Shown here: positions 1 through 64,000 of the stretch, one piece after another
Layout: the number at the start of each line of letters is the position of its first letter
How positions within the stretch are numbered: the first letter of the stretch is position 1
DNA from: Bilabrum cf. latius
Taxonomy: Eukaryota
Direction: 5' to 3'
Assembly: GCA_965178125.1 (NCBI GenBank)
Contig: OZ237745.1
Span: forward strand, 930,001 to 994,000
Length of the DNA: 64,000 bases
The notes under the pieces: model-generated
What the model was told of the DNA's origin: nothing
Seen by the model: only the letters and a program-made list of their open reading frames with translations
Databases searched by the model: none
Program-made: the position numbers and the translations under genes

Positions 1-1333
1 CGATCGAGCGCTCCACGAGCAACCCGCCAGCGGTGCCAGGAACGCAGCCCCGAAGCTCCAACATCGTGCCTCCTTTTCTATCGGGCACTGCGAACAGTTC
101 CCCACCAATGAGCGCTTTGGATCCGACTGGGAGCGACTCTTCCACCACGGCCATGCTCTTGGCGACCGTCCCGAGGCCTTGCAGCAACCCGGCGAGAGAA
201 GGTAGGAGCGAGACGATACTGCCCACCCACGTGCGATTGACTGCCCACTTTTTCTGCTGCTTGTCTTTCCAGAGGCGCTCGGTTTTATGCGGTGCTGGCT
301 CCTCCAATCCCACTGCGGGAGCCCCAGGTGCGGTTGCAGGCGGACTGGCAGTGGAGACCCACCCGTATTCGAACGGTCTGCCACCGGCTCGTTTCGAAGA
401 TTTTCTAAGTGCAGGCACTCGGGCAGAGACACGGCCCCTTGGCAGCACGTGCGACTCTTCTTGCGCTCTTGCTCCGCTTCCGCTTCCGTCCTGCCTAAAC
501 CTCCGCTGGTGCGGGGTGGTACCGTCCAGGAGGTACTCGAGCAGGAAGGACGTGAGAGTATCTTCCGGCTGCGACGATACTGCAGGCTTCTGTCCGGGTG
601 AGGCTGCTGCAGCTGCTGCTGGCTGCGACTCTGTGGCAGTGGCATGATTCCGAGTGCCGAGTTGGTGCTCGCCTGGCAGCATGGAGGAGAGGTGCTGGAG
701 ATCCGAGCGAGCGCCGCCTCCCAGCGTGTACTTGCTTGCCTCGTGGGCCAAATCACTTTCTTTCATGACCCCCGCTTCGAGAAGCGTTTCATTCAGCACG
801 CCGCCGGGCATGGTAATCTCCATTCGCCTTTCACCAGTCTGGCGTAGCAGGGAGTCCTTACCCGGACCACGTGATCCGAAACGGGGCTGTACGCGGGATG
901 ACATTGCCAGTCTAGCACCCAAATCATGCGGAGAGATTGCAACCTGTATTCCTTCATCAGTGGTCAAGGTAGGCGAGTGATGCACGCAGCAGCTGCCCTA
1001 GGACACTACAATGTCCGTTCTAACTCCTAGCGCCTCCATGAGAGTCGAAGCAGCGCGAAGGACATAAACTTCGCGCTTTGCAACAGCCGGCTACTTCCCC
1101 ATCGTTTCGATCGCGTCAGATTTGGTCGACAAGGCGCCCTCGATGAAGCCCTTTGCACAGGAGCCGTGCTTCTTGCCTAGCCGGGCCAAATCCATCGCAT
1201 CCCGAGGGATAATCTGCCACCTGTTGAATGAAGTAGCTTTACTTGAAAAGTATAAGCCCGTGATCCCTGCGACGATCGCTGCTGAGGCCGAGACAGCGGC
1301 TGCCGCCAGCAATTCCCGGTCTTTGTCCTGCAT
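1..1333 (-). CDS. GIDE-domain (MUL1/SP1-like) membrane protein, 3'-partial (runs off window start)
   Basis: N-terminal TM (AAAVSASAAIVAGITGLYF). The frame stays open to position 1 when two in-frame TAGs (1091, ~998) are read as Gln. The motif EESLPVGSKALIGGELF resembles the GIDE C-terminal motif. Confidence 0.45.
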
Positions 1334-1581
1334 ACAAGACGCTCAAAGCCAAGCAAGCAATCAGATTCTCGACAAGTGACAAACAGTGTAAAAGTTGTGT
1401 TGCCTTGACGAGCAACAAGAGACGCGGGCCAATACTTATCGAAGGAATGAGGCGAATTCTCCAAACGAATAGCCTGTCCTCGTCACGATCTGTGCCACTC
1501 TACTTGGCGTCTAGGCTGTACCGATCATATTGCTTTCACTTGATGAGCAAACTGAAGCTGTCGAAAGTCTAATACGCTCCA

Positions 1582-3834
1582 ATGGCTTCGGAATTGGAGT
1601 GTCCAATTTGCTGCGAGAGCTATGAAGATATAGCCTATCGGTGCAAATAGTGCAAATTCCTGGCTTGCGAGTCCTGCGTATTGCGCCGTTCCCAGACAAG
1701 CAATCACTGCATCGGCAACTGTTCATTACGGATTGTACCGAGACGCTGGAGGCAACACTACGATGTTGTCGAGGTCAAGCACATTGCATTGGATGACGGG
1801 AATTCAAACGTGTTGTCGCTGAAAATAGCAGAGCAAGGAGAGATTTTCGCAGAATACGAAGCAGAGTTGAAGAAAGCACAGGCTGAATAGAAAGGAAAGG
1901 ATAATCGGTCAGCTCTTCGTACATGCCAAGCATTCGTGCTTCGAGGCATGCACGCCGAGGCCATACGGCTGGGTCGGTTACATGGCATCCCACCAGCGAA
2001 ATTTGGCGTGTCAAATAGCGACGTTCAAGCATACTAGGGTATAGCACGAGCGCAGCTGCGTGCAAGGCAGCAAGCAAGGTTGGCTGCGAGATCCGAACCC
2101 CTCAAGTTCGTGGTATCGCGGATGCAGCGCGATGCTCCAGTGGCAGTTGACGTGGCATCCTCGAGCTCCGTCTCCGAGACTTCGAGCAGCGACGACGAAG
2201 AACAGAGAGAGCCCGCTGAAGCCACCGATGCCAGTATTGCTGCGCGGTCGGCCTGCTAGTAGCACCCAGAGTCTCCGCTAAGTAGCCCGGGCCCGCACCA
2301 CCGCACGGGTGCCATGCCCGAGGCCTCGGCCGCTGGTAGCGCCAGTAGCGACAGCAGCGACAGCGACGGAGATGGAGAGATCCAGGTATTAGCAGATTTG
2401 AATTGGAGGCGCGCAAGGGGGCCTCGATCGGGCGGCAAGCGGGCACAGAGGGGGGCTAGAGCAGGCGCCCTCTCTTCTCGATCGGGCGGCAAGCGGGCAC
2501 AGAGGGGGGCTAGAGCAGGCGCCCTCTCTTCTCGATCGGGCGACAAGCGGGCACAGAGGGGGGCTAGAGCAGGCGCCCTCTCTTCTCGATCGGGCGGCAA
2601 GCGGGCACAGAGGGGGGCTAGAGCAGGCGCCCTCTCTTCTCGATCGGGCGGCAAGCGGGCACAGAGGGGGGCTAGAGCAGGCGCCCTGTCTACTCGCGCA
2701 GGACGCACCAGGCGACTGGCAGGCCCATCATCGCAGGCTTCTTCTGCGGGAATGCGCGCTGTGAGTGCTAGGGGCCGTATCAGTTCCAGAAGACGGGCCC
2801 CTGGACGCACTGGGGGCTCTCAGCACCTTGGACGCACTGGACGTCGCTCGTCTATTTCGCGCAGTGCGCAGGTGCCTTCTTTGATCATGAGGCTGTTCGG
2901 GCAGGCAACGGTTCCAGATCACGCTGGCGGCAAACTTCCAGAAGTCGACCGAAAATCGCTTCCTGGCGCAGGAGCCAGGCTTGTTTCAATCGGCAGCAAT
3001 TCCATGACACCCGCTGAGCAGCGGCTATCGGGTGAATCAAGTAGTGCTATTGTGTCCCCAATCCTGCGATCTGTTCAGTCTGTCGATCTGCTGGATGAAG
3101 ATGATTGTAGCAGTATCAGCGGGAGCGATAGAGAGGAAACTAAGGAGGAGACGGACGGCAAGCACTCAACCGGGGCCCAAGTATGGCGTGCCGACAGCCG
3201 ATCGAATGATTCTGGCGCTGTGGATGCTATGCAGAGCTCTGATGGAGCTGCCCGTGGTTCGAGAAAAGCGATATAGACAGCTTCGCCGAAAGGTAGTGGC
3301 AAGTAGTATGGCTCGTTATCCGATGCTGATGCATCGAGCGATGTGCTCGCGGCAGACCAGTCGACCATGTCAATACTAGAGAGTGATGTAATCCCCAGAC
3401 TTCGGCGCGGTCCACCGGCGAGGTCAACTGAACCCGCGGATAGCTCCGGCTCACGCCAAGACCACTCCCTCCGAGATAGCACGCGAAAATCAGGGCGCAA
3501 AGCTGGGTCTTTAGGCGTTGATGGTGACGGTGAATCGTGTGCGGTGCTGGCTGATGGTGAACGCGACGCTTGCAGCAGAGCTGGTTGCTCGACCGATGGG
3601 GCAGGAGCTCTAGGTTCAGGCAACAAACGCCCCCGTGAGAGCGAAGCTCATAGTTTGGGAGAAGCGGGTGATCAAAGTGGGCTTGCTGGCAAGGAGGCTG
3701 ACAGCAGCCAAGTGAAGCGAGCTCGGACAGAAGCACAACCGGGAGTTGGGCCGAAATCGTGCAGCGCGGAACGCAGTTCGCCTGGTACGGATGATATGGT
3801 TGACGAGCTATTCACGCAACCCGCGTCGTAGTGA
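1582..3834 (+). CDS. N-terminal RING-like zinc-finger protein with long low-complexity/basic tail (~750 aa with TAG=Gln)
   Basis: MASELECPICCESYEDIAYRCK*CKFLACESC...HCIGNC. ORFs 1681, 2314 and 3343 share one frame and are joined only by TAGs (including TAG-TAG at 2257-2262). The gene ends TAG-TGA at 3829-3834. Confidence 0.7.
2423..2692 (+). repeat. 54-bp coding minisatellite, 5 copies (RSGGKRAQRGARAGALSS)
   Basis: Units start at 2423, 2477, 2531, 2585 and 2639 and are near-identical. Confidence 0.95.
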
Positions 3835-3923
3835 ACAGCAAACCAGATATTATGTAAATAGAAATAGGTTCGCTCAATCTTAGAATCGCAACGCCATCCT
3901 GGACCATTCAAATAAGAACGACC

Positions 3924-6900
3924 TCATTGCTCTGACCGGTCTTTCAGTCCACCCTGCATGGCTCTCGACGGAGCGGCGACGTCGAAGTTGAAGTGGCTGC
4001 TGTGGCTCGTGCTAGTGCGCGCTTTACTGTCCGTGTCCCCGCTCGGAAGCCAGGAGTCTTGACCTTGCTTCGTCTTGGCAGCCCAATCGCCAGCTCTACT
4101 GTTCTCGAGCAGTCCTTGGTCTTCCGGGTGCTCCTTTTTCTTGGAGCTGCTCCTTGACGACTGCCTACCGGACCGTGCGGAGGCAGACCCGTGCTGAGCT
4201 AGCTGAGCGTCAGTGGCGATGTCCTGCACCGTGGCCCGCAGGTCAGGCAGCGAGGCCACGAGCTCGCCGGGCAGCAGACTCAGCAGGTTCCGAGCAGACC
4301 GCAGGGGCACTCCCAGCTCCGACACGTTCGGGTAGTAGAACAGCAGCAGGATCAGAGAGAAGACGCCAACGAACGACCAGGACACTACGTTCAACAAGCT
4401 CTTGCCAAAGCTGAGCTTGTCGTCGACCAGGTTGGACAGGAGCGTAGCTGAAACGCTTGCCCCGAGCTTGACGAACGGGTGCTCAATATAGAGTGCGTTG
4501 ACCACTTCCTCAGCCAGCAATGGCGAGCTGGCTAGAAGGTATATCAGTTCGGTGGAGTTCGCATTGGGCATATGGTGCCTCTTTAGTCTCTACCTCGCCT
4601 CTGCTTCTGTTCTGGGCGCGTTGCTTGTCACGATCCTGCCGTGGCTCAGCAGCGCAGACACAGCCGAGATCAGACCTTCAGACAGTACGCCGCCATCCAC
4701 CGCCCTGCACTTCGCCTCGTTGATTCGAGCTGCGTCGGGGTCCAAAGCAATCAGCCCATCAGTGGTGATAGGGCTGTATTTGGCAGCCAGACACACGTCC
4801 TACTCGAAGATGGCCCGCACCTGCCCCTCGGGGGTGGATGTGTCCTGCTCGCTCAGCTTACTCAGGTCGAGCGTGCTGCCTGCCAACTCCTCTGACACAG
4901 CACCCCCGAACACGACCAGGTTAGCGGTAGCGGATAGAGCCTTCTCGTTGTGGTCAGCTTCGTCCAGGATGGGGCCCCATTTGGTCGTGTTGCGCTCGAT
5001 GCTGAGATCGAGCAGGTCGTTCACGTACTGGTTCACATGCCTTCGAGACAGGAACACAGCCATGATGCGCTCGCCCACCGAGCTCAAACTCTGGCTCTGA
5101 ATCAGCTGCAGAGACACCACGAAGAGTAGATGGAACAGCACCAATACGACAGGAAGCAGCAGCCACATCACGGTGCGCTGCACGAAGGACGAAGAGTTGC
5201 GGTAGGGCCGCAGCGTGATCTCCCTGTCAGAGTAAAGCAGCCTGCGCCTGGTCATGCCCAAGCTGTGGTCTTGGTTGTGCTTGACCTTGCTCGACTTCTT
5301 GAGCGTGTCACCAATGGAGTATATCTTCACGCGGCTCTGCTTGTCATCGTCCTGGCCCATCTGCCGCCTGGACGCGGCGCGCAGGACTCCACCGAACCCT
5401 GCTGATGCCGCCCCTGCTTCCGCCACATTGTCCAGCTCAGCATCTGTCTCATTCATGATCAGCTGTCGCTCGGCCTCCTCCTCATCGTCCCCGTTGTCGT
5501 AGTCATCATCCATGCCGTGCGCATCTTCAGCAGTCTCGGCCGCGTCTGCCTCGGCCAGCACCTTCTCAAGCATCAGGCTGGACCGGCCTCGCATGGCTTG
5601 TGCCACGGGCTACGGAATTACCATGAATGCCTCCAGCACATTTGTGGCTCGTGCACCGAGAGAACGGGCTGTCTGCACGAAGCAGAAGAAGGCCACGACA
5701 AGCAGCGAAAGAAGGAGCACACCGCCGGCAACGGAGATCTCAAGCAGAGTCTGCTGCATATAGTCCACGTAGTCTTTCTGCCACAGGTTAGAAGCATGCT
5801 GCATGCGGTGCATCAGGCCGTTGGCATTGGCCCTCACAGTGCGCACATCGCCGTTGCTCACTGTGATGTTCGCGAGGTGCAGCCTGGCGATCCTCTGCAG
5901 CGTGGAGACCATCTCCTCGATCTCTTGCACTAGCGGGACTTCAAGCACGGACAGAGGCTCGTCAGGAGAATGCACGTCGTCCTCGCCGTAGAGACTAGAC
6001 GACAGTTCGTCCTCGCTTTGGTGTTCGTTACCGTCGGGTAGCGTCTTAAAGCTATGCAGCTCCCCTGTCTCGTACGCATGGCCCTCCTTCTTGAAGCCCA
6101 CGTCCTACACCTGCGTGTTGGCCTGCTGCAGCTGCTCGATCGCGAATAGCAGTGCTCGGTTGGACTCGCCCATGCTGCCCAGAGATGCCTCGATGCCCTC
6201 TTGCACGTGTTCTTGCTGCTCGATGATGTGCTCGTCATCTGAAATCGAGGTCTGACGTTGCTAGAGCTGTGCCACTAATGCAGCAGTGGTGTTGAAGTAA
6301 CCAGGAGCAGCAGTCACGGTCTCGTTTAGCATTGCCTCCGCTGTTGCAGATGCAGCAATTCGTCCAATGAGGCTGCTCTCTTCTTCACGCAGCTCCACAA
6401 GAGCCCTCTGGTAAGCATTGGTGACTGCCTTGCGCTCTGCATCCACGATGGCAGCCGTGACCTCACCCCTGGCGAGCTGGAATGCAGCAGTGCGGTGCCC
6501 CACGAGCCAGATGGCCTGCTTGGCTTGTCCCAGCTTGTCCATCTTGATCCCCACCCAAACCACGGCGATGGTGGCGAAGCACACGGCCATGACGATGAGC
6601 ATGAGCAGGAGGTTGCGTATCTTCCACACCTCTGGCTCGGCCATGTCCTTGAGCTGCGAAAGGGCCCTGGACAACTGGCTGCTGGCACTCGAGCCGGCAG
6701 AGCCTACACTGGCTGCCTTGCCGGCCCCTGATCGAGCTGGTGCTCGGGCCATTGGTGGAGCCACAGTATGTCCAGTGTGTGTACGAAATGTGTTCTGGCG
6801 CTGCATACCATGTATTTGGCTACTTCCAGCTGCCATGGCGCCTTGTAGTAGCCTTGATCCATCCGCAGGCCTCCCACTCGACGCGAGAGATCTCCGAGCT

Positions 6901-9900
6901 CCAGTCCCGCCAGATAGACGGGGTAGCACGACCATCACTGTCTGCTCCTGTTGCTGCATATTCCTGGACTAGCGCCGAGTCCTAGATCCGCGACGGCTTG
7001 GGCCGCCTAACATTGCTGGGTTGATTCTCTGTGATCCTGGTGAAAGGAGGTTTGCGTTTGAGCTTGAATGAGTGCGACCAGCCTAATCCTCGCCCGTCTC
7101 TTGCTCCTATGCAGCAATACTCGCCAATGTGGCCTCAACAGCATCTTCATTTCCTTCTTTTGTTGGGCGTTCTTCCTGTTTAGCTGCTGGCAAGACGCTT
7201 GGGCTCCGAACAGTCTCTTTATCTGTATGCTCTAACTCTGCGAGGAGGTTGATATCGTCGCCGCCTGCGACGCCACCAGCCGATGTTGGTCGTTTCGTTT
7301 CTTCCGCTCGATCTTCGGCACGGTCCTGCTCCGCAGCGCCTCGCAGCCCGCGGAGGACGCTCTGTGTGGGGTGGATCCCGTCCTGGTGAGGAGGCGGCAG
7401 CACCACCTGCTCCTTGCGCTCCTTCACCGTGCGGTTGCCGCCGCTCTTGTTCTGCCCGGATCCTTGCTTCTTCTGCGACCTCTGCTTCTTCTTACCGTGC
7501 AAGTGTCCATCGCCATCAGCATCTCGCGATTGGAAGGCCACAGGCTGGGTCTCAGTCAGCCCCGAGGTGGCAGTGCCGGTGCGGCTGAATGGACGGCGGG
7601 CCTACCCGTCGCGTTCACCCTCCTGGTGGGTAGATGAAGCATCTGAGTCGCTCCCAGACCCCAGTCCGTAGCTCTCTCCGCCTGATTGGGTGTAGGTCTG
7701 GCCGTCCTCGTCGTCATCCGCGAAGGAGTCCGTCTCGATCACGTTCAGTCGCACTACGTAGAACACGGGCACTGCCTTGAGCAGCACCTTCTGCGCCACC
7801 CCGATCGCGAGCTTGTCGCCGTCGGACGTGTTCTGCATGGGGATCAGTCCAGGCGCCTTGAGCTTGAACATGTTGGGAACAGTGGCAGTCGCACCTCCCT
7901 GCACCCCCTTGGTCTTCGTGGCCCTGTTGGGCTTGGCCCCTCGGCTTGGACCGGCAGCATAGGACCCATCAGCCGCCATGGACTGCATGCTGCGGCGCCT
8001 GGCGTACATCTGCGAGCGGATGGCCTTGGCTTCCTCCATCGCAGCGATCAGGTTGGTGAAGGAGCCGCTGCTGTCCGCAACGCCAATGGCACCTGCACCA
8101 ACACCGGGAAGTCTGCTCTCACCCTTGGCTTTGCGTCGAGCAAGGCTGCAATCGACGTCGACCACACCGATTGAGTGAGCGCTCGGCATCTCCCCCTCAT
8201 CCTTCAGCGATGAATCGCCCGAAGCCGCCACCGCTGCCGCCGCTCCACTGGTGGAGTGCCTGCGCCCCTTTGTTGTTGTTGTAGTGGTGGGGCCTCGGAC
8301 ATCTGGGTCAGCGATGGTCTGCACCTGGTGACCGCCGTCCTTGCCCCGAGGCACACGCGATTGCCCCCTGTCCTACCTCTGGCCCCCTGACTTGCCCTTG
8401 CTTCCGCTCATGCGCTTGCCCAGAGCGTTTGCCTGCTTCTCATCAGGGCCCTTGTCCTTGCGCCGACGCAGCAGGTCCCGCAGATCAGACACGCCGCTCT
8501 GGCGAGAAATGGCCTGCAGCTCGGCCTTGCTCAGCTGAATGTCACCGCCAGTGAAGTCCTGCGCCACGGTGGGGAAAAAGTTCGCGGCCGACACGTGCTC
8601 CTGCATCAGCATCTCGCCCTCCAAGCCCAGGAATTCACACGCGCGGGCCGTCGCAGCGTATATCCTGAAGTTGGACGCGGCATCGCCGATGAACAGGAAG
8701 GCCTCATTGGTGTTGACAGGGTCCAGCGTGGCGGTGAAGCGGGGCTCGGACGACTCCCGGTCGGGCGGCGACTCTCGGACCACAAGCCAAATGGGCATGA
8801 TGGAGCCGTCCCGCGTCTGTCCAAACAGGAGCCTCTGGTGACCCACAACCATGGACTTGCGCTTGCGGCGGAAGCGAAGCAGCATGCCGTCATGCTGCTG
8901 CTTGAGCGGCGGAGGCACGATCGTTCTTATATTCATTCCAACGAAGGCGCTCTGAGAGTACCCAAACAGGCGGCATGCAGCTAGATTTGCACTGATTACA
9001 TCGCCGAGGCTGCTCGACGCTCCACTGATCGACACGATGGCGGCATTGTCGTTGAGGAACGATGCCGTCTTGATGCTGTCTCCGAACTTCACGTTCTTGA
9101 TCTGGCGCATCCGGTTCCGCATTCCTGTCTCGTCCAGGCGCTCGGCCTTGGTCAACAGCTCCGTGGCCTTAGCAGGGAGGTTCTTCAGGTCGATCAGGTG
9201 CTGAGCATACGCTCGCAGCGTCTTGGTCGAGGTGGGATTCAGCTCCAGCAGCCTGGTGAAGGCAGCCTCGATCCGAGTCAGCGTGCCCTGCAGTGCCACA
9301 CCGGTGGTCTCCACCGCCACCAGGTCCGGCGTGCCCTCCGACATGATGTCCCATAGCTGCTGCAGCAGACGGTACGCCTCGATGCGCAGCTGAGCCGACT
9401 GCTTCTGCTCCTGGTCGAACATGATGCGCTCGATGGGACCCAGCCCGCTGCCGTCGCTCTCGTTGAGTCTGCGCAGCCGTGAGTAGATGTAGAACCTCGA
9501 ATCGAAGGCGGGCTGTCTCTTGAGTGCCCTGGCCAGGCACAGACACTCCTGGGTGTGGAACATGAAGTGGTACCTGTAAAAGGTGCTGGCCAGCAGCGCC
9601 GACACCTCGCTCGTGGAGAAGTGCTCGATGCAGTGTTCGTATCCCACGCGGGCCGACTCGAGCAGTCGCTCCTTCTCGGCCTCCAGCTCCTCGATGGTCA
9701 GCTGGTCGGCGGACTGCAGCGGCATGCCCAGGCTGGCATGGTGCCTGGCCAGCTGGGTCAGCAAGCGGCGCTGTCGGTCATCAGCCGTCTCTGCGGGACC
9801 ATCACTCTTGCCCGCCTTGCCTGCAGCCACCTCGCCATCGCTGTCAGATGTCTCACCCGTGGTGTCATTGCGATGCTCTTCCTCGTCGTCGTTGTTCCAT

Positions 9901-11388
9901 TCCTCGTCGTCGCCTTCGCCGCGCAGGTGAGCGGCGGCCGAGCCTCCCCGATCCGCCACCGCCTGGAACGCCGCGTACAGCTGCATCCGGTGGTTGCACC
10001 ACACGGCCACGTCGTAGGGGGACCTGAGCTGGTCCACGGGGGTCTGCGTGATGGCATTCGAGTACCTCAGTGAGACGGACATGGCCGCCAAGAAGGCCAC
10101 CGGGGAGCACACATACAGCAGCAACACGGTGTTCTCCACGCCGGCCAGCTGGGCCGCCCCAAGCGAGATGGCCGAGATCGTGAACACCGCCCAGATGCCC
10201 GCCTGGAACGCGTTCACCCACGCGTGCACGTGCGGCTGGTATGCCACGAAGGCCCACATGGCTGCCAGGCCAAAGGCCACCAGCACGATGGTCAAGAAGG
10301 CCGAGCCCACCAGATGCTCGTCCAGCACGTTGTAGATGAAGGCCAGCACCAGCTTGGCCAGCAGGATGCCGGCGTCCACCCGCCCCGTGCTGCGAGCGGC
10401 CCACGACTGAGAGGCCGGGTCCCTGTCCACGTACACGGCTGCCACCGTGAGCGACATGAGGGCGAAGCCGACCAGCAGGATGGCCAGCAGGATGGCGATG
10501 ACGATCCTGCCGGGGCTGTTGCACTGCATGCCGGTGCCCATCCAGGAGTCGTGGTGGGAGGGGCAGCTGAGGCCCCGGAGCATGATGGAGCTGAGCGGCA
10601 GGTAGAGGATGGTAGTGGACAGCGTGGCGACCGAGCGCAGGATGCGCAGCACGAATGAGCTGTGCGGGAGTTCGTAGTGGAAGTTGTAGGCCGTCAGGAC
10701 GGTCAGTCCGAGGAAGAGCCCGACGTAGACAGCTCCCACGGCAAGGAGAGCGAGGTAGGCGGCCGTGCCGCCGACGACGTCCATTCTGGAGGTGGTGGTG
10801 TAGCTGAGTCCAACAGCCACAGGATAGACGGCCTCTGAATCTTCCCATGGCTGCTGGTAGGCTCGGTTGATTCTGCGAGGCGATCGCAAGCTGGAACTTG
10901 AAACGTTACACTTGCTATCAAAAACAGCCGAGACCGAGCACACCTACAGCATCCGGTTTAGTGTAAGCATAGTAATCGGGTAGACATCAATTGATGATTT
11001 GCCTCGGGTGCCTCAAACCCGAAAGGTGTCACCCAACAAGCGCCGTCGTCCTCGCCTGCCCAGATTGGACCACTACATCACAAAACGCAACTATTCCACT
11101 TTCGATAAAGGTGCAGGTAATTGCATTTGCTATTAATTATACATAAGGACAAGTTGCTATCCCAGGTAGTGCAGCTCGAAGGGACGCTGCAGTTGTGAAG
11201 TGAATTCTGGCTCACGTGAATACCATCGTCTAGGCTAACTATAGAAGCAGGCCGATGTAGATAGCCCGCTACGTGATCCCAACATCTTTGAGTAGAATGT
11301 ATAGAGCCCCTGAGAAAGCGGACGAAACATTTGCAAAGGCGCGCTCAAGCCAACTGGCCTGCGTCTTGTCCAAGGTCCCACCCGACAT
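3924..11388 (-). CDS. TmcB/TmcC-like multi-pass membrane PAS-domain protein, copy A (~2373 aa; exons 11388-11216 and 10872-3924)
   Basis: N-terminal multi-TM region, then a helical region, a PAS domain (NLAACRLFGYSQSAFVGMNIRTIVPPPLKQQHDGML) and further TM pairs. All ORF pieces are in one frame and joined by TAG. GT-AG intron 11215-10873; TGA stop. Confidence 0.8.
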
Positions 11389-11660
11389 GGTTTCTACTTT
11401 CAATCTGTTTGCAAGTCTATTCGAGCAATAATTTACTCCAATACAGAATTGCCGAGTCGCAGCTGTAACTTCTGCCCACCTATCGTTAAATGTGCGCGAA
11501 CAGTCGGCAGTCACTTCCCTGTCAATCCAAGTCGCTCACCACGTCCTCTGGCGATTTTGGTCGCAACTTGAAGCATCTGGGCGGCCATGGCTCGAATACC
11601 ATTCGCGAATGAGGTGAAGGATTATACTAGCCGCATCAATCTCATTTCATGCTGAACTCA

Positions 11661-14350
11661 TCACAATGCGCCCTCCTCCTCGCCCTCCTCCAGAGCCGCC
11701 CGCAGCAGGTACTCCGCAAGGTAATCCACGGGGTCGGTGGGCTGCGCCGCGCACACCTCAAGCAGACCCTTGCTCAGGGTCGGCAGCACGTTCTCGGCGA
11801 GAAATCACGCAGTGGCGCGGGTACGCAGAGAGCAGGAGCTCGCGCTCGTGCTCTGCAACCAGTGCCAGCCTCCTCTTTGCCTCCGCTTCGTTCGCCTTCC
11901 GCCTGGCGTCCTCCTCGGCGGTCTCCTTGGCGCCGGCCTCTTCTCTTGCCTTCGATTCAGCTTCCTCCACTGCGCGCCGCGCCGATTCCTCCTGATCCAG
12001 CTCTTCCGCTGTCGGGTGGTAGTTGAAGGGCTTGCCGCCCCTCTCGATGTAGGGGCACAAGGCAGCAAGGTGCTCCTCTACCTGCACCACGCTGGGTGCA
12101 CCTTCACCCCCGCCCTCGCCCTCTTCGTCACCAACTCCTTCGGCATCGGCGCCCTCGCCGCCTGCTCCAGAGGCAGGGCCGCTTCCCGGGGCAGGAGCAG
12201 ATGCGCTGCTCGCGGGGACGGGGGACCGCTCGATCACCTCGATCCCGGCAGATGACTCGAAGAATCCGGCGACGGTCTTGGCGGCATCCTCGGGGTTGCG
12301 CTTCCTCCAGAGCGCCAGGCGCCTCTTCAGCCTGTCGCTCTGGCTCTCGCCCCCCTCTTCCTTGCTCTCCTCGACCGAATCCGCTGTTCCTTGGGCACTG
12401 GTCACGATCTTCTCGATCGCAGAGTCGGCAGCGTCCAGGATGATCACGCCCGTCGGCACGAGGTCTGGCTCACGGGCGTGGGTTCCGGCTCTTCCTCATC
12501 CTCCGCTTCTTCCTCGCCGTCGCCACCACCGCCAGCGCCCTCCTCCTCTTCCTCCTCCTCTTCCCCAGCCAAATCGTCCTCCTCCACACCCTCTCTCAGG
12601 TACCCCTCAGCCTCCGAATAGGTCCTCGGAAACCCGTCCAGCACGTAGCCCCGGTTCCTGCACCGAGGCCTTCGCAGCCTCCACCGCATCACTCGCGCCA
12701 ACAATTTGTTCCCCAGCCGCCCCTTGGAGGCCAGCACAGCCTCAACCCTGGCAGCTAGCTGCAGCGCGTAATCGTGGGCAGCAGCACCGTCCTCGTCCTC
12801 CGGGCTCCATGCCGGGCTTTTCCTCCTCCTCCTCCTCGTCCCCTGCGCCGCCCTCTTCGCCGCCCTCCGCGGGCGCCACGTCGTCACCCGCGTCCACGGC
12901 CTCCCCCTCCTCGCCCCCAACGGCACCCTTCGAAGCCCCCTTCGCAGCGGCAGCCGCAGCCGCGTCCGCTCGCTCCTTGTATCCCCTGAGTTCGGCAAGG
13001 GCGGATGGGACGTCAATCTGCTCCACGTAGTAGTGCTTGGCAATCGCCTCCGCAAGCACAGACTTGCCCGCTCCTGGAGCGCCTCCCACCACCACTCTCA
13101 CCGGCCGGATCCCCCTAGTCTTGCGGTACTCCGCCGCCACGTCAGCCGCCCTCTCCGCGATACCTTCCTGGCACTTCCATTCGATGCCCAGGGACTGGGC
13201 TGCGCCATCCGCGGCGTCAATCTTGAGGTCCAGCTGGAGCTGGTCCACGGCCCCTGTCTGTTCCTCGCTTGCGCCAGTCGCCTGTGACTCCAGTAGCGCC
13301 GTTTCTGCCTCGGCAGGGTCCATGACACGGATGCCCCTCGATCCTTGCGCCCGGGAAATGGCCGCGAAGACCTGCCGGAGGGAGCTCTGCGCTCCGTCTA
13401 GCGCCAGCACGTACTCCTGCTCCGTGCCCCCCTCTGCCACGCCTGCGACCACGGCCGCGCAGTCATCGACGTGCACCATGGGTACGAAGTTGCGACCCTC
13501 CGGTTGGGCGAGCGCGGGGACGAGCAGCTGCTCCTGCTCGGCCTCCCACGCTTGCTTAAAGTACCTGTGGAGAGGCCCTTCTCCCGCGCCGTATGGAAGT
13601 CCTGCCGCCACCACGTGGGCGCGCAAGCCCTCGCGGGCCAATGCCATGACGTGCGCCTCCAGAAGTTTCATGTGCTCGTGTTCGGGAGCCGCCCGCCTGC
13701 GCTTGTATCGCTCCTCTGAAATGTCCGTGCCGTCCTTGGGGCGCCTGGTTCGAGCCCACGTGTGGATGGTGCTGATCGCGACCACGGCGCGACCAGCGTC
13801 ATCATCGCCGTCCTCTGCATCGTCACCTGCCGATGCAGCAATTCGACTTGGAGGCGGTAGCGGATTCCTGAATACTGCGATGTACAAAGGAGTGGCAACT
13901 GCACAAATGCGGTTGGCAAGCGCGCCGGTATTGTGGACCAAAGCCGCCCGCTCCGACATTACTCACGTTCAACCATTGATGCAGCCTCATCGTGGGCATC
14001 CTTGATGTTTAAAATTACAACGCGCGTTTGTTGTGCAAGCTACAAGGCTTCGGCGCTGCCAATCTGCAACTCGGAGAAAACGCGGATACTTCTGCGAATT
14101 AGTGCACCACTTCAAGGATTACTGAAATCTGTCAAAAATAATACATTAAACTTACCTGCACAGAGTCAGTAAGCCCTTCCACTGGCTTTCCAGTCGAGGT
14201 GGAGCCCGCAATCCGGGGTCGTGGCGGTCGATCCTCCGCATCGTCAGTGTCGTTTCCTCCAATCCCAGCCAGTCGACGAACCACTGCCTTACCAATAAAT
14301 GAATCAGCTCCGCTTACAAAAGCGATAGGGGGCTACCGCCTGGGTTGCAT
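11661..14350 (-). CDS. AK7: Adenylate kinase 7-like flagellar protein (Rossmann-like N-terminus, AK core, C-terminal Dpy-30); about 4 apparent frameshifts
   Basis: AFVSGADSFIGKAVV; AISTIHTWART; GLPYGAGE; P-loop GAPGAGKS; CRNRGYVLDGFPRTY; KPFNYHP; Dpy-30 VLPTLSKGLLEVCAAQPTDPVDYLAEYL. Two introns near 14155-14065 and 13966-13876. Single-base shifts near 12815, 12472 and two near 11800-11822. Confidence 0.88.
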
Positions 14351-14531
14351 GACAGGGAAATGTGCCGAGGTCCGTTGCGAAAGTGGTAGCGTGTGCTTTT
14401 GGCCCCCGAATTTGCCCCAACGGATTCATGCATTCAAGTTGCAGTTTGCCTTTCTAGCTTACGCGTTGCCCTAGCTGAGGCCATCTCGGTACCTCTACAA
14501 AGATTGCTGAATTATGGCTCAAATAAGCGGC

Positions 14532-15938
14532 ATGGAAGGCGGAGGAGGTGGGAGCTAGGCTTATGAGTACTCTGCAGCTCCACAGGCTATGCAACCTGGG
14601 ATGGAACAGCCGGCGTATCGAAGCGAGACAGGGGCCCACAAGTGAGGTTGTATTGCTAACTTGTAGGCTTCGTCCCGCGCACGCGCTTTCACAACCTTTG
14701 ATGTCCTTGAGGGCGCAATCTTGCCCATCCTTGCCCCTATCCTCTGCTCGCCTCCACTGGATACGTCGCAGAGCACCTGCGGTCAACTTGATGTATGATA
14801 GGCGTGTATACAGAGGCAGCACTTTTGCAGCAAAGATTCTTACACCGGTAAGCATTACGATGCGCCACTTGAATCACAACAAAGACATCGATTCATCGTC
14901 GTCATTTCGCACTTTCTGTATCGACACAATTTCATTGAGGTATCGCAGTCAGAGCAGGCGGAGCAGGAACGTCTCAAGAAACAGGACGCAGAGAGATAGC
15001 AGCGGCGAGCCGCGGTGCGACGCCGCAAGCAAGCCGCGCGGCAAGTCCCCCGCACGCCGCCGCCGGTGCAGGGGCGCGTCCACGCCGACACCCAGACAGA
15101 AACATTCTTGGAGGTTCTCGTGGATCGCCCCGAAGAGGAGGAGATGGGCACTCAGACGGACGCCGCCATGGACAGGCCCGACCTCCCTGTGTACGTGCCC
15201 AAAAAGCTGGGGGTGGACTAGGAGACGCAAGTGGAGGTGGGCGAGCTCTTTGATTTCGACTTCGAGGTGGAGCCCATTTTGGAGGTACTCTGCGGGAAGG
15301 CACTGGAGCAGAGTCTCATGGAGGTTCTGGAAGAGGAGGAGCTGGCAGCCATCCGGGCCCACCAGGAGGAGTTCGAGCAGATCAGGGCCCAGGAGCTCGC
15401 AGAGGTGCAGAGGCTGGAAGCGGAGGCGAGGAGAAAGGAGGCGGAGCGAAGGAGAAGAAAGGAGCAGGAGATGCAGAGGCTCAAGAGGGAGGACCAGACG
15501 AGGGCCAAGGTCGCTGCAATCGCGTTCGCTAGGCAGTTCGTCGGGCAGGTGCGCGACTCGGTCTTTGGCCGGCTGGCCACGGAAGGGCACTTCTACGACC
15601 CGGTTGCGAAGGAGATGGAAGAAGCTGTGATGCCCAAGCTGCTGCAGCAGGCAGAGGCTAAGACTGACAGCAGGGCGACGGCAAGGCGCATCGCGGACGA
15701 TCTCATCCGGAACGCTCTCAGGCTGAGAGCAGAGCGAGCAGGTGCAGCGGCGGAGCAGAGAAGAGATAAGGTTAATTAGAAGATCATTGAGGAGAGGGAG
15801 GCCCGCGAGGCAGCTGCCGCTGAAGAGGAGCAAAAGAGGTTGAAGGAAGAGGAGCGGTTGCGAAAGGAAGCAGAAGCAGCAACTGCAGACGATGAAGAGG
15901 GAGATGGCGAAGATGGAGATGGCGATGATGATGAATGA
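14532..15938 (+). CDS. RSP3: Radial spoke protein 3
   Basis: NLMYDRRVYRGSTFA; TPPPVQGRVHADTQTETFLEVL; ELFDFDFEVEPILEVLCGKALEQSLMEVLEEEEL. Two GT-AG introns; in-frame TAGs including 15219 and 15777; TGA stop. Confidence 0.93.
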
Positions 15939-16185
15939 ATAGCTCTTTTTCGTGGATTGGGTGCTTTCGTAATCCGTGAAGCTGCGGGAGCAACACCCGC
16001 AGACTTGCGACCAACTCGATTCACCGATGCGTTTTGTCGCCGCGGCGAAAAAAAAATCAAGGTGTTCGCACATACGCGCACCTCTCACTGCGCGCCAGAC
16101 GCTAAAAACCTGCTTTCACGAGGCTCTGCGATAAAGTATTGGTTGGGCTTCTCATTGGCAAGGGAGAGCTGCAACGTTCATTGAT

Positions 16186-19100
16186 ATGTCAGGTGTCCTT
16201 AAGCAAACACAGGCCAGTTGGCTTGAGAGGGCATACTCCAATGTCTCTGCAGCCTTTTCAGGCGCTCTTTACATTCTTCTTAAAGACGTAGGGGTAACTC
16301 AAAGAGCCATTTATGTTGGTTTGCTACTCTAGTTAGCTCAAACCATGGTATTTACGTGAGGTAGTGTCGAAGTGTAGTGAACTTCCACTTTTCTGTGTCG
16401 ACTACAAAATGCCTTTCACAGCTGCAACCATCACGAGTTTGGGGCAGCGCATAGGACTATAGTAGACCATACTGATTGAAATTTGCGTTGTCAGCTGGCA
16501 TGGCAAGTAGACGCGGCTGGCGAGGCAATCCGTTGCGGGTGTTACAAACCAGGTCCTGCCTTGTTATGGACCATGAAGTACACATTGAAGCAAACATTAC
16601 TAATGCAAGCTTTGCCCAATCGAAGTCATTGTATCTATCGAAGATTGGCTTGAATTGATTCAGCATGCTTTACAAACGCGTCTCATGGCTATCGATACCA
16701 TTGCAGTCCCATCCGTTTATCTCCTCAATTACCTGGCATCGCAGAATCAACCGAGCCTACCAGCAGCCATGGGAGGATTCAGAGGCCGTCTATCCTGTGG
16801 CTGTCGGACTCAGCTACACCACCACCTCCAGAATGGACGTCGTCGGCGGCACGGCCGCCTACCTCGCTCTCCTCGCCGTGGGAGCTGTCTACGTCGGGCT
16901 CTTCCTCGGACTGACCGTCCTGACGGCCTACAACTTCCACTACGAACTCCCGCACAGCTCATTCGTGCTGCGTATCCTGCGCTCGGTCGCCACGCTGTCC
17001 ACTACCATCCTCTACCTGCCGCTCAGCTCCATCATGCTCCGGGGCCTCAGCTGCCCCTCCCACCACGACTCCTGGATGGGCACCGGCATGCAGTGCAACA
17101 GCCCCGGCAGGATCGTCATCGCCATCCTGCTGGCCATCCTGCTGGTCGGCTTCGCCCTCATGTCACTCACGGTGGCAGCCGTGTACGTGGACAGGGACCC
17201 GGCCTCTCAGTCGTGGGCCGCTCGCAGCACGGGGCGGGTGGACGCCGGCATCCTGCTGGCCAAGCTGGTGCTGGCCTTCATCTACAACGTGCTGGACGAG
17301 CATCTGGTGGGCTCGGCCTTCTTGACCATCGTGCTGGTGGCCTTTGGCCTGGCAGCCATGTGGGCCTTCGTGGCATACCAGCCGCACGTGCACGCGTGGG
17401 TGAACGCGTTCCAGGCGGGCATCTGGGCGGTGTTCACGATCTCGGCCATCTCGCTTGGGGCGGCCCAGCTGGCCGGCGTGGAGAACACGGTGCTGCTGCT
17501 GTATGTGTGCTCCCCGGTGGCCTTCTTGGCGGCCATGTCCGTCTCACTGAGGTACTCGAATGCCATCACGCAGACCCCCGTGGACCAGCTCAGGTCCCCC
17601 TACGATGTGGCCGTGTGGTGCAACCACCGGATGCAGCTGTACGCGGCGTTCCAGGCAGTGGCGGATCGGGGAGGCTCGGCCGCCGCTCACCTGCGCGGCG
17701 AAGGCGACGACGAGGAATGGAACAACGACGACGAGGAGCAGGCACAGGACCCTGCCACGGACGAGACATCTGACAGCGATGGCGAGGTGGCTGCAGGCAA
17801 GGCGGGCAAGAGTGATGGTCCCGCAGAGACGGCTGATGACCGACAGCGCCGCTTGCTGACCCAGCTGGCCAGGCACCATGCCAGCCTGGGCATGCCGCTG
17901 CAGTCCGCCGACCAGCTGACCATTGAGGAGCTGGAGGCCGAGAAGGAGCGGCTGCTCGAGTCGGCCCGCGTGGGATACGAACACTGCATCGAGCACTTCT
18001 CCACGAGCGAGGTGTCGGCGCTGCTGGCCAGCACCTTTTACAGGTACCACTTCATGTTCCACACCCAGGAGTGTCTGTGCCTGGCCAGGGCACTCAAGAG
18101 ACAGCCCGCCTTCGACTCGAGGTTCTACATCTACTCACGGCTGCGCAGACTCAACGAGAGCGACGGCAGCGGGCTGGGTCCCATCGAGCGCATCATGTTC
18201 GATCAGGAGCAGAAGCAGTCGGCTCAGCTGCGCATCGAGGCGTACCGTCTGCTGCAGCAGCTGTGGGACATCATGTCGGAGGGCACGCCGGACCTGGTGG
18301 CGGTGGAGGCCACAGGTGTGGCGCTGCAGGGCACGCTGACTCGGATCGAGGCTGCCTTCACCAGGCTGCTGGAGCTGAATCCCACCTCGACCAAGACGCT
18401 GCGAGCGTATGCTCAGCACCTGATCGACCTGAAGAACCTCCCTGCCAAGGCCACGGAGCTGTTGACCAAGGCCGAGCGCCTGGACGAGACAGGAATGCGG
18501 AACCGGATGCGCCAGATCAAGAACGTGAAGTTCGGGGACAGCACGAAGAAAGCATCGTTCCTCAACGACAACGCCGCCATCGTGTCGATCAGTGGAGCTT
18601 CGACGAGTCTCGGAGAGATCCTATCCGCCAGTACGGCAGCATGCCGCCTGTTTGGGTACACTCGGAGTGCGTTCATCGGGCAAAACGTGAGGACCATTGT
18701 GCCTCCGCCGCTCAAGCAGCAGCATGACGGCATGCTGCTTCGCTTCCGCCGCAAGCGCAAGTCCATGGTTGTGGGTCACCAGAGGCTCCTGTTCGCGCAG
18801 ACGCGGGACGGCTCCATTATGCCCATTTGGCTCGTGGTCCGAGAATCGCCGCCCGACCGGGAGTCGTCCGAGCCCCGCTTCACCGCCACGCTGGACCCTG
18901 TCAACACCAATGAGGCCTTCCTGTTCATCGGCGATGCCGCGTCCAACTTCAGGATGTACGCTGCGTCAGCCCGCGCGTGTGAATTCCTGGGCTTGGAGGG
19001 CGAGATGCTGATGCAGGAGCACGTGTCGGCCGCGAACTTCTTCCCCACCGTGGCGCAGGACTTCACTGGCGGTGACATTCAGCTGAGCAAGGCCGAGCTG

Positions 19101-22100
19101 CAGGCCATTTCTCGCCAGAGCGGCGTGTCTGATCTGCGGGACCTGCTGCGTCGGCGCAAGGACAAGGGCCCTGATGAGAAGCAGGCAAACGCTCTGGGCA
19201 GGCGCATGAGCGGAAGCAAGGGCAAGTCAGGGGGCCAGAGGTAGGACAGGGGGCAATCGCGTGTGCCTCGGGGCAAGGACGGCGGTCACCAGGTGCAGAC
19301 CATCGCTGACCCAGGTGTCCCAGGCCCCGCCACTACAACAACAACAAAGGGGCGCAGGCACTCCACCGGTGGAGCGGCGGCAGCGGTGGCGGCTTCAGGC
19401 GATTCATCGCTGAAGAGTGAGGGGGAGATGCCGAGCGCTCACTCGAACGGTGCGGAGGGCGAGGAAAGTGGAGTCACGCGGCGCAAAGGCAAGGGGTGGA
19501 GCAAGCTTCGCGGTGTTGGTGCAGGCGCCATTGGCGTTGCGGACAACAGCGGCTCGTTCACCAACCTGATCGCTGCGATGGAGGAAGCCAAGGCTATCCG
19601 CTCGCAGATGTACGCCAGGCGCCGCAGCATGCAGTCCATGGCGGCTGATGGGTCCTATGCTGCCGGTCCAAGCCGAGGGGCCAAGCCCAACCGGGCCACG
19701 AAGACCAAGGGGGTGCAGGGAGGTGCGACTGCCACTGTTCCCAACATGTTCAAGCTCAAGGCGCCTGGACTGATCCCCATGCAGAACACGTCCGACGGCG
19801 ACAAGCTCGCGATCGGGGTGGCGCAGAAGGTGCTGCTCAAGGCAGTGCCCGTGTTCTACGTGGTGCGACTGAACGTGATCGAGACGGACTCCTTCGCGGA
19901 TGACGACGAGGACGGCCAGACCTACACCCAATCAGGCGGAGAGAGCTACGGACTGGGGTCTGGGAGCGACTCAGATGCTTCATCTACCCACCAGGAGGGT
20001 GAACGCGACGGGTAGGCCCGCCGTCCATTCAGCCGCACCGGCACTGCCACCTCGGGGCTGACTGAGACCCAGCCTGTGGCGTTCCAATCGCGAGATGCTG
20101 ATGGCGATGGACACTTGCACGGTAAGAAGAAGCAAAGGTCACAGAAGAAGCAAGGATCCGGGCAGAACAAGAGCGGCGGCAACCGCACGGTGAAGGAGCG
20201 CAAGGAGCAGGTGGTGCTGCCGCCTCCTCACCAGGACGGGATCCACCCCACACAGAGCGTCCTCCGCGGACTGCGAGGCGCTGTGGAGCAGGACAGTGCT
20301 AGAGATGGAGAGGATGAAACGAAGAGGATGGAGTCGGGCGGTGGCGTTGCGGGCGGTGACGATGACGATCTCCTCGCTGATCTCGAGGGATCTGTCGAGG
20401 CAGCCGCACCAAAGCAGGAGAACGATTCAGAACTGCCTTCCGCTCGGCTTGGGGTGACGACTGGTGCGACTGCTCCCAAGACGCACGATACGGGCGTAAT
20501 GGAGACTGCAGCCACCGCTAACATACAGGAGCTAGACTCTGCCATGGAGTCTGCTCGCAAGACGGAGAGTGGTCCAAGCACTAGGCCCGCCAACAGCGGT
20601 GCATCTTATGGAAAGGAGCAAGAGGACGAGGAGGCGCAGAGACTTTTGGCGCCATCCAGCTCTGGCGCCCGCCCTCACACTCATGTCCAGGTCACGATGG
20701 ACGACATGGAATACCGCCCCAAGCGGTCCCTGTCTAGAGGTTCACGTGAATCTGCCGCAGCCTCTTCGGCAATCGGGAGCAGAAGGACCTCCACGAGCCG
20801 GTCCAGAAGACCTTCGGGGGTGGCTGGCCAGTTGACTAAAAGAAGGTCTGCAGTGTCAAAGCCTGGGCCAAGCACGGGCCCCGCACCAGGAGGACGCCGC
20901 ATGTCGGCTGGGTCTTTCCACGCAAAAGCTCTGCAGAGACACAGCACTCACACCGGCCACACGATCGTGCCAGCACAAGCTCCAGCACACCGCCCACCTG
21001 GTGCTGGCAAGGCAGCCAGTGTAGGCTCCTCCGGCTCGAGTGCCAGCAGCCAGCTGTCCAGGGCCCTATCGCAGCTCAAGGACATGGCCGAGCCAGAGGT
21101 GTGGAAAATACGCAACCTCCTGCTCATGCTCATCGTCATGGCCGTGTGCTTCGCCACCATCGCCGTGGTTTGGATGGGGATCAAGATGGACAAGCTAGGA
21201 CAAGCTAAGCAGGCCATCTGGCTCGTGGGGCACCGCACTGCTGCATTCCAGCTCGCCAGGGGTGAGGTCACGGCTGCCATCGTGGACGCAGAGCGCAAGG
21301 CAGTCACCAATGCTTACCAGAGGGCTCTAGTGGAGCTGCATGAAGAAGAGAGCAGCCTCATTGGACGAATTGCTGCGTCTGCAACAGCGGAGGCAATGCT
21401 AAACGAGACTGTGACTGCTGCTCCTGGTTACGTCAACACCACTGCTGCATTAGTGGCATAGCTGTAGCAACTTCGGGCCACGATTGCAGATGACGAGCAC
21501 ATCATCGAGCAGCAAGAACACGTGCAAGAGGGGATTGAGGCATCTCTGGGCAGCATGGGCGAGTCCAACCGAGCACTGCTATTCGCGATCGAGCAGCTGC
21601 AGCAGGCCAACACGCAGGTGCAGGACGTGGGCTTCAAGAAGGAGGGCCATGCGTACGAGACAGGGGAGCTGCACAGCTTCAAGACGCTACCCGACGGTGA
21701 CGAGCACCAGGGCGAGGACGAACAGTCGTCTAGTCTCTACGGCGAGGACGACGTGCATTCTCCTGACGAGCCTCTGTCCGTGCTTGAAGTCCCGCTGGTG
21801 CAAGAGATCGAGGAGATGGTCTCCACGCTGCAGAGGATCGCCAGGCTGCACCTAGCGAACATCACAGTGAGCAACGGCGATGTGCGCACCGTAAGGGTCA
21901 ATGCCAACGGCCTGATGCACCGCATGCAGCATGCTTCCAACCTGTGGCAGAAAGACTACGTGGAATATATGCAGCAGACTCTCCTTGAGATCTCCGTTGC
22001 CGGTGGTGTGCTCCTTCTTTCGCTGCTAGTCGTGGCCTTCTTCTGCTTCGTACAGACAGCCCGTTCTCTCGGTGCACGAGCCACCAATGTGCTGGAGGCG

Positions 22101-23954
22101 TTCATGGTGATTCCGCAGCCCGTAGCACAAGCCATGCGAGGCCGGTCTAGCCTGATGCTTGAGAAAGTGCTGGCCGAGGCAGACGCGGCCGAGACTGCTG
22201 AAGATGCGCACGGCATGGATGATGACTACGACAACGGGGACGATGAGGAGGAGGCCGAGCGACAGCTGATCATGAATGAGACAGATGCTGAGCTGGACAA
22301 TGCGGCGGAAGCTGGGGCGGCATCAGCAGGGTTCGGTGGAGTCCTGCGCGCTGCGTCCAGGCGGCAGATGGGCCAGGACGATGACAAGCAGAGCCGCGTG
22401 AAGATATACTCCATTGGCGACACGCTCAAGAAGTCGAACAAGGTCAAGCACAACCAAGACCACAGCTTGGGCATGACCAGGCGCAGGCTGCTTTACTCTG
22501 ACAGGGAAATCACGCTGCGGCCCTACCGCAACTCTTCGTCATTCGTGCAGCGCACCGTGATGTGGCTGCTGCTTCCTGTCGTATTGGTGCTGTTCCATCT
22601 GCTCTTCGTGGTGTCTCTGCAGCTGATTCAGAGCCAGACTTTAAGCTCGGTGGGCGAGCGTATCATGGCTGTGTTCCTGTCTCGAAGGCATGTGAACCAG
22701 TACGTGAACGACCTCCTCGACCTCAGCATCGAGCGCAACACGACCAAATGGGGCCCGATCCTGGACGAAGCTGACCACAACGAGAAGGCTCTATCCGCTA
22801 CCGCTAACCTGGTCGTGTTCGGGGGTGCTGTGTCAGAGGAGTTGGCAGGCAGCACGCTCGACCTGAGTAAGCTGAGCGAGCAGGACACATCCACCCCCGA
22901 GGGGCAGGTGCGGGCCATCTTCGAGGAGGACGTGTGTCTGGCTGCCAAGTACAGCCCTATCACCACTAATGGGCTGATTGCTTTGGACCCAGACGCAGCC
23001 CGAATCAACGAGGCGAAGTGCAGGGCGGTGCAGGGTGGCGTGTTGACCGAAGGAGTGATCTCGGCTGTGTCTGCGCTGCTGAGCCACGGCAGGATCGTGA
23101 CAAGCAACGCGCCTAGAACAGAGGCAGTGGCGCGGCAGAGACTAGAGAGGCACCATATGCCCAATGCGAACTCCACCGAACTGATATTCCTTCTAGCCAG
23201 CTCACCGACGTTGGCTGAGGAGGCGGTCAACGCACTCTACATTGAGCATCCGTTCGTCAAGCTGGCAGCTGGAGTGGCTGCTACCCTGCTTTCCAACCTG
23301 GTCGACGACAAGCTCAGCTTTGGCAAGAGCTTGCTGAACGTGGTGTCCTGGTCGTTCGTCGGCGTCTTCTCTCTGATCCTGCTGCTGTTCTACTACCCGA
23401 ACGTGTCGGAGCTGGGAGTGCCCCTGCGGTCTGCTCGTAACCTGCTGAGTCTGCTGCCCGGTGAGCTCGTGGCCTCGCTGCCTGACCTGCGGGCCACGGT
23501 GCAGGACATCGCCACTGACGCTCAGCTAGCATCACACGGATCTGCTTCTGCACGGTCCCGAGGTCACTCAGTTAGAGGCAGTGGTGCTGACAGTGACCAG
23601 GAGAACAAGAAGCTGCTTGGTAATGGAGACTCTGACAGTGATGATGAAGAGGGCATGCTTGGGACACGTCAAGGCGCCCAAAACATGGACGGCCATAGGC
23701 AGTCATCGGGAAGGGACATCAACGGAAGCCGAGGCAGCCACTTTAACTTTGACGTGGCTATTCCATCCAAGGCGGGGTCGATGGGTGCTGGATCGGGAGA
23801 GCAATCTGGCTCGCTCTCCATGGCTAGAGGTGCTCATGATCAGAAGCGAATGGCCAACCTCTCGCGGAGCTCCTCACAGGCACCGCCACGCCGCCCCTCG
23901 CAAGTAGTACCAGAACCGGAAGGACTGCTGGACCGTGGTGGGCGTCGATTGTGA
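16186..23954 (+). CDS. TmcB/TmcC-like multi-pass membrane PAS-domain protein, copy B (~2459 aa; exons 16186-16355 and 16745-23954)
   Basis: Inverted paralogue of copy A with the same intron position and phase. ORFs 16665, 19263, 20076 and 21522 are in one frame and joined by TAGs; TGA stop. Confidence 0.8.
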
Positions 23955-24093
23955 TGTGCCTGGATCCTGGATAGTAGGGGTACACGGGAGGCAGGGTGCG
24001 GACACTTTTCATATTCATTGATGTAAGCGCGGCTGCGTGCGATTCTACAGTTCTTAATCGGTCGAATTCAAGCCAATGCGAATGTCGAGCAGC

Positions 24094-26590
24094 TCATGCG
24101 ATGCCCTTTCCGACAGGTGCAGGAGGCATGTCTCCTCCATCCGAATCCACGGGGTCAGAACGGAACTGAGCGGCAACCATCACCCACACTGCGACAACAT
24201 CCTCCGGAAAGGCAACCACTTTGACCGCCACCGCCATAGTCATGTCGGAGCCTCTTGCAAGCACTACCCCGCGGCCCGCCTCGCTGGCTAGCAGCCCCTC
24301 CAGCACGCCGTCGGGACTCGCATGGGAGAACTGCACCGGGCACGCTCGGAACACGTATCCTGCCGGAACGGCACGGCGCACGGCAGCCTGGAAGTCATCG
24401 GCCCCCGTGGCGATTCCAGTGCTCCTCTCGCTCTCGTAGGCAGCCAGTGCAGGAGACAGCAGGTGTTCCAATTTTCTGTCGAAGGAGACATCAGCAAACG
24501 AGGCAGCACCGCTTGGCAGCATCCGCCTCCGTGCCTCCTGGATCTTGGTCCTCAGAGCATCCTGAAGTGCATCGGCTAGCGCATCGCCGTCCACAGTGGG
24601 CCTGCACAAGGCCACAGCCACACCACTATCAGGTTCTACGGACGGCTCAATCAGCGCTGGCTCGAGCTCGTGCCACGCAGCAGGGTCGTCAAGGTCGAAG
24701 GTGCACGGGGATACCTTGTCAGACACCTGGCGGTTCGCCAGCAAACGCCTGTGGTTGTACATGCAGCCAAGCCTGTTGTACCTGACCGACGAGGCAGCCA
24801 AGGCATAGGATGCTGCAGCCCCGGAGTCGACGGCTGCAGATGCCTTCACAATTGTATCGAACGAGACCCTTTCGCCCGTCAGAGGCTCCCAGAAAACCAC
24901 CTCGGACGAAGATTCAGACCCCGATGCGATGCTCTTGCTGCCTGGCACACCACTACCAGTCTCGTCCCGGCTGTCTGCAGCACTCGTATGTCCTGGTGCT
25001 GATCGCTCAGCAATCGTGGTGACCCAAGCGTGCGATTCTTCAACCCCGTCTGCTGCGATCGATGTGCCCAGGCACACCCAAGCGTCCAAACCGAATCCCA
25101 GTAGCAGGGAGCAGAGAAGGTTCGCCAAGTCTTCGATGCAGCCGCCACGGGCTGCGAGCGTCGTGTGCAGCTGCTGCCACGCCGCCTCCCCAGCGCCCTC
25201 GGGACCTACTGCCGCCGCGGCTGCAGAAGACGCCCCTCCGACCGCATGCCCCCCCAGCCCACCCCCAAGCGCGCTGCCTTCCTCCCCTGCAGCACGGAGC
25301 GGCAGCAAGCCGACAAACCTGGCTGCCTGCCTTGCAGTTTCGATCAGCCGAGGCGCCATCAAAGGGCTTACAAATGAGCATACGCACCTGCTACCCCCCC
25401 TGCACTCCCTCGCAAAGGCCCGCACGGTCCTCCTCCTAAACCCACCGGTGGATCCGCCCACGGCCAGGTACTCCCTCCACCACCGCCTCGCACCTTCGAA
25501 GAGCCTCCTGCTCGCCACCTCCTCCCCCACCTCTTGTTCCCTGAGGACTGCTCCGATCTCCTCCTTCGGTCGAAGGGCGTGCTTGGGGGCCAAAGGTGTC
25601 AGCACAAACCTCAGCGCCAGCACGCCGATGGAGACGCCCCCGGCACCCGAGGGCCCGAGGGCGGGCAGGGGCAGGGCCACGTCGGCCCGGCCACTCTGCA
25701 GCACTCGCCTCCATTCCACCGTCGTTTCAGCCAAGACCTCCGTACGGACTGAAGCGCCGGCTACGTCGGATTCGAACGGGAGAGCTTGGCTGGCAGCGGC
25801 GGTGCCCATCGATGCGGCCGCCGCAGCTGCTTCGGAGCCGTGCGCTCGCTTCGGGGCTGCGACAGAAACCAAGGCGAGAGCCAGCCTGATCGGAAGTCTT
25901 ACTCTTAGAAGCTCTGGCAACGTAGGCATGGATCTGAAGTGTCCTCCGGAGTCCTCGATAGCCTGTGAGAGTCGCAGCTGGATTGTGTCGCGGATGTCGG
26001 GGTCGGCCTTCGCTGCAACAGGCTCTGTTCTGAATCGCTGGGATCCAAAGGACCCATACAGCACAAAGAATTTGGCGGAATCAGCACCAGATAACGACTC
26101 AGTGTGCCTACTTTCTGCATCAAAATCTAAGAAAGCCCTGCCTCCCAACAGGTCAATTTGAAGCTGCCGCTCGTGGAAGTCGCCAGCAGATTCATTCCCC
26201 TTCATGCCTTCCACCTCAACATTCGCAGCCAGTTCAACATGATCACTACTCCTGCTTAAATCCATTGTCTGCCCTCCTTTTGTTTGTTCTGGCCGACTAG
26301 ATTTAAAATTCGAACTGCAACGGCAATTGGCAGCAATCGACTAGATTCAAATTCATGGCGAACGCGCCAAAAAGCAAATGCGGCGTAGCGATAAATGAAA
26401 TCTCTTACTTTGACTCCATTGCGCTGATGATGCCCTGCATAGCCTCATCACGAGCAAGTAGCGACGCCCCGGGCTTGCCGACGGCTTGTCTTAGTTGAGC
26501 ATACAAGCCCTTCTCTCGCATAAACGAGTCAACTTGTGAACGCAGGTGCTGCAAACTGTCAACCTCCAACGCAACCGGGTTAGTCGACAT
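24094..26590 (-). CDS. CEP76: Centrosomal protein CEP76 (C2 domain + transglutaminase-like domain)
   Basis: LLGGRAFLD; FGSQRFRTEPV; EWRRVL; RWWREY; CVCSFVSPL; AARFVGLLP; ANLLCSLLLGFGLDAWVCLGT; HAWV; FWEPLTGER; VWVMVA. First exon 26590-~26408, then a GTAAG intron. Confidence 0.9.
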
Positions 26591-26724
26591 GGTAACCGTT
26601 GGTTTAATGCGCAGGGAAGAAGCAACATCTGGTGTCTACCATGCACTGCATGGTGTGCGCGCAATTGAAACCAGCCTGCCAAACCCTGCACAATCCACAA
26701 AAACCAGAGATCAGTGTCTTCATT

Positions 26725-29700
26725 TCAATCATCTGACTCTGACTCTGACTCTGACTCTGAGCTGGAAGAATCAGAAGACGAAGAGGAGGCAGCATCTTTC
26801 TGATGCTCCTCCTAGGCTGCCGCCTCACCCGTCCCCTCAGGCTGGCCATCCACACCCTCGCCACTACCGCCGGACGCCGGCCCGGCAATGTCTGCCTCTG
26901 TCAACCCATGCTTGGCAAGCATGGCAGCCATCTCAGCACTGCCAGGCTGCAGCACATAACACGCATCTGCAATTACATCATCATCATCCCCCGCCTCGCC
27001 CTAGCCACTCCGAGTCCCCTCCCCGTCGGCACCAGCCCCAGAGCTCGGCCCAGCCAAGGCACCAGCCACTGCGTCGTCGTCGGGCACATCAAGCCCGGCC
27101 TCCTCGGCGGCCCTCTTTGCGATGCTTCTCAGCACCTGCTCCCGCTCCTAGGCCGCGGTGGCCTGGGCCACCATGTCGACTGCCGTGAACTCTGGGGGTG
27201 CCATCCTCGTCAGGAACTCGATCTGGTTGACGTTGTCCGCCGTCAGGCGACCCAGCGAGGCCTGGTGCTTCCCAGCGGCGCGGAGGATCTCGCGGGCTGG
27301 CCCAGCGGAGGCAGCAGGGTTCTAGCGAAGGGCCTTCCCGTGGGTGAAGAGCAGGGCATCAGACCACGCAAGAGAGTGCTCGATCCTCGTGGAGGACTGC
27401 ATGCGGCGAGCCACGGCCGACAGGAGCCTCGGGACGAACATGGCGGGCAGCGATGCGCTCACAAGACGGATGGACTCGCTGGGCACTGCGGTGAGTGCCC
27501 TGTCAATCGTGTTGGGCTCGTTCAGATGCAGCGCGACGAGAACGGCTCTAGAGTGCTGCCCCTCCCTCGCCAGCTTTCCTACGTTTGCAGGAGTTGCCTC
27601 GATGTCCAGCTCGAAAGGGTCGAATGCCAGCGTCTCATCGAGCGAGAACACCGCCAGGCCATCCGTGGTGGCCGCGCTCCATGCCCTGCCCGTGGGACTG
27701 AACCGCACGCATCTTGTGCGGATCTCTGGCATGGTCGTTCGCTTGGTGGCGTCGCCGCGCTTGGCGCCTGGCAGGGCTTTCTTGTCCCCGGCTGCAGCCG
27801 CGGCGCGCTGGTCGTCGTCGGAGCCGTATCCGTCCATAAGCTCCATGCTCTTGCCGTGCTCGCCCTGCTTGCGCGAGTCCAGCTTGTCGACCATCGCGTC
27901 CAAGGAGCGGTTGTGGCTGACCTGGTACTTTCGCAGCAGCATGCGGGGGCCCGAAGCGTACAGGCACACGTACCTTGACCGACCACCGGCAATTACCATC
28001 TCACCGTCGGGGCTGTAGTCGATCGTGCTGAACGCCTTGCCCTTGGCAGAGTTCTTGGCCGACCTCATGTCAGTCAGGCTGCGGCCCGAGGCCGCATCCC
28101 TCTTTCCGCTCAGCTCGCCCTCCATCCTGCCCTTGTCCACGTCCCAGAACTGCAGCTTGCCGTCGCGTGATGACGTGCATAACTGCTTGCCATCAGGCCT
28201 GAATGCCACAGCAAGGACGTCACCAGTGTGCCCAAACGTCTGCGTGGCCGTACCGGACCTGTACACATCCCACACGCGCGCCGTGGCGTCCCAAGACCCG
28301 GTAGCAATGAGGCCCTGCGATGAAGTGAGGGCAGAGAGGGACGGGAAAATAATGTTGCTAGTACTCGCACTTGGATGCAGCATATGAGAATGACCGTTTG
28401 AATTAAAAAACCTCAGAAACTCAGTACAGGTCGAGCATCAGCGGCCGGGTCTTGCGACCGTGGCCATCTGGACCGGTTGTATCCTCACTGGCAAACACAC
28501 CAAACCACCGCACAATGGCACGCACAAACTCAAAACTACAAGCTAGCGTGGCGCACGCTCACACCACCATGACAAGCCTCAGAAACTCAGTACAGGTCGA
28601 GCATCAGCGGCCGGGTCTTGCGACCGTGGCCATCTGGACCGGTTGTATCCTCACTGGCAAACACACCAAACCACCGCACAATGGCACGCACAAACTCAAA
28701 ACTACAAGCTAGCGTGGCGCACGCTCACACCACCATGACAAGCCTCAGAAACTCAGTACAGGTCGAGCATCAGCGGCCGGGTCTTGCGACCGTGGCCATC
28801 TGGACCGGTTGTATCCTCACTGGCAAACACACCAAACCACCGCACAATGACACGCACAAACTCAAACTACAAGCTAGCGTGGCGCACGCTCACACCACCA
28901 TGACAAGCCTCAGAAACTCAGTACAGGTCGAGCATCAGCGGCCGGGTCTTGCGACCGTGGCCATCTGGACCGGTTGTATCCTCACTGGCAAACAACCAAC
29001 AGAAACAGCACCAAAAACATGTAGCCGGCTGCATACTTGAGCAGGGTGTGTAAAATTTCCATGATTCATGTCTCACTTCTGTGGGGCTGAATGCAATCGT
29101 GGCCACTGGTCCCTCGTGACCTGCAAGCGCGTCGAGTAGCTTGCCAGTGCGCACGGACCAGACGTACACGTGGAACGGCTCCATGCTGCCAGCGCACACG
29201 ACTTCTCCTGCGGGGATGGAATGCGCACGAGCTCAAGCAAGATATTCACTGGATATTGCAACGAGAATTACACTGCACATCGGTCGAAAGGCAGTGCTGA
29301 ATGCCTCACCCTCTGGATCAACTGCGACACACGTGAACTGCGTGGGCTTGGGGGCCGAGAAGGTCCGAAAGTTCCTGTACCTGACCAGATCGAACGCGCG
29401 GACTGTGCCATCCAGCGAAGAGGTCACAACTGCTTGCCCCCTGCCCTGCTTGCCTCCCATGAATGCCACCCCTGTGACTGGAGCCTTGTGCTCAGAAAAA
29501 GTTACAAAGCAGAAGCCAGACTGCGTGGACCACAGCTTGACCTTGCCGTCGTCTGCTCCCGTGGCAATCGACTGGCCATCGGGTGAGTAAGCGTGGGAAA
29601 CGATGTCATGGTAGTGCCCCTGCTGCCTCAGGATGTACTGCTCCGACTGCCACTCCCACACGAGCAGCTGCCCGTGCTCCGCAGAGCCGAATGCGAGCCA

Positions 29701-31320
29701 CTCCCCCGAGGGATTAATGGCCGCGGCGGTCACCGCTGCAGTGGCAATCGACAGCGTGTGCAGGGCCTCAAAGGAGGGCAGTGAATACAGTCCGAACACG
29801 CCGTCGCTGAACCCCACCACGAGCATGCTAGCCTTGGGATGCAGAGCGCACGAGTTGATCCTAGCGCCCTCCCTGAGGAACACGTGCTTCGCCACCCGCC
29901 GCCACTCCCCAATCGCGATTGAAAGCAGAGGCCTGCTGGCCCCGTCTTTTGCTTCTTCTTCGAGGGCACTCCTCGCCATTTCCAGCGAGCTCCGCGGGTC
30001 CACCACAGGATGCTTCTCGTAGGTCCGTCGCTGGTCCAGGGCCCGGCTGAGTCCTCTGCCCTTCCGGTCCTCACGCTCGTAGGCAGACGCAGCCACGCTG
30101 GACCGCTTGCTTGCGGTCCCTTGTTCTCTGTCGGCGCGGGACCGTTTGCGGCCTGAGACTGCCACGGCGCTGCTGGGCTCGCCACTCGGGTCTATCGCAC
30201 GACCGCTGCCACCAAAGGCCCTGCCTGCCGCCGTGGCCAAACCGGAGTCTCCACCAGCCCCAGAAGACGCCGCTGTGGGGAGTTCCGGTGGAACCTGCCC
30301 CGATGCACCATCAGAATCGCCTCCGCTGGATGCTTCCTCATCTTCAGACTCGTCCTCCTCCTCCTCCTCGCTATCCTCGTCCTCGTCCTCGTCCAGCATG
30401 CCCGCCTGTCGAGCTGCCCTCTCCACGGCAACGAGCCGGCCCCCGTTAATCTCAGCGTCCTCTGCAGTCTACACCCATTCCCACCTGAGCACGCCCCCGT
30501 CTCGGCTGACGCTCCAGATGGAGGCAGAGTCGAAGAAGCTTACCCTGACCACCTCGCCCCTGTGCCCCGACAGCGTCACAGGGACGAAGCCGGGCAGCCT
30601 GGCCGCCGCATGGATCCTCACGGTGGCATCTCTAGAACCAGTTGCGACATATTCGCTGGACGGAGACCACGCGATGCACGTCACCACGTCGTGGTGCCCC
30701 GTGAAGGTCCGACGTAGGTGGAAGGGTGCCATCTGTCGCACGAGCTTGGGGGCTTCCCATACCTACACCTTGTTCCCTGTTGCAACTGCTAGCAACGAGT
30801 CGTCAGGACTGAATCTAGCTGCCCTAACTCGCTGTCTGAAGTTGAAACGGTGCACGACCACCCTCCGGTGGAAATTGATGATCAATGCACGACCCTCTGC
30901 GGTCGAACAAAACGAATCGAGAAGAGCAGTGAAACGGCAGGTACTAGCAATTGGATTTGTTAGATCGAGGGAGCGTGCAGCGACTAATAGTGTTCTTACG
31001 ATTATCGACGGACAACAAGCTTCGGCCTGAGTTCGACAGAGCTAGTAGCTCAACATCCGAGCGATTTTCGCAGGGCAAGGTGTAGCTCGTATGTCTGCCG
31101 GAAATAAAATAAAGCAAAATATACATCCATCGAAGTCTAGGGTCTGTAACAGCGACAACGGACACAGCAGGGTGCAGGGGTCTCACTTAAGCAAATCAAA
31201 GCAAGTTACTCTGTTTCCTACAGGAGAAATAAGCGTGTTTCCATCGGGAGTAAACAAAATGTTTCCCTATTTATAAACGGTGCCACACAGATTTGAGAAA
31301 CGGAACTGCAGCGACGGCAT
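26725..31320 (-). CDS. PWP2: Periodic tryptophan protein 2 (UTP1), WD40 ribosome-biogenesis factor
   Basis: FRFSNLCGTVYK*GNILFTPDGNTLISPVGNRV; GQLLVWEWQSEQYILRQQGH; DGTVRAFDLVRYRNFRTF; FDPFELDIEATP. Introns 31186-31095, 30999-30897, 29309-29208 and 29076-28315; TGA stop. Confidence 0.95.
28410..28493 (-). ncRNA. Candidate intronic box C/D snoRNA (first of four tandem copies)
   Basis: In order: box C-like GTGAGGA, D' CAGA, hairpin GGCC-GGTC-GCAA-GACC-GGCC, C'-like CTGATGC, D box CTGA. About 80 nt, on the sense strand of a ribosome-biogenesis gene intron. Confidence 0.6.
28411..28994. repeat. 166-bp tandem repeat (3 full units plus an 87-bp core) inside PWP2 intron 4
   Basis: Units start at 28411, 28577, 28743 and 28908; almost identical. 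Confidence 0.95.
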
Positions 31321-31426
31321 TCCACCAAACACTGTCTCGCGAGGATTGGTACTCCAGGTGCAAGTTCGTGGGGAACCTCCGACGAACCCTGGTGAATTCA
31401 TCGCAAACTGCTGACGCAAGTCTGGA

Positions 31427-34400
31427 ATGGGATGTGGCGCGTCATCCCTGGCACAAGTACAGCCAAACTTGTATGGAAGCTATGAAAGTGATATCTGCTA
31501 GCGGATCTACCCGGGGCTGCCTGCAGACGAGGCTTTGTTGTCGTATAGCTGCTCCCAGACCAGGAATGCAGCAGGAATCGTGCTGGCATCGAGACACGCT
31601 GCCTGCGAGCTCCTCGGAGGACAGTGGCCGACATGGAGTTCCATATTTCTGTAGCATGACTGCCCGCAAACTGGGCGGTTTGCCCGCTCCATAGTTGCTC
31701 TTGGAGGGAATGCAGCCGCGATGCTGCGCGTTCGCGTTTCAACCATGCGAAGGACCAAAGCAGTTTCATTGTATGCAATGTTGCAGGCGCTGGGACCATG
31801 CCCTGCTAAATACGATTCAGTCATTCGATCTGACGTGGGGCGGTGCTTTCCTTAGCTAGGGACGCTGATAGGGCGAACAGAAACGGCAACCGAGTTACAG
31901 CGTTCTTTGTTTCGTATTCTCAGCGCTTATGCATGGCTAGATTGTGGCGTTGGTTACTGTCAAGGAATGAGTTTCTTAGCAGCGTTGCTATTAATTGCCG
32001 GCGTTTCGGAAGAGCTGGCCTTCTACTGTTTTGTTCGTCTAGCCATGCAGGAGGAGGTTGCCGCTAGTAGCAGGCCTCCGTCCGGCAAAGCGAGTCGAGC
32101 TACAGGTACTTATAATAGGAAACACAAGAACGATCGCACTAACTCGAACCAATCAGAAGCCAGCCGTGCAGGCCTCCGGTACATGTGGTGCGACGGGCTG
32201 CCCGCGCTGCACGGCGGGTTAGACAGCATCCGCCAGCACCTCAACAAGCTGGACCCCAGGCTGTTGCACCACCTTGAGGGCACGGTAGGGCTAAAACTAG
32301 AAGTTGTCTCCACGCCCTGGCTACTGTCCTGCGGATGCGCAACCCAGCTGCCGATCGGTTCATGCCTGCAGGTGCTGGACGGTCTGGTGCGGTGGGCGTG
32401 GGTGCACGGCGGCAGGGCCTGGAGGCAAGAAGGTGCCAGTGGGGATTAGGGCACAATTACAGCCGCATCACTGAAAGACTCGGCCAGCTTTCCTGGTCAG
32501 CCCACTTCAGAGTACGGGTGCGGGGTCGGAGGCATGGCCGGGGTACCGGGCATTCCTGTGCAGGTAAGCAATCATTCGTCCATCGGATCAAGTGGCCGAA
32601 GCGTGAATGAGTCTGACAGGGACGGAACCACACAGCGGCAGCGGCAGGCAGCGTAGATGCAACAAACAGCCTTGGTGAAGCAGAAGAGGCAGGGTCACCC
32701 GCCCGCTGGCACGTTGGATGCTGGTCGTAGGGGTGCAGACCAGGGAGTGGCAAGTCCACAAGGTTTGCAAGTCATCTCTGACCGGCCACTCGATGGCGCG
32801 AATGGAGCTTCTGGGCTTCGATTTGTGCAAAGTCCCCAGGAAGAGCACCTGCTTCGGGTGTGGCTGCCGCAGCGGGGGCCCCGGCTTTTCGTTGCGCACA
32901 GGCTGGCAGTACTGGGCAGAGAGTTTGCACAGAGAGTCTATGACCGACTGTATGATTCCGACGAGATCAGTGCCTAGGCAGCAGAGTGTCGCCACCATGT
33001 AGGTTCGCAGGAAGCGGATGGTGGGACAGGTGGCAGCTCGAAGCAAGAAGAGGCAGTGCGATCGAGAACCCATGCACAGCCCGCTGGGTCTAGAAGAAAA
33101 CAGGAAATCAGAGAACGCGGACAGCTCGCAGGACACAGGCAGTCTCGGCCAGGCACGGATGCAGGCGCCTTGCTACAATTCTCTGACCCGAGGCTCGCAA
33201 AGGGCGAAACGTACCCACCGAAGCCGCTTGTATCGCTAGCTATGTATGCACTAAGAGCTCGATCGAGGCGAATATGCGCGACTAGCGATTTGGGAGACTG
33301 CTTCAACGTGTGCTAGGAGCAGTATATCGAGTCGATTCGGACAGCCAGGGCTGTCGAGCTGAACGGTGCAAGGATATAGCAGAGCCTCACGTGTGGCACA
33401 GACCAGCCAAGCGAGAGATGCGACGAAACGAACGAATAGGGCATAGCCGACGAGTGGGACATGGAAGCTGTTTGTGAATAGGAAGACTTTGCCCATCCGG
33501 GTGCCGATTAGGAGGCCGGGAACTCCACACAGGGGAGGCCGCGAGACACTCGCCGCGGGCCAAGGGCGCGCCCCGGGTCAGCGAGGGGCAGGGCACTGCG
33601 GCTCGGTGAGCACGTCCTCCTTGATGTCGTGGGCTCGCTTCGGACTGCCATCGGCAAGAATACTGGCCAGCAGTCCGAAAACGGTTAGGTTGCAGCGGCA
33701 GGTGCTGTTGAGAGCGAGCGCGAAGAGACCAAGACCAGGGCACCCGACGAGGAGCACGAGGTGCAGCTGGTGCTCGCGAGTGACATTCCCTCAGAGCTGG
33801 CCATGACCGCTTGCCGGGAGGCAGCCAAGACTTGGGAAGCGATGCGATATGGAGTCAACGAGCAACAGCAAGCTTCGTGGAGTACCGGCAACGAGAGCAC
33901 GAGCACCATGGTGGATAAACAGCAGCCGCCGCAGCCTGAGGACATTCCCTTGGAGCTGCCTTGCCTCTCTCGCGTGGCGGAGCAGCTGGGGCAATGGTGC
34001 AAGCGCAGCGCGACTGGAGCGCCCCTGCCCCTGTTCGTTCCGTTCGACGACAGTGCTGCGCTCCAGGTCCCGGAGCTGCAGTTGGGCAGCGATCAGCCGT
34101 CTCGTGCGAGCAAAGAAGCATTGGATGGTACTGCTGGACGAAAACAAGCCACTGTCCCCCCTCAAAGAGTGCTGCAAGCAGACTGCGAGGAATCTCGTAG
34201 CGAGCGGCAGTTCGATGGTTTGTACGGTCCACTGGCCATGCCGTGGATGCCAGCGCAAGGAAAGGCAGGGCAGCAGGGGCTCAAGGGGGGTGGCGCGCCT
34301 GCGGAGTGGCCAGTCAGGCCGCGGGCGAATCGACTGTTGGTAGCAACGTCGTACTGGCCCATTGCCCCTGCTGCCGGGCACGCAGATGCCGCTGGGCGGT

Positions 34401-34567
34401 CACCTGAACCTACGGGATCATAGTCAGGGGCGCGCGGGAAGCTCACGCAGCAAAAGGCAAGCTTGTAGCGAGGTCAGTTGGCGGGCAGAGAAGTGGACGT
34501 GTTCCCGAAGTGGGCGCTGCCCAGCGTGATCCATCGGGTAGTGATGCAGAGTCTCAGCAGCCAGTGA
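31427..34567 (+). CDS. TBC-domain Rab GTPase-activating protein with N-terminal MGCGAS acylation motif (~1046 aa with TAG=Gln)
   Basis: IRSDVGRCFP (Arg finger) and GYCQGMSFLAALLL (Gln finger). One uninterrupted frame with about 14 TAGs and no TAA/TGA until 34565. Confidence 0.8.
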
Positions 34568-35614
34568 CAGCCACGAATTGTATGTGACTTGTAGTCTTTG
34601 ATGATCGGGAAAAGAAGTAGTACTTATCGCAGCAGCGCGCCCCGCAGCTCTCTCACACCTTCTTATTGTGCTCGAGTTCACTTGACAGAGACCTCGGTCA
34701 CCTCATCCGGGTCAGGGCCAGGTCAGGGCTAGCAACAAAAGCTCATCCGGGTCTGCTATTCTTGCCATGATCCACAAAAGGATCCAATAGGATCCGTGGT
34801 ACATGACGAGCTGTTCTCGCTGCAAGAATTGCGCCGGACCCGGAATGCGCTCAACCAACGAATCCACAGCAGAAATGCGCAAGACACAGCTCACTGTGGC
34901 AGTCCCAAGTTTCACGTTTACTTCTAAAGTGGTACTCAACGCATATGGGCGAGCATACAGGGAGCCACGTGGCCCCATTGCGCCCCTCATCGGTCAACTC
35001 GCCCGCACGAAGTGCGGGGTAGTCCACCCCTGGCAGGTATGCATACGGTCCAATGGTGTTGATGCTCAGATGCAAGCAACTCAAATATCTTCTACTTCAA
35101 TCAGCAATTTGTCACGAACAACCTTAGGTCACGGCAAACCAGCGCACACGCGCAGACCCAAAACGTCCGCCGCTCCCTCGGCAGCAGGCCTGTCACCTTC
35201 TGCCGCCCGCTTGCTGATCTAGGGGACAAGGACTCGAGTTCGGGGACAATAGATGGTTCCGTGCCCCCTACGGCACCCTTTGGATTGGCTGCCGCCCTAG
35301 TCGCCCGCATGTGGTCCGCTAACTTCGCTCTGTTCCTCAGGAAAGCGGGGTAGGCCACGTCACAGGCGTGGTCAATTGCACCCCTTTTCGTTTGAAACGT
35401 GTGAAACCCCAGCCCGAAACCGCACTTCCACGTCTGCGCCGGCTCAGTCACTATAGCCGGTCCCGCCCAGCATGTCTTCATCTGTGCTATCGTCGTCTCT
35501 AATCCCCCGTTTCTTTCACTTCCTCTTACCCCTCTGCTCACGGCCAGGTGCTCCCAGCTCCCAGTCCTTGGCACGCAGTGCCCTCTGCTTGCACCTGAAC
35601 TCGAGGACCTCGTC

Positions 35615-36092
35615 CTTGCAGCACTCTTTGAGGGGGGACAGTGGCTTGTTTTCGTCCAGCAGTACCATCCAATGCTTCTTTGCTCGCACGAGACGGCTGA
35701 TCGCTGCCCAACTGCAGCTCCGGGACCTGGAGCGCAGCACTGTCGTCGAACGGAACGAACAGGGGCAGGGGTGCTCCAGTCGCGCTGCGCTTGCACCATT
35801 GCCCCAGCTGCTCCGCCACGCGAGAGAGGCAAGGCAGCTCCAAGGGAATGTCCTCAGGCTGCGGCGGCTGCTGTTTATCCACCGTGGTGCTCGTGCTCTC
35901 GTTGCCGGTACTCCACGAAGCTAGCTGTTTCTCGTTGACTCCATATCGCATCGCTTCCCAAGTCTTGGCTGCCTCCCGGCAAGCGGTCATGGCTAGCTCT
36001 GAGGGAATGTCACTCGCGAGCACCAGCTGCACCTCGTGCTCCTCGTCGGGTGCCCTGGTCTTGATCTCTTTGCGCTCGCTCTCAACAGCACC
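35615..36092 (-). repeat. 478-bp inverted duplicate of 33701-34178 (coding fragment of the TBC gene)
   Basis: The reverse complement matches 33701-34178 with only a few substitutions. Confidence 0.92.
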
Positions 36093-36136
36093 CGTTCCAC
36101 CATGTAGGGCCGCAGGCAACCTGCATTCAGCATGCA

Positions 36137-39100
36137 TCATTGCTTAACTTGCATCCACCGCTCCGTTTCAGCTGGACAGTTGTACGGGACCTCTCGATAC
36201 GGACAACAGAGCTGATCGCGACAGTCGTGCTCGATCTTTTCAGCTGCACTCTCCAAAGAATCCCGCTCGATATCGGCTGCACGATTCGCCCGAAGCCTAG
36301 CTGAGAGAACGCGGGCATCAGCAAAGAGAAATGACTCAAAGTCATCACCATGGAGCAGATACGCATCAGTCATATCCAATTCTCTCGTCCCCGTCGGCTT
36401 TCGGCCTCGCCTTACTGGCTTCGACTTGTCCTTCGTAAACAAATCTAGCACCCCCGGTGTCAACTCACGCGGGGTAGCAAGGATTCTGTACATTTTGACT
36501 TGGCTTCGGCTTACCCCTAGGACAGCCGAGTACCTCTCAGCAGCCCTACGCGTATTCTTGCAAGACAAAAGCGGCCTAACGTCCGACATCTTGATTGTGC
36601 CTGTGCCAGCTTTCACCTGGAAACGCAGCACATGGAACTGAGCGCTACTGCTCGCTGAACCATCGATATTCGCTTCCCCTTCTGGCTACTCAAGAACCAC
36701 GACAAGATCGCCACCAAAATCATCTGGTCTCTCCTTAAGTACTCTGTGAAGAAGTCCTTCCCTGCGGGCTACGGCGCCAGAACGACCATCCGCATTCAAA
36801 TCAATCGAATTGGTACCCCCAAAGCAGGCTGCTCGGTCGTGGAAAGCGACCTTGTAGCCCGTCTTTCTGGTCCAAGCGGATCGCGGCACTGGCACAATGC
36901 CCTTGTCTAGCACGCGAGAAACGAGATTTCGGCACAGCGACTCGGCAACGACAAGCTCGTAGTCTTCGCCTTGGGTACCCTCCTGAAAATGCAGCGCCCA
37001 GTACTCCCGTCTCGTCAGCTAGAGACTTCTCATCAAATCGAAGCGACGCGCGAGGTAGGCAAACAAACCGTTGAGCACATCGACTTCGCCGAGCTCATGT
37101 GGGGTTGCTGGCGAAAACATCTTGAATTCGAACTTTGATCGATACCCTATGAGCTGCCTGTCTCGCCATTCCAACAACTTACTGTCTAGATAGCTCGCCA
37201 CAGATACTTGGTGATCCAAAGCACAGGCTTTTTCTCCTTCCAGGCGGATTGTTTCGTCCTCAAATTGGGTGTGATCCACTGATGCTTGCAGAGCACGTCC
37301 ACACTCGCGAACCAAAGTCTCAAAACTAACAGATGGCGGTCGATCCAGCGGATTACTTTGGAGCACACGGTACCAGTTCGGCTGCAGACGATCCAATGAA
37401 CAAATCGCCGCCAACACGACATCCCGAAAGTTATCCGTATTGAGCTGCATCATTTGAAGCCATTCTCGTTGTTTTGCTGACTCCTATTCACGCTAGTTCA
37501 CATCGTGCAGAGTGCGAGCAAGCATCCCAGTTTGCCAAATCCTTTGGATCATCTTGATCCGTGAGGCTATGGCAACGCGAAGGACTTGCTTGTCCGAAAG
37601 AATTCGCCTCGCTTGTGTCAACGTGAGACGTCCTGCAAGAGAATTCGTATAGCAGGGAGCAATGTCCACATCGGCAGACGATTCACCAGCATCTTTCGAC
37701 TTTATAGTAGCAACTACTGCGTCAATACTGGGACTTGTGACCACACCTGTTGTCTTCCAGAACTTCTTAGACGCTGTGAAGTCGTCAAATGGCGCGTCAA
37801 AGTCAGACAGTTCGGAGTGGTGCGAACTTTGCTCCTGCTCAAAATGGTTCACGATGGCCAATGCCAGTGCCAACACTGCATCCTCTGGAAACACACTCTC
37901 GATGCGCTCCTACAAGACAGCCTGGCCAACGTCAATGTCACCGTGCTACTGACGGGGGCGCCACTTCTCCACATCCTCCCGGGGTTCAGCGGCCTCGCTT
38001 TCGATGAGGTTGCGACTGGCCGTGGCCAATGGATGCCGCAGAAACATTAGGTGCAGCTCAGCCTCGCTGTACTAATAATCCAACCATAAATTTTTAAACT
38101 TGTCTCGCTGCAAAGTGCAGCCACCTTCATCGACGGGTCTCTCGTATACAACCTCACCAAGCTCAGCTGAGGTCCCTGTTAGCACAGTCATTGGGAAATC
38201 GTCCAGTTGAAGGCTCGGATCCAGCTGCTTCCAAAACAATCGAGACCTCTGTGCTCTGAAGTCTAGCATTGTATGTTTTGAGCCTCCTGCATATCGTTTT
38301 AGCGACATGTCGTGAACCTCGTCAAACACAATTAAGCAATCTACGCCGGCTTTGCGGAGCCAGTTGGCCAAGACGTCAGGCTTGAAGGCTTCTTTCGCTC
38401 CTACGAGGGCCCACTTTGGCACGCCACCATGGCGATCAAACACTTTCGCCTATTTCAGACCGGCTGCGATAAACGCAGCAGGAACCGCACCTTGCAGCAT
38501 GTCGAGAGTAGGGGAAGCCGGATTCCCAACATAGATGCCGATGTGGTCCGTGCCATTATCGAGGGCCCAACCTGCCAACTGCTTACCGAAAACGACATTT
38601 TTCACCAATTGAGACTTACCAAAACCTTTGAAACCCATGAGAGTACCACCGCGAACAATGTTGTATGGCGCTCGAAAGCAGTCGAGGAGCAGTTGCTGCA
38701 GCATACTCTCTCGAGGCGAGCCCAATACCGCATCCACAATAGGGTAGGGTAGAATACCGCCATGAACACTACTGCTTCCTGTGTACACGAACGCGTCTCC
38801 AATGAGGCGAAGGCACGACCGGACGGCTGCAGCCAAGCTGTGGTGATCACCTGTGGCACTACTGCGTATCTCCTAGATAATCGCTGTCTTGAGCGTCTGG
38901 CCTCGAAAAGGCTTGGGAATTTGGAACTTTGAAGTCGTAGCAGCTTCGCTCAGGGCGGTCACGATGGGACCAACATCCACCACGGTGATCTAGCTCGCAT
39001 CGTCTAGGTAGTTCAGGTCAGGCCAGCCTTGTGACCTCAGATTCGACTCTAGCCAGCTTTCGACGTGGGCCTCTATGTCTGCATGATGCTTCAAAGCAAG

Positions 39101-39874
39101 ATCTCCCCGAAGGTGTCCAATAATCGCGTCCTCACCAAGGAATGGCAACAGTCCAAGATCAGCAAGCCACTCCAAATCACTCTGAAATGACTAGTCAAGG
39201 CCCAGCAATTCGTGTAAAGGGGTACCATGTGTCTCGCTTTGCCCGAAAATATCACGAACAGAGGCTGCTGCTAATTGTTGGTCGGTATCAAGGTTCTCTG
39301 CGATGAACATGGCTGCGGAGTACGCCCGGGGGATGTCTCGAACTGCAACACCGCCAGACTATCGGCAAACCCTCCGGAGGAAATGCTGATCCAGTGCAAG
39401 CAAAATAGATCGATAGCTACCAGTCCTCCATGAAGCAGCCATTCTCGACGTCCAAAGCTGCTGAACTTCAAAGCCTTCTCTCTCGAGAATTGGAGCAGCT
39501 TGAGGCACTGCGGTTGAGTGGGCTGTCGTATGCATGCGTCCGGCCCGCACAAAACAACTTGAATTTTGCGGCGAATGAAGGCTCAAGACGGGCTGAACAC
39601 TGCTTTGCCAAGCTTGCTGCGCGATGAAACCACAAAACAACCAAGACGACTGTGGTGATACCCACGTTCCAAAGATGGCCAGAAAAGACCTGCAAGTTAA
39701 ACATAGACGCTTGTATTTAAGCCCATGAGACTCAAAGTACAACTTGGAACTAATCATTCTCACGAGATATTGTCGCGTGCGGTGAGCGGTCGTTCGCCCT
39801 ACGTGCCTACTAGTAGTACAGGACACGAGTGCTCTGCCAGTGAGGCACAGCCTGAGGCGCTGAGAAACTCGCAT
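36137..39874 (-). CDS. Crinkler/RHS-like P-loop NTPase + restriction-endonuclease-fold protein (start uncertain; up to ~1245 aa)
   Basis: Eight ORF pieces in one frame joined by about 12 TAGs. Walker A GFKGFGKS, Walker B LIVFDEVH, and a C-terminal PD-(D/E)XK-like DFGGDLVVV...RFQVKAG; TGA stop. Confidence 0.6.
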
Positions 39875-39977
39875 CCATAGGGCTTATTATGCAAAAAGCA
39901 CCAGCCAACTTCGATGTCTACCCGGACTCAGCTAATCAGCCGGAATAGTGCTTGGAATCCTTGCGAAAGTAACATTT

Positions 39978-42900
39978 TCAGGTGCCTCATGACCGGAGTC
40001 GACCAGTGGCAGGCACCATGGCCGGAGTTCGGATTGCACACCAATTATATCAGCTCTTAATCACCCGGTCGGAACAAGATGCCGCGCACTGTTTCAAACT
40101 TTGTTATACCTTCAATGTCTCTGCCTAGTGCTAGGAAGAGTGCAGTACAAAGAGTTGTTCAAGCAGCCGAAGCGCTGCTTGTTGGCATCGAGCAACATGA
40201 GATGGGCGCTAGGATGTATGAAGACATGATTCTGACTCCCAAGAGGGCATTCAAGTATAGATTTATTCGTGAACAAACAACTGGGTCCAATGGATTAACG
40301 ATTGAGTAGGCATGCAAGTCGATTTCGTTCACCGTCAGGGCAACGGACGGGAACCACGAGACAGACACAGTTTCGGAAACCAGCTATCACGAGTGGCAAG
40401 AAGCTCTGGCGCAAGGCAAACCAATGCAGAAAAATGGAGGATAGGCCCCATTTTTACCTTATTGGGTTCAGAAGGTGTGCGCTTGCGGATTCGAGTAGCT
40501 AGCAAAGTTCGGAGCTGGGGTGACGGTAGCGAGAGGACGAGCCCTACTTGCTGCGATTGCTACGCGCGCGCACCTGCGATCCCGTGAGTGGATGCCGAGC
40601 TACAAGTCATATCGAAACTTTCTGGTTAACTTTGGTCTTGCTATCAAGAAGGATGAAGACAAAGAATCAAGCCGTAAGCAGGCCGAAGCAGCGTAGTTGC
40701 AGTAGGAGTTCATGGTCAAGCTGTGCGCCCTTTTCGGGTACTCGATCGATAAAAAGACGGGCAAAGTCAAAATCGGTCGGCGGAAAGTGGATCCTAGATT
40801 TATATTCAATGCGGACGAGACCATGCTGCAACTGTACCGCGCTGCGGCAGGAATTATCTCCAGCAAGGAGCTTGGACGCGTGAATGGGAATAGACCTGAG
40901 TGGAACAAGAAGACCGCAACCTTCTTGCCAATAGTTAGTGCTGCTGGGACGTTTGCTGTATGCATGTTGATATTCTAGGCCGGAGGGGAAGTCACGAAAA
41001 AAGAGCGTGAGGCGTCTGCTGCAGCAGCTTAGCGCGCTGAGGAGGCGTCTGCAAGGGCTGAGGAGCACTTGCACGCGGCCGCTAAGCAGCTGCGCCAAGC
41101 GCAGCAAAAGTTCACCAGAAAGCGACGGACTACCAGGGAGCCATCCTCCGGGGCCGGGGCCGGCTAGGCTCCCATGGACGAGGACTGCAGCGGGACGGCA
41201 GCGAGCTCCTCCAGCTCGGCTGCCGCGGCGGCAGCGGTCTCCCCGGTGCAACAGCTGGTGCGTGATTTCGAAAGCGTACAATAGAGGGTTGCTGCATACG
41301 GTGGTGTTCCTAGTCTCGATGCGTAGGCCGATCTCATCTCACTTCAGAACGCTTTACGGGCCAGGCAAGAAGGTGAGGCCTGCGCTCGCAAGGCGGAGGC
41401 AGATCTCCGGAGGGCGAGGACCAGGAGGAGCTCCAAGGCGAAATAGGACGACACCGCACCTACTACTGAGCTGGACTAGACCATTAAGTCCTTGTAGAAG
41501 GCGCTGAAGTGCGCCCGTTAGGCGCTTCGAGAGAAGCAAGCGGAGGAGCATGCACAGATTCTTAAGCATCGGCTGAACTCTGGGACTCGGAATGCTACCT
41601 CCTCCCAGCTCCGCGTCACTGCGATGCATGGCGAAAAGGCTTGCCCCCCACGATGCATCATCGGGTCGACTCCAAGTGGATGGTCAAACAGCTTCACGTG
41701 GAACTGTTTACTCGAGCACTTTGGCACCTGGCTCGTAGGATACAGGGCAGAATGCAGAGTGAAGGCGGACCACCCGGCGTACCTGCTGGTCGATGGGCAC
41801 GACACCCACTTCAACACCGCTGGGAAAAAAATTGCCAAGAAGCATGGCATTTAGATCCTACGACTGCCCCCGAATCTTTCGCACATCTTGCAGCCCCTGG
41901 ATGTTGGGGTGTTCGCCCCCTTCAAGAAGGCCATCAGGGCGGCGATGCGGTGGCTCGAGGAGCAGCAGGCCAGCAGCCGCCGCTAGCAGGAATACCAATC
42001 CATGCTGAGTCTTACTCAAGATGATGATTTGGAGGATGCTACAGATGCCAAACCTTTTCCAGGGGAAAGTATCACTCGAGAGATGGAAATCCGTAAAGCG
42101 TACGAGCTCGTGGATGGGGTGGAGGAGAAGGAGCGTGCCATCAGTGACGAGTGGATTCCCCTGATCATCAAGATCGCTGTGGACCGTGCGATGACCGAGA
42201 GCAACATCAAGGCGGGCTTCCGGAAGGCAGGGATATGGCCGGTTTGTCCTGCAGCGGCGTTCGAGTGGGTGCCAATCACCGAGACTGAAGATGAGGCCGC
42301 TGGTGGCCGGGATGCTGAGCAGGCCACCGGGGGCGCCAACCTCGACGACGCTGACCAGTACCTGAAGCCGCTGCATCACATGGCGGAGGTCATCAAGTCA
42401 GGTCCAAGTGCAGGACTAACTATTGAGGCCACCTGCTCACCAGTAGTACAGCCGGGCGCGAGCGCGCCCGGGAGCAGCTCAGCAAGCAGCTCGTCGTCCG
42501 CGCCAACCCCCCGGGACCAGCGGGCGAGCAGGCGTAGGTTGGGGGGGACCCCTACCGTCAAACTGGGCGATATCGGCTTCAATTCGCCTGAAAGCAGTTT
42601 TTTGAAGGAAGCCATTGCAATTGAGAAGGAATGCCGGGACAAAACGAACATGGACCTGGAGCGACGGCAGCTCAGGCTTGGAGGGACGTTGAAGTGCATG
42701 AGGCAGGCCATCTCGGTCGTTGCCGCCGAGGGCGCCCGTCAGTACGCGAACCGGAGCAGCGCCCGCGAGGAATTCAAAGATGGTAGCACATACAGCATAG
42801 TTGTTGCCGAGGATGCAGCGGATGGCCAAGCCAAAGCAGTCATTGCAAGGGCAGGAAAGAAGCAAGCCAAGGCCTCGGCTGAATCGGAGAAGCATGCAGC

Positions 42901-43613
42901 GCAGGTGACTACCAACAAGGCGTTACGCGCCAAAATAGTTGCTCAAGGGAAGGATAATGCCAAGTTGAAGAGAAGGGTGCGAGATGCGGAGAGAAAGCTC
43001 GCTGAAAAGAAGAGGGAAGCTCGACAACTGCAGAAGCAGAACCAAGCTCTGCAGGAACAGGTTCGTGAACTGCGACGTGTGCTCACTGGAGACAAGCGTC
43101 GCCGCCCCGTAGTCGACAGTGTGCCCCACAAGGAAGGTGTTGGCGGTAATCGCGGTAAGCTAAGCAACGATACTGGCGAAAAACGAGCTGGCAAACGCCA
43201 TCGCTGGGTTTCTGAGCGCGTTCGAGCAGCAGCTCTCGCTCAAATCGACACGAATACAAAATCTACTTGAGCGAAACGATAAAAATAATATACATATTTA
43301 CATTGATTCTCTCCAATGTGAAATATATAAGATTAATGGGACATACCATGGCCCAGAAGTGGACTCCGGCCATGCGTCCTGCCAGTCCAGAATGTGACGA
43401 TTTCGGCCGGGGAGCACCTAGCCCTCCTCTTTGACCCTCTGTATCTCAGGCTACAAGTGTTTCTGGGACTTCATACTCCACTTGTCGAATCAAAAACATA
43501 TTATAAATCCATGAAGTTGATTTTTGCTTTGATTTTACCCTAAATATACGATGAACGAGCCACCGTCTCAGGCGGCGATTTGATGCTTTCGACTCCGGTC
43601 ATGAGGCACCTGA
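39978..43613 (+). mobile_element. pogo-superfamily (Fot1-like, DD35D) DNA transposon with 25-bp perfect TIRs
   Basis: TCAGGTGCCTCATGACCGGAGTCGA at 39978-40002 and its exact reverse complement at 43589-43613. Imperfect subterminal inverted repeat ~40005-40030 vs ~43361-43386. Encloses the transposase ORF. Confidence 0.88.
40079..43270 (+). CDS. DDE_1 (pogo/CENP-B type) transposase, 1063 aa with TAG=Gln
   Basis: FIFNADET (D1), YLLVDGHDTH (D2), LPPNLSHILQPLDVGVFAPFK (D3, 35 residues after D2), NIKAGFRKAGIWP. About 16 in-frame TAGs, no TAA/TGA before 43268. Confidence 0.9.
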
Positions 43614-44368
43614 CGGTTGTGTTAAAATATCACGTTTCAGACCCTCGGAGGTCCGTGGTCCGTTCGCCAACGCACGCCTCTCGTGGTCTTCTGTGGCAAA
43701 GGCTCGCCTCTCCGTTGCCGCCTAGCACCAGCACGTGCGCGGGGAACAGCGTGTGTACCACACTATGTACTCACGGGTCATGCAGGACCACTCAAGGATC
43801 CTCGATTTTGTCTCGAAGGGATCGAGGAGGGCTGCAGCGAAGGCCAAACGGGCGCTCGCAAGGGCGGTCCGGGAGGACTTTGCCAGCCTGGCTGTAGGGG
43901 CAGCCGAAAACAACAACCTCGCCGTGGCGATCGCCAACGTCAAGGCAGGGTTGGCTTAGAACGGGCAGCAGGGCGGGGTGCCGGCAGCGGGCGCCGGAGG
44001 GAACGTGAACGCTGACGCTCCCCAGGGGGAAATGGGTCCCCAGGGTGGAGCTTAGGTGGTTTAGGCCATTGCAGCTGAAGCGTGAAGTCTGGTAGGTCCC
44101 GGGCCCTCGTTCCAGATTGGTTCCAGATGTTTCTTCGTGATAGCGTGCGCTTTTGAGTTGAGTTCACAAAATATCAGATCCCCCCCCGGTCCGTTCGTTC
44201 CCTTGCGCGTTGCAGTGTGTGTGTGTGTGTCCAAGATCCCCACTGCCACCTGCACCGCCAGCCTATCTCGTAGTTTGCCCCCGACTCCCAGCTAAGAACA
44301 AGCAGCAACACAAATCGCGGCAGCGCGTGCCGCAGTCATCTTGCACCCTCTCCTTGTTGTGCTCGCGC

Positions 44369-45388
44369 TCACTGGACATTGACCTACGTCCCATCATCCG
44401 GCTCAGGGCTCTCCGTCTTGCTCATACGCACCTCGAGCACCCCGTCGTGCAGCCTCGCCTCGATGCTCCCCTCGTCAGCGTCCTTGGGCAAGGGCAGCAC
44501 CCGACGCACCATGCCGTAGGACCGCTCCGTGTGATAGTACACGAGCCCGTCCTCCTCGTGCACCTCGTCCTCAGGGCTGTCGGCCGCGTCTGGCCTGTCG
44601 CCGTGCTCCGCCTGCAGAATCAGCTCCCTGTCCTTCACGATCACCTTGACGTCTTTCTTCCGCACTCCAGGCAAATCTGCCTTGACAACGTAGCGGCCAT
44701 CGTGCTCTGCCAGGTCGACAGCGATTTCGCGGGGCACCATGTGATCCAGGCTGTGGCCCAGCTTGCGGAGTGGCGCAGCTAGGCCCCACCCAGCGCCGGA
44801 CCCGCTCCACGGCTCTGCTGCCGGGGCCCCATGCGGCACCTCATCGCCCTCTTGGCCCTTCGACTGCGTGGCGTCCTTGCTATTCTCGCCGCTTGAGCGT
44901 GAGCTGGAGCTGGAGCTGTCTGCCCCTGAGTTGCGACCAGTGCGGCTGCCGCTGCTGTGGGATGACTAGCCGCCCATCTCCTCCCGCACGCCTTTCATGA
45001 GGCGGTTCATCCGGCGGTCCATCTGCTCGTATGCATCCTCCACTGCGTTTTCGACGTCTCGGAAGAAAGATCGCGGGCGGGAGAGCAGAGAGCGCGAGTG
45101 TTCGCTCCACGCATGGCCATCGTCACCGGCCTTCCGGCGCCTCGTGTCCCTCGAGCTCGAGTGGGCAAAGCGCGCTGCTGGCATGGGCTAGTCATCCAGG
45201 TTGGCATCGTCAGGTGTGTTTGTCTTGCCGGCAGCAGCGGCTGGTGATGCGACGCCTGGCTTGCCGTGACGGTGGATGGACGCGCTGGCTGACGCCGATG
45301 TTCGAAGCAGAGCGCGCATGTTCGTTTGCTTGCTGGCTCGGGCAATGGCCCTCGTTGCACTGGATATAGTTGTCCTAATAGAATGCAT
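44369..45388 (-). CDS. Small heat-shock protein (HSP20/alpha-crystallin domain), probably mitochondrial
   Basis: VDLAEHDGRYVVKADLPGVRKKDVKV...ERSYGMVRRVLPLP...ARLHDGVLEV. Arg/Ser/Ala-rich presequence MHSIRTTISSATRAIARAS. Read-through of TAG 44384 gives the C-terminal V-x-V motif (VNVQ-TGA). Confidence 0.88.
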
Positions 45389-46079
45389 GTCTGCTCTTGT
45401 TGCAGTATGCGTCTTATAGTGAACTACTTGTATGGATGTGCACATTCGCGAGAATGCGGCTGGGCAGAACCGGAACCCCCGGGGCCGCTGGCGGGAACAG
45501 TGGCTGACGCGGCACCCGCCGAGTAGAATGGTATCACCGCACGGCGGACACAGCGTATCAGAATTAGCAGGCTGTGCATGCAGAGTAAAAGGCATGCAGC
45601 AGAATGTGCTGTCAACCCCCGGGCCCTATCCAGTCAGGCCTCCATGACCATAGCGGTAGCGGTGGCCGAGGGTAGCTCAACTTGAACAGAGTAGCAGCGA
45701 ACCCCATGCTGGGACAACGGTGCAAGAAGGATTTCTGGTAAACAAGGCTTAATAATTCTTGTCTAATTGAAAACCTGTATCGACTCGAGTTGGGCACTAG
45801 TTGACTCGCCGTGGCCGCCGGCGGGGGCGTGCGGTTACAACCGGTCAGGCGTGCGACCGAAAGACTTTCACCAAGTCATTTTTTCCACGACGACCCCGGG
45901 CGCATCAGAGTCTAGGAACCCATTCTGTATTGCTAATGTGCTTTGGCAAAAGGCAGGCGCTGAAAGGTCCATCTGTATCAGCGCGAAGTCTCCGCGATGC
46001 CGAACACTCGAGCCAGATTCACGGTCTCCTACTCGAATAGCATGAGAAACGCAAGTTTGAAGACCCTGTATCAAATTTT

Positions 46080-48174
46080 ATGGAATGTAAGAAGCCATGA
46101 CGTGCGCCACGGAGGATTATGCGTCGGTAGATTCTGCCACAAAACTCCCGGTTCAAGTCAGCTACCGCACTTCTTCGCAGTTGTGCAGCATCCGTACGAG
46201 AACACGTCGCACTGGCGGGAAATCGTCAAGCAAGATGAAGTTGGAAGCCTAGGTGAAGGCCGAAAGACCTTTTGCGGGGCGACTCTTGAAGACCATCGTT
46301 TGCAGATGGTCCTCGTTTTGCTCATTATTATCGATTTGATGTGCGTGTTTGGCGAGCTTTTGTTGCACTACACATCTGAAGATGAGTCTGATGACCATGG
46401 TGACTCTGGTGGCAACTCGACTGCCGGTGATACACACACAGGTGACGGTCACGCCCGCGCGCGAGTACTGAGCTCAAGCAGCGAACACTCATCGCTCACG
46501 CACGATGTTGAGCACGTGTTGCACATCATATCGCTAACGATCCTGTCTATTTTCGGCGTGCAATAGTTGGGGCTTCTTCTCAATTACGGGTGGGAGTTCT
46601 TCCGGCACCCTTTCTTCGTGCTGGACCTCGTGGTGGTCGCGACCGCGATAATCCTGGAGTCGCTTGGTGACCCGGAGGGCGGCCTGCTGGTCGTGATCAT
46701 GCTCTGGAGAGTTATTCGAATCATCCATGGATTTGCTCTCACCATAGAGTCCGATGCAGAGCGGACGGAGAAGTACGAAGAGTCACTGCGAGAGTCTCTG
46801 AACTCGCTCGCGGCTGCTCGCCTGCGGGGCGAAGCACTTGCCGCGACCTCCAGGGTGCTCCTCTACCGGCTCGCGTGCCTGCGGTCGGGCCTCAAGCCGC
46901 CTGCCATCATGCTACATGACATTACCACAGATGCGGTGCGCAAGGTGCTCAGGTAGCTCGACCTGGAGGCGCTGGCATCTGGCGATGGTTTGGAAGGAGA
47001 AGGGGAGGACGGCAGCGAGTCACCGGGGATCAAGGAGATCAAGCCACGTGGATCTGGGGCCGCGGGCGCACCAAAAGGAAGTGCTGCAAGGACCGATGCG
47101 GAGGATGCAGCAAAACAAGCCGCTGATGGCGCCTCGGCTCCCAGGCTGGATCGTGCTGGGAGCCCTGGTGCTGGCTCTGGGCAACCAGCGCCGGCAGCAG
47201 CCACGGAAGGCGAGAGCGACCGCGAGACGGCTCACGGCGACGCCTCAGAGGACGGATCGCAGAGCGTTTTCGCGCGTTCTCGAATCTCAAGCGTCGACGA
47301 GCACTTGCAGCGGTCGCTGGCCCCAGAGGCTCTAGCTCGCCTCAAGGAGGCCCTGAAAGCCAACCGCAAGCGGCTGGCTGCCGTGGAGAAGATGCTCATG
47401 GACAAGATGACAGACACGGTGCAGGCCTCGGGAGTGGACGACCCGGATGCCAAGCACCTAGGCGAGCACGTCGAGGTTCCAGTTTTCTTCCAGGCAAGGA
47501 AGGCCTTCTTGTACGAGGTGGCGGGCATGCTGCAGAACTGGCTGCTTCAGGACGCCGACACGCACTGGATCCGCCTCAACAAGGCCATCCATGAGCTGCA
47601 GGGCGTTGACGCGGAGCAAGTGAAGCAGGCCATGGAGACTAGCCCCCATGCCGACTGCATCGAAGAGTTGGTGCGGCAGCGCGTGAAGAGCACGGCTGAT
47701 AGCGAGGACTTCGATCTGGAGATGGGCGGTGGACAGGCGGGCGGGCAGCCTGATGGCACTGCCCCTGGGCCCGCGAGGCGGCAGTGGAGTGGGACATCAG
47801 GCATTGTTGCGAGCAGCAGGGTGAGAAAGGTCTCCCTGGGGCCTGAGCTGCTGATGGACGACGGCGACGATGCAATGCAAGCACCCATCGTGGCTCAGGT
47901 CAGCGAGCGCGGTCCGTAGCCGGTGACGTCGCCTACCTGGAGCAGAGGAGGTCTCGCAGCGTCCACTGACCCGAGGCACGTGCACGTGCGCGTGGCTTCG
48001 TGCTCCCAGTTCATCGGGGAAGAGGCGGCAGAGGGCATCGGTGCGAGCTCGCAGTCCGTGCCGGTTACACAGAGCATGGTGGAGGGGCTCATGGAGAGCT
48101 ACCACCAGAGGCTGGAAGGGTGCACGCTGTCGCGCTCGCCGCGTGATTCTGGCTCGAAAAAGTAGAACGAATGA
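46080..48174 (+). CDS. Voltage-sensing-domain protein, Hv1 proton channel-like, with long C-terminal tail
   Basis: S1 LIIIDLMCVFGEL, S3 FFRHPFFVLDLVVV, S4 LLVVIMLWRVIRIIHG. TAGs at 46564, 46954, 47917 and 48163; TGA at 48172. Probable intron 46087-46180 (alternative start 46042). Confidence 0.75.
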
Positions 48175-48267
48175 CTTGCATTTGTTGATGGTGCACTCGA
48201 GCAGGACCTTCAGCACGAATGACACGATCCAACCTCCGATCCGAGACACATCCCCTCCTCCCCAACG

Positions 48268-50393
48268 TCAGGCCCAGGTGTCTGCTTCCTCCAGCCCCCA
48301 GGCCAGAGCATCGTCCCCGTCGCACGCGAGGTCCTCCTCCCTCGCGATCTCCGACTCCCCGCACGCCCTGGCAGCCGTAGCACCCAGGTACTTTACCATG
48401 TACGGGCCTTCCAGGTGGTACCCCAGCTTCCGGTAGTAGTGCCTCGTGCCCACCCCCGAAATAACGGCCAGCTTGTCGCTCCCGTGCTCCTCGAGCGCAA
48501 TTCGCTCCGCTTCCTCCATCAGCAACGCGCCGTAGCCCTGGTGCTGGAACTTGGTGGGGTCCCGCGCGTGCACCGGCACCGCGCTGCCGTACACGTGCAG
48601 CTCCCGCACGATGGAGCACCTCACTGACAGGCCGGGATCCAACGACGCGTCCTCGCTCTCGCCCGCTCCAGAAGCAGAGGACGTGGCTGATGCCCCGGGC
48701 GTCAAAGGGGCGGTCGAGGGCCGGCCTTGGGCCGCACCTCTTCGCGCGAGCCTTCGTCGCGCCAAGTGCTCCGGCAGCTTGGGCGGCCTGCTCGCGTCAT
48801 CGCCTGTAGGTTTACCCGCCTTGGTCAGCTCTGGCCTGAACGCAGCCGCGCCGTTCTTCCTGAGCCGGACCATGCCCACCAAGATATCCTGCTGCGGGTC
48901 TTCATAGGCGATGAATGTCTCCCAGCCCCCGTTGGCGGCGTAGTCTCTGCGCACGAGCTCCACCTGATCTGGCCGGATCCTCTGGTGAATGTCCTTCATC
49001 CCCACCTCCCTGTTCCGCACGTCCCTGCAGGGCATGCCCAGGTCCCTCATGCGCGCGTGCGCCAGCTCCCTGAGGTTGCCCTTCTCAACGCCGCTCGTGA
49101 CCAGCGGCATGGGGATGTCACGCTGCACCCTGTACACGCGCACCCACGGCGGGATGAGCGCCAGGACACGCGCCACGAGGTCCACGAGCACCTCGGGCGG
49201 GTAGTTCCTGTACGCGCCCGTCTTCCAGAGCTCGTATAGCCCGGTGCCACGGATGACCAGCGTTGGGTAGATCTTGAGTCCGTCGGGCCTGAAGGCAGGG
49301 TTCTCGAACAGCTCCTGGAAGCCCTCGATGTCCCTTTCGAAGCCCATGTTCGGGAGGTCGGGCATCATGTGAGTCACCACCTTGTACCCGCACTCCTTGG
49401 CCAGCTCGAACGAGTGACAGACGGCAGCCACGGTGTGCCCTCGGTTGGTGTCCCTGGCCACGTCCTCGTACACGGACTGCACGCCGATCTCGATCCTGGT
49501 GCAGCCGTAGGACAGCATGTCGTTGAGGTGAGGCCGCAGGCAGTAGTCGGGCCGCGTCTCGATGGTGATCCCGATGCACTTGACCCTGGATTGCTCGCTG
49601 TAGTATACGGCCTCTTCTATGCTCGAGCTGGAGTGGCCCGAGAGGGCGTCGTGCAGGTTGCGGATGAACCAGTCCTTGTAGCCCTTGTCCAAGGACAGGA
49701 AGGTTCCTCCCATCACGATGAATTCTACCTTGTCTACCGTGTGTCCCAGCTGCTCCAGCTGCTCGACCCGGTCCCTTGTCTGCTCCCAAGGATCGTACCG
49801 GCTGCGGATGGCTCGCATGCTCGTGGGCTCGTACCCCGTGTACGCCTGTGTCGAATACTCGAAGTCGCTATCCGGGCCCCCAGGGCAGTACACGCAAACG
49901 TTCCCGGTAAACTGAATGTGGGGGCAGCGGTGCGGCTTGCACATGACTGCCACCACAGAGATTCCGCTTGCAGCACGCACCGGCTTGAGCATCAGGAACG
50001 GCTTCAGTTTGTCCTTGTAAGCGTCAGGTATTGCTGTCAAAATATCCACAACCTTTGGGGTTCCATTGAACCCGTGGCGCTGCGAGACCTGCGTCTTCAG
50101 CTTCGAAAGGTTCAGAGGTGACCTTTTCTCGTATGCGTTTATAATCGCCTTAACGATGTCTGCGACAGTCGCTAGGTACGCCGCCCGCTACGAAAACTCT
50201 GCGAAGAATTGGATGCGGTGGTTAGGTATACATGCTAGCGCTGCCGCAATACCCGGCGATTCGCAGGACCTAATCATAATTCTAGGTGCGCCTCACTCAT
50301 GCCAGTCTTGAGCCCAATCATGTTCCCAGCCGGAGGTAGGCCGACCTCTCCACCTACCCCTTGCATTGAATCAGATTTGCCGCCACCAGGCAT
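48268..50393 (-). CDS. ELP3: Elongator complex protein 3 (radical SAM + acetyltransferase); 5' exon uncertain
   Basis: [81 protein letters not shown]. Confidence 0.97.
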
Positions 50394-50615
50394 GACAAGC
50401 GGGGCTTCTGTTTCTGGTAAATAAGCAAGAAATGGGAACTGGGCTCGCTGCTTGTTTGTTCCGTAGCTTGAATGCGCGGCGCCGGGAAGACAAGCACGCA
50501 CGTTTCTTGGCCGACTGCACGACTGTTTACCGAATGGCAGTATTTCAAAAGTCCTCAGGTTGATATTTGACTAGTCAAAAGTACTTTCGTCTGAGTATTG
50601 ATACCAGTATTTGCT

Positions 50616-52481
50616 ATGTGGGGGTCCAACGCGCTCCCAGGCAATTTCGGCTTTCATGCTGCTGTTGCCGTTATGACGCTGCTGATGGCTGACAGATGTC
50701 GTGCCATTGAGTGTGACAAAAGTTTATGGTGCCGTCCGGGTGCTTGTGACGCGAGAGGCTGCACTGAGTGCCCCAATAGCGATTATGTGCTTTCCAGACA
50801 GCATTCCGCCCCTTTCACGGCCAGGTGCGTGCTATGCCGGCGGTCAGCTGGATTTCACTGGTACAATAATCGATGCTACCTGCCTTGTCTGCTATAGTAT
50901 CCGCTGTTCAGCTAGGGACAGTGCTTTGGCTGCGGGGCGGGGCAGTATGCCCTCTCCAACGAGCAGTGTGGGAGATGCCACCCAACCTGCAGCCTTTGCT
51001 GGGGGCCTGGCTCGGACCAGTGCCTCGCATGCGCCCGGGATTCAAGCGGACATGAAATAAACTGCGGCTTCTCGTACCCATCTCAAAGCCCGTATCCCGC
51101 TCCGAGCGTCTCGCCGACGCCGCTTCCCGCGGACACGTCGTCGAGCACTGGACCGGAAACCGCCGGGCCCGGGGACTACCCTGCGGTCACAGACCCGCAG
51201 GCTACTCCCTCCATGGAGCTTTCTCCTAGTCCATCAGCCTCGCCTGTTGGTCGCGGCACTGGTGCAGGGACAGATGCAGGCAGCATGGTGGTGGGCGGTG
51301 GTGGAAGGCAGGACGGGAGCGGCGACGCGGAGCAGGGAGAGGGGCAGGGGCGGGCGGGTGGCAGCGACGACGGTCCCATCGCAGTGGATGCAACGGAAAT
51401 CGAAGGAAGTGGTGCAGAAACCGACGGGGACGGTGCATCTCCGGAGATCAGTAGCCGCTTCATCACGGTGATGCTGGCAGCGTTCGGCGTTCCGGTCGGC
51501 ATCGCGGCTTTGATCGTCGGGGGCAGGTGGACCATGAGACAATGCAAGGAAAACCAGGTCAGACCTGGGGTTGGTCCGCGGGATGCGGGCGACGGGGCGG
51601 GGTACGGCAACGGAGGCAGAGGCAGGCAGGTGGTAGAGCTACCTGCTTCGCTGGCAGCCAGAGGCGGGGGGTTCCTTGATTTGGGCCAGCAGGCGCAAGT
51701 GGACGTCGAGTTGGCCAGAGCAGGAGCAACCGCAGGCATGGGGTACAATCGTGTGGATCCTGCTGTGCTTGCCGCCATGTTCGATGGGGCCCTGGACGCG
51801 CGCGCGGAGGGCCGCGGTCAAGACCCGGAACGCATGGTAGGTGTGAACGTGATCGGGGATAACGGTCAGCCGAACGCGATGATTTTGCTGCCGGCAGGCG
51901 CGGCCGACCGGGGCATTTTGGCTGCGATGGGCATTGCAGCTGTCCCTGGCGGTGTCAGAATGCCTGCAGACATGCTCGCCACGGTGGCACAGGCCTCGCA
52001 GAGGGGCAGAGCCATCGCCGTCGGTTGGGCGGACGAGGGTGGTGGTGGTGGCGGTGGTGGTGCGCGGCGCGGTAGGCGGGCGAGACCGGGCCGTCCGTTT
52101 GAAGTGGTGGATACCAGTACAGGCGATTCAGGGGGAAGAGGCGACCCAGCGCAAGCAAGGGAGGCTCTCGTTGTTGGCGACGCATCAGGAGCGACCGCGG
52201 CACAGGCAGCTGCATCGGCTGCCACAGCCACCGCTGCTTCTAGCAGCAGCACAGGTGGTGGTGCCACGCATAGCGACGGCCGCCCGTGCTCGGCGCCATC
52301 ATCCTGCGTCATCTGCTCGTCAGCTCCCGCCACTGTGGTGCTCGTGCCCTGCGGTCACCGGTGCATGTGCCGAGAGTGCGTGGACGCATTTCGATAGCAC
52401 GAAGCGAGCGAGGGCAGGCACGCTAAATGCCCGCTGTGCAGGACTGAAGTCGAGGGCGCGACGGCCTCTGGACCGTCGTGA
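50616..52481 (+). CDS. Single-pass membrane E3 ligase: signal peptide, furin-like Cys-rich ectodomain, TM, C-terminal C3HC4 RING
   Basis: CHPTCSLCWGPGSDQCLAC; TM FITVMLAAFGVPVGIAALIVG; CVICSSAPATVVLVPCGHRCMCREC...*...KCPLCR. The last CxxC lies beyond TAG 52395. Confidence 0.8.
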
Positions 52482-52613
52482 CCTCGAGTGCTTGTTCCTT
52501 GAACGTTAGATGTTAATTGTAACTGCACGGGCTGCACGTGGCATGAGCGCTCGACGCGCCCCGCTCAACCCAGATTGTGTTGCATAGCGCAATCGCAATA
52601 TGGTCAGTTCAGT

Positions 52614-55565
52614 TCACTGGTCCATCGCAGCAAACGTACCAGCCACCGCTGCTGCAGCCAAGACTGATGCAGCTTCCATCAGCATCAGTTTTGTCCAATC
52701 AACAGCCCATGTCGCAGGTGCCTACGACAAAATTCCGTGACTGCACCGCGCGTCCATTGCCAGCACTGCAGGAACGATGAAAGGCACGTAGAACAGGCTG
52801 TCGAACATGCGAGAAAGCACGTGGAACACCCCGGTGCCACCAATCAGCCGCGGCCAGAACAGATTCACGACGCCCATGATGCCTGCAAACACGCCTAGTA
52901 TTTCCACCCATCGAGCCCCGCCCCCCGAGCCGTCGTGGATCACGCTCCCGTCAGAGCCTGTGCTGGTCACCTCGGCCTCCACAGAGTTCCTCGATGGACC
53001 CTTGTCCTTCCTTCGCACGGCAAACACTACTAGGGCCAGCATCCCGGCAGACGCGCATGGCACGTACCACACGCTCGAAGCAGTCATGAGCCACGGATAG
53101 ATGTCTCCGGTGGACGTAGCTGTGCCGGCCACCAGCTCGAGCAGCAGCACCACACCGCACGCGATCCCGATGCAAACTTTGCGGAAGAGGAGCTGGCTCA
53201 CGTCGTGCGCGCCCCGGCGCACCAGACCTGCGCCCGCACCAACACCGGGACGCACTGCGCTGCTGTTTGGTCGAGCAACATTGCGTTCGCCTCCTTCCAC
53301 AACCGAGCAGTCCACCTCTGCCCACATGAGCATGTAGCACGCTCCAGCGAGTGCCATACACAGATGCTGGAGGCGCGGGATCGCAAATATGAAGCCAGCA
53401 GATAGGCCCAGCTGGGCCGAGAGGTACAGTGCATACCACCTGACCACAGGTCGACGGAGCAGCAGCCTCGACAGACCTAGATCCTGCCAGGCGGACTCGG
53501 AAGAGGCTTGGCTAGCGGTCTTGCTTGCCAATACCGGCTACAGCACCATGCATGTGCCAAGCAGTAGGCACGTTGCACCCCATCCAACGAATGCAACCCG
53601 GACAAGGTGGTTCTCGCGTTCTTCCATGGGTTGCCCAAGGTCTAGGTCTGCTGGGGCTCCAGCACGATGCCTCCTATCACTTGTCCAGTCGCCTTCGTTC
53701 GCACTGCTAGCAGGCTCGGGTTGACTAGACTGGAATCGATGAATTTCGCAGCTCGCCAGCTGGAGCGCAAGTCGCACCCAATACAACTCCGCCACAGAGC
53801 GGTCTCCAATCAATTTACCATGCACGGTTACTAGCCGCGGGAGATGAGTTGCCACGTTGCACTGGTCACTGGCCTGCAAGTCGAAGCTGCCAACCGCAGA
53901 GCTCACGACGGAAGTACCTGCCCGCAAGTGTCCGCTCCAGTCACCTAATGTCACGTTGCTGCTGTCTTTAGCCACGACCCAGTGCCTGGCTGCCATGGCC
54001 GGCCTCTCCTGCAGTGCCATCGCGGCAGAGGTGAGAGCCACAGCCCAGGCAGTCCCGTCGCTGGACCCAGCTCCGCTCCCGGTCCCGCAATCGGTGCCAT
54101 CTGGCTGTGTTGCACTCGCTGCAGCACATCTAGCGTCGATTTGACTACACCCCTACTACTTAAGGTCAGCTGCAACTTCGTCAAGGTACTCCGTTCCATG
54201 CACAGCAGCGGATGCTCCCAGCAGCAGAGAGGCCCGCAGGATCTGGTCGGCAATCACCTATGCGATGTGGTGGGCACGCAGCCCATACGCAGCCAGCAGG
54301 CGAGCTTCGCTTCTACTCAGCCAGCTTGACTTCACTACAGGTCCCGACCGGTGCTCGGACGATACAGCGCCTGCATATTTGGTGCTGGTAGCTTTGGGCT
54401 ATTCAACAGGCTCGGAGACGGCTTGGTGCCCGTTGGGCCCTAACCCCCTCGCTTGGTTCTGGTCGGCCTCTGGCGTCCTTCCACCCTCCTCCGACGCGCG
54501 TCCTGCCGATGCAGCCTTCGAAGCGCGGCTGGAACGAACTGCTCCAGCGGCCTCTACCTCTGCCAAGGTCGCATCGATCGCAGGACCGAGAGCCCCCCGC
54601 ACCGCAAGTGCCACCACACTTCTTGCCTGCTCAGCGCCATCCTTCACGGCCTGTCTCATCCTCGCCACTGGAGGGAACAAACCGCCCGGCAGACCGCTGA
54701 AGGGTGCGGCCGCTCGGAACTGCAAAGCGGTCGCAAGCTCGTTCTATTCCAACCGCGTCCCAAAGGACGCATCCAAGGCGCCTTGGAGGATGCGCTAGCT
54801 CACGTCCTCCCAGTGGGCCTTGCTGCCCGCAATTAATAAAGCCGGAGACGCATCCCGTGCTTCGCCGTGGTTTACGCAAGTGGTGCATAACTGCCGCACG
54901 GACTGGGGGTCCATGGGCGCCTGCTGCTCGAGCCACGACGGGACACCGGCTGCAAGTGATGTGTTCGACTGGGCCTCTACGTTGAGCGATGCCAGGCCGT
55001 ACTGCTCGTCTGCACGTGCATCATGCTTTGTGCGCCGGGATATCACGCGATCTTTTCGTTGCATGACTCTAAGTAGCACGTTATTCATCGCCTTTCGTGC
55101 AGCAGGCAACGCTACCACGAACGGATCCATGGGCAAGACGAAACTCAAGTGGTCCTTGCGCGGGTGCACAACTCCGGAATCAGCGAGGCGTACAATAGAC
55201 CCTAAGACTTCCTTATCAGTAGCTAAGATTTCGTCTTTACCCACGCGCCTTACCTGGGTAGAATGCAATGCAAGTAGTTTCAAATGAACAGCAGGCTCTG
55301 CACCACAAGAAAACCGCAGCAATTGGGACAGCATTCCCCGTACTTGTGCTGATATCGGATCCAATACAGTTTCATAAATAAATGATGGTGAAACTCTTTC
55401 CAGCATTGCCTATAGTTGGCTATCTTCCGTTCTCATGGCCAACATGGCATCTTTGCCATCAGAAGATGAGATCACTCCGGCAAGAATGGTCAGGCAGACA
55501 GCAGATATAGCAACTAGAAGCGAAATACAGTATAGACCTGTCCGTTTGATTCTCGCAGATGTCAT
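52614..55565 (-). CDS. Hypothetical membrane protein (~983 aa; N-terminal signal/TM, C-terminal multi-TM)
   Basis: ORFs 54795, 54399, 53538 and 52722 share one frame and are joined only by TAGs. Hydrophobic N-terminus, about 7 C-terminal hydrophobic segments, TGA stop. Confidence 0.65.
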
Positions 55566-55661
55566 TTAACTTCGAAAAAGTGGCACTAAATACTGCCCGG
55601 TGCGGTTCGATTCGGAGTAGCTAATGAGCTATCTCGCCACTTGCAACACAGTACTCCAAGT

Positions 55662-58600
55662 ATGAACTCAAGCGATCCGTAGTATTCGTTGGTATTAGAT
55701 GATGCGTTGGACAAGCAGTGGGACAGGCAGGCTTCAGTCACAAACAGCTCTGGTGGACGGAGCTCACACAAGCATCACAAACGCCACAAATCGAAGAAGC
55801 GAAGCAGAAGGTCTCGTAGGGATATCGATGCGATAGAAGACGAGTCAGAGGATGACGATGGCGAGGAATATCCCAGCAATGGCCCTCCTGAGCCGCCGTC
55901 GGAGGCGCCTGTACGAGCAGCCGAACAGGGCGATACCGCTGAGGTCGAGGCTTTCGAGGCTCGCTTGATGCAAAAGGACCAAGACAAAACTAAAATGACA
56001 GGAGCAGGTCCACGTGGCGAAGGGGTAGTTTCGGAGCAGCTGGAAAGTCTGCCGCAAGACCAACGCCGGGACGCCATGGAAGTGCTCCGAAGGGAAAGCA
56101 GGCGCGCGTACAGAGCGAAAGAGGCCGAGCGAAAGCTAACAGAGTTGCGTGATACCGTCCAGTTTGACTAGGATCTTCTGAGTAAAGGCGAACAGTTCAC
56201 TGCTCGAGAGATGGCCAGGCTGGAGGCGAATCGTGTGAAGCTGCGGCTAGCCGAGCAGGCCATGGCTGGTCTAAGCGGCGCTGCTGAGGAGCAGGAGGAA
56301 ATTGAACGCTTTCGCATCGATGTAGGCCATCTAGATTCGGAGGCAGAGCAGCGAGCCGACGCGAAGGAGCGCCAGCTGCGCCTCGCCGCGAAAAAGTACG
56401 GGAGGTCCAGTGCATTTTCCAAGCAGGCTCAGATGCAGGAGCGCCCCTTGAACGACTACCAGGCATGGGAAGCCGAGCGACTCGAAGCGTCTGGAGTGCG
56501 CAAACCCGGTGCCGGGGCCCAGCAGGGGGCCTCCTCCGGCGCGGGGGCCCCAACGTCATCATCGTCATCCGGCGCAGCTGCCGGCTTGGACGAGCTGGAC
56601 GACTTGGATCCGATGGAGGGCGAGGCAGCCAGCAGTGTGGATCGCGAGCTCGTGGATCTGCTGGGCGACAGCATTGACATGGTGTCTGCGGAGGTTGACA
56701 CCGAGCTGAAGCAGTTCGAGGATGCGCTCAGGCACAAGAGGAGGCGAGCAGGGGCAGGGGCAGGAGACGGGGATGGGGACGAATCCGGTGAGAAACCAGC
56801 CAAGAGGGCGAGAAGTGACGGGGCAGGGGCTGGAGACGAGGACGAAGACGAAGATGCCGTTGTGGAGCGCATTTTGCAGCAGACCGTGTCAAAGCTGAAG
56901 AGAGACAGGGATAGCGAGCGAGGTCACGGCGAGCACGGGGCAGGGGCGGGCAGTCGCTTTGCCAGGCTCAGCAAGTTCGACCAGATACAGCTGGACAGAA
57001 AGAAGCTGCCCATTTATGCAGAGAGGGAAAACTTGCTTCAGCTGATTGCTGAGAATCAGGTCATTGTGATGGTAGGTGAGACGGGCAGTGGCAAGACAAC
57101 CCAGCTCCCGCAGTATCTGCACGAGGCAGGGTATACAAAGTTCGGCAAGATCGGGTGCACGCAGCCAAGGCGGGTGGCAGCCATGTCTGTGGCTACCAGG
57201 GTGGCCGAAGAAGTGGGATCCCCTCTCGGCGACACCGTCGGTTATTCGATCCGATTCGAGGACTGCACGACCGAGAGGACAATGGTCAAGTACATGACCG
57301 ATGGCATGCTGCTCAGGGAGTTCCTAGCAGAGCCCGACCTGAAATCGTACTCTGTGATGATTGTGGACGAGGCGCACGAACGGACGCTGCACACCGACGT
57401 GCTGCTGGGTCTTCTCAAGGATGTGGCAAGGTTTCGGGACGACATCCGGCTGGTGATCTGCTCCGCTACTATCAACGACAAGGCATTCTCGGACTATTTT
57501 GACGGAGCTCCTATCATTCGAGTGAAGGGACGCATGCATAAGGTGGACGAGTACTTTACGAAGGCACCGGAGGCTGACTACCTCGCTGCTGCGGTGGTGA
57601 TGGTGCTACAGATCCACATCAAGCAGCCGCTCCCGGGCGACATCCTCGTATTCCTCAGCGGCCAGGACGAGATCGAGGCGTGCATCGAGATGATCAACGA
57701 GAAAAAACGGGCGCTAGGCACCAAGATCAAGGAGCTCATCGCCCTGCCTATCTATGCATCTTTGCCTCAGGAGCAGCAGGCCAAGATCTTCGAGAAGACG
57801 CCTGAAGGCGCGCGCAAGGTAGTCTTCGCCACGAACATCGCAGAGACGTCTCTAACCATCGACGGGATCGTTCATGTGGTAGACACGGGATTCTGCAAGC
57901 AAAACATGTTCGACCCGCGCACCGGCATGGAGTCGCTATAGGTCGTGCCTGTCTCCAAGGCCTCAGCAGACTAGAGGAAGGGACGTGCGGGGCGCACCCA
58001 GGCCGGCAAGTGCTATCGTTTGTACACCAAGTGGAGCGCGCAGAACGAGCTGCCCGACGAGACCGTGCCCGAGATCCAGCGCACCAACATTGCCAATGTG
58101 GTTCTGATGCTCAAGAGCCTCGGCATCGACGATCTTCTCCACTTCGATTTCATGAATCCGCCGCCAGTGGAGAGCCTCAAGCGAGCCCTGGAGGAGCTGT
58201 TCGCCCTTGGTGCCTTCAATGACAAGGGCCAGCTCACCAAGCTCGGGCGAAGGATGGCCGAGTTTCCCACGGACCCCATGCTCTCGAAGATGATCCTTGC
58301 CTCCGAGGAGCTCAAGTGCACGGCCGAGGTGCTAGTGGTAGCAGCCATGCTCGACGTCAGCGGGCAGGTATTCTTTACCCCCAAAGAAAAGAGGGTGCAG
58401 GCCGAAGCGGCCCGAAAGGCGTTCACGCGCGGGGCCACGGGCGACCACCTGTCCCTGGCTCGTGTCTTTGACCAGTGGGTAGAGTCCGGCGCCACTCGGC
58501 AGTGGTGCAGCGAGAACTTCGTGCAGTTCCGGAGCATGAGGAGGGCAAGGGACATCCGAGACCAGCTGGAGGGGCTGTGTGATCGTGTTGAGATTCCGGT

Positions 58601-59033
58601 GGGCGATCTCCGTTGGGATCTTGTGGCTGTGTCGCGTGCAATCACCGCGGGGTTCTTCTACCACGCCGCGAAGCGATAGCCCAGCGGATCGTATCGCACG
58701 ATTCAGAAGCGTCAGCTCGTTCGTCTGCATCCTTCCTCCTGCCTGGCCCCGAAGCCAGTCAAGAAGGACAAGGATGGCAAGGTGTCGGAGGCAGACGAGA
58801 GGGAAGGTGCACCTCCCCCTGAGTGGGTCATCTACCATGAGCTGGTGCACACCTCGGAGCAATTCATGCGGCAGGTGCAGGAGGTGGACCCCAAGTGGCT
58901 GATCCAGGTGGCGCCCCATGTGTACAGCCAGTCCATGCTGCAGGAGGCCGAGGAGGAAAAGGCAGCCAAACGGCACGAAAAGGCGGCCAGAAAGGGAAAG
59001 CAAGGGGCCGCTACAGGAGGGGCTGGCAAGTGA
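55662..59033 (+). CDS. DHX16: Pre-mRNA splicing DEAH-box helicase, Prp2/DHX16-like (~1123 aa)
   Basis: [57 protein letters not shown]; motif [25 protein letters not shown]. TAGs at 55680, 56169, 57939, 57972 and 58677. Confidence 0.93.
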
Positions 59034-59254
59034 TGCGGGGCGACAGAGTGACCGGACGGTGGTGCGAGGCTGCCAGGCTATATGCGAGTTTCCTCGTGTA
59101 AGCTTTGAAGACGAACAGCTGACTCCTAGACCACACTTATAATTAATCTCCTAGACCACACTTATTGTCGGTTTCAAACACATCAATCCTGGATTACAGG
59201 CAAAATTATCTGCGACCCCGCGCAACTGTGTCGTGCTGCCAGTGCGGCCGACGA

Positions 59255-62200
59255 TTATCGACCATCGTCATCAGAGTCCGCCACGTCACCAAACTCCCAC
59301 AGATTCTCACCAGCCTTCTTTGCTGTGTCTTGAGCCTCCCTCAGCAGCTTGACGTATTCTGCATCAGCCACGGCCACTGCGTCGCTCCGGTCGTCTGCGA
59401 GGCGGCGCTCGGCATCCCTCGACTCGATGAAGGAGAGCCTGTGGAAGCCCTGCTCCATCAGCTCAACGCCGGGGTACGAATCATCATCGCTCACCGGCAG
59501 CAACGTAACGCGCATGCGATTCGAGGCATCCCGCCCGTGGATTCGGCAACGGAACGACTCGTTCAGCGTGAGGGCCGCGAGGCTCGCCCGCGCAGCCTCG
59601 CCGAGGCGCTGGTCCTCAATGGGCTTGCACCGCATGAAGGCGAGCGTGCAAGGGCGCGCCAGGGGCGGGATGGCGGCAATGGTCGAACTTCCCACGGGGC
59701 GCATCATGGACTGCGGCACGGCGTCCATGTTGCCGTAGTCGATAAAGAGCACCTTGTGCAGCTTCTCGCCGCCAGCACCGGCCCCGCTCGCAGCACCAGC
59801 TGCCTCCTTCTCCTCCTCACTGAGGGGGCCCTCCACGCGAGCACGGTACCAGGCAACGGCGCCATCCTCGTCGGTGAACAGCGCCGCGACGATGCTGTTC
59901 TTGCGTGTCTCCACGGGGGCTGGAGAAGTCCCGTGCTGCTCGAGGAGCTGCTGCATGTAGTCCTGCACGCGGTCCAGCCTGGACCTGTCCCCGTCGGCCT
60001 GCATCATCACGTTCACGCCGTCCACCACCTCTGAGACCGTCATGCGCGTGATGGTCTCGGTCGTCCGCACCTCCTCCTCGGCCTCGGCCTCCTCCTCTTC
60101 CTCCTCCCACAGCCCCCTTCGAGCAGACCGCGCGCTCTCCTGCGCGGCCTCGTACTCGGCGCTCAAGCTGCCCGGGGCACCGCGGGGAATGAATCGGGCG
60201 AGGCCTCTCTGCAGCAAGTCAGTGCCGATGTTCACCTCCTTGCCGTTGAGATCGAAGATGAGCGTACCCAGCGCAGTGCCGCGCTGGTCGGCGTCCTCAA
60301 CAGAGATCGTCACGTCGCGGTGAGTGAGCACGTTCTTGCAGTACTCCGAAGCGACGTCCCCGAAGGGCTCCCCATCCCTTGCGGGTAGCGCAGCACCGTC
60401 GCTGCCCCGTCCAGAGCTCCTCGCCGTGCGAGGGCACCTGACCCCAGCCAGCGCGAGCACCATCTCGCACTTGCGCTCGGGCACGCGGACCTTGAACCGC
60501 CCGCCGGCCATGACGTACTCCACTACAGCGGCCATGGATCGCTCCCGCTGCAGGAAGGGCAGCTCGTCGCGCATAAGGTTGGCTCGGGCGCTGATGTCAG
60601 TGGAAGTGTACACCGGCCCGGCCACGGTACCGTCTGAGTTCCGCTTGCCGTGTACGCCGCGGGAGGCCTTCTTCGCCTCCTGCTCGGCGATCATGAGCGA
60701 GTCGTACGAAGAAGCCTTGTTCTCGTCCGCGCGGTGCCTCACCACCGTGCAGTATCCCTTGCCTGCGACAGAGCAGGATGACTTGGAGCATGGGCAAGGA
60801 AACTGTCGCACATAAATAGTTCTGCTGTGTAGACGCTCCACACAGTCACCGCATGCTCAAAGCAAACAGAAACGATACAAGCAGCCCTCAGCAATACTGC
60901 ACGAGGCAGGTTTGTCGGTCAAGGAACCGCGGCTAAGCCAGCGGCATAAAGTCCGTAGTCTAACATGTGTAAGTGCATCCTTGGGCTGGAGCGCAAGCAG
61001 GGCAGGCAAGAGCATGGCATGCACGAGACACACGAAAACACGCGCACGGCACGCAAAATGGTCCACGGCAGCAACTTCAACCGCGATACAAGCTCGGAGT
61101 GGGCAAAGCGACAGACGGAATGCACTGGCATCGCGAGAAGGTACGCACACGAATTGAAACTCTCTCACTAACTAGCTCGATCGCCGGCTCGGCCCTGTCC
61201 CTTGGCGCGCTCTTGAGGACGATCGTCCCGCACCTGCGCTCGCGTGCCGCCAGCCCCACGGCTCCCTCGGCTGGCTGCCTGGCGTAGTCGATGGTGACGA
61301 GGACCTGCTGCCCGATGAGAGCCGTCCGCAGCAGCTCCCTAGCATGCATGGCGTAGGGCTCCATGCCCTCCCCCCTGCGGCCCATCCTCGGGGCGCGGAT
61401 CGAGGCAAGGGTGACCCGCCTGTGCTCCAGCCGAGGGGCGGAAGGGGTGCCCTTCTCCACGGTCACCACCACGGTGTCCCCTGAAGGCACCTCGCTGACA
61501 GTGCCCTCGAACGCCTGTTCCCCGGACACGGTCGCGGGGGCCCAACCCTTCCACAGCCGCAGGCGCCTGTCCTTTGCGAAGTTCTCGGCCGCTCGCATGG
61601 ACAGGATCCGCTTGGGCTCCACTGCGTCCAGGCTGCGATCAACCATGCGCGCCAGGCCCATCTTGAGGAGCACTTCTGCGATGTCGCCCTTGGGGTGCTC
61701 CACTCTGCCGACGAAGTTGCCGTATGAGTCCACCCCGCCGAAGTGCACGGTGACGTCGCGGTGCGTGAGCCGCTTCATCGTGTTGTGCTTGGCCTCTAAG
61801 GCGTGGGGCTCGGGCTGGGGCTTGGCCTCCCCGCCCGCGCCCGCGCCGCTCGCGGCTCCTACCCGGCCCCCTGCGTTCACGCGAGGGCACTGGACGCCGG
61901 CGAGATAGAAGGTCACGAGATCGAACGAGGGCACGAGCAGGATCTGCATGCTGGCGCCGTCACGCACCCGCTGCACGATGCCGTGCTGCGGCTCCCCCTT
62001 CACCTTCGCGAGGAATGACTTGGGGTTGGACACACCGTACTTGACGTCGCGCACGGAGCTCAGGTCTGCGCCCTGGAAGATGCCGCGGCTGTCTTGCTTG
62101 GCCTGTGCGCTCAAACGTTCCAGTTCTTCGTAGTTGTAAGCTTTCCCAAATCGAGTCGCGGATTCGCCGTCGACGTGGGCCCAACCATGCTCGGCAACAA

Positions 62201-62627
62201 GCTCGCCAACGTTGCGGTCGCCCAGGTGCACGGCCGCAAACTCGCGCTACTTCGATGCATCACGGCCTCTAGAATACTCTAACTGAAATCGTACCTTCTT
62301 GCCGATGAGAAGCCTCCGCAGGAACTCGCGAGATGGCCAAGCAAAGGCCTCATCGTCAGTCTCGCTATGAAAAGCTAGGCGAGGTGCGGACAAGGAGGAT
62401 AGGTTCAGCTTCTTCATTGGAGGCCGTCCACGAGTATCATCACCCATTACGATGATCGTGTCCCCAGACAAAACCTCAACAACAGTGCCGGGCTTCCCGA
62501 GATCCGACGCTGCGCAACGTGCCGAAAGAATCAAGAGCATATTTCGACCCATGAAACACAGGAATGAAAGATTGAGCGAATCAACAAACAAATATACATC
62601 AACTATCGGGCAGAGCCACTCACCCAT
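59255..62627 (-). CDS. SND1: Tudor staphylococcal nuclease (4 SN domains + Tudor-SN5)
   Basis: VLSGDT..LSSLSAPR..AWPSREFLRRLLIGK; VRDG; EVPSGDT; WYRARV; FIDYGN; LWEFGD. Introns 62623-62510 and 61168-60763; one in-frame TAG at 62247; TAA stop at the expected C-terminus. Confidence 0.95.
60882..60988 (-). ncRNA. Intronic box C/D snoRNA, snR58/SNORD104-like guide for LSU rRNA
   Basis: Terminal stem CAGCCC/GGGCTG, C-like box AGGATGC and D box CTGA. The 14-nt guide ACACATGTTAGACT lies before D' CGGA and is complementary to the conserved LSU segment AGUCUAACAUGUGU. Confidence 0.75.
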
Positions 62628-62760
62628 GGCTCAGAAGGCTGTCAGAGTGACTATTATTTCCCGAGCGGTGGCACAAAATCGGATCAGGGTGATATTTATA
62701 CCGTGCACTTTTGCGAGTTGCATTTTTGAGCTGCAGCAATTCATACGGCTTTTGTCGGTG

Positions 62761-63351
62761 ATGGATCCTGTTGGTGGAAGTTTATCATATTATGGCGTGA
62801 AATCATAGCTACATACGACAACTTCTGTGATTGGAGAAGAAGATAGAGCATCTGGTACGGTAGAACGAACTTATCGACTGCACCTCAGACCACAGCGACA
62901 TGTTCGTTGGACTGGAGATGTTGTTGACAACGAGCACCTAGACAAGAAGAAGTCAAATGTATGTTGCATTTATCATCCACCGAAACGATGGGACGAGAGC
63001 AGTTCTGACAGCGACAGCTCCAGCGGAGACACTGCCCGGAGAGTATCTGCTAGGCGACGCTATCAGAGACAGCGACGATTGTCTTCGGAATCCAGCAATT
63101 CCTCATCAGATGATCGGAGAATCGTAGTTTCTCGTGCAGCGAGTGATCCGATGAACTCAAGCTCGGGCCCAACTTTGGGCGTGGCAAGCTCGGACCCTTC
63201 AACACGCGCGCAGGAGCGGTCCTCTGGCTTTGCCCAATGTGCCAGCTCGAAATCTCCAGTTGCAGAGCAATTTGGTGCATTGGTTGCAAAACCTTCTGCC
63301 GATTAGGCCGGTGTCCGTGCATCGCGGGATGGAGCCGGTGGAGGCACGTGA
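62761..63351 (+). CDS. PPP1R11: Protein phosphatase 1 inhibitor-3 (Ypi1/PPP1R11)
   Basis: [30 protein letters not shown] followed by ESSSDSDSS. TAGs at 62806 and 63304; TGA at 63349. Confidence 0.88.
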
Positions 63352-64000
63352 CGTGCAGACTGTAGTAGTCTACTTGGTTGGGTTCTCTGGCTTGCTGTGC
63401 AGTATCCTTTAGTTCTTTAGTTGGACCAGGCAGGATGGACTCTGCGTAGAGTTGCTCGCAGGTGGACAGCTTAATTTGCGGTCTGACTGCGATGGGCCAC
63501 AGGTCAAGCAGTCACGAAAGGGGTAGGAACTGCATTGAATGGGACTCACGCATGAGCGCGTGAGCCAGATGGTGACGTGGATAGCATAGATATCCGTCTA
63601 GACTCATGCGATGGAATTCGCCCGTGTATCATGCTGGGGAAACTGGGAACACCAGTGGGCTCAAGACAGGCCTGCTGCCGGCGAGGTGCCCGTAATGAAT
63701 GCCGCCGGCGAGAACTAATGCATTGAAGCCAGCACACCTTGTATTCCACCGTGGCTGGACATATACAAGCTTGTGTCGCTAGGCTCCAATAAGCTCAGCA
63801 TTAGGAAGACCGCGAACGAGCGAACGAATCTTGATTTTCGGGCAATCTGTGCGCTGTGTGGAGGTGGCTTCGATGCTAGCGTCCGAGTCCGCGATTGCCC
63901 AGCAATTGCTGGAGTCCACAACCCATGCGTGCCTCCCATTCTCATGGGTGGTTGGTGCGGGTAAAAAAGATCAGGGTGGCACCGATTCCCTGTTGATTTG

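Follow-up and report, generated by a model that had tools for sequence, protein, structure and literature searches.

The window, by which we mean the whole 64-kb stretch of DNA analysed, contains two head-to-head paralogues, copies A and B, each composed of a short first exon, a GT-AG intron and a second exon of approximately 7 kb. Copy A lies on the minus strand, and its TAG positions are given throughout as the lowest plus-strand base of each codon. Exon 1 of copy A (11216..11388) begins with an ATG at 11388 and holds three in-frame TAGs (11269, 11239 and 11230). It is followed by an intron of 343 nt (10873..11215; GTGAG...CGCAG, phase 2) and by exon 2 (3924..10872), which carries ten in-frame TAGs (8373, 7602, 7107, 7083, 6969, 6261, 6105, 5610, 4800 and 4590) and ends on a TGA at 3924-3926. 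A further TAG at 10944, within the intron, is in frame with exon 2 and is non-coding. Copy B is encoded on the plus strand. Its exon 1 (16186..16355) has an ATG at 16186 and one in-frame TAG at 16330, with CAA codons at 16300 and 16339 facing TAGs of copy A; the intron (16356..16744) is 389 nt long, with the same GTGAG...CGCAG borders and phase 2, and exon 2 (16745..23954) has TAGs at 19242, 20013, 21459 and 21465 and a TGA stop at 23952-23954. The spliced reading frames amount to 7,122 nt with 13 TAGs for copy A and 7,380 nt with five for copy B; both lengths are divisible by three, and both frames end on TGA with no internal TAA or TGA.

The copies are separated by a unique spacer of 4.8 kb (11389..16185) that lies outside the duplication. 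It harbours at least one further gene with a P-loop motif, represented by the minus-strand ORFs 11761-12459 and 12745-13962; the sole family matches of these ORFs are weak (Zeta_toxin, 22.3 bits; AAA_16, 20.7 bits). Comparison of the window with itself by BLAST returned matches of 7240-10881 to 20377-16736 (95.9% identity over 3,652 columns) and of 4170-6728 to 23558-21000 (95.4% over 2,560 columns), with arms of equal length within each match.

Exon 2 of copy A encodes a multi-pass membrane part, a TPR_TmcB domain, a putative PAS domain, a long disordered linker and a C-terminal membrane part. TPR_TmcB (PF25474) scores 62.6 bits in copy A and 62.0 bits in copy B, against a Pfam gathering cut-off of 27, and PAS_9 scores 29.2 bits in copy B and 23.9 bits in copy A, the latter below the cut-off of 27. 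The PAS stretch aligns with the Cafeteria roenbergensis protein FNF31_01906, whose alignment covers residues 13-774 with 25% identity (E 5e-52) and whose match to the C-terminal membrane part is weak (E 0.001). The succession of TPR_TmcB and a putative PAS domain in the paralogues resembles that of TmcB/TmcC-type PAS-domain membrane proteins, and the nearest ESM Atlas clusters have the same domains. Identity to any of the named relatives, among them Polysphondylium violaceum CYY_006059, is however only 21-25%, and the middle third of the paralogues differs from these relatives in being lineage-specific low-complexity sequence.

A reading made from the sequence alone (hereafter, the sequence-only reading) had proposed that the paralogues act as an internal Rosetta stone in which TAG exchanges synonymously with CAG and CAA in both directions. 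All 11 of its codon pairs were recovered exactly. TAG in copy A faces CAA in copy B at 11269/16300 and 11230/16339, and CAG at 6105/21621, 5610/22116 and 4590/23136; CAG in copy A faces TAG in copy B at 6267/21459; TAG is shared at 11239/16330, 8373/19242, 7602/20013 and 6261/21465; and the single pairing of TAG with GAG is that at 4800/22926. Every exon-2 pair falls in one column of a protein-guided codon alignment. The three pairs near 11230-11269 do not share an open frame with the others and belong to the separate 5' exon. At aligned sites where the TAG is not shared, the partner is a glutamine codon in six of seven cases and GAG in the seventh. Three further in-frame TAGs of copy A (7107, 7083 and 6969) lie in unalignable, low-complexity sequence, where 5-6 of 21 neighbouring residues are identical. 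The pairing is real; exchange in both directions cannot be demonstrated without an outgroup, since both types of pair could stem from CAG-to-TAG changes in different copies.

For exon 2, these exchanges do not serve as a Rosetta stone. The second exons are 95-96% identical, and a neutral simulation of 1,990 well-aligned codons with the observed 206 differences predicts the exchanges: 3.1 new TAG, 0.67 TAA and 0.86 TGA codons are expected, CAG is the source of 49% of the simulated new TAGs, and the probability that at least four of five are paired with CAG is 0.17. Recent copies are poorly informative, CAG-to-TAG being the nonsense change to be expected. The same numbers accommodate a reading of the TAGs as plain nonsense mutations, in two pseudogenes undergoing decay or in a misassembled region, as CAG-to-TAG would be the commonest such change and neither TAA nor TGA arises in 21% of the simulated runs. 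We nevertheless assign this reading almost no probability: dN/dS lies far below one downstream of the TAGs, frame-breaking indels are absent, exon 1 is conserved despite synonymous saturation, and TAGs also occur in the DHX16, ELP3, PWP2 and SND1 genes. That the spacer is unique and the introns cannot be aligned speaks against a fold-back of haplotypes. Because the exon-2 exchanges match mutation alone, the decisive evidence for TAG as a glutamine codon lies outside them. The informative Rosetta stone consists of the old, synonymously saturated exon 1, the use of TAG across the window and the alignments with foreign homologues.

Purifying selection downstream of the TAGs, as predicted by the sequence-only reading, was observed, with dN/dS of 0.06-0.2. 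In unfiltered segments past successive TAGs, dN/dS by the NG86 method is 0.54, 0.44, 0.67, 0.46, 0.37, 0.086, 0.061, 0.20 and 0.19, of which the last four values belong to the C-terminal third. Over the 1,990 well-aligned codons dN/dS is 0.15 (p 4.9e-37 versus neutrality). Within well-aligned blocks it is 0.15 beyond the first exon-2 TAG (binomial p 1.4e-25) and 0.135 beyond the last one (p 7.5e-8); the filter that defines these blocks relies on amino-acid identity and therefore biases dN downward. The unfiltered value for the whole of exon 2, unalignable stretches included, is 0.40. The frames proved to be otherwise intact, as had been claimed, with no frame-breaking indel and neither TAA nor TGA ahead of the final TGA, and the MAFFT alignment is gap-free in columns 1-3,641 and 4,237-6,887. 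At the level of DNA sequence, these substitution patterns establish purifying selection on both copies. The two genes are very probably functional head-to-head paralogues for a TmcB-like membrane protein with a putative PAS domain.

Exon 1 has diverged much further at its silent sites. Among its 56 codon pairs, 19 are identical and 37 changed, 29 synonymously and eight non-synonymously, corresponding to pS 0.91 and pN 0.095; raw proportions and counts are given as a pS of 0.91 is beyond Jukes-Cantor saturation. Within this saturated stretch TAG stands opposite CAA twice and opposite TAG once. Each TAG/CAA pair requires two base changes, and glutamine codons make up 4.2% of codons in the 14 Pfam-supported ORFs of the window, so that the pairs exceed chance; by simple calculation, the chance that a pair of unrelated partners are both glutamine codons is about 0.002. 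The introns of the two copies are 57% identical, compared with 56% for shuffled sequence. With exon 1 synonymously saturated and the introns unalignable, the duplication would be old, and exon 2 would have been homogenised later in patches (85-99.7% identity), for which gene conversion would be the simplest account.

Across the window, the 14 Pfam-supported ORFs (13,475 codons) contain 70 in-frame TAGs and no in-frame TAA or TGA, while the two other frames contain 91 and 72 TAG, 38 and 50 TAA, and 246 and 291 TGA. TAG represents about 11% of the glutamine codons in the window's genes, which include the housekeeping genes DHX16, ELP3, PWP2 and SND1. The number of ORFs of at least 1,000 codons rises from zero under the standard code to six when TAG is read as sense; it remains zero with TAA as sense, and is two with TGA as sense, although for TGA this test is confounded, since no stop triplet is more frequent (825 + 925 occurrences) and its removal lengthens random frames. 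Among 17 ORF ends that were inspected, TGA occurs at 16 and TAA at one; two of the 17, at which the N-terminal parts of PWP2 and SND1 stop, are probably inside introns. Judged by their absence from the reading frames, neither TAA nor TGA serves as a sense codon in the window.

These counts bear on the possibility that glutamine is encoded by UAA as well as by UAG (NCBI table 6), with TAA merely rare at 60% G+C. The two codons usually change meaning jointly, as described in PMC5304391 and PMC11687900, and the G+C content of the window (52-66%) fits a scarcity of TAA. Yet 17.7 in-frame TAAs would be expected in the 13,475 codons if the TAA/CAA ratio equalled that of TAG/CAG, against none observed, and reading TAA as sense extends the longest ORF only from 533 to 557 codons. 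In addition, the SND1-like gene ends on TAA close to its expected C-terminus: the alignment of the query stops about 110 residues short of that end, and human chain 3bdl_A continues for 74 residues past its own last aligned residue. We consider the table 6 reading very unlikely.

The ORF ends also allow TAG to be examined for a double meaning, glutamine inside genes and terminator at some ends, comparable to the context-dependent codes of Condylostoma and Blastocrithidia. In three ORFs a TAG falls within the last five codons ahead of the TGA, which could be a back-up stop: it is the final codon before TGA in ORF 1573-3834, residue 734 of 736 in an ion-channel-like ORF and residue 431 of 435 in an HSP20 ORF. 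No gene requires a TAG terminator, however, and every ORF continues to a nearby TGA or TAA, with the qualification that ORFs read with TAG as glutamine cannot end in TAG, so that TAG stops are undetectable by such ORF calling. In the HSP20 ORF, moreover, a V-N-V among the residues that follow the TAG resembles the I-x-I/V motif found at the C-terminus of small heat-shock proteins. A double meaning of this kind is, on balance, unlikely.

The identity of the encoded residue is best seen in alignments with homologues. In the DHX16/Prp2-type gene (ORF 55590-59033, plus strand), the TAG at 57972..57974 is residue 795, at which glutamine is present in 96 of 96 aligned homologues. This residue is the glutamine in motif VI (Q-R-x-G-R-A-G-R) of the helicase. 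Glutamine is also the commonest residue at the TAG of DHX16 residue 1030 (54/96), and at residue 46 of the PWP2/UTP1-like WD40 protein (TAG at 30763..30765, minus strand; 33 of 65 orthologues). For the latter site, the 95%-identical relative P0250 has glutamine, seen at the protein level and so encoded by CAG/CAA or TAG, and the 77%-identical P0381 has histidine. Of the nine TAG sites for which homologues were compared, five carry no information on the residue; glutamine occurs in 3/65 sequences at PWP2 residue 144 and in 4/56 at residue 372 of the PWP2 C-terminal part, of which residues 430, 479 and 542 are in unaligned tails. It is highly improbable that TAG encodes a different residue, such as the Glu, Leu, Tyr, Ser or Lys of other variant codes, or is decoded ambiguously. 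Such a reading would draw on the one TAG/GAG pair and on DHX16 residue 784, a TAG site at which glutamine (28/96) comes second to isoleucine (40/96), and it is opposed by the invariant glutamine at DHX16 residue 795, by the predominance of glutamine at the two other sites and by the partners of the unshared TAGs, six of seven of which are glutamine codons, two being the CAAs at two base changes' distance.

Taken together, the sequence data indicate that TAG is translated, and conserved as glutamine, in the genes of this window. The claim that TAG is a third glutamine codon was thus upheld by selection, exon 1, window-wide use and homologue alignments, and the in-frame TAGs of both 7-kb genes are best explained as ordinary glutamine codons. 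Very probably the window derives from the nuclear genome of a eukaryote that decodes UAG as glutamine and terminates with UGA (mostly) and UAA, which, because TAA and TGA remain stops, is NCBI table 15. The conversion of a single stop signal to an amino acid is rare, but is a code change of an already known type. Editing of U to C in the mRNA, turning TAG into CAG under a standard code, would likewise predict glutamine, and DNA alone cannot separate it from reassignment. We know of no nuclear editing system of such a U-to-C kind. It would have to act on at least 70 specific sites in 14 ORFs of a single 64-kb window while leaving TAA unedited, and reassignment of UAG to glutamine has several precedents (PMC11687900); we regard editing as exceedingly improbable.

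Decoding of UAG would call for a tRNA-Gln with anticodon CUA, pairing with UAG and not with UAA, and for an eRF1 no longer able to recognise UAG. Both are proposed by analogy with lineages in which the code was studied, as the 64-kb window itself yielded no tRNA genes in an ARAGORN search and no Rfam matches, and no eRF1 domain was found by Pfam among the 26 ORFs scanned.

In a tree of ELP3 sequences, with 35 rows comprising the query and 34 sequences chosen from the 120 matches listed (named and best unnamed), the branch of the query is long (0.68) and falls, together with Bicosoecida sp. CB-2014, in a group that the tree leaves unresolved. Since the query is in no starred clade, the lineage is called from best hits, which weakly suggest a bicosoecid-like stramenopile. 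No report of UAG as glutamine in stramenopile or bicosoecid nuclear genes was found in the literature searched, outside which lie most subscription journals. It is conceivable, though less likely than not, that a heterotrophic flagellate resembling bicosoecids here provides the first case of a non-standard nuclear code found among stramenopiles, and a further independent origin of the rare UAG-only reassignment to glutamine. The reassignment would then have arisen in a G+C-rich genome in which UGA performs nearly all termination. If true, an independent origin in a tidy, intron-poor, G+C-rich lineage would offer a new comparison for the evolution of tRNA-Gln(CUA) and eRF1, and UAG-only reassignment bears on how eRF1 discriminates UAG from UAA. 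In practical terms, annotation of this genome with the standard code would fragment most of its long genes; as to method, old copies under selection decode a codon well and recent ones tell little.

The same codon-to-residue change is found in TAG-recoded phages (crAss-like and Lak; table 15). These are reported to be bacterial viruses that switch code during infection, whereas the window carries GT-AG introns of spliceosomal type and the eukaryote-only genes CEP76, ELP3, DHX16 and PWP2, which mark it as eukaryotic nuclear DNA and rule out an origin from a phage or bacterium. The change from stop to glutamine, a single transition from CAG or CAA, is shared with the UAR = Gln codes (table 6) of many ciliates, Hexamita, Streblomastix, ulvophycean and dasycladalean algae and Amoeboaphelidium protococcarum, from which the present code differs in that TAA has no sense meaning. 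Only a handful of eukaryotes are known to have reassigned UAG and not UAA (PMC11687900). Table 15 has been reported for the fornicate Iotanema spirale and for the ciliates Protocruzia tuzeti, Hartmannula sinica and Trochilia petrani (PMC11687900 and PMC5304391). These organisms resemble the present case in having TAG at conserved glutamine positions, TAA as a stop, and TAG uncoupled from TAA. H. sinica and T. petrani terminate with UAA, whereas UGA is the main terminator here, and the present code is set in a gene-dense 64-kb window with 60% G+C and GT-AG introns. In contrast to the ciliates and metamonads of table 15, the best hits here are to stramenopiles, with the single-gene tree indecisive.

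Under standard or bacterial stop codons the window, whose G+C content ranges from 52 to 66%, contains no open frame of at least 1,000 codons, and six appear when TAG is read as a residue. Two of these six frames (2,362 and 2,431 codons) lie on opposite strands and correspond to copies A and B, paralogues of a TmcB-like PAS-domain membrane-protein gene. Self-BLAST returned two inverted matches between them, 7240-10881 against 20377-16736 (95.9% identity) and 4170-6728 against 23558-21000 (95.4% identity). A short conserved stretch, with ATG at its start and GTGAG at its end, lies 5' of each long frame and is followed by 343 nt in copy A and 389 nt in copy B up to a CGCAG at the 3' end of the intron, where high identity between the copies begins, 9 nt before the acceptor site. 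The introns themselves are 57% identical, compared with 56% for shuffled sequence. In this reading each copy has a short first exon, then a GT-AG intron in phase 2 and a large exon 2, the predicted splices joining 11388..11216 to 10872..3924 (copy A, minus strand) and 16186..16355 to 16745..23954 (copy B, plus strand). The spliced genes of 7,122 nt (A) and 7,380 nt (B) are each divisible by three, contain 13 and 5 in-frame TAG codons, respectively, with no internal TAA or TGA, and both terminate at TGA. The copies are arranged head to head around a unique 4.8-kb spacer with at least one other gene. That gene (11761-13962, minus strand) has a P-loop stretch of the GxxGxGKS type and acidic low-complexity tails, no in-frame TAG across its two ORF pieces, and weak family matches only, at or under the cut-offs.

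TPR_TmcB is found in both paralogues at 62-63 bits, and the PAS domain scores over the cut-off in B and slightly under it in A. The layout comprises a hydrophobic multi-pass region, TPR_TmcB, PAS, a low-complexity linker of about 700 residues and a C-terminal membrane part, the membrane regions and linker being judged by reading of the protein sequence. Among named proteins, Cafeteria roenbergensis FNF31_01906 comes closest (25% identity across residues 13-774, E 5e-52), with a weak C-terminal match (E 0.001). The neighbours in the ESM Atlas, mainly labelled as from ciliates and green algae, show this domain set too.

The sequence-only reading had proposed from 11 codon pairs that the copies exchange TAG with CAG and CAA, making TAG a third glutamine codon. 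All 11 pairs are exact, and those of exon 2 each share one column of a protein-guided codon alignment. The pairs near 11230-11269 sit in a separate exon, exon 1, which had gone unrecognised, and three additional copy A TAGs (7107, 7083 and 6969) fall in an unalignable low-complexity stretch. Partners of unshared TAGs are glutamine codons in six of seven cases and GAG in one. Across 1,990 well-aligned codons of exon 2 there are 206 base differences, with five unshared and three shared TAGs; the TAG/CAG differences are unpolarised, as two copies are compared without an outgroup. A neutral simulation, in which an equal number and the same kinds of substitutions were placed randomly on the gene, yielded means of 3.1 new TAG, 0.67 TAA and 0.86 TGA, and neither TAA nor TGA arose in 21% of runs. 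CAG was the source of 49% of the simulated TAGs, for which four CAG partners out of five corresponds to P = 0.17. The exon-2 exchanges thus match the neutral simulation, and a young pseudogene pair could give the same TAG/CAG count.

The paralogue comparison is nonetheless partly informative: selection, frame and exon 1 discriminate. Across all well-aligned blocks the dN/dS ratio is 0.15 (p 4.9e-37), and 3' of the last TAG it is 0.135 (p 7.5e-8), with dN somewhat lowered by the filter, which is based on amino-acid identity. Unfiltered, it amounts to 0.40 for the entire exon 2 and to between 0.061 and 0.67 past successive TAGs (0.54, 0.44, 0.67, 0.46, 0.37, 0.086, 0.061, 0.20 and 0.19). Downstream of the TAGs, where the sequence-only reading had looked to dN/dS for support, there is accordingly purifying selection. 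MAFFT placed no gaps in columns 1-3,641 and 4,237-6,887; BLAST gave 15 and 2 gaps, yet within each match the two arms span the same length. The 56 codon pairs of exon 1 comprise 19 identical, 29 synonymous and 8 non-synonymous pairs (pS 0.91, pN 0.095). Judged by these differences, exon 1 is an old duplicate under strong purifying selection, and a pS over the saturation level of 0.75 hints that the copies favour different synonymous codons there. The exon 1 partners of TAG are CAA twice, each with two base changes, and TAG once. As glutamine codons make up 4.2% of codons, the chance that both unrelated partners encode glutamine is, by simple arithmetic, about 0.002.

Exon 2 is a mosaic of patches with 85-99.7% identity between the copies and two replaced stretches; exon 1 and the intron, by contrast, are old. 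This pattern would be explained most simply if gene conversion had acted in patches, on exon 2 alone, after an ancient duplication. Alternatively, a recent partial (re-)duplication ending at the acceptor site could have taken the place of gene conversion.

Beyond the paralogues, genes were matched for CEP76, a PWP2-like WD40/Utp12 protein, RabGAP-TBC, a DDE_1 transposase, HSP20, an ion-transport domain, ELP3, a RING protein, a DHX16/Prp2-type helicase, an SND1-like Tudor-SN and Ypi1. The window is eukaryotic nuclear DNA. In-frame TAG occurs in 14 of 15 large ORFs, the exception being the SND1 C-terminal piece. The 14 Pfam-supported ORFs (13,475 codons) contain 70 TAG, no TAA and no TGA in frame, versus 91 and 72 TAG, 38 and 50 TAA, and 246 and 291 TGA in the other two frames; TAG is therefore not avoided in frame, and TAA and TGA are absent. 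Were TAA used like TAG, 17.7 in-frame occurrences would be expected, and with none observed a UAR code, in which UAA and UAG both encode glutamine, is very unlikely. Reading TAA as sense altered no long ORF in the window. TGA accounts for 16 of 17 ORF ends and TAA for the other; two of the 17 are probably inside introns.

We regard it as improbable that TAG has a double meaning, also terminating some genes besides encoding glutamine within them. In its favour, three ORFs carry a TAG at most five codons from their TGA: directly before it in ORF 1573-3834 (3829-3834), as the antepenultimate codon of the ion-transport ORF (48163-48174), and as the fifth from the end, followed by V-N-V, in the HSP20 ORF (44372-45676). 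Such near-terminal TAGs could reflect chance, or leaky termination at TAG where genes end. ORF 1573-3834, for which no Pfam match was found, includes an 18-residue repeat encoded by a tandem array at 2423-2696 (54-nt unit, 5.1 copies, 98% matches).

The share of TAG varies among genes. It is low among the glutamine-type codons of the housekeeping genes ELP3 (1/20) and DHX16 (5/62), and high in the DDE_1 ORF, the TBC gene (14/81) and ORF 36137-39883 (12/65). The DDE_1 (pogo/Tc5-type) transposase ORF (40061-43270, plus strand) has more in-frame TAGs than any other ORF, 16 beside 26 CAG and 21 CAA; should this ORF belong to a mobile element, that element is adapted to a code with TAG as glutamine. 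A 478-bp inverted repeat (33701-34178 and 35615-36092, 98.5% identity) has one arm within the RabGAP-TBC ORF, towards its 3' end, and a second arm that closely precedes the end of the adjoining minus-strand gene.

The residue encoded by TAG was assessed from homologue alignments. For DHX16, 96 homologues were retained from 120 listed matches after removal of near-duplicates and odd lengths. The TAG at residue 795 (57972-57974) corresponds to the glutamine of the QRxGRAGR motif, which is Q in 96/96 homologues; at residue 1030 Q is the commonest residue (54/96), and at residue 784 it ranks behind Ile (28 versus 40 of 96). For the PWP2-like protein, 65 relatives were picked from 150 listed by length and matched-stretch count. 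Q is again commonest at the residue 46 TAG (33/65); residue 144 is variable (Q in 3/65), yet is Q in both close relatives from the representative protein library, P0250 and P0381. Four TAG sites of the C-terminal part fall within variable or unaligned stretches and are uninformative. Taken with the paralogue partners, these alignments leave glutamine as the sole fitting residue.

P0250 (628 residues) is 92-95% identical to the PWP2-like ORF at 29236-30900 (minus strand), which indicates that sequence already exists from a close relative or from a second haplotype; both TAG positions of that ORF are Q in P0250, which continues into an intron of the window gene. The gap between the PWP2-like ORF pieces, which lack some 45 conserved residues at this point, contains a tandem array at 28411-28999 (166-nt unit, 3.6 copies, 99% matches) and probably a small exon with introns.

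The proposal that TAG is a glutamine codon is thus supported, with its argument corrected to one of selection, exon 1, window-wide use and homologue alignments. These sequence comparisons show that TAG is translated as glutamine and is under selection as such, and that neither TAA nor TGA is a sense codon. The code of the window is NCBI table 15. By analogy with lineages in which such a code has been studied, as described in excerpts of PMC5304391, we infer that UAG would be decoded by a tRNA-Gln with anticodon CUA, unable to pair with UAA, and that eRF1 would have weakened UAG recognition. Among the motifs of the eRF1 N-domain that read the third base of a stop codon, the GTS motif is altered in Iotanema (PMC5304391). 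No gene for tRNA-Gln(CUA) or eRF1 lies within the 64-kb window.

Named homologues reach at most about 64% (DHX16) and 71-78% (ELP3) identity. The best full-length ELP3 match is from Bicosoecida sp. CB-2014 (71% identity, 94% of the query), and Cafeteria roenbergensis ranks first among the paralogue's matches and, for DHX16, first among matches from named protists. In the ELP3 tree the query sits on a long branch within an unresolved group including Bicosoecida sp. CB-2014, apart from oomycete, ciliate and opisthokont rows (support 82/89). These homologies tentatively point to a stramenopile near bicosoecids as the probable source.

Full-text literature searches, mostly without subscription journals or supplements, turned up no report of the code in a stramenopile or a bicosoecid. 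Excerpts of PMC11687900 list reassignment of UAG only to glutamine in Iotanema spirale, Protocruzia tuzeti, Hartmannula sinica and Trochilia petrani, and of UAR to glutamine in many ciliates, ulvophytes, Hexamita, Streblomastix and Amoeboaphelidium. None of the lineages in these excerpts agrees with the window's best matches, and the window shows a code change of a known type, probably in a lineage from which it had not been described.
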